A stretch of 64,000 nt of DNA from Phycisphaerae bacterium (GTDB lineage Bacteria > Planctomycetota > Phycisphaerae > UBA1845 > Fen-1342). Below, piece after piece: positions 1 through 64,000 of the stretch. Within the stretch, counting starts at the first letter, position 1. Every line of letters begins with the position of its first letter. The translations under genes and the position numbers were made by a program. The DNA lies in NCBI GenBank assembly GCA_963675745.2, contig CAXXWX010000019.1, positions 416,001 to 480,000 on the forward strand. Direction: 5' to 3'. Under the pieces are notes generated by a model. It searched no databases, was not told the origin of the DNA, and saw nothing but the letters and a program-made list of their open reading frames with translations.

Positions 1-373
1 CTACCACCGCCACGCGCCCGTCAAAATCGCGCAGCGCCTTGACCGTCTGCCACACCGGCGTGTCGATGTAAGAGCTGCCGGCCGCCTGGAGCACTTCTTC
101 ACGCCCGCGGGCCAGCTCGGAGGCGGCCGTGATCGCGCCGTTGCGGGATGTGATCCGCGAGACGATCGCGCCATCAACCTGCCCGGTCTCCATCAAGTGC
201 AGCAGGATCGCCGATGCCAGGCCACCCGAAGCGGCGTGTGCGCGGATATCCGCGTCACGCGCGTAGCCGATGTACATCTCCTGCTCGTCGATCCGCAGCG
301 AGGGCGTGGTGGCCGGACTGCCTCCGCCGGGTGTCGATGCTGACGTGGCCTGTATTTGTTCCGGACTGTCCAC
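1..373 (-). CDS. Coenzyme F420 hydrogenase/dehydrogenase beta-subunit (FrhB/FdhB) domain protein, N-terminal part; runs off the window
   Basis: Manual translation from GTG 373 gives ...MYIGYARDADIRAHAASGGLASAILLHLMETGQVDGAIV...EEVLQAAGSSY...GRVAVV, matching the FrhB N-terminal pattern. Not in the ORF track because it has no stop in the window. Confidence 0.75.
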   Translation of the reverse strand, partial: MDSPEQIQATSASTPGGGSPATTPSLRIDEQEMYIGYARDADIRAHAASGGLASAILLHLMETGQVDGAIVSRITSRNGAITAASELARGREEVLQAAGSSYIDTPVWQTVKALRDFDGRVAVV

Positions 374-378
374 TTCGC

Positions 379-1251
379 TTACAGGCATCGGTCCCTGCGA
401 ATCGCGGACACCTGGTCACACAGGAGTCCGAACATGAAGATGATCAGTGTGGCGATTGACAGCAGCACTGTCGAATCACTCAAGCCCGGCGCACCGAGTC
501 TGACCAAGCGCCATATGTCGATGGCAAAGCTCGCCACGCTGATGGCCAGCATGCCGCCCGATACGGTCAGAAACACCTTGAGCGGCTCGAACAGCACGGC
601 CAGCCGCAGCACGAGCAGCAGCGTTTCGAATCCGTGTCGAAACTGCTTCACCGTGCTCTTGCCCAGGCGCGGAGCGACCTGGATCGGCACGTACTTTACT
701 CGCCGGCCGGTCTTCATCATCGCGAAAGTGCTCGTCGTCGAGTATGAAAATCCCTCGGGCATCAGGTGCAGATAGCGCGTCATGACCTCGCGGCGCACGA
801 TCCGCAGGCCTGAATTCAGATCGGGGATCTTCTGGCCGGCCAGGTAGTTCGCGAACCAGCGCAGGATGCGCTTGCCCGGCCGGCGGCTGAGCGGCGCGTG
901 TGAGTCACTGCCTCGCGCGCCGACCACCATGTCGTAGCCGTCGGCCTCTTCGATCAAGCGGGCCACATCAGCGGCCGAATGCTGGCCGTCGCCGTCACAA
1001 TACAGCACATAGTCGCGCTGCGCCGCGCGCGTACCGGTTTCCAGCGAAGCCCCATAGCCGCGGCGATGTTGGTGATCAATCACCAGCGCCCCGGCCTCCC
1101 CGGCAATCCGTCCCGTGTCGTCGGTTGAGCCATCGTTGACGACAATGATCTCCACCCCGGGTAGCCGCTCGCGCACCGCGCGCACGGTGTCTCCGATCGC
1201 CAGTGCTTCGTTAAGTGCCGGTATGACTACCGTAACCTGGGCGGGATCCAT
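379..1251 (-). CDS. Glycosyltransferase family 2, DPM1-like polyprenol-phosphate glycosyltransferase
   Basis: VVIPALNE, VVNDGSTD, DGDGQH and DLNSGLR motifs; two C-terminal TM helices. Confidence 0.9.
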   Translation of the reverse strand: MDPAQVTVVIPALNEALAIGDTVRAVRERLPGVEIIVVNDGSTDDTGRIAGEAGALVIDHQHRRGYGASLETGTRAAQRDYVLYCDGDGQHSAADVARLIEEADGYDMVVGARGSDSHAPLSRRPGKRILRWFANYLAGQKIPDLNSGLRIVRREVMTRYLHLMPEGFSYSTTSTFAMMKTGRRVKYVPIQVAPRLGKSTVKQFRHGFETLLLVLRLAVLFEPLKVFLTVSGGMLAISVASFAIDIWRLVRLGAPGLSDSTVLLSIATLIIFMFGLLCDQVSAIRRDRCL

Positions 1252-1320
1252 CGGAGGGTGTCTCTCCTGGCTTCGAACAGCGGATAGGCTAGCCGGTCAG
1301 CCGTCCGGTGTAAACGAGCG

Positions 1321-2883
1321 TCACTCAGCGCCCGGAGGTGCCGTCGAGTCGCCGGCGGATTCAGCGGTGGGGCAGGCAACGGCGGGCGCTCGATCGCGGC
1401 GGAGCCTGCGCCACGCATTTTGCGCGACGCAACACGCCTGCCAGGGAGCAACCGCCGCCGCCAGAAACCAGAGCGGCCAGACCGGCATGAGATACCGGCT
1501 GACCGGGAACAGGATTGCGACGTGCGCCGCAACAAAAGCCAGCGCGCCAGTAAACACCAGTGCCGTACACCAGTCACGCCGCAACAGGGCCAGCGGTATG
1601 GCCAGCACCGTGAGTGCGAACAGGGGAATCTGTGGTAAACCACCGATGAGATTCCGCTCCCACCAGGCCACATAGGCCCGTGCCGCGCCGCCGGTACCGC
1701 TCATCGCGAAGCTGTTGAGGCCCAGGCGCTGTGGGTCACCGACGTACTGCTTGTTGTCGCCGTCTTCGGCCAGCCGACCCAGCGCCCAGTTGATCCACGA
1801 CGCCTTACCCGGATTCGGACCATCGGCCGGCGTGTAGTTCAACAGCCAGCAGCATGCATACCCACAGTATCGCAGGAATTCGCCGGGCTTGGCCCCGATG
1901 CTGGCCCGGTTCCAGGCTGACAGGCTGACGCCGTATTCGTTGTCGCGCTTCAAGTGCTCGTATGCGAATGCGCGGGTTGCTTCCCAGCTCGGTTGTTTGC
2001 CCTCGAACTCGCCGATTGCCGCCCGCAGACGCTCGTCAGCGGGGAACTCGAGGTCGAGCAACCCGAAGTGCAGCAGTGAACGCCACTGCATAACGCCGAA
2101 GCCGCTGGCCACGCCGGACACGTCGCGCTGTCGGTTGTAGAGCACCCACGGGCCCAGCGTCAGTCCGACACCGAGCACGGCGAGCGCCAGATGTACGCCG
2201 ATTCGCTTCCAATTGCCGGCGCCGCACCTCAAAGCCCATGCCAGGACGAGAAACGGGATCAGCGCCTGGCACGCGGGGCGCGTCAGCGCTGCGCCCGCCA
2301 GCGCGGCCCCCAGGATCACGCCCATCAGCGGCTTCAGCCGCGTTGTGGCGAGCGCCAGCGTGGCCGCCGCCGCGACCAGTGCCAAGGCCAGCGGTTCGGA
2401 AAGCGCGTAGTGTTCGATTGCCAGCAGCCACGGATCGGCTGCCGCTAGCACGCCGGGTATGATGGCCCACCAGCGCCCCGTGATACGAGCGGCGGCGTAC
2501 GTGAGCAGGGCCGTCATCGCGCAGCCCAGCAGTACGTGCGCGACCAACACGCCCGTCGCGCTTACGCCGAAGACGTGATATACACCCGCCAGAAATACCG
2601 GATAGCCCGGCGTGCGCACTGCCGGGATCGCGCCGAAGTCAGCGCTGGTCGCCAGGCGTTTGGCGCTGTTTAGATAGCCGACACCGTCATTCGTGATGAC
2701 CAGCGGCAACGCGCCCAGAAACCACAATCGCAGTGCCAGCGCCAGCGCCGTCAACGCCATGACCACGGGCCACACGGGCCGCCGGCAGCTCGCGGGCACG
2801 GTGGCCGTCGCGACGCTTGCCTCGCACTCATCACCGCGTCCGTTGGCAGCCGGTGGCCCCGCGTTAAGCGAACTGGTTGACAT
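1321..2883 (-). CDS. ArnT/PMT-like (GT-C fold) integral membrane glycosyltransferase
   Basis: Multi-TM protein with NDGVGY after TM1, RTPGYPVFL, LSEPL, LTRP and RYLMP motifs; start uncertain (2883 or 2910). Confidence 0.75.
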   Translation of the reverse strand: MSTSSLNAGPPAANGRGDECEASVATATVPASCRRPVWPVVMALTALALALRLWFLGALPLVITNDGVGYLNSAKRLATSADFGAIPAVRTPGYPVFLAGVYHVFGVSATGVLVAHVLLGCAMTALLTYAAARITGRWWAIIPGVLAAADPWLLAIEHYALSEPLALALVAAAATLALATTRLKPLMGVILGAALAGAALTRPACQALIPFLVLAWALRCGAGNWKRIGVHLALAVLGVGLTLGPWVLYNRQRDVSGVASGFGVMQWRSLLHFGLLDLEFPADERLRAAIGEFEGKQPSWEATRAFAYEHLKRDNEYGVSLSAWNRASIGAKPGEFLRYCGYACCWLLNYTPADGPNPGKASWINWALGRLAEDGDNKQYVGDPQRLGLNSFAMSGTGGAARAYVAWWERNLIGGLPQIPLFALTVLAIPLALLRRDWCTALVFTGALAFVAAHVAILFPVSRYLMPVWPLWFLAAAVAPWQACCVAQNAWRRLRRDRAPAVACPTAESAGDSTAPPGAE

Positions 2884-3133
2884 GCGCCGCCGGTTCCTCC
2901 AGGTCAGCAACCTCGCCGATTAAGCGCGAAGCCTAGTCGGCCATACCACAAGAATCAACGCGCCGTGCGTGTGGGGCTGATTGACAAACCACCGTCCTGC
3001 GCACACGCTCACCAGTGCAATTACCCGATTCTTTGCGGATCAGCGCCACCCGATTTTTGCACGCGGACACCGGTGGCCAGCCGACGCCCAATAGACAAGT
3101 GGTACACTGCATCCCGCACGCTGGAGATTTGAA

Positions 3134-5185
3134 ATGTTGACCGTCCCGCTGGTTGTCGTCGTCGTGGTCATCGCGCTCGCCACCGTGGGCTTTGCGGCCG
3201 GCGCCGCAGATACGCATCCGTTCACCGTACACGATCTGCTGGCGCTGGATCGTGTAAGCGACCCTCAGGCATCGCCTGACGGCCAGCGCGTCGTCTTCGC
3301 GGTGCGCGAGACGGACCTGGAGGAGAACAAGGGTCGCACCGATCTGTGGCTGATTGACGTGTCCGGCGCCAACCAGCGCAAATTGACCGCGCACAAGGCC
3401 GGCAGCAGCGGAGGCCGCTGGTCGCCCGACGGCAAATGGGTCTACTTTCTGTCCAAGCGCACCGATCTCACGCAGGTATGGCGCATCGCGATCGACGGCG
3501 GCGAGGCCGAACAGGTCACCGATCTGCCGCTCGACGTCGGCTCCTTCAAACTCTCGCCTGACGGTGAGCACCTGGTGGTCAGCCTCGAGGTCTTTCCCGC
3601 GGCGCCGACGCTGAAAGACACCAAGGAGCGGCTGGAGGCGCTGGAGCAGAGCAAGGCCAGCGGCCGTGTGTACGAGCAACTGTTCATTCGCCATTGGGAT
3701 ACCTGGAAGGACGGGCGGCGGTCACACCTGTTTGTCGTGCCCGTGGCCGGCGGAGATGCCGTTGACGTTACCAGCGGACTGGACGCCGACGTGCCGTCAA
3801 AACCGTTCGGGGGGGCCGGCGAATTCATCTTCACGCCCGACGGTAAATCACTGGTGTTTTCGATGCGGGATGCGGGGCGTGAGGAGGCCTGGTCAACACA
3901 CTTCAACCTGTACGCCGTGCCGCTCGACGGTTCGGCCGCGCCGCGCGTGATTGTGGATGGCGAGGGGGCGGTCGTTGCTAACCCGGTGTTCTCGCCCGAC
4001 GGCAAGACGCTGGCGTATCGCGCGATGCAGCGCGCGGGTTACGAGGCGGACCGCTTGCGGATCGTGCTGAAGGCCTGGCCGGACGGCGCGCCGCGTGTGT
4101 TGACCGAGGACTGGGATCGATCCGCCGGCGCCATCGACTGGGCGGCGGACGGCCGCGCCATTTACGTGACCGCCGCCGACGTCGGACAACGGCCGCTGTT
4201 CGCCATTGACGTCGATGACGGCGCCGTGCGGAAACTGATTGGCCCCGGATACGTGACTGACGTCGTAGTGGCCGGCGATCGACTGGTCTGCGGCATGTGC
4301 AGTCTGCGCGGCCCGGTCGAGCTGTATACCGCCGATTCAAACGGCGGCAACGTCACGCAAATCACCAACTTCAACGCCGAGCGGATTGCCGCGACCCGGA
4401 TGGGTGAGGCCGAGCAGTTTTCATTTGAGGGCTGGAACGGGGAACCGGTCTACGCCTGGGTCGTCAAGCCGGTCGATTTCGATCTGGATCGGAAGTACCC
4501 GGTGGCATTCCTGATCCACGGCGGCCCGCAGGGCTCATTCGGCAACAGTTTTCATTATCGTTGGAATCCGCAGGTTTACGCCGGTGCCGGATACGTCGCC
4601 GTCATGGTGGATTTCCACGGCTCGACGGGCTACGGACAGGCGTTCACCGACGCGATCAATCACCACTGGGGAGATCGCCCCCTGGAGGATCTGCAAAAAG
4701 GCCTCGCCGCCGCCCTTGAGAAATACCCCTGGATGGACGGCGAGCGCGTCGCGGCGCTTGGTGCGAGCTACGGCGGCTACATGATCAACTGGATCGCCGG
4801 CAACTGGCCCGACCGCTTCAAGTGCCTGGTCAACCACGATGGCAACCTCTGTGAGCGGTTGGCGTATTTTGATACCGAGGAGCTCTGGTTCCCCGAATGG
4901 GAGCGCGGCGGCACGCCGTGGGATAATCCCGAGGCGTACGAGAAGCACAATCCGATCAACCACGTCGGCAAGTGGCAGATGCCGATGCTCGTCATTCACG
5001 GGCAGAAGGACTACCGCGTGGTGGATACGCAGGGCATTTCGACATTCACGGCGTTGCAGCGGCGCGGCATCCCCAGCAAGCTCCTGTACTTCCCGGACGA
5101 AAACCACTGGGTGCTGAAGCCGCACAACAGCATCCAGTGGCACGAAACGGTGATCGGATGGTTGGATCAATGGTGTAAAGAATGA
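3134..5185 (+). CDS. Secreted S9 family (prolyl oligopeptidase/acylaminoacyl) peptidase
   Basis: Signal peptide, WD40-like SPDG repeats, IHGGPQ, GASYGG nucleophile, D (KDYRV) and H (DENHW) of the catalytic triad. Confidence 0.92.
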   Translation: MLTVPLVVVVVVIALATVGFAAGAADTHPFTVHDLLALDRVSDPQASPDGQRVVFAVRETDLEENKGRTDLWLIDVSGANQRKLTAHKAGSSGGRWSPDGKWVYFLSKRTDLTQVWRIAIDGGEAEQVTDLPLDVGSFKLSPDGEHLVVSLEVFPAAPTLKDTKERLEALEQSKASGRVYEQLFIRHWDTWKDGRRSHLFVVPVAGGDAVDVTSGLDADVPSKPFGGAGEFIFTPDGKSLVFSMRDAGREEAWSTHFNLYAVPLDGSAAPRVIVDGEGAVVANPVFSPDGKTLAYRAMQRAGYEADRLRIVLKAWPDGAPRVLTEDWDRSAGAIDWAADGRAIYVTAADVGQRPLFAIDVDDGAVRKLIGPGYVTDVVVAGDRLVCGMCSLRGPVELYTADSNGGNVTQITNFNAERIAATRMGEAEQFSFEGWNGEPVYAWVVKPVDFDLDRKYPVAFLIHGGPQGSFGNSFHYRWNPQVYAGAGYVAVMVDFHGSTGYGQAFTDAINHHWGDRPLEDLQKGLAAALEKYPWMDGERVAALGASYGGYMINWIAGNWPDRFKCLVNHDGNLCERLAYFDTEELWFPEWERGGTPWDNPEAYEKHNPINHVGKWQMPMLVIHGQKDYRVVDTQGISTFTALQRRGIPSKLLYFPDENHWVLKPHNSIQWHETVIGWLDQWCKE

Positions 5186-5664
5186 TCGTGAACGGCTGGA
5201 GATCACGAACGAATCGCCGATGCGCCCTGATCCTGGGGGTGTGCCTGGTCGCCACGGCATGCACGCAGCCACATGGCGAGGTCATAACGGCGCGGAATGA
5301 GGAGGCCGTGCGCGGTCTGACCGCTGCAGATCTCGCAGGCACGTATGAGGAGAAGTTCGATCGCGCGACGTTCACTATCAGGCTCGGCGAGGATTGCACG
5401 TACGCATTCAGTTTGAGCGCGTGTCTCGGGCCATGTCTCTTGGATGAGGGCACATTTGAGGTTGTCGGAGATTGCGTGCTGCTTGCGCACCCGCAGCACC
5501 CACAACACCCTGAGCGTCTTCCAACGGCACCGCTGGTGATTGATGACGAACGAACGGTTCTCGTAATGGCGACGGAGAGATACCCGCTCAGCGATCGTGA
5601 GCGGCGCGACGTTACCGCGCGCGCGGGACTTCGGAGAGTTTCATCGGCATCGCATGGGCGATGA
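5182..5664 (+). CDS. Hypothetical lipoprotein
   Basis: ATGA overlap with the peptidase stop; basic N-terminus, hydrophobic stretch and ATAC lipobox. Confidence 0.45.
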   Translation: MIVNGWRSRTNRRCALILGVCLVATACTQPHGEVITARNEEAVRGLTAADLAGTYEEKFDRATFTIRLGEDCTYAFSLSACLGPCLLDEGTFEVVGDCVLLAHPQHPQHPERLPTAPLVIDDERTVLVMATERYPLSDRERRDVTARAGLRRVSSASHGR

Positions 5665-5709
5665 AGCTGCTCGCTACCAACTGACACCGACAAGGTAAGG
5701 TGAGGGACA

Positions 5710-7212
5710 ATGAACGCTTCGAATGAACACGCAGTCGCCGCACTCGAACCGCAGGCCGTCTGGCGTTTCTTTGCCGGCATCGCGTCGACGCCGCGGCCTT
5801 CGAAGCATGAAGAGCAAATTCGGGCGCACGTGAAGGCGACGGCCGACGCGCTTGGGTTCACCTGGCGTGAAGATGCCGTTGGGAACATCGTCATCTCCGT
5901 ACCGGCCTCGCCGGGCAAGGAAAGCGCGCCGACCGTGGTGCTCCAGGGCCATCTCGACATGGTCTGCGAGAAGAACACCGGCACCGACCACGACTTCGAG
6001 AACGACCCGATCAAGCTCATCATCGACAGGGACCGCGACAGCGGCGAGCAGATCGTGCGGGCCGACGGCACGACGCTCGGCGCGGACAACGGCCTGGGCC
6101 TGGCGATGGGGCTGGCGGTGGCGAGTTCGCCGGACGTCGTTCACGGCCCGCTCGAACTACTGTGTACCATCGACGAAGAGATGGGCATGACCGGTGCCGC
6201 CGCGCTCGAACCGGGGTTCTTCAAGGGCAAGATCTTCATCAACCTCGATTCCGAGGAAGACGACATCCTCTACATCGGCTGTGCCGGCGGCGGCGACACT
6301 GTCCTGTCCTGGTCGTTCGACCTGCACGGCGTCGATGAAACGCTCGAACTTGCCCGCGTGACGGTGAGCGGGTTGCGCGGCGGGCACTCCGGCGGGGATG
6401 TTCACGAGAACCGCGTCAATGCCAACAAGCTGCTCGCGCATACGCTTACTTCCGCCGTCGGTGACGGCCTGCGTATTGCCACAATCAACGGCGGCAGCAA
6501 GCGCAACGCGATCGCGCGCGAAGCCAGCGCTGTTGTCGTGGGCCCGCGCGGCACGCGCGCCGCGCTCGAAAAGACGGTCGTAATCGTGCGTGACGACGCC
6601 AGACAACGCCTGGCGGAGCCAAACGCCAATGTGACGGTCGAGTTCGTCAGAAACACGCCCGGTACAACCGCGCTGTCGGCGCCCGACACGCAGACGTTGC
6701 TCGCGACCATTGCCGGCCTGCCCCACGGCGTGCTTGAAGTGCATCCCGGCGTGCCCGGGTTGATCCAGACCTCGAACAACGTCGCGACAATCAGCTCCGA
6801 GACTCGTGATGGCAAGCTGCGCGTGCGGATCGGCACTCTCAGCCGCAGCTCGGCTGATGGAAAAGTGGACGCGGTGCGCCGGCAAATCGCGGCGATCGGC
6901 CGGCTGGCAAGCGCGCTGGTGGAGTTCGGCGGCTCGTATCCCGGTTGGCAACCGAACGTCGATTCACCCCTGCTCAAGACTTGCGCAGGCGTATACCAGC
7001 GCTTATTCGGGGTTGAGCCGACAATAACCGCCATTCACGCAGGCCTGGAATGCGGCATCATCGGTGAGCGGATCGACGGCCTGGACATGGTATCACTGGG
7101 CCCGCGCATCACCGGGGCACACAGTCCGGACGAGCAGACATACGTCGCGTCCGTCGAGAAATCCTACCGCCTGCTGACGGCGGTGCTGGCGGAACTATCA
7201 ACCACCAACTGA
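5710..7212 (+). CDS. pepD: Aminoacyl-histidine dipeptidase (M20 family)
   Basis: PRPSKHEE, LQGHLDMVCEK, TTLGADNG, DEEMG, NLDSEE, GGHSG, IHAGLECG and HSPDE motifs. Confidence 0.93.
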   Translation: MNASNEHAVAALEPQAVWRFFAGIASTPRPSKHEEQIRAHVKATADALGFTWREDAVGNIVISVPASPGKESAPTVVLQGHLDMVCEKNTGTDHDFENDPIKLIIDRDRDSGEQIVRADGTTLGADNGLGLAMGLAVASSPDVVHGPLELLCTIDEEMGMTGAAALEPGFFKGKIFINLDSEEDDILYIGCAGGGDTVLSWSFDLHGVDETLELARVTVSGLRGGHSGGDVHENRVNANKLLAHTLTSAVGDGLRIATINGGSKRNAIAREASAVVVGPRGTRAALEKTVVIVRDDARQRLAEPNANVTVEFVRNTPGTTALSAPDTQTLLATIAGLPHGVLEVHPGVPGLIQTSNNVATISSETRDGKLRVRIGTLSRSSADGKVDAVRRQIAAIGRLASALVEFGGSYPGWQPNVDSPLLKTCAGVYQRLFGVEPTITAIHAGLECGIIGERIDGLDMVSLGPRITGAHSPDEQTYVASVEKSYRLLTAVLAELSTTN

Positions 7213-7262
7213 TAACTGCCAACTGCTAGCTGCCAACTGCCAACTGACGACTGATGACTCAT
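7207..7262. repeat. Imperfect heptamer tandem repeat (about 8 units of AACTGCC-type)
   Basis: aactgat aactgcc aactgct agctgcc aactgcc aactgac gactgat gactcat fills the gap between convergent pepD and ilvE. Confidence 0.8.
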
Positions 7263-8281
7263 CACACCTTGCGCACCCAGCCATATGGGTCGGGCGCGTC
7301 GCCGTTCTGGATCGCGGTCAGCTTGTCGTATAGCTCGACGCAGGTCTTGCCCGGCTCGTCGCCGTCGCAGTAGACCGCCTTGCGGTCGCGCCAGGTGATC
7401 GAGCCGACCGGCGTGATCACAGCGGCGGTGCCGCAGCAGCCAGCCTCCGCGAAGTCGAAAATCTCACCGACCTCAATCGGACGCCGTTGCGGACGCAGGC
7501 CCATCTCTTCGGCCAGCGTGATCAGAGACTTGTTCGTGATCGACGGCAGAATCGACTCGCTTTCCGGCGTGATATACTGCCCGTCCTTGGTGATCGCGAA
7601 GAAATTCGCCGGCCCCGACTCGTCCAGGTACTTCTTCTCGCGCGCATCGAGATAAAGAACTTCGGTGTAGCCGGCCTCCCTGGCGGCGATGCTGGCGCGG
7701 AGACCGGCGGCGTAATTGCCGCCGACCTTGGCATCACCGACACCCAACGGCGCGGCGCGGTCAAAGTTCTCTTCCACCACCAGATGCACCGGCTTGAAAC
7801 CGGTCTTGAAGTACGGGCCGACCGGTGTAACCAGCACGATGAACAGGTACTCACCTGCCGGCTTCACGCCGACCTGGGGCCCCGTGCCGATCAGCAGCGG
7901 GCGGATGTACAGACTCGCCCCCGTGCCGTGCGGCGGCACGTATGCGCGGTTCGCATCGACCACGCGCATAACCGCGTCGATAAACATGTCTTCCGGCACG
8001 GGCTCCATGTGGATCTTCCTGGCCGAGCGGGCCAGGCGCGCGGCGTTTTCCTCGATACGAAACACCACGACATCGTCGCTCTTGGTGCGGAACGCCTTGA
8101 GCCCCTCGAAACACTCCTGGCCGTAATGCAGACACGTCGCAGCCATGTGCAGCGGAATGACTTCCTCTGAGGAAAACTCCCCCGCGCTCCAGGCGCCGTT
8201 CTTCCAGGTGTATCGGATGTTGCAGTCCGTCTTCCGATAGGCGAAGTCCAGGTTTGCCCAATCCAGATTGACGCTTGCCAT
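7262..8281 (-). CDS. ilvE: Branched-chain amino acid aminotransferase
   Basis: LHYGQECFEGLKA, LYIRP, AKVGGNYA, ILPSIT and GTAAVITPV motifs; GAGGAGG RBS before ATG 8281. Confidence 0.93.
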   Translation of the reverse strand: MASVNLDWANLDFAYRKTDCNIRYTWKNGAWSAGEFSSEEVIPLHMAATCLHYGQECFEGLKAFRTKSDDVVVFRIEENAARLARSARKIHMEPVPEDMFIDAVMRVVDANRAYVPPHGTGASLYIRPLLIGTGPQVGVKPAGEYLFIVLVTPVGPYFKTGFKPVHLVVEENFDRAAPLGVGDAKVGGNYAAGLRASIAAREAGYTEVLYLDAREKKYLDESGPANFFAITKDGQYITPESESILPSITNKSLITLAEEMGLRPQRRPIEVGEIFDFAEAGCCGTAAVITPVGSITWRDRKAVYCDGDEPGKTCVELYDKLTAIQNGDAPDPYGWVRKV

Positions 8282-8393
8282 CTTGGCCTCCTCGATTCCG
8301 CTGCGCTGCAAGGTGGTCATGTGCCGTCTCCCGTACTGCTCCACGCCGAAGTCGGGCTCTCAAGGCCTCGGCATCGGCGACACGTATTATGAC

Positions 8394-9104
8394 TCAATCG
8401 CGCTGGTTCGTCTGCCCCAGGGCGAAGTCCGCGGCGGCCCGCGCGTGAATAATCGCCGTATCGAACAGCGGAACCGGGCTGTCGGCGGCTTTGATCAGCA
8501 GGCCTATCTCGGTGCAACCGAGGATTATGCCCTCACAGCCGGCGTCAACCAGGTGCTGTATGACGGCCTTGAGACTCTCGCGCGAATCGGCCGAAATCAC
8601 GCCGCGGCAGAGTTCTTCATAGATCACCGCGTGCACCATGCCGCGCTCGGCCTCGTTCGGCACGGCAACACCCAGGCCGTGTCGCTCAGACAGGCGGCCA
8701 ACATAGAAATCCTCTTCCATCGTGAAACGCGTGGCCAGCAAGCCGACTTTGCGACACCCCGCGGCTTGCACACTTCGCGCCGTGGCGTCGGCGATGTGCA
8801 GCAGCGGGATGTCGACGGCGCTCTGAACCGCGTCGGCCGTCTTGTGCATCGTGTTTGTGCAGATTGCCAGCAACTCCGCACCAGCGCGCTCCAAACCCCG
8901 CGCCGCTTCGACCATCAGCAGCTCGGCCTGGTCCCAGGCGCCGCGCGCTTGCACACGTTCAACCTCATCGAAGTCGAGTGACAGCAACAGACACCTGGCC
9001 GAGTGCAACCCGCCCAGGCGTTCGGCGACACGCTCATTGATGATCCGGTAATACTCGATGGACGACTGCCAGCTCATCCCGCCGATCAGTCCGATGGTCT
9101 TCAT
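8394..9104 (-). CDS. Aspartate/glutamate racemase family protein (YgeA/RacX-like)
   Basis: MKTIGLIGGMSWQSSIEYYR, CTNTMH and LGCTEI motifs. True start is ATG 9104; the ORF-track extension to 9917 is an antisense shadow. Confidence 0.9.
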   Translation of the reverse strand: MKTIGLIGGMSWQSSIEYYRIINERVAERLGGLHSARCLLLSLDFDEVERVQARGAWDQAELLMVEAARGLERAGAELLAICTNTMHKTADAVQSAVDIPLLHIADATARSVQAAGCRKVGLLATRFTMEEDFYVGRLSERHGLGVAVPNEAERGMVHAVIYEELCRGVISADSRESLKAVIQHLVDAGCEGIILGCTEIGLLIKAADSPVPLFDTAIIHARAAADFALGQTNQRD

Positions 9105-9221
9105 GCGTTTATCGTACGCGACAAAGCCTGCACGATGCCAGCCGGTTTCCGGCTGCGAGGCAGCCGTGTGGCGGTTATGATCTCGCCCAGGCCGTTGGTT
9201 CTGCTTCAGGGAGGCAGCCGC

Positions 9222-10298
9222 ATGTCGATATCCGTTACCGACCCGATTGAAAAGGCCATCACGCGCACGAAAGAGATTCTCTTCAGGCCCTTTGATGCCG
9301 GGAAGTGGTTTAAGCTGGGGTTTTGCGCGTTTCTGGCGGCTCTCGCCGAGGGCGGAGGCAACCCGGGCTTCAACGGTGGCGGCGGCTGGCGCGGCAACTG
9401 GCCGGGCGGACCGGGGAGAATGCCCACTACCGAAGACGCCTTCGACTGGATCCACACCAACATCGCCGCCATTGTCAGTATCGGCCTGCTTATCCTGATC
9501 GTTCTGGTCGGCCTCTGGGCGCTGCTCGGCTGGCTCAGCGCCCGCGGCCGGTTCATGTTTGTTGACGGCATTGTGAAGAACCGCGGCGCCGTTGTGGAGC
9601 CCTGGCACGAGCACCGCCAGTTGGCTAACAGCTTCTTCGTATTCAGCTTTATTCTCGCCCTCGGCGGGTTTGCCGCATTCGTCTTGACAACGATCCTCGG
9701 CACGGCGCTTGCTTGGCCCGACATCACCGCGGGCACATTCGGCGACGCCGCCTGGTCCGCGGTTATCTGGGCCGGCGGGCTGCTGGTCCTCATGTGGGTG
9801 GCGTTGGGGCTTGTGACGTTGCTGCTGACGCACTTCGTGATGCCGACGATGTATGTTCGCCAGGTGCGCGTGATGGATGCGTGGTCGATCGTGCGCCACG
9901 AGGTTCTCGCAGGGCACGTCGGTACAATTGTCCTTTACTTCCTCATGAAGCTGGTCTTGGGCATCGCGATTACGGCGTTGGCACTCGTTGCAACGTGCGC
10001 CACATGCTGTATCGCGGGGCTACCGTACATCGGCACCGTGGTGCTGCTGCCGTTGATCGTGTTTCAACGCTGTTACACGCTCTATTTCCTCGAGCAGTTC
10101 GGTGACGATTGGCGTTTCTTCCCGGCAGAGGATGAACCAGTGGAGTGCTGCGCCAATTGCGGCTACGACCTGCGCGGCGGCGTTTCAAACTTCTGCCCGG
10201 AGTGCGGCAGCCCCACGCCCCCGGGGTTCGTACACCCGCCGCCCTCGTGGCCCACAGATGGGGTGCCCCAGGCTGGACCCGACGACGGATTCAGCTAG
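9222..10298 (+). CDS. Multi-pass membrane protein with C-terminal zinc ribbon
   Basis: GGGAGG RBS, several TM segments, C-terminal CANCGYDLRG...CPECG. Confidence 0.75.
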   Translation: MSISVTDPIEKAITRTKEILFRPFDAGKWFKLGFCAFLAALAEGGGNPGFNGGGGWRGNWPGGPGRMPTTEDAFDWIHTNIAAIVSIGLLILIVLVGLWALLGWLSARGRFMFVDGIVKNRGAVVEPWHEHRQLANSFFVFSFILALGGFAAFVLTTILGTALAWPDITAGTFGDAAWSAVIWAGGLLVLMWVALGLVTLLLTHFVMPTMYVRQVRVMDAWSIVRHEVLAGHVGTIVLYFLMKLVLGIAITALALVATCATCCIAGLPYIGTVVLLPLIVFQRCYTLYFLEQFGDDWRFFPAEDEPVECCANCGYDLRGGVSNFCPECGSPTPPGFVHPPPSWPTDGVPQAGPDDGFS

Positions 10299-11278
10299 CG
10301 CGGACTCGATTCAAACGCCTTGCTCCATTCCGCGATCGACTCGGCGGCGGCGAGGCCCACTGATTCGTAGGCGCGATGCGCCGCGTCGGTATACGACGTG
10401 GTTACGGCCCAGCGCGCCCCAAGGTCTCGACTGCGGCGCATCCCCTCCAACATGATGGCCCGGGCCAACCCGCGCCCGCGCTGGTCCGGGCAGGTGCCCA
10501 TGGGTTCGATGATGCTGAGGCCGTTGGCGTCGTCCAGCCACATCGTACACACGCAGGCCAACTCACCTTGGTCAGTTTCGATGCGCAGGTCGAGTTCGGC
10601 GCGGTACTGCGGCGCGTCCATGCGCGGGCACGTCGACCGCACCGCGATCTCGCGGCGCTGCTCGTCCGAGCAGGATGGGTATGTCCTGATCCAATGGTCG
10701 CGATAGCCCGGGAAGATCGCACAGAGTGCGTCAACGTAGCGGCGTCGGTCGTCAACGTCGCCGCGCTGTGTCCGCAAGCGAAAACCGGCGGGAACCGGCA
10801 GCGACGGAATCGGCTCTTCCAGCGACCTGCGGCGATACCACACGGGCCGTTGGTGTCGTTGAAACCCGCGTTTGGTCAGTAGTTCGCCGCGCTGCGCGTC
10901 CCAGTCGTATACCTCCATGCGCAGCGGCCACTTGGCCTGGTCGGCTGGTCGCCGCCGCTGGTGGTCGAGTTCGCACCAATCGAGCATATCGGACTCGATC
11001 AGGCGGAAATCCGGGTGCACCTGAAGAGCGTAGAACCCCGGGCCTTCGCGGAAAACCAGCCCGACCAGGTCGTCTTTTGCCTCCCAAACGCGGATTTCCG
11101 ACTCCCAGTCCGGCTGCCGGCCGGGGTCGCTGTCGGCGTAGCTGGAGTAGCGCAGGTTGACCCAGCGGTCGATCTGCCAGTTGTGCGGCCGGCCGAGCGC
11201 CGCAAACGTGGCCGCCAGAAACCGCCCGACGCGGCCGAGGTCGCGCTGATCGATGTAGTACCGTGATTCGGGGGACAC
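10295..11278 (-). CDS. GNAT family N-acetyltransferase (tandem domains)
   Basis: IEPMGTCPDQRGRGLARA motif A and AYESVG; AAGGGAG RBS before GTG 11278. Confidence 0.8.
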   Translation of the reverse strand: MSPESRYYIDQRDLGRVGRFLAATFAALGRPHNWQIDRWVNLRYSSYADSDPGRQPDWESEIRVWEAKDDLVGLVFREGPGFYALQVHPDFRLIESDMLDWCELDHQRRRPADQAKWPLRMEVYDWDAQRGELLTKRGFQRHQRPVWYRRRSLEEPIPSLPVPAGFRLRTQRGDVDDRRRYVDALCAIFPGYRDHWIRTYPSCSDEQRREIAVRSTCPRMDAPQYRAELDLRIETDQGELACVCTMWLDDANGLSIIEPMGTCPDQRGRGLARAIMLEGMRRSRDLGARWAVTTSYTDAAHRAYESVGLAAAESIAEWSKAFESSPR

Positions 11279-11365
11279 GGTGCACTCCCTTGTGTGGGGC
11301 CGGCGCCAACAGCCGGCCGGGCGCTCATCATATCGCCAGACCCACGTCCAGCCTTCCCCCATCTC

Positions 11366-11394
11366 TTGACAGATGTGCCGCAAATCTCTCTAAT
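11366..11394 (+). promoter_or_regulatory. Possible sigma70-type promoter
   Basis: TTGACA-17 nt-TCTAAT. Confidence 0.4.
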
Positions 11395-11397
11395 TAC

Positions 11398-11532
11398 AGG
11401 TCTTCGGCCAACGTCGCGGTCGGAGTCGTGCCCGTTCGCACGGGGTAAGTGGAATCAGGCATGTGCCCTCACTCGCTGCCAGAGTGGGACGTCCACAGTG
11501 GGCCACCTGTTCGCGGCAGGTGGCTCAGACCT
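11398..11532 (+). ncRNA. Candidate structured RNA (multi-hairpin element upstream of tRNA-Gln)
   Basis: Closing AGGTCT/AGACCT pair around four stem-loops; no known family recognised. Confidence 0.25.
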
Positions 11533-11617
11533 CCGAGCGGGTCCACAACCGCGCCTTCGGTGGTTGACACGCGCGGCGTGTCGCCGTGCCGGCCGATTGC
11601 CGTCACGGCCCCGGGAT

Positions 11618-11688
11618 TACCCGGTGGTGTAATGGTAACACTCCAGGTTTTGGTCCTGGCATTCCCGGTTCGAATCCGGGCCGGGTAG
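11618..11688 (+). tRNA. tRNA-Gln(TTG)
   Basis: TACCCGG/CCGGGTA acceptor stem, CCAGG-TTTTGGT-CCTGG anticodon arm, GGTTCGAATCC T arm; CCA not encoded. Confidence 0.95.
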
Positions 11689-11741
11689 CTGTTGCCGAGT
11701 GATATTCGTCGTTGCGACACCGCCGTGTTTGCGAGATTCGC

Positions 11742-12713
11742 ATGAGTGGTCAACGTGTTGGGGCAATCATCCTGGCGGCCGGTAAGGGCACGCGGCTGAA
11801 GACCGAGCTGCCCAAGGTGCTGCACGAGATCTGCGGGCGCCCCATGCTCGCGCACGTGTTCGACGCCTGCTGGTCCGCGGGCATCGAGGAGTGCATCGCG
11901 GTCGTCGGCTACAAACACGAACTCGTCCGGGCGGCTCTCGATGGTCAGGCGGGCATCAGTTGGGTGGAGCAGAATCCCCAAAACGGCACCGGTCATGCCG
12001 TCATGGTCTGCCGCGAGCAGATTACCGGCCGCTTCGATCACGTGCTCGTGCTGTGCGGCGACGGTCCGCTGATCCGCAGTGAAACGGTGCGCGAGATCAT
12101 TGACCGCCACATAGCCGAGGACGCGGTGACCACGCTGGGCACGGCCCTTCTCGATGACCCGACCGGATATGGCCGGATTCACCGCGACGCAAGCGGCAAA
12201 CTGCTCGGCATCGTCGAGCACGGCGATTGCACGCCGGAGCAACTGAGCATTCGCGAGGTAAATCCGAGCATGTACTGCTTCCGCGTCCCCGAATTACTCG
12301 ACGCGCTGGAGCAACTCACGCCCAACAACGTCAAGAACGAGTACTACATCACCGACTGCATCGCATCGGCGATCGGCGCGGGGCACAAGGTGCAGGCGAT
12401 CACCGCTATCCCCGCGCTGGATATCTACAGCATCAACACGCGAAAAGACCTGGCGATGGTGAACCGCGTAATGCGCGATCGCGTGCTCGAGCATTGGATG
12501 GATTGCGGCGTTACGATTGTTGACCCGGCGACCACCTGGATCGATGCCCGGGCAACTCTCGGTCAGGACACGATTGTCCATCCGTTCGTGACGGTGACCG
12601 GCCCGGCGCGGATCGGGTGCAATTGCCACCTCGGCCCGTTTGCCAATGTTTCCGGCACAGCCGTGATTGCCGACGGCACGCGCGTCGCCGGAAGCGCGGA
12701 GGGGGCCGTATGA
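11742..12713 (+). CDS. glmU: GlmU-like UDP-GlcNAc pyrophosphorylase with a short C-terminal left-handed beta-helix
   Basis: LAAGKGTRLK...PKVLH, QNGTGHAV, GDGPLI, DPTGYGRI and NEYYITD motifs; 323 aa; upstream of prs. Confidence 0.85.
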   Translation: MSGQRVGAIILAAGKGTRLKTELPKVLHEICGRPMLAHVFDACWSAGIEECIAVVGYKHELVRAALDGQAGISWVEQNPQNGTGHAVMVCREQITGRFDHVLVLCGDGPLIRSETVREIIDRHIAEDAVTTLGTALLDDPTGYGRIHRDASGKLLGIVEHGDCTPEQLSIREVNPSMYCFRVPELLDALEQLTPNNVKNEYYITDCIASAIGAGHKVQAITAIPALDIYSINTRKDLAMVNRVMRDRVLEHWMDCGVTIVDPATTWIDARATLGQDTIVHPFVTVTGPARIGCNCHLGPFANVSGTAVIADGTRVAGSAEGAV

Positions 12714-13654
12714 CCAATATGCGGATTTTCAGCGGTCGCAGTAATCCCGAGCTTGCCGGCAAGATCGCCGACTACCTGGGCATGCCGCTCGGGCGCGCCG
12801 AACTGGCCAGCTTCCCCGACGGCGAAGTGTCGTTGAAGCTCCATGAAGATGTGCGCGGGCGTGATGTCTTTGTGATCCAATCGACGTGTACACCCGTCAA
12901 CGAGAACCTGGTCGAGCTGCTGATCTTCATAGACTGCCTGCGGCGCGCCTCGGCCCAGCGCATCACGACGGTCATCCCGTATTTCGGCTATGCGCGGCAG
13001 GATCGCAAAGACGAAGGCCGCGTACCGATTACCGCCAAGCTCACGGCGAACCTGCTTACCACCGCGGGAGCTCACCGGGTGTTGACCTGTGACCTGCACG
13101 CGGCCCAGATTCAGGGCTTCTTTGACATCCCGGTTGATAACCTGTCCGCCGAGCCGGTCATCACGAGTTTCCTCAGTTCGATTGGGGATGGGCCGATGGC
13201 ACTGGTCAGTCCGGACATCGGCAACATGAAGCGGGCGCGTGTCTACGCCGAGCGGCTGGGCGGCGATCTGGCCATCATCGACAAGCGGCGCAAGAGCGGT
13301 AGCGAAACGACGATGTACAACATCATCGGCGACGTGCGCGACAAGACCGTTTTGATGGTTGATGACATCATAGCCACCGCGGGGACAATCGCGCAAGCGG
13401 TCAAACTTGTACGTGAGCACGGCGCGCGGCGCATCGCGGTCGCGGCCACGCACGGCGTATTGTGCGGACCGGCCATCGACCGTCTGCGTGACGCCCAGAT
13501 TGATCACATCGCGATTACTGACACGATTCCGACTTCGGCACGCGCGCGTGCCGAACTGGGCGCGCTGCGGGAACTCAGCGTGAGCGAACTACTAGGTGAG
13601 GCAATCAGACGCATTCACAGAAACGAATCGGTGAGCAGCCTGTTCATCGATTAG
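12710..13654 (+). CDS. prs: Ribose-phosphate pyrophosphokinase
   Basis: FPDGE, PYFGYARQDRK, DLHAAQIQGFF and VDDIIATAGT motifs; ATGA overlap with glmU. Confidence 0.96.
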   Translation: MTNMRIFSGRSNPELAGKIADYLGMPLGRAELASFPDGEVSLKLHEDVRGRDVFVIQSTCTPVNENLVELLIFIDCLRRASAQRITTVIPYFGYARQDRKDEGRVPITAKLTANLLTTAGAHRVLTCDLHAAQIQGFFDIPVDNLSAEPVITSFLSSIGDGPMALVSPDIGNMKRARVYAERLGGDLAIIDKRRKSGSETTMYNIIGDVRDKTVLMVDDIIATAGTIAQAVKLVREHGARRIAVAATHGVLCGPAIDRLRDAQIDHIAITDTIPTSARARAELGALRELSVSELLGEAIRRIHRNESVSSLFID

Positions 13655-13715
13655 CTGACAAGCCCCGCGGCACGCGCCAAGCCGGTTGGTGCCCGGGCGA
13701 ATCTGGGAGTTGAGC

Positions 13716-14369
13716 ATGCACATTGAGACAATCAGAGGTGAAACTCGCCAGGCCGGCGGCCGCCATGCCAATGCGCGCTTGCGGCGCAACGGCCTCGTGC
13801 CCGCGATCGTCTACGGTCACGGTGAAGCCCCCGAAACGGTGGCACTCTCGGCGCATGACCTGAAGCTCGTGTTGGAGCATCTGGTGCATGTCGTCAAAGT
13901 CGACGTCAGCGGCAAGACGCGGACCTTCCTGCTCAAAGACGTGCAGTACGATCATTTGCAGGCCGATCCCGTCCATGTCGACCTGATGCGCGTGGCCACC
14001 GACGATCGGGTCAAGATTCACGTCGCCATCGAGCCGCGCGGTGAGCCCCAGGGAATGCACGAAGGCGGCGTCGTCCAGCCCGTGCTGACGGACCTGCACG
14101 TGGAATGTCCGCTGACCGAGATTCCCGACGCGCTCCAGCCGAACATTTCGCATCTGCACGTCGGGCAGGTGCTGCGCGTCGCCGATCTGGTGCTGCCTCC
14201 GGGGACCAAGGCGCTCCATGACGACGCGGAGATTGTCCTTTCGATCAAGGCCAAGCGCGGCCCGGTCGAGGGCGAGGAAGAGGCTGTGGAGGCCGCCGAG
14301 GGTGAGGAAGAGGCTGAGCCCGAGGTGATCAGCCGCGGGAAGACGGATGAAGAGTCGGCCGAGGGTTAA
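13716..14369 (+). CDS. rplY: 50S ribosomal protein L25/Ctc
   Basis: RLRRNGLVPAIVYG, KDVQYD, HVDL and acidic tail EPEVISRGK. Confidence 0.93.
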   Translation: MHIETIRGETRQAGGRHANARLRRNGLVPAIVYGHGEAPETVALSAHDLKLVLEHLVHVVKVDVSGKTRTFLLKDVQYDHLQADPVHVDLMRVATDDRVKIHVAIEPRGEPQGMHEGGVVQPVLTDLHVECPLTEIPDALQPNISHLHVGQVLRVADLVLPPGTKALHDDAEIVLSIKAKRGPVEGEEEAVEAAEGEEEAEPEVISRGKTDEESAEG

Positions 14370-14371
14370 AC

Positions 14372-14980
14372 GTGAAGCTGATCGCCGGTCTGGGAAATCC
14401 AGGACCGCGCTATGCCCACTCGCGCCACAACATCGGGTATCTGGTGGTGGACGAGTTGGCGCGGCGTTGGGCGATCGACGTGAGGCGCCACGACCGTCGC
14501 TTCGAAGGTTTGCTCGGCGACGGTCCGCTGGCCGGCGCCCGGGCGCTGCTGCTCAAGCCGACCACGTTTATGAACCTCAGTGGAGGCAGCGTTGGTGCCG
14601 CGTGGCGCTTCCACAAGCTTGGATTGGAGGATGTTCTGGCTGTCTACGACGACCTCGACCTGCCGCTGGGCAAGTTGCGGTTGCGCCGCGGCGGGTCGGC
14701 CGGCGGGCACAAGGGCATGCTGGACATCATTCGGCACCTGGGTTCGGATCAGGTTGCCCGCGTGCGCATCGGGATCGGAAAGGTGCACCGGACGGCAACC
14801 GTGGATTACGTGTTGAGCAAGTTCGCGCCCGACGAACGCGAGACCATCGAGTTTGCGGTCCATGAAGCCGCTGACGCCGTTGAATTTTGGGTGCGCCGTG
14901 GAATCGAGGCGGCGATGAACGAGTACAACCGTCGAGACGCGCGGACAACGCGAGACAATGGCGGCGGCCCGGCAGCATAA
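14372..14980 (+). CDS. pth: Peptidyl-tRNA hydrolase
   Basis: GLGNPG, RHNIG, KPTTFMNLSG, DDLDL and GGHKG motifs. Confidence 0.96.
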   Translation: MKLIAGLGNPGPRYAHSRHNIGYLVVDELARRWAIDVRRHDRRFEGLLGDGPLAGARALLLKPTTFMNLSGGSVGAAWRFHKLGLEDVLAVYDDLDLPLGKLRLRRGGSAGGHKGMLDIIRHLGSDQVARVRIGIGKVHRTATVDYVLSKFAPDERETIEFAVHEAADAVEFWVRRGIEAAMNEYNRRDARTTRDNGGGPAA

Positions 14981-14985
14981 GGAGA

Positions 14986-15576
14986 ATGCGGTTGAGATTC
15001 TATGAAGGCATGTTCCTATTCGACAACGCGTTCACGCATGAGTGGGCGGCGGTGGAGGCGGAAGTCAAACGCCTGTGCGACCGGATTGGCGCGGAGTTGC
15101 TCGTCTGCGTGAAGTTCGACGAGCGCCGGCTGGCATATGAGATCAAGAAGCGCAAACGCGGTACCTTCGTGTTGACCTATTTCAACGTGGAGCCCGAGCG
15201 TATTGCCGATCTCGAGCGCGACGTGCAACTCAGCGAGTCCGTCCTGCGCGTGCTTGTACTTCGCGCCGAAGGCGTCTCCGCCGAGAGGATCAAGGAGCTT
15301 CAGGAGCGCACGGCGTCCGAAGCCCTTCAGCCCGGTGGCGGTGAGCGCGATCGCGGCCCGCGCGATCGCTATGACCGCGGTTCGCGCGATCGCTACGATC
15401 GTGGTTCGCGTGAGCGCGGCGAGCGCGGTGAGCGCGGTTCACGTGACCGCGGCCCGCACGAGCGATATGAACGAGATTCCGAGTCGGCGGACAGGTCACC
15501 CGAGCCGGCTGACGCCACCGCAGTGCTGACAGAGCCGGCCCCCGAGGCCGCCACGCCGGAAACACCTGGCACGTGA
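14986..15576 (+). CDS. rpsF: 30S ribosomal protein S6 with a long charged C-terminal tail
   Basis: YEGMFL, RRLAYEIKK and VLR motifs; AAGGAG RBS; position before ssb. Confidence 0.9.
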   Translation: MRLRFYEGMFLFDNAFTHEWAAVEAEVKRLCDRIGAELLVCVKFDERRLAYEIKKRKRGTFVLTYFNVEPERIADLERDVQLSESVLRVLVLRAEGVSAERIKELQERTASEALQPGGGERDRGPRDRYDRGSRDRYDRGSRERGERGERGSRDRGPHERYERDSESADRSPEPADATAVLTEPAPEAATPETPGT

Positions 15577-15634
15577 TGCTCGCGGTCGCGCTTCACGGCC
15601 GCTGTACGGCCGCTGTGCCGACAGGAGAGAGACT

Positions 15635-16099
15635 ATGGGCAATTTCAACCGTGTCATTCTGATGGGCAACCTGACACGCGACCCGCAGTTGAAGTATCTG
15701 CCGAGCAACACGGCGGTATGCGAATTCGGGTTGGCGGTCAATCGTCGGTGGCGCGACCCGGACGGCAACCAACACGACGAGACTTGTTTCGTCGACTTAG
15801 AGGCGTTCGGCCGTAGGGGCGAGACGATCAACCAGTACATGACCAAGGGAGGCGCGATCCTGATTGAAGGACGGCTCAAGTTCGATAGCTGGACCGCGCA
15901 GGATGGAGCCAAACGCTCCAAGCTACGCGTAGTCGTCGAGAATTTCACCTTTGTCGGCGGCCGTGACGGCGGTGGCGGTGGCGGCGGTAACTACGCCAGG
16001 CAGCAAGCGTCTGGTTCCAGCGACACCGGCGGGCAGTACGACCCCGGACCGCCGTCCGACAACCAGTCGCCCCCCGCGGGAGATGATATTCCGTTCTAA
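15635..16099 (+). CDS. ssb: Single-stranded DNA-binding protein
   Basis: NRVILMGNLTRDP, IEGRL and C-terminal DDIPF. Confidence 0.97.
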   Translation: MGNFNRVILMGNLTRDPQLKYLPSNTAVCEFGLAVNRRWRDPDGNQHDETCFVDLEAFGRRGETINQYMTKGGAILIEGRLKFDSWTAQDGAKRSKLRVVVENFTFVGGRDGGGGGGGNYARQQASGSSDTGGQYDPGPPSDNQSPPAGDDIPF

Positions 16100-16192
16100 C
16101 CACGCGCCCGCCAAAGGTCAGGCTACCTGGATCGATGACTGCGGCGGAAGCGAGACGATGTAGCGATTAACCGAAAACCTTGAGGTAGAACC

Positions 16193-16453
16193 ATGGCTTC
16201 GTTGTTTTCACAAGCCGCTCGCAAGAAGCGGAAACGTGCCCGGCGCCTGGCTGATGCTGCCAAGCGGCGGATCTTTCAGGAGAGCGAAAAGCAGTTTGAC
16301 TACAAGGACACTGCCAGCCTTCAACGGCTCATGACGACCCACGGCAAGCTCTTTTCACGAAAACGCTCGGGCCTGACATCGCAGGAGCAGCGGCGCGCGG
16401 CGTTGGCCGTCAAGCGTGCGCGGTTCATTGGGCTCCTGCCATATGCGGGCTAG
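16193..16453 (+). CDS. rpsR: 30S ribosomal protein S18 (Cys-free variant)
   Basis: DYKD, GK..SRKRSG, QR and AVKRARFIGLLPY motifs; no Zn-binding Cys. Confidence 0.93.
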   Translation: MASLFSQAARKKRKRARRLADAAKRRIFQESEKQFDYKDTASLQRLMTTHGKLFSRKRSGLTSQEQRRAALAVKRARFIGLLPYAG

Positions 16454-16585
16454 CGTCCGGCGTCATATGTTCGCCGCAGGTGTCGCCGCGCGGCAAGAGC
16501 GAGCCTGGCACGATGGGCTCATGCGATGAACGCACGAGATACCCTACTAGCAGGTCATCCGGACCCAATGATGGAGTGATAACCC

Positions 16586-17116
16586 ATGCAGGTGCTGTTA
16601 CTTAAGGACGTGCGCAAGGTCGGGCACGTCGGTGATGTGGTGGCCGTGAAGACCGGCTTTGCCCGCAACTTCCTGATCCCTCAACTGCTCGCCGCCGAAC
16701 CGACGCCGGAGAATATTGCGGCAATCGAAGAAGAGAAGAAACGCGCGGCGGTCGTACGCGCCAAGCGGAACTCCGAGTTTCAGAAACTCGCCACCCGCCT
16801 TGAGGAGGTTTCCGCGACGATCGAAGCCGCGGCCAACCCCGAGGGGACGCTGTATGGTTCGGTTGGCGCACCGGAGATCGCCGCAGCGCTCAACGCCCAG
16901 GGCTTTGAGGTGCTTCCCGAGCACGTGATACTGGAAACGCCGATCCGAACGTTGGATAATCGCGTCGTCAACCTCGAGTTTACCGACGAGATTACCGCCC
17001 AGGTGAAGGTCTGGGTGGTGCGGGAGGGAGGCACGACTGATGACGACGAGCAACACGAGGATCTCGGCGAACCCGCCGACGACTCTGGAGACGACGCCCT
17101 CGAAACCGCCGAATAG
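16586..17116 (+). CDS. rplI: 50S ribosomal protein L9
   Basis: MQVLLLKDV..VG..GDVVAVKTGFARNFLIP and GTLYGSV motifs. Confidence 0.95.
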   Translation: MQVLLLKDVRKVGHVGDVVAVKTGFARNFLIPQLLAAEPTPENIAAIEEEKKRAAVVRAKRNSEFQKLATRLEEVSATIEAAANPEGTLYGSVGAPEIAAALNAQGFEVLPEHVILETPIRTLDNRVVNLEFTDEITAQVKVWVVREGGTTDDDEQHEDLGEPADDSGDDALETAE

Positions 17117-18494
17117 CACAGCGGCATTCGAGCGGCAATTGCCGCACTCACCTGACGCCGAGCGCGCCCTGCTCGGCTCGATGTTGCTGGACGAGGCCGC
17201 CGTCGGCGAGGCGATTGCGTTCCTGAAGCGCGTCGGCGGCGCTGCGTTCTTCCATGAACGGCATCGGCTGATCTTCGAGCAGATCGCCACGTTCTACGAC
17301 CGGGGTCAGCCGCTGGACGCCGTCGTGCTCAAGGACCACCTCGAGCGCGCTGGTTTGCTCGAGCAGCTTGGCGGACTGGAGTACCTCGGGCAGCTTGTCA
17401 ACGCCGTGCCCTCCGCCGATCGCGTATTGCACTACGGCGAGATTGTCCGCGACAAATACCTGCTGCGACTGCTGATCACCGCCGCGCACCACCTGATCGA
17501 GAAGTCGTTCGACGATCGAGAGGAAATCGCCGACGTCCTCGACGAGGCCGAACGCAAGGTCTTTGAGATCACCCAGCAGCGCATCACGTCCGACGCGACC
17601 GACTTGCACGCGTTGGTTGAGCGGGTATTCAAGCAGATCGAGCAACGCGACGGAGAGGCGATCACCGGCGCGCCCACCGGGTACTACGAGCTCGACGAAC
17701 TGACCTGCGGCATGCAGCCATCCGAGTTGATCATCGTGGCCGCGCGCCCCTCGGTGGGCAAGACGGCGCTGGGCCTGAACATGGCCGAGCATCTGGCCAT
17801 CACCGAACGCCGGCCGGTGCTGTTCTTTTCACTGGAAATGAGCAAGCAGCAACTGGCCCAGCGCGTGCTGTGCAGTCGCGCGCGCGTGGATGCCCACCGG
17901 CTGCGGCGCGGGCGGATCACCGCCGACGAAATGCAGCGGTTGCACGCGGCGGCGGACGAGACGCGCGGCGCGCCGCTGCACGTCGATGACTCATCCGACC
18001 TGACCGTGCGCGAACTCCAGGCGCGTGCCCGCACGGTCTATCACCGGCAGAAGTTCTGCGCCATCTTCGTCGACTATCTCCAGCTCATGCGCGGCTCCAA
18101 GGCCGAGAACCGCCAGGTCGCCGTCGCTGACATATCACGCGGGCTCAAAGCGCTGGCCAAGCAGTTGGAAGTGCCGGTGGTCGCACTGGCGCAGCTCAAC
18201 CGTAACCCGGAAGACCGCGGGGGCAAGCCGCGCATGAGTGACTTGCGCGAATCCGGCGCGATCGAGCAGGATGCCGACGTCATCATCCTGCTCCACCGCG
18301 AGTCATACCAACGCGATACCGACGCGCAAGCCGCGCCCGCCGAAGATGATAATCTCGCAGAATTACTGATTGCCAAGCAGCGCAACGGCCCGGTCGGACG
18401 CGTGACACTGCACTTCAACAAGCAGTACACACGGTTTGATAACCATAGCCCGGGCCGCTATCCGGACGGCGGTGGGTCCGGCACGTTTCCATAG
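17040..18494 (+). CDS. dnaB: Replicative DNA helicase
   Basis: PHSPDAERALLG, AARPSVGKT, FSLEM, VDYLQL, AQLNR, DLRESGAIEQDAD and KQRNGP motifs; no intein; GGAGG RBS before ATG 17040. Confidence 0.96.
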   Translation: MTTSNTRISANPPTTLETTPSKPPNSTAAFERQLPHSPDAERALLGSMLLDEAAVGEAIAFLKRVGGAAFFHERHRLIFEQIATFYDRGQPLDAVVLKDHLERAGLLEQLGGLEYLGQLVNAVPSADRVLHYGEIVRDKYLLRLLITAAHHLIEKSFDDREEIADVLDEAERKVFEITQQRITSDATDLHALVERVFKQIEQRDGEAITGAPTGYYELDELTCGMQPSELIIVAARPSVGKTALGLNMAEHLAITERRPVLFFSLEMSKQQLAQRVLCSRARVDAHRLRRGRITADEMQRLHAAADETRGAPLHVDDSSDLTVRELQARARTVYHRQKFCAIFVDYLQLMRGSKAENRQVAVADISRGLKALAKQLEVPVVALAQLNRNPEDRGGKPRMSDLRESGAIEQDADVIILLHRESYQRDTDAQAAPAEDDNLAELLIAKQRNGPVGRVTLHFNKQYTRFDNHSPGRYPDGGGSGTFP

Positions 18495-18649
18495 TCCAAT
18501 ATTGCGTGAAGTCCGGCGTGGCGCGCGGCAGTAACGGGCGTGGAGTGGCGGGGTTGGCATCAACTCACTGCGGGCTCATCAGCCTGACGTCAACATTGCA
18601 AATGCACCTCGGGCGGCCTAGAATTGCTAAGAGGTTTCGAGCGACTACC

Positions 18650-19264
18650 ATGCTTAGCCTGCCTGACGCGGGTCGGGGTGTCGTTGACGTGCGATGTGCC
18701 TTCCATTTGCGCGGTGGGGAGCGCTGCACCGTCGAGTTGATCGATGCGTGGCTTGCGCGCTATGGCTATGACGTGGCCGGTTGCGCAGACCCGTACGATG
18801 CCTGTGTCCATCTGCTACTGAACCAGGCACAGGCGCCCGAGCTTGCCTTCCTTGGTACTGACTGGTTGGCGCGCGAGGAATTCGCGCTGCTCGAGTACGT
18901 GCGCGAGGCGTGGCCGCGGACCGGGATACTCGTCTACGGCTCTGATCTGCAATCAGCGTTCGGCGCGCTGGACATGATGGCGTTCTGCAAGTCACGGGCC
19001 GCGTTGCGCGAGTCGCTGGCGCAAACGCCGGATGACCTGCTCGCCAATCTGCGCCGCGGGACGCCCATTGCGGGCGCGCGTGCCCGGCTCCCGCGGCCGC
19101 GTGAGGCTGTGGCGGAGGCCCCCACGTCGCAGGCACTGCCGCCGTCGATGAAGGATGCCGCAAAGCCGCCGGCGCACGCCGCGCCGGGCGAGAGCGGGGC
19201 GGCGTCTCTGTCGCAATCGCTGCTGACTCGTGATGAACTGGCCGCCTTGTTGGGTGATCAATAA
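18650..19264 (+). CDS. Pseudo-receiver (CheY-like) domain protein
   Basis: LARYGYDVAGCAD...PELAFLG...LLEYVREAWPRTGILV follows a receiver pattern without the phospho-Asp; Pro/Ala linker; ends LLTRDELAALL; start uncertain. Confidence 0.55.
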   Translation: MLSLPDAGRGVVDVRCAFHLRGGERCTVELIDAWLARYGYDVAGCADPYDACVHLLLNQAQAPELAFLGTDWLAREEFALLEYVREAWPRTGILVYGSDLQSAFGALDMMAFCKSRAALRESLAQTPDDLLANLRRGTPIAGARARLPRPREAVAEAPTSQALPPSMKDAAKPPAHAAPGESGAASLSQSLLTRDELAALLGDQ

Positions 19265-19296
19265 CCCGCACGATTTCCGGGGACGCCGGGTATCAA

Positions 19297-20583
19297 ATGA
19301 TCGAGATGAGAGACGACTCACGTATTCTGGTAATCGGCTCGGCCGCGCTGGCCGACGCGGCGCGGCGGGCGTTACCGGAGCGTGATGTCATCGGGGTGGC
19401 TCATTCATTGGCGGGGGTGTGGCAGACGGGGCGCGCCGGCTGTGGCGACGTGCTGCTATCGCTTTCGCTGGGCGGCGATGCACTGCGTGCCCTGCGCAGC
19501 TTGCGCCGCGTGGCCCCCGGCGCGCGTATTGTCCTGACCTGTACGCCGGCCGACGAGCCGCGCGCCCGTCAGGCGCTGGGCGATGGAGCCGATGAATACC
19601 TGGTTGAGCCACTGGCCGCCGCTGATTTGCGACAGGCCTTTGACAAAAACGCTCCGCCGCGCGGGACCGGCATGCGCCAGGGCGAGCCCACGCCCACCGT
19701 TGCGGAAATCGTGCAGTTGGGAGACATCCTGCGCAACCTGGCCGAAGGGCCTCAAGTTACCCTGGACCGCCTGGCCGCCCTCGTGCAGCACTCGTTTGAT
19801 TCCAGCGGCGTCGCCATCGAGCTTGATGGGCTCGAGGCACGCGCTGGTGACGTGTCCGAAGCAGTGCTCGAAATGCCGATCGAGCGCGAGCACGCCGCGG
19901 TCGGACGCGTACGCCTGGGACGTTGTCGTCGCGGCACGTACCTTGCCACAACCGCGGCGCGCCTGGCCGATATGTGCCGGCTGGTCGAGGCGGCGGTACA
20001 CGAGGCACGCGAACGAGATCAACTGCGCGAATTGGCCTGGACTGACGACCTGAGCCAACTGCGCAACCGCCGCTATTTCTCACAGGTTCTCGATGACCTG
20101 TTGGCGCAGGCGCGGCAACGCCGTACGCGCGTGACCGTGCTGCTCTTCGACGTCGACGGGTTCAAGGCGTACAACGACGCCTATGGTCACGCCACCGGCG
20201 ACGCGCTGATCCGCGAGCTGGGCGTGTTGTTGAACCGTTGCTCGCGCGCTGACGACATCGTGGCACGCTACGGCGGCGACGAGTTTACCGTTGCGTTCTG
20301 GGATGCCGAGCAACCCCGTGTGCCGGGCTCACGCCACCCCAGCGAACCGATCATGCTGGCGGAACGATTCCAGCGGGCAATTCGCGAACATCAATTCGAG
20401 TGCTTCGGCCCGGACGCACCGGGGCCCGTGACGATCAGCGGCGGCCTGGCCTGCTTCCCGTGGCACGGGGACACGCGCGACGAGCTGATGCGGGCCGCCG
20501 ACGCGGCGCTGGGCGAGGCCAAGCGCACCGGCAAGAACCGCATCGCGCTGGCCGGCGATCCCGATGAGGCAGCGCCCGCCTGA
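19297..20583 (+). CDS. Diguanylate cyclase with degenerate N-terminal receiver domain
   Basis: DDLSQLRNRR, DVDGFKAYNDAYGHATGD, RADD I-site and RYGGDEF. Confidence 0.92.
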   Translation: MIEMRDDSRILVIGSAALADAARRALPERDVIGVAHSLAGVWQTGRAGCGDVLLSLSLGGDALRALRSLRRVAPGARIVLTCTPADEPRARQALGDGADEYLVEPLAAADLRQAFDKNAPPRGTGMRQGEPTPTVAEIVQLGDILRNLAEGPQVTLDRLAALVQHSFDSSGVAIELDGLEARAGDVSEAVLEMPIEREHAAVGRVRLGRCRRGTYLATTAARLADMCRLVEAAVHEARERDQLRELAWTDDLSQLRNRRYFSQVLDDLLAQARQRRTRVTVLLFDVDGFKAYNDAYGHATGDALIRELGVLLNRCSRADDIVARYGGDEFTVAFWDAEQPRVPGSRHPSEPIMLAERFQRAIREHQFECFGPDAPGPVTISGGLACFPWHGDTRDELMRAADAALGEAKRTGKNRIALAGDPDEAAPA

Positions 20584-20587
20584 TCGC

Positions 20588-22366
20588 TCAGTCGCCTAGC
20601 AGTGCCCGTTCCAGATGCCGGGTGGCCTCGATGTCCTTATCCCGCGCTGCGATGATCAGCGGCACCATCTGCCGCCGAATCTGCGGCTCGGCGAACTTGC
20701 GGATGTGCTCATCACTGCGGCCGAGACCGCCGACGAGCTCCCAAACCTGCCACATCAACTCATGCTCGGCCTCGAAACACGCCGCCGCCGCTTGCAGGCT
20801 TCCCGCTGCCTCGGGCAGTTCTGACGCCGCGTGTTTCACGAAGTGCATGGCGTACCAGCGCGCCTCGGCGACTGTGCAGACAGCGTCGTCGTGGGCCATG
20901 TGGCGTTCGCGCAGGAGATTCAGATCGTCGACGGGCAGTTCGTCATCACGCTGGAGCGCCTCGGCCCACGCCGTGTACGCCGCGTGACCGGCGTGGAAAT
21001 CGCCCACGCGTGCCCGCCGCGCCAAATCAACACCCCAGCGCAGCGCCCGGCGGTAGATTTCCCGCAGCGGCGGCCGGGCCTGCTTCTCGCCCAGCAGCAC
21101 AATCCCCGCCAGATCCGCACCCCAGTCGGCCTTGCGGAAGTAACCGGTCGCCTCGAAGCCGAGCCCCGCCGCGAAATCCGGCACGCCCTGGAAGAAGCTC
21201 CATCCGATCAGAATATCGCCGTCATGGTCGTAACCGGTGATGATGCACGGCTCCGGCGGTCCAACCACGCCGCACGCGATAACCGGCCGGCCATGCTCAC
21301 AAATGCTCTCGACAATCCGCCGGCGGTACTCCGCGGCGTCGTCGCACAGCGTGATCGAGTCCGCGTCTCCTCCCGCAAACACGGGCTTGAAGAAGAACGA
21401 GCACGCATGCCCCATCGCGTCGCACGCCCGGCGGACGGGCTCGGCGGGGTCGTCGGAAATGAACGGCAGCCCGACGTTGCCGCCAAACCACTCGCCATCC
21501 CGCCATAGCAGTCGAAAGGCGGCCCCGGACGTGCCCATGATGAACACATACGTGTGGTTCAAACGCCACTGGCCGCCGTGGCTGGATATCAATTCATGAC
21601 CCGAGTCGTGCCCCATGAATTCGAAGCAGGCGCGCAGGCAGGATGGGAAAGGATCGTCCTCGGGACAGCGTTGCACGTCGCTGCCCGGCGTAATCAACCC
21701 GGTGCCGTATGCCACGCGCGGCACGTTCTCCAGCACCTTGTGCGAGAACCCCTCAGGCAGTTGATGCTCGCCGATTGCCTCCGTCACCATCGTATCAACC
21801 TCCGCTTGCATGAGTTGTCGGGGCAACGCCGCCCTGAGCTGCTGCCGAGCGCGATAGACGAGCGCCTGGGCCGTCCCCAGCGGGATGTCCATGAAGTCCG
21901 CCAGTCGTCGGTGGCTCAACCCGCCCAGGTAGTACATCTCCAGCGGCTCGCGGTACTTCGGCGGTAAAGCGGCAACCGCGCTCAGAATCCGAGCACCCAG
22001 CTCGCGGCCCGACAGCCGTTGATCAGGCGTGGCATGTGCCGGGGCATTGGCATCGGCGGGCAACTCGTCGACCTGCACCACACGGCGACCCCCGAGTTGC
22101 TGCTTTCGCACCCAGTTGAGCGCCACCGTGTGCGTCACACGTCGCAACCAGCCGGCGAAACGTTGACCGTCGTGCAACTGGTTGAGCGTCTCCAGCGCGC
22201 GGATGAACGTCTCCTGAGTGATATCCTGGGCATCGGCCCAGCGGCCGACCACGCCGTGCGCCAAGGCGTACACGTACCCCTGGTAGCGGGCGATGAGTTC
22301 GCCGCACGCGTCGCGCCGGCCGGCGCGAGCACGCTGAACGAGTTCGGCATCTGTCAATCCGCTCAT
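20588..22366 (-). CDS. ECF sigma-70 factor with large C-terminal extension
   Basis: Region 2 (AQDITQETFIRA, FAGWLRRV) and region 4 (LPPKYR..L...GLS...LA....IPLGTA....YRARQQL), followed by about 400 aa of soluble domain. Confidence 0.85.
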   Translation of the reverse strand: MSGLTDAELVQRARAGRRDACGELIARYQGYVYALAHGVVGRWADAQDITQETFIRALETLNQLHDGQRFAGWLRRVTHTVALNWVRKQQLGGRRVVQVDELPADANAPAHATPDQRLSGRELGARILSAVAALPPKYREPLEMYYLGGLSHRRLADFMDIPLGTAQALVYRARQQLRAALPRQLMQAEVDTMVTEAIGEHQLPEGFSHKVLENVPRVAYGTGLITPGSDVQRCPEDDPFPSCLRACFEFMGHDSGHELISSHGGQWRLNHTYVFIMGTSGAAFRLLWRDGEWFGGNVGLPFISDDPAEPVRRACDAMGHACSFFFKPVFAGGDADSITLCDDAAEYRRRIVESICEHGRPVIACGVVGPPEPCIITGYDHDGDILIGWSFFQGVPDFAAGLGFEATGYFRKADWGADLAGIVLLGEKQARPPLREIYRRALRWGVDLARRARVGDFHAGHAAYTAWAEALQRDDELPVDDLNLLRERHMAHDDAVCTVAEARWYAMHFVKHAASELPEAAGSLQAAAACFEAEHELMWQVWELVGGLGRSDEHIRKFAEPQIRRQMVPLIIAARDKDIEATRHLERALLGD

Positions 22367-22747
22367 CGCGGCTCCCCTCGGTGACACGCCCGGACCACCC
22401 GGGAGGCACTGTCGCCCACCATCATGCCACCGAAACTACCCCAATGACATGACTGGTCGCCGGTTTGTTGCAGACGGCGCAATATGTAATGTCAATGAAC
22501 GCGCCGGCAACAGCGCGCCGGCTGTAGCCCTGCATCGCGTGGAGAGTCCGGCAGCACAAGCTTTCGAGCCGAATGCCGGTCCGGTCAGTCCGCCGCGGTA
22601 ACGCGGCCGACGCGACGCACAGAGCGTTGCCCTCATCGGACGGGATCGCACGATCGGCGGGGAAAACGCGAACGGTTCGCGGCGTTGCCGTGGCTTATCG
22701 CAAGCGGGGCGCGCGGCACGCCATGAGGCACGCGCACCACCCTGCCC

Positions 22748-24409
22748 TTACTTCTCGCCGCGCGGGGACTTACCCTGATTCAGCAGCTCCATGGCGGCCG
22801 CGTCTTGCAGGCGCGTGAGGTCGGTCCAGAACGTGCCCTCGCCGGCGAAGATCAGCCGCACCGAGTCGGGTGAGAAATTCTCGGCGAACGTATACAGGCT
22901 ATAGGCACGGCCACTGCCGAACGCCTCGATAAAGAGACGCTTGCCGCTGGCCTCAGCCTGGCGTTTCATCTGCTCAACCTCGGCGTTGGCCTGTCCCAGC
23001 ATCAGCACACGCTGGGCATCGAGCTCCGCCACCTCTCGATCGATGCGGGCCACCGCCAGGTCGCGCTGCGCGTCGATCTGCTCGGCCTGCTTTTCACCCT
23101 CGGCCTTGATCTCGGCGACCTTCTTGCGCGTTTCCGCGGTGATGTTCTCGCGCGCGACTTCAATCAACGCCACGTCGGCTTCCAGCTCGGCCTTTACGCT
23201 GGCCGTTTCCTGCTGTTTCTGCTTGGTCAGGTTCTCTTCGTCGGCGATATATCCGCGCTGGATCGTCTGCTTCAGATCGAGTCCGTCGGCGTCCGCCGAA
23301 CCGCCGCGCACCTCGATATTCTGAATAAGCGCAATCAGGATGTCGATGTTGCGCTCGCCGCAGACCTTCTGCAACGTTTCGGTCACGGCGCGCTGGTACA
23401 GCTCACGCTTCTCGCCTTCGATGAAGTCGGTGCTCACGTATTGTGAGCCGATGTTGCGGCAGATACTCCGCGTCTGACCGAGGATAATCTCCTTGATCCG
23501 ATCCACTTCGCCGAGCTGGTTGATCATCTCGGGCATATGCCGCGGATCACGGCCCCAGACCACGGTAACCTCGACCGCAATAGTAAAGCCGTCGGCGGCC
23601 GGGAAAGTGATCTCATCGTTCGGATCGTCGGAGTGGGCCTGCGCCAACTGGTTGTACCCGATCTGTACCAGCTTGACCTGCTGGACCTTGGGGTTGATGT
23701 AATACAGGCCCGGCGGCAGCACGTCCTTGAGGACGCCGCGTTGCCCCTCGACAGCGAGTTTCTGCACTACCTTTGGTGGTCCCTCGATCAGTTCGCCGTC
23801 GGGGCCGATGCTGGTCTCACTCACGATGTCGGTGCCGGGGTCGTCGCCGAGTTGCGAGGTCACCACGCCGACACACCCGATGGGCACGACGATGGCATCC
23901 ACGGTCTTGACCTCGAACGCCAACGGGTTGATGCGGTACGTGCCCGGCGTCAGCACATTTCGCTGAATGCCCTGGAAGCCCTCGCGCACAACCTCCGACT
24001 CTTCCGTCCATGGTTTGCCGGCGAGGCTGGTGACGATCCCGACTTGCGGCCACTCGCCCTCGATACGCGGGATGTCATATTCCGGGTTGCCGGCGAGGTA
24101 TACCTCGCGCCAGGTGGCCGGGTCGCCGGCCGAGATGGTTGTCAGCGGCATCTTCTGGGTTTCCCACAGCCACGGAATGAAGAAGTAGCGTCCCGGGCCG
24201 AGGGCCTCGCGCTGAATGCCCTTCTGCCCCGGTTGATCAGCAATGATCTGGTTGGCTGGCAACTCCGCGCCCGACTTGCGGATCAGCACCAGGCACTCGT
24301 CCGGGCCGACGTCAACGCGGCAGGTGAACCAGATGAAGCCGAGCAGCAGGGCGCCCAATGCCAGCGCCAGACCAAGCAGCGTGGAGATCATTCGTGTCTT
24401 CGACATCAC
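22748..24409 (-). CDS. SPFH/band-7 domain protein with repeated N-terminal modules
   Basis: N-terminal TM, three G.Q...L.PG.Y.INP-type repeats, FPAADGFTIAVEVTV SPFH core, AE-rich coiled coil. Confidence 0.8.
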   Translation of the reverse strand: MMSKTRMISTLLGLALALGALLLGFIWFTCRVDVGPDECLVLIRKSGAELPANQIIADQPGQKGIQREALGPGRYFFIPWLWETQKMPLTTISAGDPATWREVYLAGNPEYDIPRIEGEWPQVGIVTSLAGKPWTEESEVVREGFQGIQRNVLTPGTYRINPLAFEVKTVDAIVVPIGCVGVVTSQLGDDPGTDIVSETSIGPDGELIEGPPKVVQKLAVEGQRGVLKDVLPPGLYYINPKVQQVKLVQIGYNQLAQAHSDDPNDEITFPAADGFTIAVEVTVVWGRDPRHMPEMINQLGEVDRIKEIILGQTRSICRNIGSQYVSTDFIEGEKRELYQRAVTETLQKVCGERNIDILIALIQNIEVRGGSADADGLDLKQTIQRGYIADEENLTKQKQQETASVKAELEADVALIEVARENITAETRKKVAEIKAEGEKQAEQIDAQRDLAVARIDREVAELDAQRVLMLGQANAEVEQMKRQAEASGKRLFIEAFGSGRAYSLYTFAENFSPDSVRLIFAGEGTFWTDLTRLQDAAAMELLNQGKSPRGEK

Positions 24410-26073
24410 TGCTCACCTCCTTCCTTGGCAATCGGGGCCGCGCCGCTTGCCTCCCGTGGCGGCGGCGCCGGAGAAACGCCCGGCGGGGCGCTCGAATGCG
24501 CCTCGGACAGCGAGCGGAATATGTCCGCGAACGGGCCTTCCGTACTGGCCAGAATCGACTTCAGCGACGGCCCCAGCTTCTGATAGAAGAGGAACTGCGC
24601 ATAGCTCTCGCCGTTGCCGAATGCCGCGATCGCGTCGCGCAACGGCTCCGCCTCGGCCTTGAAGCCCAGCAGGATCACGTCGGCCTCGGCCTTCCCGCGT
24701 GAGAGAATCGCCGCCGCCTCTTCCTCGGCCGCCTGCAACTGCAGCTTGGCGACCTCATGCCGCTTGTTGGCCTCGGTCAGCGCCACGGCCTGGGTTTGCT
24801 CGGCCTGCTTGATGATCGCCACGACCTCTCGATTGGCCCCGCCGATGGCCTGGTTCTGTGTCACGAGTTCTTCCTGCTCGACCAGACGGGCCTGTGACTC
24901 GGCGACCTTCATCTCGTTTTGGTACCGCTTGATCTGCTGGTCTGCGAGCTGCCGATCACTGATCGGGCTGGCGATCGCGGCCGGTGGCTCGATGCGGCGG
25001 ATGGGAGTTGCCCGGATCGCGATGCCCTGGGCACCGCACTGGGCGTGCAACCCCTGAAAAACCTCCTCCTGAAACGCCTCGCGCGCCTCGCCGGATATGA
25101 ACTCACGCGCCAGCAATTTCGAGCCCTCGATGCGCGCCAGTGAGCGCGCGTAGGGCAGGATCAGCTTGGCCTCGATATCGGTGTGATCACCGATTGCGAC
25201 CATCACGTAGGGCGCCATATCCTGCCGAATGGCATACTCGACCGTCGCCTCGAGGGTGATCTCGAAGCTGTCCTTTGACGGGAAGCGGATAGCGTCGTTG
25301 CCGCGCAGGTCAAGCGTGTGGCTGCGCACGTCGATCAGATCGATCTTCCTGACATACGGATTGTTGTAATACAGTGCCGGTGTCAGCACGCCGGGCTGCA
25401 CGCCGCGCTCGCCTTCCTCCACCACCCAGGCATTGGGGTTGCTCGGTTCGGTGCCGTGAATCAGCGTCTGCACGCCGACGAAGCCCGGCGGTATCTCGAT
25501 CGGCGGAACGCGCTTTACCTCGTAGGCAAACGGGTTGATGTTATAGCGCGCGGGCATCAGCACCTCGGCCAGCGGGCCACGCTCATCGTCCGTCGTCGCT
25601 ACGACTTTGCCCGGCGGCAACGGCTTGCCGTATTTGCGGATCTGTATCCCCACTTCGTTCTGGTTAATCACGATCGCTCTGGCAATGCGTCGCTGCCACA
25701 GAAACGGATCGTAAAAGTGCCGGCCTTCAGATTGCACTTCGTACTTGATGCCCTGGTACCGGTTCGAGTTTTCCGGCTCGCCGAGTTCTCTCAGCAGCGC
25801 GGGTGAAAGCACAACCTGTTCGCGCACGGCGGCTGAGAGCTCCTTGCCGGCCGTCGCGTGGGCCGGCAACGCCGCCCCGACCCGCCGTACCAGTACCAAC
25901 ACTTCGCCCGGGCCGACTTCGACGCGCTGCACAAACCACCAGTAGCAAACACCCAGCAGCACCAGTGCCACCGGAACCAGCAATAGCAGCAGCAGCTTGG
26001 GAATCTGCGGCGGTCTGACCGTTATGACCCGCGGGCCCGACCCATCGTATGGTGGTGGAGTTACGACCGGCAT
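24406..26073 (-). CDS. SPFH/band-7 domain protein with repeated N-terminal modules (paralog)
   Basis: N-terminal TM, three repeats, FPSKDSFEITLEATVEY core, coiled coil; stop overlaps the start of the next gene. Confidence 0.8.
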   Translation of the reverse strand: MPVVTPPPYDGSGPRVITVRPPQIPKLLLLLLVPVALVLLGVCYWWFVQRVEVGPGEVLVLVRRVGAALPAHATAGKELSAAVREQVVLSPALLRELGEPENSNRYQGIKYEVQSEGRHFYDPFLWQRRIARAIVINQNEVGIQIRKYGKPLPPGKVVATTDDERGPLAEVLMPARYNINPFAYEVKRVPPIEIPPGFVGVQTLIHGTEPSNPNAWVVEEGERGVQPGVLTPALYYNNPYVRKIDLIDVRSHTLDLRGNDAIRFPSKDSFEITLEATVEYAIRQDMAPYVMVAIGDHTDIEAKLILPYARSLARIEGSKLLAREFISGEAREAFQEEVFQGLHAQCGAQGIAIRATPIRRIEPPAAIASPISDRQLADQQIKRYQNEMKVAESQARLVEQEELVTQNQAIGGANREVVAIIKQAEQTQAVALTEANKRHEVAKLQLQAAEEEAAAILSRGKAEADVILLGFKAEAEPLRDAIAAFGNGESYAQFLFYQKLGPSLKSILASTEGPFADIFRSLSEAHSSAPPGVSPAPPPREASGAAPIAKEGGEQ

Positions 26074-26097
26074 GGTTGTCTCCGAATGTTCTGTCTG

Positions 26098-26310
26098 TCA
26101 GGGAGCGGCGGTATCGAGGTCGGTTCCGCACTGCCCGCAATAGTGCGCCTTCTCCGAATTCAGATAGCCGCAGTGGGGGCACGGCTGCAAGCGTCGCTCG
26201 GCACGCGCCCCCTGGTCGCTCGGCGCCCGGCGTCCCGCCGACAGAATCACCGTGACCATCACGATCATCACGAAGATGATCATCAGAATTGTCAACGTCG
26301 CAGCGCTCAT
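26098..26310 (-). CDS. Small membrane protein with zinc ribbon
   Basis: MSAATLTILMIIFVMIVMVTVILS TM followed by CPHCG...YCGQCG; 24 nt upstream of the SPFH gene. Confidence 0.7.
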   Translation of the reverse strand: MSAATLTILMIIFVMIVMVTVILSAGRRAPSDQGARAERRLQPCPHCGYLNSEKAHYCGQCGTDLDTAAP

Positions 26311-26568
26311 GCATCTCATCCACGGCATGATTACTCGGCCATCTCAGCGCGTAGCATATCACGTCCGGCGCGGCGCGGCGTTTACAATGCGGGTCTATTT
26401 CTCGAACGCACGGGCGTCTGGCGGGGCGACCGAGCCGGTAGGCGGGCCGTCGGCAGATGCGCCGTGACGTCACCACACGCCTTCCGCGTCCATCGGTGCC
26501 GCGAGCGGCGTGTGATGATGGACGCGGGCGGCGTGCAATTGCGCTGTCTCACCACCGATGGTGGACGA

Positions 26569-27006
26569 TCAAGAAGACAGCAGGTCAATGAAGGCGTCGA
26601 TGTCGCCGTTGTTGGTCCAGCCGTCGCCGTTGATGTCCGCCAGGTTGATATCACAGTCCGGAAACGCGGCGGTATACCCGGGCGGGTCGGTCAGGGCCAT
26701 CACGAACGGATCGATGTCACCATTGTTGACCCAGCCATCGCAGTTCAGGTCGCCAAGCTGGTAAGCCGGCGCTCCGGGCCAGAAGCCACCGGCCAGTTCA
26801 AAGTCGCCGCCCGTCATGGCCAGTGTACCGGCGTCGGGTTGGCCGACGGTGCCGGATAGCACAAAGTCGCCACCAGTGCTGTACATCACTCCGCCACCGT
26901 CAACCGTACGCCAGTCGAGGTTGAAATCGTCGGCGCGGGCCGTGCCGAGCGAAGCCGCCAGCAGCGCGATCAACGCTCCAGTTGTTGCGTGCGCGACTCT
27001 GTTCAT
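26569..27006 (-). CDS. Secreted protein with dockerin-like (duplicated EF-hand) domain
   Basis: Signal peptide, DWRTVDGGG...LSGTVGQPDAG...LAGGFW module, GDLNCDGWVNNGDID and ADINGDGWTNNGDID loops. Confidence 0.85.
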   Translation of the reverse strand: MNRVAHATTGALIALLAASLGTARADDFNLDWRTVDGGGVMYSTGGDFVLSGTVGQPDAGTLAMTGGDFELAGGFWPGAPAYQLGDLNCDGWVNNGDIDPFVMALTDPPGYTAAFPDCDINLADINGDGWTNNGDIDAFIDLLSS

Positions 27007-30000
27007 TTGGCACCTCCCGTCTGCGCGCCGGCCAGTTCCGCCAAGCGAGATTCGATGCGCGTCAAGCGGTCGCGCAGGTCGGTGATCTCTTCCTGTTGGG
27101 CGGCGAGCTGCTCGGATTGAGCAGCAATCTCGGCGTCCTGGTCCTGCACGATCTCGTAGAGGCCCTGAATTGCAGCAAGAGCCACGCCGGCCGTGTCCAG
27201 GCTTGCGATGTGCGTGTCATCCCGGCCGAGACCGAAGGCCGCATGAAAGTCCTGGGCTACCGGACCAAGGTGACGAACCGCCGAATCCTCGACCCGGTAG
27301 TTCCACGAGGTGATAGGGAGATCGGCGAGCACGTGCAGCAAGGCCTGCCGGTCCACGGGGGCGAAGTTCTCCTTGGCGTTGCGGTCTGAGCTATCGGTCC
27401 ACGCCCCCCCGGTGGTCAGATGGGCGCCTGTCGACGTTGTGATGAGGTCGCCACCGGTCACCCAGATGTTGATCCAGCCAGCGTCGTTCACGTTGAAAGC
27501 CGCGCCGCCACTGGCCCATACACGGAATTGGTCAGCGCGCTGGGAATCGAAGTAGGTGGCATCATAGGAATCGGCCCAGACGAACGCGCCTTCGTGGAGT
27601 GCTCGCGCACCTCGCCCGGCGGCAAAGCTCCAGTCACCTTCGGCCTTATTGCCGGCGCCGAGGGCGAAACCGCACGTGCCTTTGGCAGTGTTCTGTATGC
27701 CTGCTGCAAAACTGTACTTGCCTTTAGCCACATTCCACAGGCCTCCGGGCACGGTGGAGTACTCTCCATGGGCTGTGTTGTCATAGCCACCGCCGACCGA
27801 GGCGTACTGACCGTCGTTTGGATCACTCGGATTGGTATCGTTCGGATCGTTGGGGTCGCCGGCCCAGTTGTGGATTCCGCCGGCGATGGTTGCACACTCG
27901 CCGATGGCGTGGTTGTTTTCGCCGCCGCCCACTGTGGCGTTTGACGCCTTCGCCTCGCAGCCCTGTCCGCCGCCGACGGTTGACCAATTACCGAGGGCCT
28001 TGTTCAGGTAGCCGCCGGCTACGGTGGCGTCGGCGTTGGCTTCGTTGTCGCTACCGCCACCGATCGCGCCGCCATGTGCCGTGTTCCTGTAGCCTCCGGC
28101 GATCGTGCCGCCGAACGCTTTATTCGATAGGCCTCCCCCAACGGTGGCGTACTCGTCGTTCACGCTTGGGTTGTTGGGATCTCCGGCCCAGTTTGACTTC
28201 CCACCGGCGATCGTGGTCCAGCCGACGACGGCGCGATTGCCCACGCCGCCACCGATCGCTGACCGCTCGCCGCTCGCGATGTTCTGCACACCGCCACTGA
28301 CGGTGCTGGCGATGTGACTGGCGGTATTCTCCGTGCCGCCGCCAACGGTGGACCAAATCTGCGACGCCGTGTTCTGCTCGCCCCCCGCAACCGTCGCATG
28401 GTCATCCGCGGCCCAATTGTTCTCACCACCGCCGACAGTGGCATAGTCGGCATCGGCCAACGTGTCGTCTCCGGCGCGGTTATTGGCTCCGCCGCCGACA
28501 GTGCCGTAATCGTCCATTACTCGGTTCTGCCCGGCAGCCTGGCCACCACCGCTAATCGTCGCCCCAACGACGCCGTCCGTGACACTGTTGACGGCGTAAC
28601 CGGCAATCACGTTTGGAATGCTCAGTGTCGGCTTGAGTCGCAACACAGGGATCCCGTCCACACGTAGTTGCAGCGCAACGTGGTCGGTGGTCCCCAGATA
28701 ATTACTGTTCGGGTCGGTGCCCTGGTTACCCGTCAGGCTCCAGCCATTGCCGCCCGATGCCGGCTGCCAGGTGCCCGTACCCGATGAATCGGAGGTCAGC
28801 ACGTAGTCGGCCTGGGCGCCGGTTGGGAGCTCAATCCCGGTCATCCGCACCGTGCCGGCCACGTCCAGCTTGGTGGCGGGTAGCGTTGTTCCGATGCCGA
28901 TATCGCCGACAGCGTCTTCGTAGATGACCGAGTCGCCAATCACGGTTGCGCCAGTGAACTTGGCGAGGTAGTTTGTGGTTCCGCCACCACCGATGCCGCC
29001 TGTGCCGCCGCCGACCGATACGCCGTTGATGAGCAGATCGGTCGCGTTAACGGAGCCGTTTACGTTCATGCCATAGCCGGCCGGATTGTTCGTGTTGACG
29101 CCGACGCCGCCACCGGCCCGGATAAGAAACTGATTGTTGCCCGTCGAACTGAAGTCCGCGTCGATCGAGTCGGCCCAAGTGAACGTCCCGGTGTGGTTCA
29201 CCTTGGCTCGTCGTCCTGCCGCGAAGCTGTAGTCGGCCCATACTTCGTTCTGCTCCCCGCCGGGGATGGTGGCGGCCCGGCCGTTGGCCCAGTTGGTGTT
29301 GCCGCCACCGACCGCCGCGTACTCTTCATTTCCGCCTCCCACGGTGTTGTCATATCCTCCGGCGATGCTGCCGTACGGGCCCTTGGCGTAGTTGCTCCAG
29401 CCGCCGCCGACGGCTGCGTGCGGTCCTGCCGCGTTGTTCTGTCCGCCGCCGATCGTAGCCCATCCTTCGTTCGCTGTGTTGCTCTGCCCGCCGCCAATCG
29501 TGGCAAACGTGTCTGTTGCCGGGTCGGCGTCATCACTGCCGACCTCGTTGTTTCCGCCGCCGCCGATGGTGCCATAGTTGTCGTAGACGTGGTTATTCGT
29601 GTCGTTGGGGAAGCCGAGGTTCGTTGGCCCGCCGCCGGCGATAGTGGCGTAGTCGGCGGTGGCATGGTTATAGCTCCCGCCGGCGACGGTGGCCTTGACG
29701 CCGCTGGCGATGTTGTCAGCGCCGCCGCCGACTGTGGCACCGTCTACGTTGGCGAGGTTCCCGCCGCCTCCGGCTACGGTACTGACATCGGCGCTGGCGA
29801 TGTTACCCACGCCGCCGGCGACCACCGCGTACTCACCGCTCGCGATGTTGTTGGCACCGCCACCGACGGTGGCCTTCAACGCGCTGGCCTCGTTGTCCGC
29901 GCCGCCGCCGATGGTGGCGCCGTCTGCGGTGGCGTCGTTCCCGCCGCCACCCGCCACGGTTGCGATCACCTCCGTGGCGGTGTTGCCGCCGCCGCCGGCC

Positions 30001-30764
30001 ACAACCGCTTTCTCACCGCTGGCCTGGTTTTGCTCGCCGCCGCCGACGGTCGCCGCCTGATGACTGGCCTCATTGTCGATACCCCCGCCAATCGTGGCAC
30101 ACCAGTTGCTAGCGCGGTTGCCAGTGCCGCCGCCCACTGTGGCGTATTTGGCTTCATCCGGCGCGCCGACGTCATCGCCCGCCAGGTTATTCAAACCACC
30201 GCCAACCGTGCCATGGTGATCCGTTACGCGGTTGGTCAGACCGGCTTCGCCGCCGCCACCAACGGTTGCACCGACGACACCCGCGGTGGCGCTGTTCCCG
30301 CTGAAGCCGCCGATCAGGTTGGGGCACGTGACGTTCTGCTGTGTCCAGAGGCCGGGTAGCGCGAGCGCGTAAGGTGCCGGCGTCAGTTTCTGACGCGGGC
30401 TGAGTGTCGTATACGGCTGCGCGTCATTCGGATCGTGCGGGCTGCGCACTGAGATTCCCAGCCAGCGCGCGTCGCCCGTGAACACATCGGCGCCAAAATC
30501 GAGCTTGACCGTAAACAGGCCGCTGGTGACATTGTGATTGCCGAGTGTGATCGTCGCCCCCACGACGTAGTTGGGGTCCGCGCTGTTCGGGTCGGCCCAC
30601 AGCGTAAACTTGAGATCGGCGGTCCCGGTGAGCGGATTACCGCCCTGCTTGAGTTGCCCCTGGTAAGTGAAGGCCGTGCCCATAGGCGTTTGCGCCTGGA
30701 GCAGCCCAGGTGTGGCGATTGCCGCCATAACGAGACCAATGGTCAGAATCCGTGCCGCTGACAT
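27003..30764 (-). CDS. Secreted Gly-rich repeat fibre/adhesin with C-terminal peptidase S74 intramolecular chaperone domain
   Basis: AGGAGG RBS before ATG 30764, signal peptide, TAFTYQGQL domain, many ATVGGGxxNxA repeats, SSDRNAKEN...WNY...HLGPVAQDF...ALAAIQGL and terminal coiled coil. Confidence 0.88.
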   Translation of the reverse strand: MSAARILTIGLVMAAIATPGLLQAQTPMGTAFTYQGQLKQGGNPLTGTADLKFTLWADPNSADPNYVVGATITLGNHNVTSGLFTVKLDFGADVFTGDARWLGISVRSPHDPNDAQPYTTLSPRQKLTPAPYALALPGLWTQQNVTCPNLIGGFSGNSATAGVVGATVGGGGEAGLTNRVTDHHGTVGGGLNNLAGDDVGAPDEAKYATVGGGTGNRASNWCATIGGGIDNEASHQAATVGGGEQNQASGEKAVVAGGGGNTATEVIATVAGGGGNDATADGATIGGGADNEASALKATVGGGANNIASGEYAVVAGGVGNIASADVSTVAGGGGNLANVDGATVGGGADNIASGVKATVAGGSYNHATADYATIAGGGPTNLGFPNDTNNHVYDNYGTIGGGGNNEVGSDDADPATDTFATIGGGQSNTANEGWATIGGGQNNAAGPHAAVGGGWSNYAKGPYGSIAGGYDNTVGGGNEEYAAVGGGNTNWANGRAATIPGGEQNEVWADYSFAAGRRAKVNHTGTFTWADSIDADFSSTGNNQFLIRAGGGVGVNTNNPAGYGMNVNGSVNATDLLINGVSVGGGTGGIGGGGTTNYLAKFTGATVIGDSVIYEDAVGDIGIGTTLPATKLDVAGTVRMTGIELPTGAQADYVLTSDSSGTGTWQPASGGNGWSLTGNQGTDPNSNYLGTTDHVALQLRVDGIPVLRLKPTLSIPNVIAGYAVNSVTDGVVGATISGGGQAAGQNRVMDDYGTVGGGANNRAGDDTLADADYATVGGGENNWAADDHATVAGGEQNTASQIWSTVGGGTENTASHIASTVSGGVQNIASGERSAIGGGVGNRAVVGWTTIAGGKSNWAGDPNNPSVNDEYATVGGGLSNKAFGGTIAGGYRNTAHGGAIGGGSDNEANADATVAGGYLNKALGNWSTVGGGQGCEAKASNATVGGGENNHAIGECATIAGGIHNWAGDPNDPNDTNPSDPNDGQYASVGGGYDNTAHGEYSTVPGGLWNVAKGKYSFAAGIQNTAKGTCGFALGAGNKAEGDWSFAAGRGARALHEGAFVWADSYDATYFDSQRADQFRVWASGGAAFNVNDAGWINIWVTGGDLITTSTGAHLTTGGAWTDSSDRNAKENFAPVDRQALLHVLADLPITSWNYRVEDSAVRHLGPVAQDFHAAFGLGRDDTHIASLDTAGVALAAIQGLYEIVQDQDAEIAAQSEQLAAQQEEITDLRDRLTRIESRLAELAGAQTGGAK

Positions 30765-31393
30765 TTTCTGCCTCCTGTGTAGAGATATGCGTTTCTGAAA
30801 CGGGTTCCTGCGGGCACGCGCCCGATTGCATGGCCCGCGACGGGCAGCCCGGGCCCGGCACAGCTCGGCTCCGCTGCCCTCTGCATCTGCGCTGTTGGTG
30901 TGATCGACCCGGGCGAGGTGTGGCGGTCCGCGACGTGAATCGCGATCAAATGATGGTGACGTGGCGTCGCATTCCAGACCGTCACCCCTCGTCATGGTCG
31001 CCACGTCAACGAATAGGCCGGAGTGTAACCGCTCACATGGCTCGCTCGTACGCAGGTTTTTTCCAGGGGCGCCGCGTGGATTCCGGACAGGCGCTCTCCT
31101 GGATCGCCCGGGACAGCCGCGCGGTCCGATGCGTTTCAGGCCGGCACGCTCATCGTGTTCGCTCGGACGCCTGGGTACAATTCGACGGCGCTCTGCGGTT
31201 TGGGCGGTTGGGATGCGCAGTCTTTGCGGCGGGGGACAAGTGAGTGCTCGCCGAGAGGCTAAGACCCGGGCCAGGAGTAAAGCCACGGCCCGGTCGCGCG
31301 GCGTCCGCAACGAATCATGATTCCATGGAACCTAAGGGCCCTCACCTGACCTATTGATGGTGGATGCACGTGTTTCACCAACGGACCCGCAAT

Positions 31394-31978
31394 ATGAGCG
31401 TCGCCAACATGACAACTTGCACGGCGGAAGCCGACTGGGCCCAGGCAGAAGCCGAAGCCGACCTCATCAAGCGGGCCAAACGCGACCGAAAAGCATTTGC
31501 CGGGCTGTATCGGCAACATTATGGCGCCATCGCACGTTACCTTTACCGCCGCACCGGTGACGTACACGCCGCCGAAGACCTCGTTGCCGACGTATTCCTG
31601 TCGGCGATGAAGCTGTTGCCACGTTATCGGTACCGCGGCGTTCCCTTTCGCTACTGGCTTTACAGGATTGCCACAAATGCGGCCAACCGTTGGGCTCGGC
31701 GGCGGCGCAGACACGCGCATCAGTCGCTGAGCAGTGACCCTGTCGCACCAGACGGCGCCGGTGACCCGGTGGTCATCAACGGCGTCAGCACCGACCAGGC
31801 GCAACGCGTCCTGCTTTCGTTGGCGCCGAAGCACCAGGCCGTCTTGACACTGCACTATCTGGAAGGATTGCGGATCGAGGAAATCGCCGCCGTTCTGGGC
31901 TGCCGGCTTGGAACGGTCAAGTCGAGGCTCAGTCGCGGGCGCCAGGCGCTGCGCGACCGGCTGAAGATACGGAGGTAA
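31394..31978 (+). CDS. ECF sigma-70 factor
   Basis: AEDLVADVFL, FRYWLYRIATN, LHYLEGLRIEEIA.VLG...GTVKSRLSRGR; start uncertain (31364, 31394 or 31409). Confidence 0.92.
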   Translation: MSVANMTTCTAEADWAQAEAEADLIKRAKRDRKAFAGLYRQHYGAIARYLYRRTGDVHAAEDLVADVFLSAMKLLPRYRYRGVPFRYWLYRIATNAANRWARRRRRHAHQSLSSDPVAPDGAGDPVVINGVSTDQAQRVLLSLAPKHQAVLTLHYLEGLRIEEIAAVLGCRLGTVKSRLSRGRQALRDRLKIRR

Positions 31979-31982
31979 GACC

Positions 31983-32474
31983 GTGAGCGGAGAACAGGAT
32001 CCAATCAGAAGCGCGCTACGGACGCTGCGGTCACGTGAATGGCACCAGGAAGATCATAAGCTCCAACTCGAGGAGAAACTCATGCAGGAATTCAGTAACA
32101 AACCCGCACCGTGGCGTATGGGTAATCACCCGGTGTTGCTCGCCATCATCGGCGTGTTGCTCGTCGGCAGCGTCGGTTTCGCCGCCACCGGTGGGATCAG
32201 CATGATCCACGACTGGTTCGTCAAGGTCTACATCAACGGCGAGGAGGTCGACAGCGAAGTCACCGAATACTACCAGGACCAGGACGGAACCGAGCACATG
32301 ACGCTCGACCTGGGAGGGGCCGGCGAGGCGCACCTCGAAATGGTCACCGAGGGCGATCAGCAGAAAACGCTGACCGTCGACCTGTCCGGCGGCGTGCCCG
32401 TGGCCGGCGATGGCGAAGTGGCGACCATCGAGCTCGAAGTAGCCGCCGAAAAGACCGACGCGGACGACGAGTAG
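31983..32474 (+). CDS. Putative membrane-anchored anti-sigma factor
   Basis: 4 nt after the sigma gene with GGAGGT RBS; short cytoplasmic N-terminus, one TM, acidic extracytoplasmic domain. Confidence 0.65.
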   Translation: MSGEQDPIRSALRTLRSREWHQEDHKLQLEEKLMQEFSNKPAPWRMGNHPVLLAIIGVLLVGSVGFAATGGISMIHDWFVKVYINGEEVDSEVTEYYQDQDGTEHMTLDLGGAGEAHLEMVTEGDQQKTLTVDLSGGVPVAGDGEVATIELEVAAEKTDADDE

Positions 32475-32503
32475 CAACCTCGACGGCCAGGCTCTGACAA
32501 CGG

Positions 32504-32545
32504 GCGACGCCTGGAATCCACGCGATTCCGGGCGTCGTTTTATTC
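32504..32545 (+). terminator. Rho-independent terminator
   Basis: GCGACGCCTGGAATC-cacgc-GATTCCGGGCGTCGT followed by TTTATTC. Confidence 0.75.
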
Positions 32546-32684
32546 TCTGAGTCTGCTCGGCCGGTTGATGGTTGGCGCCCCACCAGACGCGACGCGGACC
32601 GTCGTGGCTTGGATCGGCGGTTTCGGCGCGGTATGCTGAAGGCAGGGTCCTCGCACGCATATGTCCTGGGCAGGGAGCACAGCC

Positions 32685-34163
32685 ATGATCAGCCGCGCAC
32701 TCGTTTCGACGACGCTGTTTGCACTGGCGCTAAGCACATTAGCCAATGGCCAGACCACTTATTACGTCAACGGCGTCTGTGGCGATGACGCCTGGAGCGG
32801 GACCGATCCAAGCTGCGTCCCGCCAAACGGGCCCAAGGCGACGATCAGTGCGGCGATAGGCGTCGCCGCAGATCATGATGAGATAATCGTCGCACCGGGC
32901 ACGTATCCCGAGCTGATCAACACCGGCGGCCTGGCGATCACGCTGCGCAGCGCGGACGGTTCCGACGTGACGATCATCGACGGGCAGGGCGCCGGCACGG
33001 TCGTCACCTGCAACACTGACGAGGATCCGAACACCGTCATAGCCGGCTTCAAAATCATCGGCGGCGCGGGTGATCAGGGCGGCGGGATGCACATCGTCAA
33101 CAGCAGCCCCACCGTGATCCAATGCGCGTTCCTGGGTAATGCGGCCCAATACGGCGGCGGGCTGTTCAACCACCACGGCAGCCCCACGCTCATCGAATGC
33201 GCCTTTATCGAAAACACCGCCAGCGCTTCGGCCGGCGGCATGTACAACTACGGCTATCCCGGTCAGCCCAGCGCGACGTTGATCGACTGCGAGTTCAACG
33301 AGAACACCGCCGAGACCATAGGCGGCGGGATGCGCAACTGGGACAGCAGCCCCACACTCACGCGCTGCACCTTCTATTACAACCACGCCCGCTACAGCGG
33401 TGCCGGCGTGGCCAACGGCGGTGTCAGCAGCCCCGCCCTGACCAATTGCATGTTCCTCGCCAATCGCGCAGACGCGCTCTTCGGTGCATGGGACGCCCAC
33501 GGCGGTGGCATGTACAACGCCGAAGACAGCAGCCCGACGCTGGTAAGCTGCGCGTTTGTCAGCAACTCGGCCGTCGCTCTGCTCCCGGCCTTGAGCTATG
33601 GCGGGGCGCTGGCCAATGATGGCAACGCCGGCCCGCAACTGGTCAATTGCACGCTTAAGGCCAACCACGCCAACATCGGCGACGGCTTGCACAACGCGCA
33701 GAACAGCAACCCGACAGTGACAAGCTCCATCCTCTGGGACGGCGTCGACGAGGTTGTCGATGCCGACCTGGCGACAACTTTGATTACCTACTCCGCCGTG
33801 CAAGGTGGCTGGCCCGGCGTGGGCAACATTACTGATGATCCGCTCCTCGACGACACGCGCTTGCTGCCCGGCTCGCCCTGTATAAATACTGGTGATCCGA
33901 ACAGCGATCCCGCCGCCCCGCCCGACCTGGACGGCCACGCGCGCGTTCTATGCGGTCGCGTTGATATGGGGGCCTACGAGTTTGGCATTGGCGACTACAC
34001 CTGCGACCAGGTAATCGACACCGCCGATCTCGCCGGCTGGCCGACCTGCATGACCGGCCCCGACAATCCGCCCTACGGAGCGGGCTGTGAGACGCTTGAC
34101 TTCGAGTATGACCACGACGTCGACTTGGTCGACTTCGCGGCGTTTCAGGAATTGCCCGGCTGA
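32685..34163 (+). CDS. Secreted right-handed parallel beta-helix repeat protein with dockerin-like tail
   Basis: Signal peptide, YYVNG...DDAWSG, GGGM.N..SSPTL..C.F..N repeats, L.PGSPCINTG...DLDG..R....VDMGAYE, GDYTCD...D..D.DVDLVDF. Confidence 0.85.
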   Translation: MISRALVSTTLFALALSTLANGQTTYYVNGVCGDDAWSGTDPSCVPPNGPKATISAAIGVAADHDEIIVAPGTYPELINTGGLAITLRSADGSDVTIIDGQGAGTVVTCNTDEDPNTVIAGFKIIGGAGDQGGGMHIVNSSPTVIQCAFLGNAAQYGGGLFNHHGSPTLIECAFIENTASASAGGMYNYGYPGQPSATLIDCEFNENTAETIGGGMRNWDSSPTLTRCTFYYNHARYSGAGVANGGVSSPALTNCMFLANRADALFGAWDAHGGGMYNAEDSSPTLVSCAFVSNSAVALLPALSYGGALANDGNAGPQLVNCTLKANHANIGDGLHNAQNSNPTVTSSILWDGVDEVVDADLATTLITYSAVQGGWPGVGNITDDPLLDDTRLLPGSPCINTGDPNSDPAAPPDLDGHARVLCGRVDMGAYEFGIGDYTCDQVIDTADLAGWPTCMTGPDNPPYGAGCETLDFEYDHDVDLVDFAAFQELPG

Positions 34164-34208
34164 GCGGCCTTCGGCGCTACCATCAGCCGCTTGGCGGGTG
34201 CCGGTTTG

Positions 34209-34703
34209 TTATCCGCGGAACATGCTGTGGCACGCCGTACAGGTCGCCTGCATCTGATCGAGCGTGTTGGGCAGTTCGTCGGCGAGGTTGTTCTGGCCCT
34301 GCTGCTTGAGGGTCTGGGCCTGCTCGCGGAGCTTGTCGGTCAGGCTGGCGAATGTCGTTTGCTCTTTCGCTGTCAGGTCCAGCTCGGGCATGGCGAGCTT
34401 GAGCATATCCGCCGTATTGACCAGGTCATCCGAGACGGCGACGACTTCGCTGAGCAGCTTGGCGCGGTCGGCCTCGGTGTCGTGCTCCTGCGGCAGGCGT
34501 CCGAACGTCAGATCCTGGAGATCTCCCATCAACTCGTGCAGCCGATCGCTGTGGACGGCGTGGAGGGAAGCCTGATCGGTAGACGCCGCTCGGGACCGAT
34601 AACTCTCACGCGGCCCGGGAGCACACGACGTCGCCACCAGCACCGCTGACAGTAATACTGTGGGGATCACAACGGCAACAGCGATTCGCCGAGTTGATAA
34701 CAT
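34209..34703 (-). CDS. Cytochrome c'-type (four-helix, C-terminal CxxCH) lipoprotein
   Basis: AAGGAG RBS, ATSC lipobox, helical body, CTACH near the C-terminus. Confidence 0.75.
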   Translation of the reverse strand: MLSTRRIAVAVVIPTVLLSAVLVATSCAPGPRESYRSRAASTDQASLHAVHSDRLHELMGDLQDLTFGRLPQEHDTEADRAKLLSEVVAVSDDLVNTADMLKLAMPELDLTAKEQTTFASLTDKLREQAQTLKQQGQNNLADELPNTLDQMQATCTACHSMFRG

Positions 34704-34854
34704 CCGATATCTCCTTGCTGGTCGCGTGAACCGGTCCGTAGTTTGGGGTATTTTATTGCGCCTCGCGTGGACCGGCAATTCAGATTCACCGGCTTCCCAG
34801 TTGTGATCCGGGGCCGAATTGCCGATAGAAACCCTCCTAGGGAGCAGTTCTACG

Positions 34855-35913
34855 GTGTCATCGCATTCGCTGCCGCGGACGTTGGAATGGGTCGGTGATG
34901 CCGACGGAGTTCTGAACCTGCTTGACCAGACGCGTTTGCCCGCCGAGGTCGAGACGCGCGTCTGCCGAACGGCCGAGGATGTCTGGCAGGCAATAAAGGT
35001 GCTGGCCGTGCGTGGTGCTCCGGCGATCGGGGTTGCCGCGGCGTACGGGCTTTGCCTGGGCACGCGGGGTGATCAGGATCTCCCCGCGGACATGTTCAAA
35101 GAGCGCGTCAGCCAGGTCGGTGATTATCTGTGCGCGTGCCGGCCGACGGCGGTGAACCTGGCCTGGGCGGTTCGACGGGTCTCGCGCGCGGCGTTCGAGC
35201 GCGAGACACCGGATGCGCGTGCGATGTGGAGCACGATGCTGGATGAGGCACACACAATAGCTCGAGAAGATGCCGAGATATGTCGGCGGATTGGTGAGCA
35301 TGGTGCCGATCTGGTGCCGGCCGGCGGCGGCGTTCTCACACATTGCAATGCCGGGGCTCTGGCGACGGCGGCATACGGCACCGCCTTGTCGTTACTTTAT
35401 ATCGCCCATGAACGGGGCACGCAGTTTCGCGTGTTTGCCGATGAGACTCGGCCGTTACTTCAAGGGGCGCGGCTCACCGCGTTCGAACTGGCGACGAGCG
35501 GCATCGACGTTACGGTGATCTGCGATAGCGTCGCGCCGACGTTGATGCGGAACGGGGACGTGCAGATGGTGGTCGTCGGGGCGGACCGCATCGCGGCCAA
35601 CGGTGACGTGGCCAACAAGATCGGCACATATGGATTAGCGGTGGCGGCGCGCCATCACGACGTACCTTTTTATGTGGCCGCTCCGCGCAGTACGTTCGAC
35701 CTCGACCTCGCTGATGGAGCCGCGATCCCGATAGAAGAGCGCGATGAAGATGAAGTGAGAATGGGGTTCGGTCGGTTGACGGTTGCTCCGGGCGCGCACT
35801 GCTACAACCCGGCATTCGACGTCACCCCGGCCGAACTGGTCACAGGAATCGTCACGGAAAATGGGCTTCTGAAACCGGTTTCGGCTGGTGAAATCGGACG
35901 TTTTTTCGGTTGA
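34855..35913 (+). CDS. mtnA: S-methyl-5-thioribose-1-phosphate isomerase
   Basis: LLDQTRLP, VRGAPAIG, RPTAVNL, THCNAGALAT, ETRPLLQGARLT, GADRIAANGD and NPAFDVTP motifs. Confidence 0.95.
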   Translation: MSSHSLPRTLEWVGDADGVLNLLDQTRLPAEVETRVCRTAEDVWQAIKVLAVRGAPAIGVAAAYGLCLGTRGDQDLPADMFKERVSQVGDYLCACRPTAVNLAWAVRRVSRAAFERETPDARAMWSTMLDEAHTIAREDAEICRRIGEHGADLVPAGGGVLTHCNAGALATAAYGTALSLLYIAHERGTQFRVFADETRPLLQGARLTAFELATSGIDVTVICDSVAPTLMRNGDVQMVVVGADRIAANGDVANKIGTYGLAVAARHHDVPFYVAAPRSTFDLDLADGAAIPIEERDEDEVRMGFGRLTVAPGAHCYNPAFDVTPAELVTGIVTENGLLKPVSAGEIGRFFG

Positions 35914-35918
35914 AGGGG

Positions 35919-35946
35919 TTGCATTGGGTCGAGAAGCACGTACACT
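35919..35946 (+). promoter_or_regulatory. Sigma70-type promoter for the small-peptide array
   Basis: TTGCAT-16 nt-TACACT just after the mtnA stop. Confidence 0.5.
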
Positions 35947-36129
35947 TCCGCACTGGTTTTGCGGCGCGGTCATCAGATCTGAGAGTGCCCGTACACGGGT
36001 GAGTTCTCCAGTTATAGATCTTGATCCGGCCGTGGGTATTTCACTTGGGACAGTCGGTGCGTGGCCGGCTGTGGGTTGATGACTCTTGGTTTGGGTTATG
36101 GATTGAGTTTCTCTGTGAGGAGGCTCACG

Positions 36130-36264
36130 ATGCAGCAACGGATTTGGTTGAAGGGCGCACTGATCACAATGACGATCGGTAGCCTGGCGGCGTTAGCTGG
36201 CTGGGGTGATGGTTGCCTCAATGCCACGATTCAGCGTCTATTGGTCTCGTACGCATTTGATTGA
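36130..36264 (+). CDS. Small secreted/lipo-peptide A (44 aa)
   Basis: GAGGAGG RBS; MQQRIWLKGALITMTIGSLAALAGWGDG-CLNATIQRLLVSYAFD. Confidence 0.7.
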   Translation: MQQRIWLKGALITMTIGSLAALAGWGDGCLNATIQRLLVSYAFD

Positions 36265-36319
36265 TCAACGGGCGTTGTTCGCACACTAGGTACTCAGGCT
36301 GAAAATGGGAGAAACACGC

Positions 36320-36469
36320 ATGAAGCGAAGCATCAAATTGGCGCTAATGTCGCTGAGCACCGGTGCGGTCGCATTGGCACTCGGTGGCTGTGGCGGCTAC
36401 AACTGGTTCTGGCGTATGCTGGGTGACGCGGTTGGCGACACCTTCGCGTACAACATTTTCCTGGACTAG
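36320..36469 (+). CDS. Small secreted/lipo-peptide B (49 aa)
   Basis: GGGAG RBS; MKRSIKLALMSLSTGAVALALGG-CGGYNWFWRMLGDAVGDTFAYNIFLD; below the ORF-track cutoff. Confidence 0.75.
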   Translation: MKRSIKLALMSLSTGAVALALGGCGGYNWFWRMLGDAVGDTFAYNIFLD

Positions 36470-36556
36470 GGCACGATCGTAGTTAATCGCCAGACCACGT
36501 CGGCCGGATATAATCAGAGCCGGCCCGGCTGTCTGGAGATGCAGAGGAGATTCCAG

Positions 36557-36727
36557 ATGAAGAAAGCGAAATTGGTAGCTCTAAGCGCTATGCTGCTTGG
36601 TGGCGCCACGCTGTTCGAAGGCTGCGTATCGGCCTTTTGGCAGGGCCTGTGGAAGACCGGGTTCCCGGCCAACAACCAGTGGATCGACCTGACGCTCGAC
36701 ATCCTGCGTGAGGATCTGTTGAGCTAG
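36557..36727 (+). CDS. Small secreted/lipo-peptide C (56 aa)
   Basis: GAGGAG RBS; MKKAKLVALSAMLLGGATLFEG-CVSAFWQGLWKTGFPANNQWIDLTLDILREDLLS. Confidence 0.78.
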   Translation: MKKAKLVALSAMLLGGATLFEGCVSAFWQGLWKTGFPANNQWIDLTLDILREDLLS

Positions 36728-36888
36728 ATTTACGTCAGGCGGGGACGGCAGCGTTGACGCGCTGCGTCTTCCGGTCGCACCCCGCGTTTGACTTCAGTCG
36801 TAACGGTCGGGACAACCACACGGTAGGGGGCTGTGGCGCTTGCGTCCAGTCCACCAACGAAACCGTAGTAAGAACACGGAGATAAGCC

Positions 36889-37053
36889 ATGAAGAAGGCC
36901 TTTTACGTCAAGCTGATCGTCGGCGGCGCGCTTTTGCAGGCGACGGCGTTTGCGAGCGGCGCTTCGTGCCTAGGTACTCCGGTACAGGGCGCGCCGATCT
37001 ACATCGCCTCTGGCAATCTTGTCACGGCGCTTCAGAACCTTCTCGGTACGTAA
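36889..37053 (+). CDS. Small secreted/lipo-peptide D (54 aa)
   Basis: GGAG RBS; MKKAFYVKLIVGGALLQATAFASGAS-CLGTPVQGAPIYIASGNLVTALQNLLGT; below the ORF-track cutoff. Confidence 0.72.
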   Translation: MKKAFYVKLIVGGALLQATAFASGASCLGTPVQGAPIYIASGNLVTALQNLLGT

Positions 37054-37118
37054 GCACCGACGTCTGCCAAGGCGGATGTGGTTTTGTCCCGTCACGCCGT
37101 GTAACTGACGTCGACGAC

Positions 37119-37156
37119 GCGGGGCGCGTTTGCCAAGCAGACGCACCCCGCTTTCG
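37119..37156 (+). terminator. Probable intrinsic terminator after peptide D
   Basis: GCGGGGCGCGTTTGC-caa-GCAGACGCACCCCGC followed by TTTCG. Confidence 0.6.
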
Positions 37157-37371
37157 TGCGCGCCCACCGCGCACCAAGACGCCAACTTGCGGATACGCGG
37201 CATCGTGCCGGCTCGCCATGGGCCTGTCAGGTTGACGTGATCCGCAAGCGAGCGTCGTCGCGGGTGCTTGAGTATCGCGAATGGCGAGCAGCCCCGGTGG
37301 GCTGCGTTCAGGGCGGCCAGACGCATTGGCGTGGCCGCCGCCGTCACCACCTTGTTGTGGCGCCACCCCCC

Positions 37372-37400
37372 TTGTTCGGTCAGCCGGGGTTGCGTATACT
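37372..37400 (+). promoter_or_regulatory. Sigma70-type promoter for peptides E and F
   Basis: TTGTTC-17 nt-TATACT. Confidence 0.5.
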
Positions 37401-37449
37401 TCAGCACGACCAACGCGGTCACTGGTGCATAGCGTTAGTGGAGCTCGTG

Positions 37450-37689
37450 ATGTCGCAAACCAGACGAAAACTGATGGTCTTGGTCTTGATTCTCGGAGCA
37501 GGCACGATGTTTCAGGCGGTCGGTTCCGGCTGCCTCCAGTATTACACTTACGCCGCACTCGAGGGTATCAACTTCTGCTCGGTTCTGAACTGCGACTCGA
37601 GTACGTTCTTCAACCTGTGCAGCCCGGTTCCTCTCCTGGGCCGATTGTCCGACCACGGCCGGGGGCGGCGGCTGATAGCGCGAGGTTAG
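37450..37689 (+). CDS. Small Cys-rich secreted/lipo-protein E (79 aa as read; probable frameshift near 37638)
   Basis: GGAG RBS; MSQTRRKLMVLVLILGAGTMFQAVGSG-CLQYYTYAALEGINFCSVLNCDSSTFFNLCSPVPLL... Confidence 0.72.
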   Translation: MSQTRRKLMVLVLILGAGTMFQAVGSGCLQYYTYAALEGINFCSVLNCDSSTFFNLCSPVPLLGRLSDHGRGRRLIARG

Positions 37690-37691
37690 TG

Positions 37692-37967
37692 ATGCGCAAG
37701 ACGTCTTCTTTTCGCGGAGTGCTGCTAACACTGGGACTATGCGCCGCCGGTACGTTGTGTCAGTTTGGCGGTTGCGGCTTCCCGGAGTTGACCAGTTTCC
37801 TCACGAGCATCAATCCGTGCGGCACGATCCTGGATTGTGACCCCGCTCAGTACACCTTTGCGACGTCCGGATACAGCGGTCCCGGCGTCGATCTGAATGT
37901 GGACATGACTTGCACGTTCCCGCCGTACTGCGGTACGGCTCTGGTTCCGGCTGACACAGAGCCCTGA
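37692..37967 (+). CDS. Small Cys-rich secreted/lipo-protein F (91 aa)
   Basis: GAGGT RBS; MRKTSSFRGVLLTLGLCAAGTLCQFGG-CGFPELTSFLTSINPCGTILDCDPAQYTF...CTFPPYCG... Confidence 0.72.
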   Translation: MRKTSSFRGVLLTLGLCAAGTLCQFGGCGFPELTSFLTSINPCGTILDCDPAQYTFATSGYSGPGVDLNVDMTCTFPPYCGTALVPADTEP

Positions 37968-38045
37968 CTCGACGTTGGCCCGGCCCTCCCGCGCCTCGCG
38001 CAGGTCGTGTAAACTAACGACCAGTGTACAGCCGAGGGGCGCTGC

Positions 38046-41000
38046 GTGTTGCCCAGAAGCGCCCACCCAACAAACCTCTATGCTGCGCGTATCACATGCG
38101 CTGCGCTCGTCGCCATAACGCTGCTGCACCTTCAGATGGCGGCAGCCCTCTGGGACGAGACGGAGTTGCCGGCACCATCAACAACCGTCGATGCTCTATC
38201 GCCCCGCGCCACAGCGCTGATCCCCGACAACGTTGACGAATCCGCGGACGCCGGTGTTTTCACCAGACGATCGCATAGTCTGCCGGTCAGCAATGAAGCC
38301 GGGCTTCTGATTCAACAGTTGGATAGCGCGCTCGACGAACGCGAATATCGCCGCGCGGTCCGTGTCGCCGAGCGTCTTTTCGAGTTGCCCGACACGCTTG
38401 TTGCGAGTCGCGATGGCAAGGTGTTCTATCCGGCGTGGCGCCAGACTGCGGCGTTGCTCGATCAATTGCCACCGGAGGGAGTAGCGCTCTATCGGCAGCT
38501 CTTTGACGCGCGCGTCGCCTCACGGCTGACGCAGGTCGCCGCGCGGGGTGACCTTGTGGCTCTGCGCACATTGTTCGAGCAGCAGCGCCTCAGCGCGCAC
38601 TGGCCAGCCATCGGAACCGAGCTGGCGGCCCAGTCACTCGACCGCGGGGCCTGGCTCGACGTGGTGGACACCACCAGCCAGATGCTGAGTGCGGGGATTG
38701 ATGACAGTGTCATGCACGCGCAACGGGTGGTCGCGCTGACCAGGCTTGGCCGGTATGAAGCAGCCGTGCGTGAGCTTGACCGACTGGAACAACTCACGCC
38801 AGCGCAACATGATGCGGGCACCACTCACACGGCGGAGCTCGTCCGCGCGTGGTTCGACGCACAACGCGCGCCGCGGCGCGATGTGTCCGCGGCGTGGGGG
38901 ATGCAGCGGTTGTTGCACGCGGCGGTTGCGTGGCGCTGCGAGCTGTCAATGCCCGCGGGCTGCCGCGCCTGCCCCGGTTATCGCGAAATAGCGCATGCTA
39001 TTTCGGTGCTGCGCCGGCCGCCGCGCTACCAGGGCGTGCTCGAAGCCGGCATGCTTGTTGTGCGACGGTTTGGCGCGTTGTGGGGCATCAACGCGGACAC
39101 GCTCGTGACGCAATGGTGTGCGCGCGAAGCACTGCCCAGCCCGACAAGGGGGGCTGACGCAGCTCGACGATGAGGATGTGGCGACGGCGACACGCCTGGA
39201 TCGAGACGTCGCTCTCCTGTTTCGTGACGCGCACGCGCATGCCCTCTCCGGCGCGTTCGGTCAAGTCTACAGCATCGAGCCATTGGCGTTGGGTCCACCG
39301 GAGACTCTCCCGCCGGCCGTGGCGCAATACTGGAGCTTCGGCTCCGAGATATTTGCGAACAGGCTGGTTGCGCGCGACGCGCGGTCCGGTGAGACCACAT
39401 GGGAGCTTGGAGCCGATCCGACTCATGCGCTCTATGGCGCGGCGTTCCTTGACGTTCCCGCCGCCATCGGCGACATGCTCGTGGTGCCATACCAACGCCG
39501 CGACGAGTTACTCCTGGCCATGCTGGAGCCGGTCAGCGGTCGGCTGGTTGAGCGCTTCGTAGTCCATGGGTCGCCGACCAGTTTCACACCGCTTGGCGGC
39601 CAGTGCTTCGTGCTGGTTGAGCATCCCGTTGTGTACATTTGCACGGGCAACGGCGTTGCGGCGGCACTCCGCCTGCGCTCGTCACCTACGCGAGGCGCGC
39701 CGGCCCTTACGTGGGAGTGGGCCACGCATTACGCCGAACCTGAGCCCATCGACTCTGTCGCGACCTGGTGGGTGGCCGATGATGAGCACGATTCATGGCC
39801 ATCCGAGCGCCCGATATTGACGGATGAGCTGCTGATACTCCCGCCGTACGACAGTGACGAGCTGGTCGCGCTCAACCGTTTCGACGGCCGTGAACGATGG
39901 CGCGTGCCCTGGTCGGAGACCGAAATACTCGTCGGCCCGCTGCCGGGAGGTTTTGTGACGGCTGGGGACCGCGTGCGCTGTCGCGAATCCGCAACGGGCC
40001 GCACGTTCCACTGGCAATCGTTGCCAATCGAGCTGACGGGTCGTCCGGCACTCCTCGGCGGAGACGTCGTCGTGCCGACGCCGGACGGCCTGTTGGTGCT
40101 TGATGGCGCTACGGGGAAGGTCGTCGCCGACCAATGGCAGCCGCACGATACGCAGCCGGCGTCGAATCGAGAGGCATCCGCCAACCTGCTGGCTGCGACT
40201 GACGCGCTGTTTGCCGTCGGGCCGGACATGGTGCAGAAGTACCCCAGCCCGGCAGTGCGCAGCTTGTACTCCAAGGCCGGGTCTGAGCCGGTAACCGCCG
40301 CACGAGACAGGTACATCCTGGCGATGCTTGATGCGCTGGAGGGGGAGCTCGAGTCCGCCTGCGACCGTCTGCGCGACCTGGTGCCCGACGACCCCGGGCT
40401 TCGTGCCGCTCGTGACCGCCTGGGTACCAGCGTGCTGCTGGCGCTGGCCGATCGCGCGCCTAACGACGCCGAGCGCCTGGCGCGATTGCGCGAGGCTGCC
40501 GCGGCGGGGGCGGGCACGCGCGCCGGCGCCCTGTTGGGCGATGTGCTCGAGCAATCGGGCTTTCCCGAGGAAGCGTTGGCACATTTCAAGGAAATCCTGC
40601 TCAGCGCCCCGGCAGACCACATTTCGCCGGGGCCGGTGGCAGGCTATCGCGTCGCGGATTGGTTATATGCCGCGGGGCGCGTCGATTCACTCCTCGCGGG
40701 CATGTCGCCGGGTGATCGGCAGGCGTTTGTGGAAAACCTGGTTACGGACGCGATTGCCTCCGGGCGCCCGAGCAGGATGATGCGCGTATATCCGCTGGTT
40801 ATCGACGCCCAGCAGCGCGAGCGCCTGGGCCAGGCACTGGTGTTGTGGCAGCCGGCGGACGCGAACGATCCGGAAACAGGCACGCTGCGGCCTGAGTTGC
40901 TGGCGCGATACCTGCCCGACGGCGGCGCCGGCCGCGCGGAGGTGCCGGCGCGTGATACGCTCAACGGCACAGCGGCCGGCGTGTTCACGTCTGACCTGCA

Positions 41001-42309
41001 ACGCCGTTGGGTTGCCGAAGATCACGAACTGATTCTGCCACGTGGTGAAGGTGGCCCGCCGGACACTCTGCCGCTGCGCCATCTCGTTAACCAGCGCATC
41101 AGTCTGGTTACAACGGCGACTGGCCGCGTGCGAACCTCGACCGTCGATGGCGTCACTGGTGGTCGTGGTGTGGCGGAATCGCTCGCCGACTCGGCCCAGC
41201 ACGCGCTGTTCAGCAACACCGACATCTACTCACCGATCCCAGGCGCCTGGCCGGCAATTCGTCACCGCGATCTTGCCGCTCTGCCAACGGTCGGCGGACT
41301 GATCGCGTTTGGACTGGGTGCGGAGCCGGGTGGTGGGCAGCGTCTCTGGGAATATGCCATCCCGCAATGGCACGCCGACCAAGCGGGTTTTGCGCGGCAC
41401 GCCGTCGCGGGACCAGATGGCGTGTACCTCTTTGCGCAACCCGGCCGGCTGATTCACGTGGGATGGTCTGATGGCTTGCTGCGCTGGGAACGCGATCTGC
41501 CCGGCATCTCCTGCCGACATCTGGCGCTCGCCGCGGGGATGCTGGTGCTGACCGATGATGAGGGCCGCGCCTACACACTCGATCCGGCTCTGGGGCACCC
41601 GTTATGCAGCGTGACGGCGTTCCAGGATGTGCCCGCCGAAAGTGCCGTTGTAGGCGATCTTGTATTACGCTGGACCGACGAAGTACTGCGCGGCGTGGAT
41701 CCCCGGACGCTGGAGACACTCTGGTCGCGCAGCACGGGGGCGATCGGCGCCCAGCACGTCGTCACCGGGCGCGAGTGGTTCGCCTATCAATCACGCGTGT
41801 CCGGGATCTGGCACCTGCTTGACGTGCGCAACAATGAGCCACTGCCGGTCAATTTGCCCCACGACGTCGGCGCAGTCGAAGTGGTTGTCGCCACAGAGGG
41901 ACAGCTGCTGGTGGTCTCGAACGCAACGGGTATGGCGGAGGCGCCGAATACGGTGTATGAGTTGTCCGCCTATGATCCGCGCGACGGTCGCCAGCTATGG
42001 TCGCGCCGCCAGGTGTCCGCGACATCGCCAAACGCGTCGCAGCTATGCGGGCACCCGGCCTACATCGTCATCCTGCGCTGGAGCGACGGCCAGCCGGCCC
42101 TTGAGCTGATTGACCGGCACACCGGCGACACGGTTACGCCGACCGGTTGGATGAGCGAACCCGGCCGGGATTTGCTGCCGTTGGGCGAGTATTTCGGCCC
42201 CGGCGATGCGTCTCGTGGTAGATTCGTGCTCGTAACGTCAGACAGTATTATCGTACAGGCGCTGGGCCGTGTAATTGCGTTCGGCAGCGCCGCGCCAGGA
42301 CCACCGTGA
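38046..42309 (+). CDS. Large secreted TPR-like/PQQ-type beta-propeller repeat protein, split by an apparent +1 frameshift at 39148-39153
   Basis: ORFs 38046-39173 (signal peptide, helical repeats) and 39118-42309 (ARDARSGETTW, ALNRFDGRERW, VLDGATGKVV, AYDPRDGRQLW repeats) join in frame if one G of the G6 run is removed. Confidence 0.7.
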
Positions 42310-43409
42310 TGCCTCATGGTCGTATCCACACAATCGCCGCGCGCTCGTCTTGCGTGCTGATTTGGCTGGGCGCGGCCTGTGGCGCCATATGGCCATCCAG
42401 CGCGCCCGGCGGCCAGCCCGAGGAAAGCCAACGCCCGGTTCCACAGTCCGAGCCCGAGGGGATAACGCCGGAGATCAGGCACGCCATCGACACGGGTCTG
42501 GCCTATCTGGTTTCGACGCAGAACCGGGACGGGAGTTGGCGAACGCGCGGTCGCGCGGGCAGCTATCCGACGGCGATGACATCACTGGCGGGTTTAGCGC
42601 TGCTGGCCTCGGGCAGCACGCCGACCGAAGGGCCGCACGCACGCAGCGTCAGTCGCGCGCTGACCTTCGTGCTTGACAGCGTTCGGCGTGACGGGCTGAT
42701 CGCACAACTCGAGGAGGAATCTCACAACATGCACGGCCACGGACTGGCCATGCTGTTTCTCGCGCAATGTTATGGCATGGAGGAAGATCCGAGTCGCGGC
42801 GCGCGAATCAGACGCGCGCTACAGCAGGCGGTTGAACTCACCGCGCGCAGCCAGAGCGTTGCCGGTGGATGGCTATACACGCCGGATTCGCGCGGCGATG
42901 AAGGCTCGGTGACGGTGACTCAGGTCCAGGGACTGCGAGCCTGCCGCAACGTTGGCATCGCGGTGCCCAAACGCGTCATTGACAACGCGTTGGCCTATCT
43001 GGAGAAATCGCAAAACGACGATGGCGGGGTGCGCTACCAGGTCGATGATCATGGCCCCGGCCGGGCGGCGATAACGGCCGCCGCCGTCGCCTGCTGGTAT
43101 AACGCGGGCATGTATGACGACGTTCACGCGCGGCGTGCCTTGAGTTTTGCAAAGGACAAGCTGGACCCCGAGCGCGGCGAGACGACCGGTCACCACTATT
43201 ACGCGCATCTGTATTTTGCGCAGGTAATGTACCAGGCCGGCCCTGAGCAATGGCGGAGCTACTTCGCACCCATGAGCAGATATCTCCTTCAAAACCAGGC
43301 GAGCGACGGCTCGTGGATGGGGGATTCCGTTGGGCCGACCTATGGCACGGCGGTCGCATTGATTATTCTGCAACTGCCGCACAAGCATCTGCCGATCATG
43401 CAGCGTTGA
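42306..43409 (+). CDS. Prenyltransferase/squalene-cyclase repeat (alpha/alpha toroid) protein, probably exported
   Basis: [26 protein letters not shown] and [14 protein letters not shown]-type repeats; N-terminal signal-like segment. Confidence 0.85.
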
Positions 43410-43431
43410 TGCCGGCGGCGCGGAGGAACGC

Positions 43432-44520
<1,089 letters not shown>

Positions 44521-45390
44521 CGCGGTCGCGCGGCTCCGTGGCCTGCAACTCCGCGCGCGCACGATTGTGGCCGGCGCGCGTTCGGGCCTGCACCGCAGCG
44601 CCTATCGCGGCTACAGCGTCGAATTCGCCGAGCACCGCCAATACGTGCCCGGCGACGACGTGCGGCACATCGACTGGCGGCTGTTCGGCCGCAAGGATCG
44701 CCTCTACATCAAGCAGTACGAGGAAGAGAGTAATCTGGCGTGCCAGCTCCTGCTCGACGTCAGCGGTTCGATGTCGCACGGTAGCGGGCCGCTGAGCAAG
44801 TTCGATTACGCATGTTGTCTGGCCGCGAGCCTGGCGTGGCTGTTGATACACCAGCAGGACGCCGCCGGTCTGATTACCTTTGACCGCGATATTCGCGCGA
44901 CGTTGCCGACCGGCACGGGCACGCAGCATCTGGCGTCATTGATCGGCATGCTCGAAGCCGCACAGCCCGCCCAGCCGACCGATGTGGAAGCCCTGCTGCA
45001 CCGTCTGGCGCGGGAGCTGCGCCGCCGCTCGATAGTCGCGCTCTTCTCCGACCTGCTGATGCCGGCGGAACGTGTCGTGACGGGCGTCGAACATCTGAGC
45101 CATGCGGGACATGAGTTGATCGTGTTTCACATCATGGACGATGACGAGTGGCATCTGCCGATGCACGAGAATCTGTTGTTCGAGGGATTGGAGAGCGATG
45201 GGCATCTGCTGGCCGATCCACAGAGCCTGCGCGAGTCCTACCTCGCGGCCGTTGAGCGTCATGTCGTGCGCATCCGCGCCGCCTGCCTTCAGCACGGCGC
45301 CGATTACGTGCCGGTGAACACACGAGACCCGCTCGACCGCGTGCTCAGTGCCTATCTTGCTCGCCGGGGACGGCGAAGGGCGGGAAGCCG

Positions 45391-47643
45391 ATGATGGCGC
45401 CGGCGCTGATCGCGTTTGGCTTCGTCAATCCCCTGCTGCTGGCCGGGCTGGGGCTCATCGCACTGCCGATCATCATTCACTGGCTCGCACGCCGGCGGTA
45501 CCGTGTTCAACCATGGGCCGCGATGCAGTTCTTGCTCGAGGCCGAGCGGGAGAGTCGCCGGCGCCGGCACCTGGCGCAGTGGTTGCTCCTGGCCTTGCGC
45601 TGCCTGGTTATCGCGCTGCTGGCGTTGCTGGTCGCACGGCCGTTCTTCGAAACCCGGGCCAGCGCCGCGCTGCTCGCGGGTCCGCAACGCACCTGCCATG
45701 TGATCGTGCTCGACGATTCGGCTAGCTCGCAACTGCGGCGCGGGACGACGACCGTTTTCCAGCGCCTGCAAACAGCCGCGACGCGTCTGGTCGATTGGAT
45801 CAGTCAGTCGTCGGGTGACAGCGCCATTGCGGTCTACCGTACATCACGACCCGATGAGCCGCTATTGACGCCGAAGCAGTTGACCGCCGAGCGTCTCGGC
45901 CCGTTGCGGACAATGATCGAACAACTCGAGCCCACCACGCTGCGCGCCGCGCCGGCGCGCGTGATGCGCACAATCGCCGGGCAGGTTGCCGCCGGCGAGC
46001 AATACGATCGAACCACGATCTACGTGTTGTCTGACTTCCAGCGCAGCGACTGGATTGGTGATGATGCGAGCGAGGCCGTGTTCCACCCGTTGCGCGCGTT
46101 GGACGATCGCGCACCACGCATCCTGATGTTGACTGCCGATTCAACGGGGCGGGCCAACATCTCCGTGCAGACGCTTCGGCTCGAACGCCCCCATGCACTC
46201 GCCGGCATCCCGGCGCGGCTGCGAACTCGCGTGGCCAATCACGGTGCGCGGCCGATCGAGAAGCTGGTGCTACAACTATCGATTGATGATCAACCACTGC
46301 CCGCCATGCCGCTGCCGGTCATCGACCCCGGCGATATGGCCGAGACGGTGACGGAATTGAGCTTTCCCGCTGCGGGCCATGTTGTGGTGTCCGGCGGTCT
46401 CGAAGCGCCGGACGGATTCGATCTCGACGACCGCTATGGCCTCGCGGTCAGTGTGGAAGATTGTCTACCGGTGCTGGTGGTCAACGGTGCGCCGGATCTC
46501 GACGCGCGGCGCGATGAGGCCTATCTGTTGCGTCGGGCCCTGGCTCCACCCGGGCCATTTGCCTCCGGAGTTCGCCCGGACGTGATCGACGTCGAGCGGC
46601 TCAGCGGCACGGAGCTCGACCCATGGGCGTGTGTTCTGCTATGTAATGTCGGCCCGCTGCCCGATGACACAGCCGCGAGGTTGCGGCGGTACGTGGAGAG
46701 CGGCGGGGGGCTGGCGTTCTTCCTGGGTGACAACGCGCAAGACACGGCCGCCCTTAACCGCACGTTTGGCAGCGCCGGGCATGACTTGCTGCCCGCAGTA
46801 CTGACGGAGATCGTTGATGCTCCCGAGGGGGCGCAGATCGGCATGGTCAGTGCCGCCGCGCACCCGGCGACGGCGGGCTTCCCCGATGATTCCGACGCGC
46901 TGTCAGAGTACGTGAGCTTTCGCCGTTACGCGCGTTGCCGCATTGATGATGACACCAGTGACGCCACGGTCCTCGCGCGGTTCACTGATGACCGGCAGAC
47001 GCCGGCGCTGATCGAGCGGCGTATCGGCGACGGGCGTGTCGCCTTGTTCGCGTCCAGCGCGGATATGGAATGGAACAATTGGCCGGCATCGGTCGATGGC
47101 AGCTATGTCGTTGCGCTGCTTGATCTGGTGCAGTATCTGTCCCGCCGCTCCGAGTCGAATGGAACGCTGGTTTGCGGAGATGAGTTGGCGGTCGCGCTTG
47201 CACCGGCGCGTTACGATCCTTCCGTGCAGTTCAAGCCGCCAACCTATCCGGCCCGGCCCGCGGTTTCCGGCGGAGCGGTGAACGCCGGGATCATCGAGAA
47301 CGGTCGCATACTGTTCAGGGGGCCGGTTGCCGATCAACTCGGCACCTACAAGGCTGAGTTGGCACCACGGGTCGGTGGCGTCGAAACGCGGCCGTTGTGC
47401 GTAAATATAGACCCGCGCGAATCGGATCTACGCGTCGCCACCTCTGAGGAGCTCGAAGCGATGGTCGAGGGGCTGCCCCATGTGATCGCCCCGCTCGATG
47501 AAACCCTGCCGGATGGGAGTATTGAAGCGCGCGGTGAAATCTGGCGCGCACTTGTCATCGCAATCGTGTTTATGCTGATGCTGGAACACCTGTGTGCGTG
47601 GTGGTTTGGCCGCGCGCGCCGCTCGGCGCCGCATCGGCCGTGA
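45391..47643 (+). CDS. BatA-domain/vWA membrane protein
   Basis: FVNPLLLAGL..IALPIIIHWL.RRR.....WAAMQFL BatA N-terminus, LDDSASS MIDAS, LSDFQ, NIDPRESDL and C-terminal TM. Confidence 0.88.
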   Translation: MMAPALIAFGFVNPLLLAGLGLIALPIIIHWLARRRYRVQPWAAMQFLLEAERESRRRRHLAQWLLLALRCLVIALLALLVARPFFETRASAALLAGPQRTCHVIVLDDSASSQLRRGTTTVFQRLQTAATRLVDWISQSSGDSAIAVYRTSRPDEPLLTPKQLTAERLGPLRTMIEQLEPTTLRAAPARVMRTIAGQVAAGEQYDRTTIYVLSDFQRSDWIGDDASEAVFHPLRALDDRAPRILMLTADSTGRANISVQTLRLERPHALAGIPARLRTRVANHGARPIEKLVLQLSIDDQPLPAMPLPVIDPGDMAETVTELSFPAAGHVVVSGGLEAPDGFDLDDRYGLAVSVEDCLPVLVVNGAPDLDARRDEAYLLRRALAPPGPFASGVRPDVIDVERLSGTELDPWACVLLCNVGPLPDDTAARLRRYVESGGGLAFFLGDNAQDTAALNRTFGSAGHDLLPAVLTEIVDAPEGAQIGMVSAAAHPATAGFPDDSDALSEYVSFRRYARCRIDDDTSDATVLARFTDDRQTPALIERRIGDGRVALFASSADMEWNNWPASVDGSYVVALLDLVQYLSRRSESNGTLVCGDELAVALAPARYDPSVQFKPPTYPARPAVSGGAVNAGIIENGRILFRGPVADQLGTYKAELAPRVGGVETRPLCVNIDPRESDLRVATSEELEAMVEGLPHVIAPLDETLPDGSIEARGEIWRALVIAIVFMLMLEHLCAWWFGRARRSAPHRP

Positions 47644-47670
47644 AATACAGAAGGCGCCACTGTGCGCCTA

Positions 47671-47695
47671 CGGCCTGCGAGGCGCAGGCCGCTAC
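47671..47695 (-). repeat. GTAG-type REP element
   Basis: Reverse complement GTAGCGGCCTGCGCCTCGCAGGCCG is identical to 54285-54309. Confidence 0.7.
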
Positions 47696-47740
47696 GAGGT
47701 CCCGTTGCACGGGACAGTCAGGTTGAGATAAGGACAGCGC

Positions 47741-50038
47741 TTGCTCGCCGACGTTACACAGACGAGTCGCGATTGCATCGAGTTCGCCGCCGTGCCGACC
47801 GGTTGGCCGCGACTGATCGGTCTGGCGGTCACGGTGCTCGCGTGCTACGCCGTCGTTTGGCTGTATCGGCGCGAGAACCGTGAAGGCGCGAGCGTTGCCC
47901 TGCGCCTGACGCTGGCGTGCGCGCGTTGCGCGGTCGTGCTGCTACTGGCAACAATCGCGCTACGGCCGGTGCTGGTGACGTACGTTGAGCGAACACGCGC
48001 GGCCCGCGTTGCCGTGCTGGTGGACACATCGGCGAGCATGGACATAACGGATGTGGGGCAGGCGGATACGCGGCGTGCGCGCATCGAAGCTCTGCTGGGC
48101 GCCTCGGACGGCGCGTGGATCGGACGCTTGGCCGGCAATAACGAGACAGTGGTCTACGATTTCGCCGCAACCGCGCGACGGCGAGTGGAGGACACAACGG
48201 CGGCGCCGCCTGACGCCGGTCGCACCGACCTGGGCCTGGCCATCACAAGCGCCGTTGAGCATGCGGCGGGGCAGCCGATGGCGGCAATCGTCGCGTTCAC
48301 GGATGGTATTGTGAACCAGGGCATGAGCGCAGATGAGATTGCGTCACTGGCGCGCGTGCGCAAGGTGCCGCTGTACGTCGTCGGTGTCGGTGATGACACG
48401 GAGCCGCCAAACGTGCGTATGACGGGTCTAGCTGGTCCGTCGATCGCCCGCCGCGGCGATCCCTTTGAGATTCGCGTGGACCTGGACGCCGGGGGGGTGA
48501 CGTCGGCCGACCTCGAAGTTGTGCTCTCCGAATCCGGGCCGCACGAGCGGCATCTGGAAACACGGCGCGTGCGCTTCGATGCCGCCCAGACGCCGGAGCC
48601 GTTGAGATTCAGGGTGGATGCCGATAGCGCGGGAGAACTGGCCTATGCGGTTTCAGTGACACCGTTCGAGCAGGAGGTGTTCGCTGACGATAACCGTCGC
48701 GAGTTGGTCGTGCGCGTGCTTGACGAGCCGCTACGCGTGCTGTTGGTCGCCGGCCGACCATCATACGAGTACCGCTATATAACACGCCTGTTGGAGCGCG
48801 ATCGCACGGTCGAGTTGAGCTGTCTGCTCCAGTCGGCCGACGCGCAGGCCGTCCGCGATGGCGACCTGGGCATAGACCGGCTCCCGGAAGCGCCTGAGGA
48901 GCTCTTTGCATACGATGTCGTCTTGCTGCTCGATCCCGACCCGGCCGCAATCACGACCGACTGGCCTACCAATGTGCGGCGATTCGTCGATGAACTGGGC
49001 GGCGGTCTGCTGTACCAGGCCGGCCAACACTATGCCCCCCGTTTCCTGCACGATGACCGAATGCGCGACCTTGTCAGGCTGCTACCGGTGATTCCCGACC
49101 CGGAGGCGGACGACCGCCTGGGTCAACTGGGAACTTACCGCACGCGACTTGGCCGGCTGGCGGTGCCGGATGGGGCGGCGTCACATCCGCTGATCACCCT
49201 GGCCGCCGACCCGGCCACAAATGCCGCTATCTGGGCGGCATTGCCCGGTGTGTGGTGGACTTATCCGACGGGCCGCCTGAAGCCGCTGGCCGTGCCATTG
49301 CTCCAGCGCGCCGGCGAACCGGATGATGTGCTGTTCGCGCTCCAGCCGGTTGGCGCCGGGCGGACCGCGTTTATGGGGATAGAAAGCACGTGGCGTTGGC
49401 GCGCGACGGCCGAGCCGCACTTCGATCGATTCTGGGTCCAGTTGGTACGTTACCTGGCGCACGCCCGCCGGCAGAGCGCCAGCACGCGCGGCGCTATCAC
49501 GCTGGCGCGCGACGATGTTGCCGTCGGCCGGCCACTGGAAATCGAGGCGCGCCTGCTGGATGAGCACTTCAACCCCTGGCACGAGACACAGGTCATCGCA
49601 CTGATTGAGATGCCGGGTAGCGATGATCAATCGGTGACGCTGCGCGCAATCCCCGGTCGAGCCGGCTGGTACTCGGGCCACTTCCTGCCGCCCCGCGCGG
49701 GCTCCGGCCTGATCCGCATATCGTTGCCGCGCGCTGCGCCAGCCGAAGGGCAGAGCGACGCGCTGGTAAAGCACTTTCGCGTGCGACGGCCGGACATCGA
49801 AATGCGCGCGCTGGCAATGCAGGCCGCGGCATTGGAGCAGCTCGCCACACGCGGCGGCGGCCGGTTTATGTCGCTCGCCGAAGCGGTGGACCTGCCGGAG
49901 CTGATCGAGTCGGCGGCCGAGACTCACGTTGACCGTGGTCGCGAACGCGATCTGTGGGATAACCCCTGGGTGCTTGCCTTGCTTGCAGCGTTACTGGGTA
50001 CCGAGTGGACTCTGCGCCGGAGGAACCAGTTGCTGTGA
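47741..50038 (+). CDS. vWA plus glutamine-amidotransferase-like membrane protein
   Basis: Two N-terminal TMs, VDTSASM MIDAS, FTDG, RVLLVAGRPSYEYRY, TWRWR...FDRFW, C-terminal LWD..W...LLGTEWTLRR; start uncertain. Confidence 0.8.
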   Translation: MLADVTQTSRDCIEFAAVPTGWPRLIGLAVTVLACYAVVWLYRRENREGASVALRLTLACARCAVVLLLATIALRPVLVTYVERTRAARVAVLVDTSASMDITDVGQADTRRARIEALLGASDGAWIGRLAGNNETVVYDFAATARRRVEDTTAAPPDAGRTDLGLAITSAVEHAAGQPMAAIVAFTDGIVNQGMSADEIASLARVRKVPLYVVGVGDDTEPPNVRMTGLAGPSIARRGDPFEIRVDLDAGGVTSADLEVVLSESGPHERHLETRRVRFDAAQTPEPLRFRVDADSAGELAYAVSVTPFEQEVFADDNRRELVVRVLDEPLRVLLVAGRPSYEYRYITRLLERDRTVELSCLLQSADAQAVRDGDLGIDRLPEAPEELFAYDVVLLLDPDPAAITTDWPTNVRRFVDELGGGLLYQAGQHYAPRFLHDDRMRDLVRLLPVIPDPEADDRLGQLGTYRTRLGRLAVPDGAASHPLITLAADPATNAAIWAALPGVWWTYPTGRLKPLAVPLLQRAGEPDDVLFALQPVGAGRTAFMGIESTWRWRATAEPHFDRFWVQLVRYLAHARRQSASTRGAITLARDDVAVGRPLEIEARLLDEHFNPWHETQVIALIEMPGSDDQSVTLRAIPGRAGWYSGHFLPPRAGSGLIRISLPRAAPAEGQSDALVKHFRVRRPDIEMRALAMQAAALEQLATRGGGRFMSLAEAVDLPELIESAAETHVDRGRERDLWDNPWVLALLAALLGTEWTLRRRNQLL

Positions 50039-52161
50039 GCACGACACCGGCCGGCCTGCCGCCACATCACGCTGATCACGACCTGATGCGCCCGCTGGCG
50101 CGGTTGCGGACACGCTGTCGGCTCTATCTCGCGCTCGACGGATTGGGGGAGCTCTCTGTAGTGATGGTTGCGGTGGTTGCGGCGCAGCTCCTGCTTGACC
50201 GGTGGCTCAGACTGTCTCTCGATCAGCGCCTGGTGCTGGATCTTGTGATTGCCGCACTCTGGCTGTGGGTGGCCTATCGCGCGCTCGTGCGGCGCCTGCG
50301 AATCCCGCTTGGCATAGCGCGCCTGGCCGGCATCGTTGATCAGCGTTATCCCGAATTGCAGGACCGCCTCACCACCGGCGTGGAGTTTGCCGCGGGCAAC
50401 GACGCCGGTAGTGCCGCCCGCGCGCCGGCGCTGGTGGCGGCCGTGGTCGCCGAGGCGTGTGCGGCGGCCCGGCAGGTACAATTCTCCGCCGTGCTGAATC
50501 ATCGACGCGCACGCCGGCGCGCGCTGGGCCTGTTGGCAATCTGTACGCTCGTCGCGCTGGCAATCGGCTTTCAGCCGGCAACTGTGCGCATCTGGTTCTC
50601 GCGCAACTGGCTGCTACAGAGCGTGCCGTGGCCGCGCCAGACCCACATCTATCCGCTGGGTTTTGACCAGGCACGCTACCGGGCACACGCTCGCGGCGAC
50701 GAGCTGGAAATCGTCGCCAATGTCACCGGACGCATGCCGCGCACCGCCACGCTGGACTGGTGGACGCCAGGCGGACAGCGCGGTGCTGTGCCGCTCAAGC
50801 GTGTCGGCCGAAACCGGTTGCAGGGCTCGCTTGGACAGGTGACCGAGAGCGTGTCCTTTTCAATCACCGGCGGCGATGAACACACGCCTGACCACCATGT
50901 CGAGGTTGTCGATCGCCCACGCATAATCCACATTACCGCGCGCGTCACACCGCCCGATTACACAGGCCTCGACCCGATGGTCACCTCACAACAGACGACG
51001 ATCGAGATTCTCCGCGGGGGGTGGCTCGACCTCATGGTCACCACGAACAAACCCGTCGCCGAGGCGTGGCTTGTCGGCGGCGGCGACAGGGTGCCGTGTG
51101 TGGTGGCCGGTACGGATCGGGTTACGGTTTCATTGCCGTCGCCTGACGCCGGAAGCTACGCCTTCGACATACGTGACAAACACGGCCTTGAAAACGTGCG
51201 CCCCGTGCCGCTGAGCATCATAGTCCTGCCGGACACTCCGCCAACGGCGCGCCTCGAACTGCTCGACGTCGGCCAGTACATCACGCCGCAGGCCCGGCTT
51301 GACCTGGCCGTATCATTCGAAGACACGTACGGCCTCGCGACGGCCGCCGTAACGGTTCAGAGCGCGCGCCTGCCCGAGACCGTGTTTGAGCTGAGTGAAT
51401 TCGGGCCGGGCGCCAGTGCGTTTGCCCAGGTGTATCCGCTCGATGTTGCCACGCTCGCCACCACGCCGGGCGACGTGCTGCAACTTGCGGCCGAGGCGAC
51501 TGACTTCGACCCGCTTGGGCCCAATGTGGGGCGCTCGAAGGTCGCGCGTCTGGAGGTGCTGTCGCGCGAGGATTTTCTTAGCGCGCTGGTCAAGCGCGAG
51601 TTGACCCTCAGGCGCGAGTTCGAGCAGCTTGTGGCGGCACAGCGGGCGCTGCGTGAGTCCGTCCTGCGCATCCTGGCGGAGACCGACGCGGGTGATCCAG
51701 ATGTGTTGTCCAGGCTTGCGGCTCAGGGTCGGCGCCAGGAGTGGCACGCCGGTCGCTGTGATGCCTTTCAGCGAGATTTCGGGGCGATACTGGCCGAAAT
51801 GCGGACGAGCCGCGTCGCGCGCGCGGCGGATGAGCTTCGCATCGGCACGCGAATTGCAGCGCCGCTGGCGGAGCTGGCCGGCGATCTGATACCGGCGGCG
51901 GCGACCGAGATCACGCAATCCCGTGGACCGGCACAGCTTGAGCGCGTACACGCCGGCCAAGACGAGATCGTCGCGCGCATGGACGCGGTGCTCGAGAATA
52001 TGCTGGAGCGGGAGGGCTATCGCGAAGCGGTCGAACTGCTCGAAAACATCATCGCCGAGCAAGAGGAGATTCGCGAGGACACGCTGGAGGCGCTTGAACG
52101 CCGGCTCGATGAACTGCTCGGCGGATTCGAGCGTGACGATGACCGCGCGCCGGAGCCCTGA
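50035..52161 (+). CDS. Membrane-anchored Ig-like/coiled-coil protein (DUF4175-like)
   Basis: GTGA overlap with the previous gene, N-terminal TMs, PELQDRLTTGVE, VTPPDYTG, PDTPP, DTYGL and coiled-coil C-terminus. Confidence 0.7.
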   Translation: MSTTPAGLPPHHADHDLMRPLARLRTRCRLYLALDGLGELSVVMVAVVAAQLLLDRWLRLSLDQRLVLDLVIAALWLWVAYRALVRRLRIPLGIARLAGIVDQRYPELQDRLTTGVEFAAGNDAGSAARAPALVAAVVAEACAAARQVQFSAVLNHRRARRRALGLLAICTLVALAIGFQPATVRIWFSRNWLLQSVPWPRQTHIYPLGFDQARYRAHARGDELEIVANVTGRMPRTATLDWWTPGGQRGAVPLKRVGRNRLQGSLGQVTESVSFSITGGDEHTPDHHVEVVDRPRIIHITARVTPPDYTGLDPMVTSQQTTIEILRGGWLDLMVTTNKPVAEAWLVGGGDRVPCVVAGTDRVTVSLPSPDAGSYAFDIRDKHGLENVRPVPLSIIVLPDTPPTARLELLDVGQYITPQARLDLAVSFEDTYGLATAAVTVQSARLPETVFELSEFGPGASAFAQVYPLDVATLATTPGDVLQLAAEATDFDPLGPNVGRSKVARLEVLSREDFLSALVKRELTLRREFEQLVAAQRALRESVLRILAETDAGDPDVLSRLAAQGRRQEWHAGRCDAFQRDFGAILAEMRTSRVARAADELRIGTRIAAPLAELAGDLIPAAATEITQSRGPAQLERVHAGQDEIVARMDAVLENMLEREGYREAVELLENIIAEQEEIREDTLEALERRLDELLGGFERDDDRAPEP

Positions 52162-52268
52162 CCTGCCCGAAGGTCCGCCCGGGCGATCGCGCACTCTGGC
52201 CAAGCCGGCCGCCAGACAGTAAGTTGTCAGCGGCAAATCGAGATCTCGATGATTGGAGAAGGGCCCCG

Positions 52269-53456
52269 ATGAACAAGCTGGCCGTCGCTCGAAAACTGGT
52301 TGACGACATGAGCGCCGCCTCATGGATTCGCGAGATGTTTGAGAAAGGGCGGCGTCTCAAGGCCGAATTCGGCGCCGAGAATGTCCAGGACTTCTCACTG
52401 GGCAACCCGAACGCCGCTCCACCCGCGGAGTTCTTTGACGCCTTGGCCACCGTCGTGGCCGAGCGCAGCCCCGCGGCTCATCGTTACATGCCCAACGCCG
52501 GGTTTGACGAGGCGCGTTCGGCGGTGGCGGCGTTTTTGTCCCGCGAATACGACATGGCGTTTGACGCCGCCGGCACGATCCTCACAACGGGCGCTGCTGG
52601 AGCGTCCAATGTCGTGATGCGGACCCTGCTGGACCCCGGTGACGAAGTCATCGTGTTGGCGCCGTTCTTCCCCGAGTACCGCTTCTATATCGAGCAGGCG
52701 CAAGGCCGCATGGTGGTCGCGGAGACCAAGCCCGACTTTCAGCTCGACCTTGCGGCGATCGACGCGGCGCTGACCGACAAGACACGCGCGGTTCTGCTCA
52801 ATACACCCAACAACCCCACCGGCGCGGTCTACCCCGACGCTGATCTCGCGGCCCTGGGCGAGTTGCTGTCGCGGCACGACAGCGATACCCGGCCGATCTA
52901 CATGGTGTGCGACGATGTCTATCGGCGCGTTGTGTTCGACATGAGCAGGTGTCCGACGCCGGCTGCCCACTATCACCGCGCCATCGTCGTATCCAGCTAC
53001 TCGAAAGACGTAAGCGTGCCGGGCGAGCGCCTGGGGTACATAGCGTTACCCACGGCGATACCGGAGCGCCAGTTGCTGATAAACGCGATGACCATGCTGA
53101 ACCGGACACTGGGTTTCGTGAACGCACCGGCCATCATCCAGCGCGCGATTGCGCTGTGCGCCGATGCGCTGTGTGATGTGGGCACATACAAGGAGAACCG
53201 CGACCTGCTCTGCGGCGCACTGGTGGATTTCGGCTATGAGCTGCCGGTGCCGCAAGGCGCGCTCTACGCGTTTCCCAAAACGCCGCTTGCGGACGACGCC
53301 AAGTTCATTGACGTTTTGCTGGAGCAGAAGATCCTCGCCGTACCGGGCCGCGGTTTCGGCCGCGCCGGCCACATGCGGCTGGCCTACTGTGTGGATCGCC
53401 AGACTATCGAGCGGTCTCTGCCCGGATTCAAAGCCGCCATCGATGCGGTGCGCTAG
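52269..53456 (+). CDS. PLP-dependent aminotransferase class I (aspartate aminotransferase-like)
   Basis: SWIREMFE, DFSLGNP, NTPNNPTG, DDVY and SYSKDVSVPGERLG motifs. Confidence 0.92.
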   Translation: MNKLAVARKLVDDMSAASWIREMFEKGRRLKAEFGAENVQDFSLGNPNAAPPAEFFDALATVVAERSPAAHRYMPNAGFDEARSAVAAFLSREYDMAFDAAGTILTTGAAGASNVVMRTLLDPGDEVIVLAPFFPEYRFYIEQAQGRMVVAETKPDFQLDLAAIDAALTDKTRAVLLNTPNNPTGAVYPDADLAALGELLSRHDSDTRPIYMVCDDVYRRVVFDMSRCPTPAAHYHRAIVVSSYSKDVSVPGERLGYIALPTAIPERQLLINAMTMLNRTLGFVNAPAIIQRAIALCADALCDVGTYKENRDLLCGALVDFGYELPVPQGALYAFPKTPLADDAKFIDVLLEQKILAVPGRGFGRAGHMRLAYCVDRQTIERSLPGFKAAIDAVR

Positions 53457-53482
53457 CAGCCGGCAAGACGGCGGAGCAGCCC

Positions 53483-54181
53483 GTGTGCCCACAGGTTTCA
53501 GAACTCGACGGCATATTCCTGGATATGTACGGGACGTTGACGACCGGCGATCGAATGGCCGTCGAAACCACCTGTCGGCAGATCGTGGCGGACACGGGCG
53601 TCGCACTGACCGCACACGAGTTGAGCATTCGCTGGGGTGACCGCTTTTTTGCGTGTCTCGACACGTTCAATGACGAACGCTTCAAGAACCTCTTTGACAC
53701 CGAGGCCGAATCGCTCGTCATGACCATGCGCGAGTATGGCGTGGAGGTTGATCCGCGGCCCTACGTCGAGAGATTGACCGCCTATTGGCGCGACCCGCCC
53801 TTGCAGCCCGAAGCGCCGCAATTTCTCGCGGAGTTTCCACTGCCGATCTGCATCGTATCGAACGCCGATCGCGACGACCTGGATGTCGCACTGCGGCGGC
53901 GGGAGGTCAACGTGGCGGGTGTCGTGGCGTCGGACGAGGTCGGGTGTTACAAGCCGCAACCGCGGATCTTCGAGGCGGCATTGAACCTCACCGGCTGGAG
54001 TCGCGAGCGCGTGATCCACGTCGGCGACTCGTTGCACAGCGATGTCGGTGGCGCCCTCGAAGCCGGCATCCGCAGCGGCTGGCTCAACCGCGCGCACCGC
54101 ATACACGACGTCGGCACGCACATACCCGACTACGAGTTCGAAGACCTGCTCGGCATCACGCACCTAATCAACGGCCGGTGA
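53483..54181 (+). CDS. HAD family hydrolase
   Basis: LDMYGTL, VSNAD, YKPQPRIF and HVGDSLHSDVGGA motifs. Confidence 0.9.
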   Translation: MCPQVSELDGIFLDMYGTLTTGDRMAVETTCRQIVADTGVALTAHELSIRWGDRFFACLDTFNDERFKNLFDTEAESLVMTMREYGVEVDPRPYVERLTAYWRDPPLQPEAPQFLAEFPLPICIVSNADRDDLDVALRRREVNVAGVVASDEVGCYKPQPRIFEAALNLTGWSRERVIHVGDSLHSDVGGALEAGIRSGWLNRAHRIHDVGTHIPDYEFEDLLGITHLINGR

Positions 54182-54210
54182 CCGCCGTGCCAGCCGGCTG
54201 CGTGGAAAGT

Positions 54211-54366
54211 GCTTCCGATGTACGGCGGCCGGCGAGGCGCCGGCCGTTACATGTAATGTTCGACCGTTTAGCGCGTATCGCGCTGTAGCGGCCTGCGCCT
54301 CGCAGGCCGTCTGCGTAGACAGCGCTTCCAATGTACGGCGTCCGGCGAGGCGCCGGCCGTTACATG
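54211..54366. repeat. BIME-like cluster of three REP-like palindromes
   Basis: 43-nt near-identical direct repeats at 54211-54253 and 54324-54366 flank an oppositely oriented GTAG REP at 54285-54309. Confidence 0.8.
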
Positions 54367-54436
54367 CTATGCGGACACGTAGTACGCCACGCGGATATGT
54401 AGCACGCCCCCCGCGACGCCTCCCGCGGGACCGGTG

Positions 54437-54778
54437 CTAGCGCCGGTGCGTAACCCGGTTGTCCTCGCCGATCTGCGTGAACTCGAACACCAGCCCGACC
54501 GGGCATGACACGTCATTGTCCTCGCCGACGATCTCGATTTTCTCGACGACGGCCCCGTCTTGAATGAAGACGCTATTATCCGCCCCCATGATCGAGAGCT
54601 TCGGCACTTGTGAGCCCTTCTCGATCGTGATCTCGTGGTCAGCGCCGGTGATTCCGACAACTCCGTGATAGATCTGTTCGTGGCGCGTGCTGTCGCCGGT
54701 GATGGCGTTTGTGGCGCACCCCGCGATAGAAACGATCAACAACATACCCGCGCACAGCTTTGCCGATGCTCCAGTCAT
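54437..54778 (-). CDS. Small beta-solenoid lipoprotein (DUF3060-like)
   Basis: AGGAG RBS, IAGC lipobox, repeated I.G.DN.V units. Confidence 0.65.
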   Translation of the reverse strand: MTGASAKLCAGMLLIVSIAGCATNAITGDSTRHEQIYHGVVGITGADHEITIEKGSQVPKLSIMGADNSVFIQDGAVVEKIEIVGEDNDVSCPVGLVFEFTQIGEDNRVTHRR

Positions 54779-55081
54779 CGTGAGTCTCCTGTTGCGGTTC
54801 TTTGTCCACACCTGGTCGGAACTGATGCTACGTCCGTTTCCGTTGAGCCAGCGCTCAGAGCGTAACATGGCCAGACAACATTGTGGACACCGTCGGGGGC
54901 ACAAGGTTGGCCACGCGTCACAGGTTACCGGGGCCGCCACACCTCCCTGACCCGGCCTCGGCCCTGCTCCGGTTTTGTCGATTGTTGTCGAGTCGGCTCG
55001 AATATCGCCGGGCGCACAGCGAAGATCAGCCTGGGCGACGCCACGGCGGCGAAGCCCGATGTGTGTATAAAATAACAGTTG

Positions 55082-55090
55082 TGCTATAAT
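55082..55090 (+). promoter_or_regulatory. Extended -10 promoter
   Basis: TGcTATAAT upstream of the Yip1/ABC operon. Confidence 0.6.
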
Positions 55091-55178
55091 GGGCACGCGC
55101 GGGGTGGGGCGCTACATTGCAGGCTGGATTGCGTCGTCGCGTATAAACCGGCGGCGCGCGTTTCAAGAGGACGTCACA

Positions 55179-55991
55179 TTGTCGGAGATACCGGCACCCG
55201 CGGTGGCCAGAGCAATTGGTGCGCGCGATATCCCGCTCGTGTTCGTCGCGCCACGGCGGCTGTTTGCGCGGGCCGAGGATGTGGGCGCCTACGCCTGGCC
55301 GCTGGTCATCCTGCTGACCGCCGTGACCCTGCTCGGCGCGGCCACGGTGCAGACCGGGTTAATCGAACTTGAGGTCCGACGCGGGGTGGATGCGCGAATA
55401 GCCGCGCTCGACAGCGAGCAGCGCGACGTGGTCGAGCGTTCCGCCCTGCGCGAGATGTATGCGCAGCAGCGCAAAATGGGAGAGTTCTGGGAGCTGCTCA
55501 CCAACATCAAGGTCGTCGCGGCCGAACCGCTGAAGGCGCTTGCCAACGTGCTGTTAGTGGCGGCGGTGCTGTACGGCGTGGTGGCGCTTACCGGGCGCAA
55601 GACCGAATGGCACACCTTGCTGACAATCTGCGTCTTCGCCGGCTTCATCGATCTGCTGCGACTTATCACCGTGCTGGGTCTGATGCTGAGCTTTCGCACG
55701 CTCGACGTGGACACATCCGCCGCACTGCTCGCCCCGATGTTGACCGGCTCGGAAGGAGTGGCGCCACAGCAGACCGCGGCGGTGGCCGGGCTGCTGACCG
55801 CGGTGGATCCGTTTCGGATCTGGTATTGGCTGGTGATCCTGATTGGCCTGTCGGCGACCGCGCAACTGCGCGGCTGGCGGGCCTGGAGCGTGTGCGTATT
55901 GTGCTGGTTGATTGGGGCGGGGACGCGTGCGGGACTGGCCGCCGCCGCCGCCGCGAGCATGGCACCCGCATCGGCTTCTCCCGGCGCATGA
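55179..55991 (+). CDS. Yip1 family membrane protein (YknW-like)
   Basis: VFVAPRRLF, several TMs, VDPFRIWYWLVILIGL; TTG start with AGAGGA RBS. Confidence 0.75.
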   Translation: MSEIPAPAVARAIGARDIPLVFVAPRRLFARAEDVGAYAWPLVILLTAVTLLGAATVQTGLIELEVRRGVDARIAALDSEQRDVVERSALREMYAQQRKMGEFWELLTNIKVVAAEPLKALANVLLVAAVLYGVVALTGRKTEWHTLLTICVFAGFIDLLRLITVLGLMLSFRTLDVDTSAALLAPMLTGSEGVAPQQTAAVAGLLTAVDPFRIWYWLVILIGLSATAQLRGWRAWSVCVLCWLIGAGTRAGLAAAAAASMAPASASPGA

Positions 55992-56031
55992 ACGACCGCG
56001 CTGCGCCGCACAGATGTATCGGAGTCACGTC

Positions 56032-57426
56032 ATGAAAACAGTGCTCGGATTGGTCGCCCTGGTCGTAGCGGTGGGCGGGATCTACCTGCTTAACGACCGG
56101 ATGCGCAATGACGACGGCAAGAGCGTGCTGCACGTCGCGCCGGAGCCGGACGTGTTCGTGGAGGCTCAACACCCCGAGCAGCGCGACATCATTCGCACTG
56201 TCCAGGCCCCCGGCGAGGTCGAGGCCTTCGACGAGGTTGACATAAGTTCGGAGGTCGTCGCCAAGATCCTCGAAATGCCGGTGGAGGAAGGCGATCAGGT
56301 GGAGAAGGGGGACCTGCTGTGCCGGCTTGATGACGCCGACTACCAGGCTCGGGTTTTGTCCAGGCAGGCCAACGTCGCCAAGCTCGAGGCGATGATCACC
56401 CAGGCCGAAGCCAATCTCGAGAAAGCCCAGCGCGACTGGGAATATCTCCAGCGCGTGCGCGAGATTCACGCGACATCGCGGCGCGAGCTGGCCGACTACC
56501 AGACCGCGCTGGTAAACGCCCGGGCGACCGTCGACATGAGCAAGCAGGAGCTGGTCGAGGCCGAGGCCTTGCTCCAGTCGGCGCGCGAAGACCTGGAACG
56601 CACCGTGATCCGCGCGCCGATCAGCGGGATTGTGTCGCAGTGCTTCGCCGAAGAGGGCGAAGTCGTCATCACGGGCACGATGAACAACCCCGGCACACGG
56701 GTAATGGTGATCAGTGACCTGTCGAAGATGCAGGTGCGTTGCCGCGTGGATGAGGAAGACGCCGCCCTGGTCTCCACCGATCAGCCCGCGCGCATCTATC
56801 TCCAGTCAGACACGCACCGCAGCATACCCGGCAAGGTATTCCGAGTCGGCACCAAGGGCACCAAGCAGGCCGGCCGCGATGTTGTCACCTTCGAAACGCT
56901 GGTGCTGATTACGGGTGTGGATCGGCGGGTCAAACCGGGCATGACCGCCAGCGTAGAGATTGAGGTCTCGCGCCGGGAGCAGGCCCTGGTGGTCCCGGTG
57001 CAAGCCGTGGTCCACCGCAAACGCCGTGATCTTCCGGACGAGCTGATCGAGAAGCTCGACGCGCGGCAGACAGATGCCGACGAGGAGGAATCGCGGAAAG
57101 CGGCCGAGTACGTGCGCGTGGCCTACTGCATGGAGGACGGAAAGGCCTATCCACGCCTGGTTGAAACGGGGATCAACGATGCCGCCGGCGTGGAAATCGT
57201 TGCGGGCGTGACCGCCGATGACACGGTGATCACCGGTCCATTCCGCAGCCTCGACCAGATCAAGGAAGGTACTCCGGTCAAGCTCACCGAAAAATCCAAG
57301 ACGGCCCTGGCCAAGAAGGACGAGGTGGAGGGCGAGGAAGAGAAAGTGACGGACTCCGCCGACGCGCCGGCCGAAACGGTGGCGGCTGACGACGTCGGCG
57401 ATTCCACTGCGGGCGGTGGGGGATGA
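56032..57426 (+). CDS. Efflux periplasmic adaptor (MacA/HlyD-like)
   Basis: EVDISSEV, VEEGDQVEKGDLLCRLD, IRAPISGIV, GEVVITGTMNNPGT, KPGMTA and VPVQAV motifs. Confidence 0.92.
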   Translation: MKTVLGLVALVVAVGGIYLLNDRMRNDDGKSVLHVAPEPDVFVEAQHPEQRDIIRTVQAPGEVEAFDEVDISSEVVAKILEMPVEEGDQVEKGDLLCRLDDADYQARVLSRQANVAKLEAMITQAEANLEKAQRDWEYLQRVREIHATSRRELADYQTALVNARATVDMSKQELVEAEALLQSAREDLERTVIRAPISGIVSQCFAEEGEVVITGTMNNPGTRVMVISDLSKMQVRCRVDEEDAALVSTDQPARIYLQSDTHRSIPGKVFRVGTKGTKQAGRDVVTFETLVLITGVDRRVKPGMTASVEIEVSRREQALVVPVQAVVHRKRRDLPDELIEKLDARQTDADEEESRKAAEYVRVAYCMEDGKAYPRLVETGINDAAGVEIVAGVTADDTVITGPFRSLDQIKEGTPVKLTEKSKTALAKKDEVEGEEEKVTDSADAPAETVAADDVGDSTAGGGG

Positions 57427-58184
57427 TCATGGTCGATCACAATGATGCCCCCGCCAAACCGGTAATCGAACTCGTCGACCTGCACAAGATTTACCGCGTC
57501 GGCACCGAACTGGTACACGCCTTGCGCGGCACAACCGTGACCATCCGTGAAAACGAATATGTCGCCATCATGGGGGCCTCAGGTTCCGGCAAGAGCACGA
57601 TGCTCAACATCCTCGGCTGTCTCGATATCCCCACGCGCGGCATCTACCGGTTAGGGGGCAAAGACGTGGCCAGGCTATCGCAATCCAAGCTGGCGCGCAT
57701 CCGCGGACAGCGCATCGGGTTCGTCTTTCAGTCGTTTGAGTTGTTGCCGCGCACGACCGCCCTCAAGAATGTCGAGTTGCCTTTGAGCTACACGCGTGTG
57801 CGCCATCGTCGGCAACGCGCGATTGACGCCTTGAAACGCGTCAACCTGCTGGATCGCTCCCACCACCGGCCCAACCAGCTTTCGGGCGGCCAGAAGCAAC
57901 GCGTCGCCATCGCCCGCGCCCTGGCGCAACAACCTGACATCATTCTCGCCGATGAGCCGACGGGCAATCTCGACAGTCAGACCGGCGAGGAGATCATGGA
58001 TATCTTCGATCGGCTGCATGAAGACGGCCAGACCATCATTGTTGTCACCCACGAGGACGAAATCGCGCGGCGTTGCAGCCGGACCATCAAACTCAGGGAT
58101 GGCCGGATTGTGTCGGACAGCGGCAATGGGCATGTGGTGGACGAGACAGACGGGCTCGTCGATGTTGCGGTGTCAGCACCATGA
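57423..58184 (+). CDS. ABC transporter ATP-binding protein (MacB/LolD-like)
   Basis: [35 protein letters not shown] and VTHE motifs. Confidence 0.96.
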
Positions 58185-59449
58185 AGACGGCTCAGCTCCT
58201 GTTCAGCGCCTTCCTGTTCATTCCCGACCGCATCGGGGCGGCGATCGGTAATGTGATTACGGCCCTGGTGCAGATCTGGGCCAACAAGGTGCGCTCGCTG
58301 CTCACTGTGCTCGGCATCATCATCGCGGTGATGTCTATCATCACGGTAGTGTCGCTGGTCGAGGGGTTCGGCAATCACGTGACCGGCTTTTTGCGCGGCT
58401 TGGGCACCAACCTGATGGTCGTTTATCCCGAGTGGATCCGCGGCCCGCGCGGCGAGTATCTGCGACCGGCAGAGATGACCATCGAAGACATTCGCGCCGT
58501 GGACGCCGGCGTCGAATCGATCCGCTACACGTCGCCGGTGATTTTCGGCGGCGTGTCGGTCGAGTACGGGCGTCAGCAACTGACCGGCGTCACGATGCGC
58601 GGTACGAATGAGTTCTTCAAGCACATCCGCAATTTCTATCCCGACGCCGGACGTTTCTTTGCCGCCGTCGATGTTGATGCGGGGACGTGGGTGTGCGTGT
58701 TGGGGCGCGAGGTGCTGCGCAAGCTCGAATGCGACGAGTCAATCGTCGGCGACTACGTGCATCTCGACGGCCAGCGATTTCAGGTGATCGGCCTGCTGGA
58801 AGCCAAGGGCTCTTTCATGGGCGATAACCAGGATGAACTGGTCGTCATCCCCTACACCACAGCGCTGAAGCTGTACCCCTGGCGCCGCAAGTACCTCGCC
58901 TTCTATGTCGAAGCGAAGAGCGAGCACGAAATCACCGAGGCCCGCGTGCAGATGGTGCGTGTGCTCCGCGAGCGACACGGCCTGAAGCCCGGCGACGCCA
59001 ACGACTTCGGCATCTTCAAGCAGGACCAGATTCTTCAGCAGTTCAACCAGATTCGCACCGTGGCCACCAGTGTCCTGGCCGGCATCGTCAGCATTTCGCT
59101 ATTGGTCGGCGGCATCGGCATCATGAACGTCATGCTCGTGTCCGTCACCGAGCGCACGCGAGAAATCGGCCTGCGCAAGAGCGTCGGAGCGCACAGACGC
59201 GACATCCTGCTCCAGTTCCTGACCGAGGCCGTTGTGCTGTCAACCGTCGGCGGCGCGATCGGAATCGCGCTCGGCTATGGGATTGTGCATATGTGCTCGC
59301 TCTACCCCGGCATGGTCAAGGCCGATGTACCCTATTGGTCGGTCCTGCTGGCGCTCGGCTTCAGCGCCGGCGTGGGGATCTTCTTCGGGATTATCCCGGC
59401 GTTCAAAGCCGCCATTATCCACCCGATCGACGCCTTGCGCCACGAGTAA
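58181..59449 (+). CDS. ABC transporter permease (MacB/FtsX-like)
   Basis: NKVRSLLTVLGIIIA, VGGIGIMNVMLVSVTERTREIGLRKSVGA and PIDALRHE motifs. Confidence 0.95.
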   Translation: MKTAQLLFSAFLFIPDRIGAAIGNVITALVQIWANKVRSLLTVLGIIIAVMSIITVVSLVEGFGNHVTGFLRGLGTNLMVVYPEWIRGPRGEYLRPAEMTIEDIRAVDAGVESIRYTSPVIFGGVSVEYGRQQLTGVTMRGTNEFFKHIRNFYPDAGRFFAAVDVDAGTWVCVLGREVLRKLECDESIVGDYVHLDGQRFQVIGLLEAKGSFMGDNQDELVVIPYTTALKLYPWRRKYLAFYVEAKSEHEITEARVQMVRVLRERHGLKPGDANDFGIFKQDQILQQFNQIRTVATSVLAGIVSISLLVGGIGIMNVMLVSVTERTREIGLRKSVGAHRRDILLQFLTEAVVLSTVGGAIGIALGYGIVHMCSLYPGMVKADVPYWSVLLALGFSAGVGIFFGIIPAFKAAIIHPIDALRHE

Positions 59450-59512
59450 ATCGAATACCGAACAAGACGAGCGCAGTCGAAGCGGCCGCCCCCAGTGGCG
59501 GCCGTAGCTAAT

Positions 59513-59543
59513 GTAGGGTAGGTCGAGCGCGGCGAGACCTGCC
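59513..59543 (+). repeat. GTAG-type REP-like palindrome
   Basis: GTAG-GGTAGGTC-loop-GACCTGCC between convergent genes. Confidence 0.5.
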
Positions 59544-59559
59544 GTGATCGCTACAGCCG

Positions 59560-61125
59560 CTACAGCCTCACGTTGGGCATCGGCAAATCCACGTCACGAG
59601 CGCACGTGAGCGGTCCGACGGCGCTTTCCACCGCGGTGAGCAGCTCGTTGCTCTCGATGAGCTGCCGGATGGCCTCGATGTCGGGATAAAGCACCCGATC
59701 GTCCTCCAGGTGCGGCACGCGCTCGCGAATAAGGTCATACGCGATCGCCGTACCTTTGCCCGGCCGTTTTCCGTGGTGAAAGTCGATGGCCTGGGCCGCC
59801 GCCATCATCTCAACGGCCAGCACGGCACGCACGTTGCGCAGTATCTCGCCGCACTTGCGCACCGCGATCGGCCCCATGCTCACATGGTCCTCCTGGTCGG
59901 CCGAGACGCTGATCGAGTCAACGCTCGCCGGGTGCGAGAGCACCTTGTTTTCGGATACCAGCGCGGCGGCGGTGTACTGCGCCACCATCAGTCCCGAATT
60001 GAGCCCCTTGCCCTCGACCAGAAAGTCGGGCAGACCGGAGAGGGTGGGATTCAGCAGACGATTGGTGTGGCGTTCTGACAGGTTGGCCGTCTCGCTCATG
60101 GCGATGCACAGGTAATCGACCGCCAGGCCGACGCCCTGGCCGTGGAAATTCCCGGCGGCGAAGTACTCTCCGTCATCACCCGCGAAGAACAGAGGGTTGT
60201 CGGCGCTGGAGTTGGCTTCGATTGTGACGATCCGCCGCACGTATTCGAGCGTGTCCAATGACGGGCCGAGCACCTGGGGCGTGCAGCGCATGCTGTAACC
60301 GTCCTGCACCTTGCCGGTCTTGTCCTTCATGATCTCGCTGTCGGCGAACAGGCGCAGGAGGTTTGCCGCCACCGCGCTTTGTCCGGGATGCGGGCGGACG
60401 GCGTGTACCCGCGGGTCAAAGGCCTTCTCTACGGCACGCAGGGCATCAAGCGTCATCGCGGCGGCGATCATGGCGTTCTTGATCACGCGCTCGGCATCAT
60501 ACGCCAGCAGGGCCGCCCCGCCGGTCATCATCTGCGACCCGTTGATCAAGCCCAGGCCTTCTTTGTAGGTCAGATCGGTGGGCTTGACGCCGGCTTTCTT
60601 CATCGCCTCCGCGCCGGACATGAGCTCCCCCTTGTAAAACGCGCGGCCTTCGCCCAGGGCCACTTCGGCGAACTGCGACAACGGCGATAGGTCGCCGCTC
60701 ACGCCCAGCGAACCCTTCTCCTGAATAAACGGCACAACGCCCTTGTTGACCATGTCCACCACGGTATCGATCAAGCTCAGACGCACGCCGGAATAGCCCT
60801 TGGCGAGCGTGTTGGCGCGCAGCGTCATGGCGGCGCGCACGGAATCCTCCGGGAATGGCTCGCCGGTGCCGGCCGAGTGGCTGTAGATAATCCGCCGGCT
60901 CAATTCGGCGGATTGCTCCGGACTGATGCGGATGCGCGCAAACTCCCCAATGCCCGTCGTGACGCCATAGACGGCGATGTCACGTCTGACGCAATCTTCG
61001 AGAAAATCACGCGATTGCTGCGCGGCGTGGCGGGCCGCATCACTAACACAGATCGTGGCCCCGTTACGGGCCACATCGACAATCTGTTCGATCGAGAGGG
61101 AATTACCGTCGAGCGTTACTACCAT
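59560..61125 (-). CDS. hutH: Aromatic amino acid ammonia-lyase (histidine ammonia-lyase-like)
   Basis: VYGVTTG, YSHSAG, GSLGVSGDL, KEGLGLING, QDGYSMRC.PQV, GNFHG and QEDHVSMG motifs; substrate not certain. Confidence 0.8.
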   Translation of the reverse strand: MVVTLDGNSLSIEQIVDVARNGATICVSDAARHAAQQSRDFLEDCVRRDIAVYGVTTGIGEFARIRISPEQSAELSRRIIYSHSAGTGEPFPEDSVRAAMTLRANTLAKGYSGVRLSLIDTVVDMVNKGVVPFIQEKGSLGVSGDLSPLSQFAEVALGEGRAFYKGELMSGAEAMKKAGVKPTDLTYKEGLGLINGSQMMTGGAALLAYDAERVIKNAMIAAAMTLDALRAVEKAFDPRVHAVRPHPGQSAVAANLLRLFADSEIMKDKTGKVQDGYSMRCTPQVLGPSLDTLEYVRRIVTIEANSSADNPLFFAGDDGEYFAAGNFHGQGVGLAVDYLCIAMSETANLSERHTNRLLNPTLSGLPDFLVEGKGLNSGLMVAQYTAAALVSENKVLSHPASVDSISVSADQEDHVSMGPIAVRKCGEILRNVRAVLAVEMMAAAQAIDFHHGKRPGKGTAIAYDLIRERVPHLEDDRVLYPDIEAIRQLIESNELLTAVESAVGPLTCARDVDLPMPNVRL

Positions 61126-61419
61126 TGAGCGTCCTTTCCCGGTTGAAATGGGGGCAACCAATGCTGGCAACACCCGCGGCCGCGCCGTTAGTCGCGTCGT
61201 GCCCCGCGGGTCGGAAGCGAGAAGTATAGCCGTATTCGCCCGGTTCTCGTAGGTGCCGCACCTCGAGACGCACGCTACCATTTGTCACCGTGGGCGGCGG
61301 CGTCTTCTCACCCCGTCACGTAGCGTTCGTCATACGTGGGGCCTTCTGTGCCCACAATCGACGCGCGATGGAGCCGTGACTAGAATGGCCAACGACCGCT
61401 CGCATAGGGAGGTGCAACC

Positions 61420-62151
61420 ATGTTGCGACCGCGTGGTATCCGAGTGTTCAACGGTCTCTGGCTACTTTGCGCGCTCGTCGTGTTGAGCGGATGTGCTACT
61501 CCGTACAGAACGCCTGGGGGCGGCGCCGACTTCGCCATCTTCGCCGACGATGACATCAAGGCGATCCTTGATCGCAAGCCCGCTTCACCTTTTCCCGTCC
61601 ATCTCGCGGTCGCCCGTGTGCAAGCACCCCATTATCGGTCCTATACGGCCCAAGGATACGGTCGCGGTCGCTTCAGCGTCGTGACGGTGCGTGACGTCGA
61701 GACGGAAGAGGACTTTGATCGCATTGCCGAGCTTCCCGAAATCACGCAGGTCGTCCCGCTCAACAGATTGCTGCTCAGCGATGAATTGGAGTCGGATCGG
61801 CAACTCAGGCAGGCTGCGGCGTCGCTGCACGCCGACATGCTCATGCTGTACACCTTTGACACGGATTTCTTCGTCGGTGACGCCCTGCGCCCGCTATCAG
61901 TCATTTCGCTGGGTCTCTCTCCAAACATGTATGTGCGCGTGACGACGACCGCATCCGCAATCCTCATTGATGTCCGCACCGGCTATGTCTACGGGGCCTG
62001 TGAGACCACGACTCGCAAGGAGCAACTGGCGAGCGCGTGGACAAGCAATGATGCGGTGGATCACTCGAGACTCAAGACCGAGCGCCAGGCGTTTGAGAAC
62101 CTCTTGGGGGAGTTTGAGAGGCTGTGGAAAGCCATAGCCGCTGATCAGTGA
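61420..62151 (+). CDS. Hypothetical lipoprotein
   Basis: GGAGGT RBS, LSGC lipobox, LRQAAASLHADMLMLY and IDVRTGYVY segments. Confidence 0.75.
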   Translation: MLRPRGIRVFNGLWLLCALVVLSGCATPYRTPGGGADFAIFADDDIKAILDRKPASPFPVHLAVARVQAPHYRSYTAQGYGRGRFSVVTVRDVETEEDFDRIAELPEITQVVPLNRLLLSDELESDRQLRQAAASLHADMLMLYTFDTDFFVGDALRPLSVISLGLSPNMYVRVTTTASAILIDVRTGYVYGACETTTRKEQLASAWTSNDAVDHSRLKTERQAFENLLGEFERLWKAIAADQ

Positions 62152-62199
62152 ACCTGGGCAACGACGGTATCGGTGGAGACAACCTGTCATGCTGAAGAA

Positions 62200-62274
62200 C
62201 ATGCCGACGCGAACAGCCGTCGGCATGGCACCAGGCATGGCACCAGGCTGAAAGCTGATTGCTGACCGCTGACG
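62200..62274. repeat. Palindrome plus 12-nt duplication plus GCTGANN heptamer repeats
   Basis: CATGCCGACG...CGTCGGCATG, GGCATGGCACCA twice, gctgaaa gctgatt gctgacc gctgacg. Confidence 0.65.
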
Positions 62275-62293
62275 GCTTGCACACGCCGCGCAG

Positions 62294-62328
62294 AAAAGCG
62301 GGCGGCCGGATATGCTCCGGCCGCCCGT
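62294..62328 (-). terminator. Terminator after tRNA-Leu
   Basis: Minus strand ACGGGCGGCCGGA-gcata-TCCGGCCGCCCGC followed by TTTT. Confidence 0.75.
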
Positions 62329-62341
62329 TGGCGTTTTCGCA

Positions 62342-62426
62342 TGCGGATGAGAGGATTCGAACCTCCACGAGCGTAATGCCCACTGGCACCTGAAGCCAGC
62401 GCGTCTGCCAATTCCGCCACATCCGC
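62342..62426 (-). tRNA. tRNA-Leu(CAG)
   Basis: GCGGATG/CATCCGC acceptor stem, CTGGC-TTCAGGT-GCCAG anticodon arm, long variable arm, GGTTCGAATCC. Confidence 0.95.
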
Positions 62427-62537
62427 GAAGGCAATTCGGGTCGGCCGCATTGCATCCGAACCGATGACCCCTCAATATACGAGCATATCGGCCTAAGCGT
62501 CAAGGTCGACCTTGGAGGCGCTGATAGAATGTCAAGA

Positions 62538-63734
62538 ATGAACGCATCGGAACCGCTTTTTCGCCGTCGCCGACAGGGTGGTCGCCGCGTCGTGGTGACC
62601 GGCCAGGTGGGGGTCGAAAAGAAGCCCTTTCTCGAACGCGTCCGCGAGCTGGCCGAGCGGCATGGCCAGAGTGCACGCGTCTTTCACATCGGCGACATGA
62701 TGTACGCCGACGCGCCGGACGTGCGCGCGGGGCAGATCCTCGATCTGCCGCTGGCCCGGCTGCACTCCATCCGCCGCTCGGTGTTCAAGGAAGTGCTGGC
62801 CGAGGTCGATCAGCACGAGTTCGCCATCGTCAACACGCATGCGGCCTTCCGCTGGAAACACGGGCTGTTCCCGGCGTTTGACCACGATCACATGCAGGCC
62901 CTCGACGCCGATCTGTACATCACGCTCGTCGACAACGTCGATGCGGTACACGAGCGTCTGATGCGCGAGCATGACGTGGCCCACTCGCTAAAGGACATCA
63001 TGGTCTGGCGTGAAGAGGAGATCCTGGCGACCGAGATCCTGGCCCACGCGATTCGCGGGCACGGCTGTTTTTACGTGTTCGCGCGGGGACTGGACGACAG
63101 CGCCGCCCAGGCGTTGCACCGGTTGATCTACAAGCCGGACACCAAGCGTGTATACCCGTCTTTTCCCATGACGCACGTAATGGACCTGCCCGACACGCTG
63201 GCGGAGATCGACGCCTTTCGCGCGGCTCTCAGCGAGCACTTCATCACATTCGACCCGGGTGACCTGGATGAGAAACGCCTGCTGTTCGAGGCCGCCGCCG
63301 CCGAAAAGCGGGGCGAATCGACCTTCACGCTCAAAGTACACGATACTGACGTGGTGTTCAACGTGGCGGAAGTGGTCAGCGTGACGCGCGACATTGACGC
63401 CCAGATATACGCGCGCGACTTCAAGCTCATCGACCAGTCCGACATGATAGTGAGCTTTGTGCCCGAACTGCCCAACGGCAAACCCGGCCTGTCCTCCGGC
63501 GTCGAACGCGAGTTGCAGCACGCGTATGAGGGTACGAAAGAGGTGTATGTCGTCTGGCAACCCGCCGCCGAACCTTCGCCGTTCATCACCGAAACCGCCA
63601 CGCGTGTCTTCAAGACCATCGAAGACACGCTGAACTTCTTCCAGCAGAAGGGTTATATCGATCAGCTTCAGAAGCCGCTGTTCAAAACCAAGCCCGTAGG
63701 TGACGAGCCGCGCGAACGCGGCCGATTCGGATAG
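62538..63734 (+). CDS. NMP-kinase-like (archaeal AdkA-like) domain fused to nucleoside deoxyribosyltransferase-like domain
   Basis: RVVVTGQVGVEKK, IVNTHA, WREEE, then RDFKLIDQSDMIV...SSGVERELQHA...KEVYVV; start 62529 or 62538. Confidence 0.65.
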   Translation: MNASEPLFRRRRQGGRRVVVTGQVGVEKKPFLERVRELAERHGQSARVFHIGDMMYADAPDVRAGQILDLPLARLHSIRRSVFKEVLAEVDQHEFAIVNTHAAFRWKHGLFPAFDHDHMQALDADLYITLVDNVDAVHERLMREHDVAHSLKDIMVWREEEILATEILAHAIRGHGCFYVFARGLDDSAAQALHRLIYKPDTKRVYPSFPMTHVMDLPDTLAEIDAFRAALSEHFITFDPGDLDEKRLLFEAAAAEKRGESTFTLKVHDTDVVFNVAEVVSVTRDIDAQIYARDFKLIDQSDMIVSFVPELPNGKPGLSSGVERELQHAYEGTKEVYVVWQPAAEPSPFITETATRVFKTIEDTLNFFQQKGYIDQLQKPLFKTKPVGDEPRERGRFG

Positions 63735-63766
63735 CCGCACCCGGAGATCGGGAAGGGGTGTTGCCA

Positions 63767-64000
63767 ATGTCAGGATATTGCTGCCGGGATGCCCGCGTTC
63801 TGCCGAAATCCGCGGCGCGGCGGGGGACAACCATCGTTGAGCTGATCGCCGTTGCCGCCTGCACGGGGCTGTTGATCCTGTTGTTCGGTGCGGCGCTTCA
63901 GACATCGCGGGAAGATGACAAGGCCGCGACCTGCCTGGCGAATCTGCACTCAGTTGCCGTGGCCGCGATGATCTACGGCAACGACTACAACGAGTCTGTC
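63767..64000 (+). CDS. Prepilin-type N-terminal cleavage domain protein (DUF1559-like), partial
   Basis: Manual translation RRGTTIVELIAV...TSREDDKAATCLANLHSVAVAAMIYGNDYN; runs off the window. Confidence 0.75.
   Translation, partial: MSGYCCRDARVLPKSAARRGTTIVELIAVAACTGLLILLFGAALQTSREDDKAATCLANLHSVAVAAMIYGNDYNESV

Follow-up and report, generated by a model that had tools for sequence, protein, structure and literature searches.

A conserved set of six tiny genes for likely lipid-anchored peptides behind mtnA in one order of Planctomycetota

The envelope biology of Planctomycetota is debated. Lipoproteins such as LptM, CsgF and BamE are accessories of outer-membrane (OM) channels, and the known cargoes of Slam translocators are folded beta-barrel proteins. 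In the TolC-YbjP system a single OM channel has a small lipid-anchored partner of its own, YbjP, which contains a globular domain (PMC13095208). The entericidins EcnA and EcnB, and relatives such as Agrobacterium Atu8019, are described as precursors of ~45-55 aa with a lipoprotein signal and a short mature part, and their genes stand in tandem in E. coli (PMC7296081). DAG-RiPPs are short ribosomal peptides that pass through the lipoprotein pathway; they carry canonical lipoboxes and CPxCGxG or EGKCG cores and are encoded next to an MNIO (PMC13056109). The main text of a genomic survey of the class Phycisphaerae mentions neither lipoproteins nor small proteins (PMC11266412), and in our literature search, which covered few subscription papers, no published description of the genes reported here was found.

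The window, a 64,000-nt stretch of contig CAXXWX010000019.1 of a Phycisphaerae bacterium, holds six ORFs on the plus strand, A to F, which are real, unannotated genes. When they were re-read from the sequence, all six lay where the preliminary description had placed them, each with a ribosome-binding site of the GGAG/GAGG type and the Cys assigned to it, and the mature lengths of 16, 26, 34 and 28 aa given for A to D were correct. Gene A (36130..36264, 44 aa, Cys29) has a hydrophobic 16-aa helix after the Cys, gene B (36320..36469, 49 aa, Cys24) an acidic amphipathic helix with GDxxGD, and gene C (36557..36727, 56 aa, Cys23) two predicted amphipathic helices round a G-aromatic-P turn with an acidic end; gene D (36889..37053, 54 aa, Cys27) is the variable member. 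Genes E (37450..37675, ~74 aa, putative lipidation Cys28) and F (37692..37967, 91 aa, predicted lipidation Cys28) each have four further conserved Cys, which in F sit in NPCG, CxP, DPxC and PxxC; the leader of F has two extra Cys besides Cys28. GC3 is 0.60-0.77 in A-F, compared with 0.69-0.77 in four long neighbours. The mtnA-like gene in front of them (34819..35913, plus strand; IF-2B family, Pfam IF-2B E 1.7e-83) is probably a conserved upstream neighbour and not a functional part of the array.

As read, E is 79 aa long and ends at 37689; the G run at 37638-37640 probably contains one inserted base. The alternative frame ends in DCPTTAGGGG with a stop at 37673-37675, and since it supplies a C-terminal Cys that is kept in 42/42 aligned orthologues, we take E to be ~74 aa. 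A near-identical DNA run, which leaves 37638-37640 uncovered, shows single-base indels nearby at 38015 and 39162, so that the assembly probably carries indel errors. The second of these falls at the junction of adjoining TPR-like and PQQ-repeat ORFs (38046-42309), which are probably one gene of ~1400 aa interrupted near 39162 by an indel of one base, because the DNA run shows a deletion and relatives have one ORF (in one relative a single gene of 1518 aa). Elsewhere in the window we noted a cluster of prenyltransferase-repeat, MoxR, DUF58 and BatA/vWA genes (42306-52161) and, by eye, on the minus strand (22748-26073 and 27003-31310), two SPFH/band-7-like membrane proteins in tandem and a Gly-rich repeat protein of 1400 aa whose tail looks chaperone-like.

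The six genes had been described as one tandem array. Judged from sequence, they are instead two units, A-D and E-F, both preceded by a conserved sigma70-like promoter of their own, as indicated by separate promoter-like sites and by the loss of A-D as a block with E-F retained. All control sites lie on the plus strand. A terminator-like hairpin from a consensus scan marks the end of mtnA (35875..35897) and is followed by P1, the predicted promoter of A-D (TTGCAT-16-TACACT, 35919..35946), which was located by aligning 26 intergenic regions; the pattern TTGCA-16-TACACT occurs in 24/27 gene-A leaders, with a spacer of mostly 16. The A-D transcript is predicted to start about 10 nt before a conserved GGCGCGGTCA motif (35963..35972), which lies near the beginning of the ~175-nt 5' leader of A; with a relaxed pattern, a motif of this GGCGCGG(T/C)C type follows P1 in 27/27 leaders, across families. 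It could be a protein-binding site or a stability element. No Rfam family matched the 5' leader of A, and a structured leader RNA was not supported, as RNAalifold returned no pairs on a poor alignment, the z-score was -1.67 and pairing of the motif beat shuffles (p<=0.05) in 3/22 leaders. A second terminator-like hairpin from the same kind of scan follows D (37060..37079), and P2, the predicted promoter of E-F (TTGTTC-17-TATACT, 37372..37400), was read from the window sequence and has a weak -35. Under a strict pattern, a TTGxxx-17/18-TATACT-like site is found upstream of E in 13/25 relatives; in ten family loci a P2-type site precedes E by 42-56 nt, and the gap between E and F measures 16-76 nt in 22 loci.

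A search for mtnA in 61 genomes yielded 30 loci, 29 of them from family relatives. Array genes stand directly behind mtnA in 28 of these 29, the first being A in 22 and E in 6, with none in 1, as labelled by HMMs built partly from the same loci; the conservation expected in syntenic relatives is thus borne out. The other families of the order contributed 20 loci, of which A-C occur in 6, E-F in 12 (both in 2) and none in 4; in one of the genomes behind these last four, E-F lie elsewhere. E-F lie away from mtnA in G026 and G040, and in G040 an E-F-G set divergent from pilB/pilT-like genes was seen by eye. A-D are patchy across the order, which we presume to be UBA1845. F is single-copy in 29/29 genomes of the order and occurs in 3/4 genomes of one sister family outside it, in which E-F pairs were confirmed; it was found in 0/167 other genomes of the class searched, and the sole match in 300 further genomes of the phylum had three stops. 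Every named homologue of F is a hypothetical protein, and most come from Phycisphaerae, strain RAS2 included. Full-length C is present in 28/36 family genomes and 7/24 others (E below 1e-12), and among 1.84 billion representatives it had 64 matches, of which 61 were short proteins and three, all long, were discarded as repeat artefacts. D has its Cys shifted or missing in some relatives, is duplicated in some and absent in others.

Neighbours were clustered at 41 loci, all fetched via mtnA, with Pfam run on 28 neighbours. mtnA, by which the loci were fetched, is the only neighbour common to all 41, and no enzyme, transporter, sensor, immunity or channel gene is consistently linked to A-F in this set. 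The downstream TPR/PQQ-prenyltransferase-MoxR-vWA cluster was rejected as a partner, being present in 12/41 loci and in family f1 only. Several lineages have small genes of their own. In families f5, f6 and f7 (L063, L096, L105, L106, L108, L110, L114) a ~53-aa peptide with the same leader directly follows F; in four loci (L031:1067-1228, L033:828-998, L034:1493-1636, L043:1260-1409) a Cys-helix peptide is encoded next to a TPR-SPOR gene, ~2.3 kb ahead of the mtnA end; and in L059 (three copies), L065, L066, L068 and L060 lineage-specific Cys-rich or duplicated small genes, for example three near-identical genes of 48-50 aa, replace or extend A-D. On these comparisons, A-F are fixed, old orthologue groups in a fixed order.

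Against the closest congener (G001), dN/dS is 0.24 for A, 0.21 for B, 0.10 for C, 0.25 for E (codons 2-63) and 0.24 for F, beside 0.18 for mtnA; D has 0.70 against G001 and 0.25 against the congener G003. Eleven pairs from other lineages have values of 0.05-0.46. By these estimates, obtained by simple counting over few codons, A, B, C, E and F are under purifying selection, in agreement with the ratio below 1 that had been anticipated, and D drifts. Three RNA libraries, all from one study, contain contigs 95-100% identical to the window that cover 36039-36899 and bridge A-B and B-C. Five of the six coding differences listed are synonymous and the one insertion is in frame; a distant RNA contig has four more differences, three of them non-synonymous. 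Because DNA can occur in such libraries, the contigs are taken as a weak hint of transcription only. They leave out E, F and the downstream gene, with mtnA matched by distant contigs only, and since contigs cannot rank expression no ranking is drawn.

The first Cys is present in all 156 orthologues of A, B and C (24/24 each) and of E and F (42/42 each), and it stands behind a basic n-region and a hydrophobic h-region. This is the layout on which the preliminary description based an Lgt/LspA signal, and the genome encodes Lgt, LspA and Lnt, so that part of the claim stands; the Lgt/LspA reading itself falls short of being established, as the lipobox has the canonical form [LVI][ASTVIG][GAS]C in only 23/156 orthologues (A 5/24, B 4/24, C 1/24, E 4/42, F 9/42). 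Long candidates, a set drawn with a pattern that excludes charged residues and allows Gln, are canonical in only 51/121, and therefore the lipoboxes of this genome appear generally lax. The residue at -1 is G, A, S or N in 137/156 orthologues (A 24/24, B 15/24, C 24/24, E 38/42, F 36/42); it is G or S throughout A and C and often Gln or Thr in B. The leaders are 18-33 aa long and widely variable in sequence, with a hydropathy of 1.9-2.1 compared with 2.5 in the long candidates. A hydrophobic residue with Gln or Glu within the last ten leader residues is found in 76/156 orthologues and in 2/121 long candidates; a stricter motif occurred in 0/164. The lipid A enzymes LpxC and LpxK are also encoded, and on that account a replacement of LPS was rejected. 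Lipidation of A-F is likely from their sequences, and we infer it along with their location and partners.

Mature A consists of 16 hydrophobic residues with Asp at the end in 21/24 orthologues. Mature B and C are acidic and amphipathic, with a moment above that of shuffled sequences in 21/24 B and 22/24 C, and mature E and F are acidic. The group profiles match one another via the leader; in hhalign comparisons no similarity was detected among mature A, B and C, and that between E and F was weak (12%). Since the mature parts are unmatched except for this weak E-F similarity, A-F are better seen as distinct conserved parts than as a variable repertoire, and the idea of a diversified family was not sustained: each gene has its own orthologue group and only the leader is common. 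The statement that they belong to no described family held up, as Pfam offered no family for any of the six proteins up to an E of 1, NCBIfam gave nothing relevant for 14 proteins and a PDB sequence search nothing significant. The LptM model hit only the signal of B, below cut-off. In the ESM Atlas, F recovered only unnamed Planctomycetota clusters, with recognition below the tool's mark, and C no named cluster; AlphaFold2 of F alone was unusable (pLDDT 60, pTM 0.26).

An HMM of the leader alone, run against this genome, found matches of 100 aa or less in 8/10 of the best non-array hits compared with 18/68 of the lower ones (p 0.002), and ~15 further short Cys-helix genes with the same leader are dispersed in the genome. 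Neighbour conservation was examined for five of them, four having been picked for a channel-like look. The counts include the own locus of this genome and were made at thresholds of 3-6 bits, the background rate of upstream peptides being 129/2996 long ORFs at 5 bits and 21/2996 at 8 bits. H (loci L150-L176; in G000 at C15:166557-167853) lies directly upstream of a CsgG-family lipoprotein gene in 23/30 loci (23/27 family loci), K of a DUF481 barrel gene in 10/16 and L of an OEP/TolC gene in 12/15. I and/or J are directly upstream of a 674-aa exported protein in 21/30 loci from five families, and in 16/17 when its full-length orthologues are counted. A tatC link of the peptide at C3:169006 was rejected, having been seen in 1/30 loci, that of the own genome. 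Most dispersed members adjoin genes other than channels, among them signal peptidase I, an SH3 protein, PTS EIIA and TauE, and a convincing upstream peptide is lacking at ten other OM channel genes (four OEP, five secretins and BamA). The member at G000 C3:72334 (L077) is divergent from signal peptidase I. Taken together, the same-leader genes beside OM channel genes suggest an overlooked set of cell-envelope parts.

The model of the 674-aa protein has TPR-like helices and a 14-strand barrel (pLDDT 90.5) in a fold that resembles BcsC, OmpG and CymA. It has no Pfam barrel match, and it matches over 330 columns a protein bearing SlipAM (PF04575). Its conserved unit, one or two micro-lipoprotein genes with this Slam-like gene (G000 C1:130385-132909, L180-L203), is a candidate type XI-like translocon in Planctomycetota. 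The leader Gln of peptide I is invariant (16/16). When the TPR-barrel (642 aa, 29 rows) and I (40 aa, 16 rows) were predicted as a complex, the score was 0.01, which is informative neither way; hhalign gave the mature parts of B and I, and of B and J, match probabilities of 3-4%.

The explanation that we favour, and to which we give about an even chance, is that A-F are housekeeping lipid-anchored helical subunits of OM complexes. Envelope subunits had been among the roles first proposed for them, and that idea is kept here by way of the same-leader genes upstream of OM channels, although no channel is linked to A-F. In this scheme the constitutively made precursors would be exported by Sec, receive diacylglyceryl from Lgt, be cleaved by LspA and acylated by Lnt, giving lipopeptides of 16-64 residues that would reach the OM; there the neutral-to-acidic helices of A-C, held by lipid, could pack together or against a barrel or pore. 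E and F would fold by two disulphides each and act as a fixed pair, with A-D as an optional, stoichiometric, co-expressed module on top of this universal pair. We favour the OM-subunit role because order and orthology are fixed, dN/dS is near that of mtnA and F is single-copy; because the promoters are conserved, the Lgt, LspA, Lnt, LpxC and LpxK genes are present and the -1 residue is mostly G, A, S or N; and because same-leader genes lie upstream of CsgG-family, TPR-barrel, DUF481 and OEP/TolC genes. The RNA contigs add a weak hint, and there is a precedent in TolC-YbjP (PMC13095208). Against it count the lack of an OM channel gene linked to A-F themselves, which are tied to the channel-linked peptides by the leader only, the selection of four of the five examined neighbours for their channel-like look, the ten other OM channel genes with no such peptide, the few canonical lipoboxes and the frequent Gln or Thr at -1 in B. 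A bolder version, which we consider decidedly unlikely, would have the Gln leader direct single lipidated helices into the OM along a sorting route peculiar to this lineage. There A-D, with E-F as cap or scaffold, would build an all-alpha pore of micro-proteins or a complex that shapes the membrane, and CsgG-, TolC-, DUF481- and Slam-like channels would be plugged or completed by the dispersed members. If true, it would amount to a second, helical building system for the diderm outer membrane.

Among the alternatives, A-F as surface lipopeptides (a coat, adhesive layer or filament) crossing the OM via Slam-like or CsgG-like exporter channels is conceivable but unlikely. Such a route would suit the amphipathic helices of B and C, the position of H before a CsgG-family gene and that of the I/J pair before a barrel whose kinship with SlipAM runs via a single intermediate protein, and the small lipoprotein Atu8019 is described as surface-exposed and adhesive (PMC7296081). 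The distribution speaks against it, since G004, G012 and G013 have the barrel gene without full-length C and G003, G005, G009 and G014 have C without a barrel match, and A-F are strongly conserved, whereas surface proteins usually vary. TolC- and DUF481-type channels, too, are not known to export lipoproteins. The Gln-bearing leader could instead be retained, so that the peptides are inner-membrane helical hairpins, perhaps diacylated at the Cys, with the G-x-x-L/F-Q face as the packing surface of a small membrane complex. This seems quite improbable to us. The enrichment of the Gln/Glu feature over the long candidates, the invariant Gln of peptide I, the short ORFs brought to the top by the leader model alone and the poor lipoboxes all fit, but leader length and sequence vary widely, G or S holds the -1 position throughout A and C, the partners linked to off-window members are OM proteins, and four conserved Cys, as in E and F, would be at home in the periplasm or at the surface.

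The preliminary description had also offered precursors for a modifying system, or signals. Lipoprotein-signal RiPP precursors do exist (PMC13056109), and Cys-Pro-type motifs stand at the ends of E and F; these roles nevertheless lost ground and are very improbable, since only mtnA is consistently linked to the array, no gene for an enzyme, a transporter, a sensor or immunity is conserved beside it, no MNIO (PF05114) was found in the 91% complete genome, the A-F consensus has no CPxCGxG or EGKCG motif, and order-wide conservation is unlike that of kin signals. An entericidin-like lytic toxin and antidote set, which size, layout and tandem genes would recall (PMC7296081), is extremely unlikely given that Pfam yielded no entericidin up to an E of 1, and given the core single-copy distribution and the block loss of A-D, which leaves no partner stranded. 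Class III pilin signals combine a short, polar leader that is cut after Gly with Glu at +5 and a hydrophobic helix beyond the cleavage site. Type IV/Flp pilins were rejected: the hydrophobic stretch of A-F precedes the Gly motif, Gly-to-Gln spacing varies and no pilin profile matched. A flagellar link was set aside as uninformative, flagellin being present in 60/61 genomes; nearly every order genome among the 61 relatives has at least four flagellin-domain matches.

These genes add an unannotated class of ~15-20 tiny core genes per genome in one Planctomycetota order, for which F offers a compact marker. They suggest either that conserved substrates are overlooked when lipoproteins are predicted by a canonical lipobox, or that there is a variant route of processing. 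They also give a testable rule: one leader type and single helices in repeated, conserved pairing with unrelated OM channel genes.

Compared with the systems described at the outset, and by the tests given above, A-F belong to neither the entericidin, the YbjP-type nor the DAG-RiPP families. They resemble the entericidins in precursor size, lipoprotein signal, short mature part and tandem genes (PMC7296081), and differ in forming six distinct orthologue groups in two units with no sequence match, in a non-canonical lipobox with a leader Gln, in two Cys-rich members and in being confined to one order and its sister family. DAG-RiPPs are alike as short ribosomal peptides of the lipoprotein pathway, but A-F have none of their canonical lipoboxes, MNIO or cores (PMC13056109). 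The off-window I/J locus, with its TPR and 14-strand barrel gene beside lipoprotein genes, recalls Slam/type XI, although its peptides are helices of 30-45 aa, the barrel is related to SlipAM only via an intermediate and A-F are unlinked to it. Off-window members are conserved in front of genes for channels of the kind that YbjP partners, but YbjP has a globular domain where peptides of the A-F type are single helices (PMC13095208), and one leader type here serves several unrelated channels, with A-F themselves having no adjacent channel. By analogy, A-F would work most like entericidin-sized lipoproteins and channel accessories such as YbjP.
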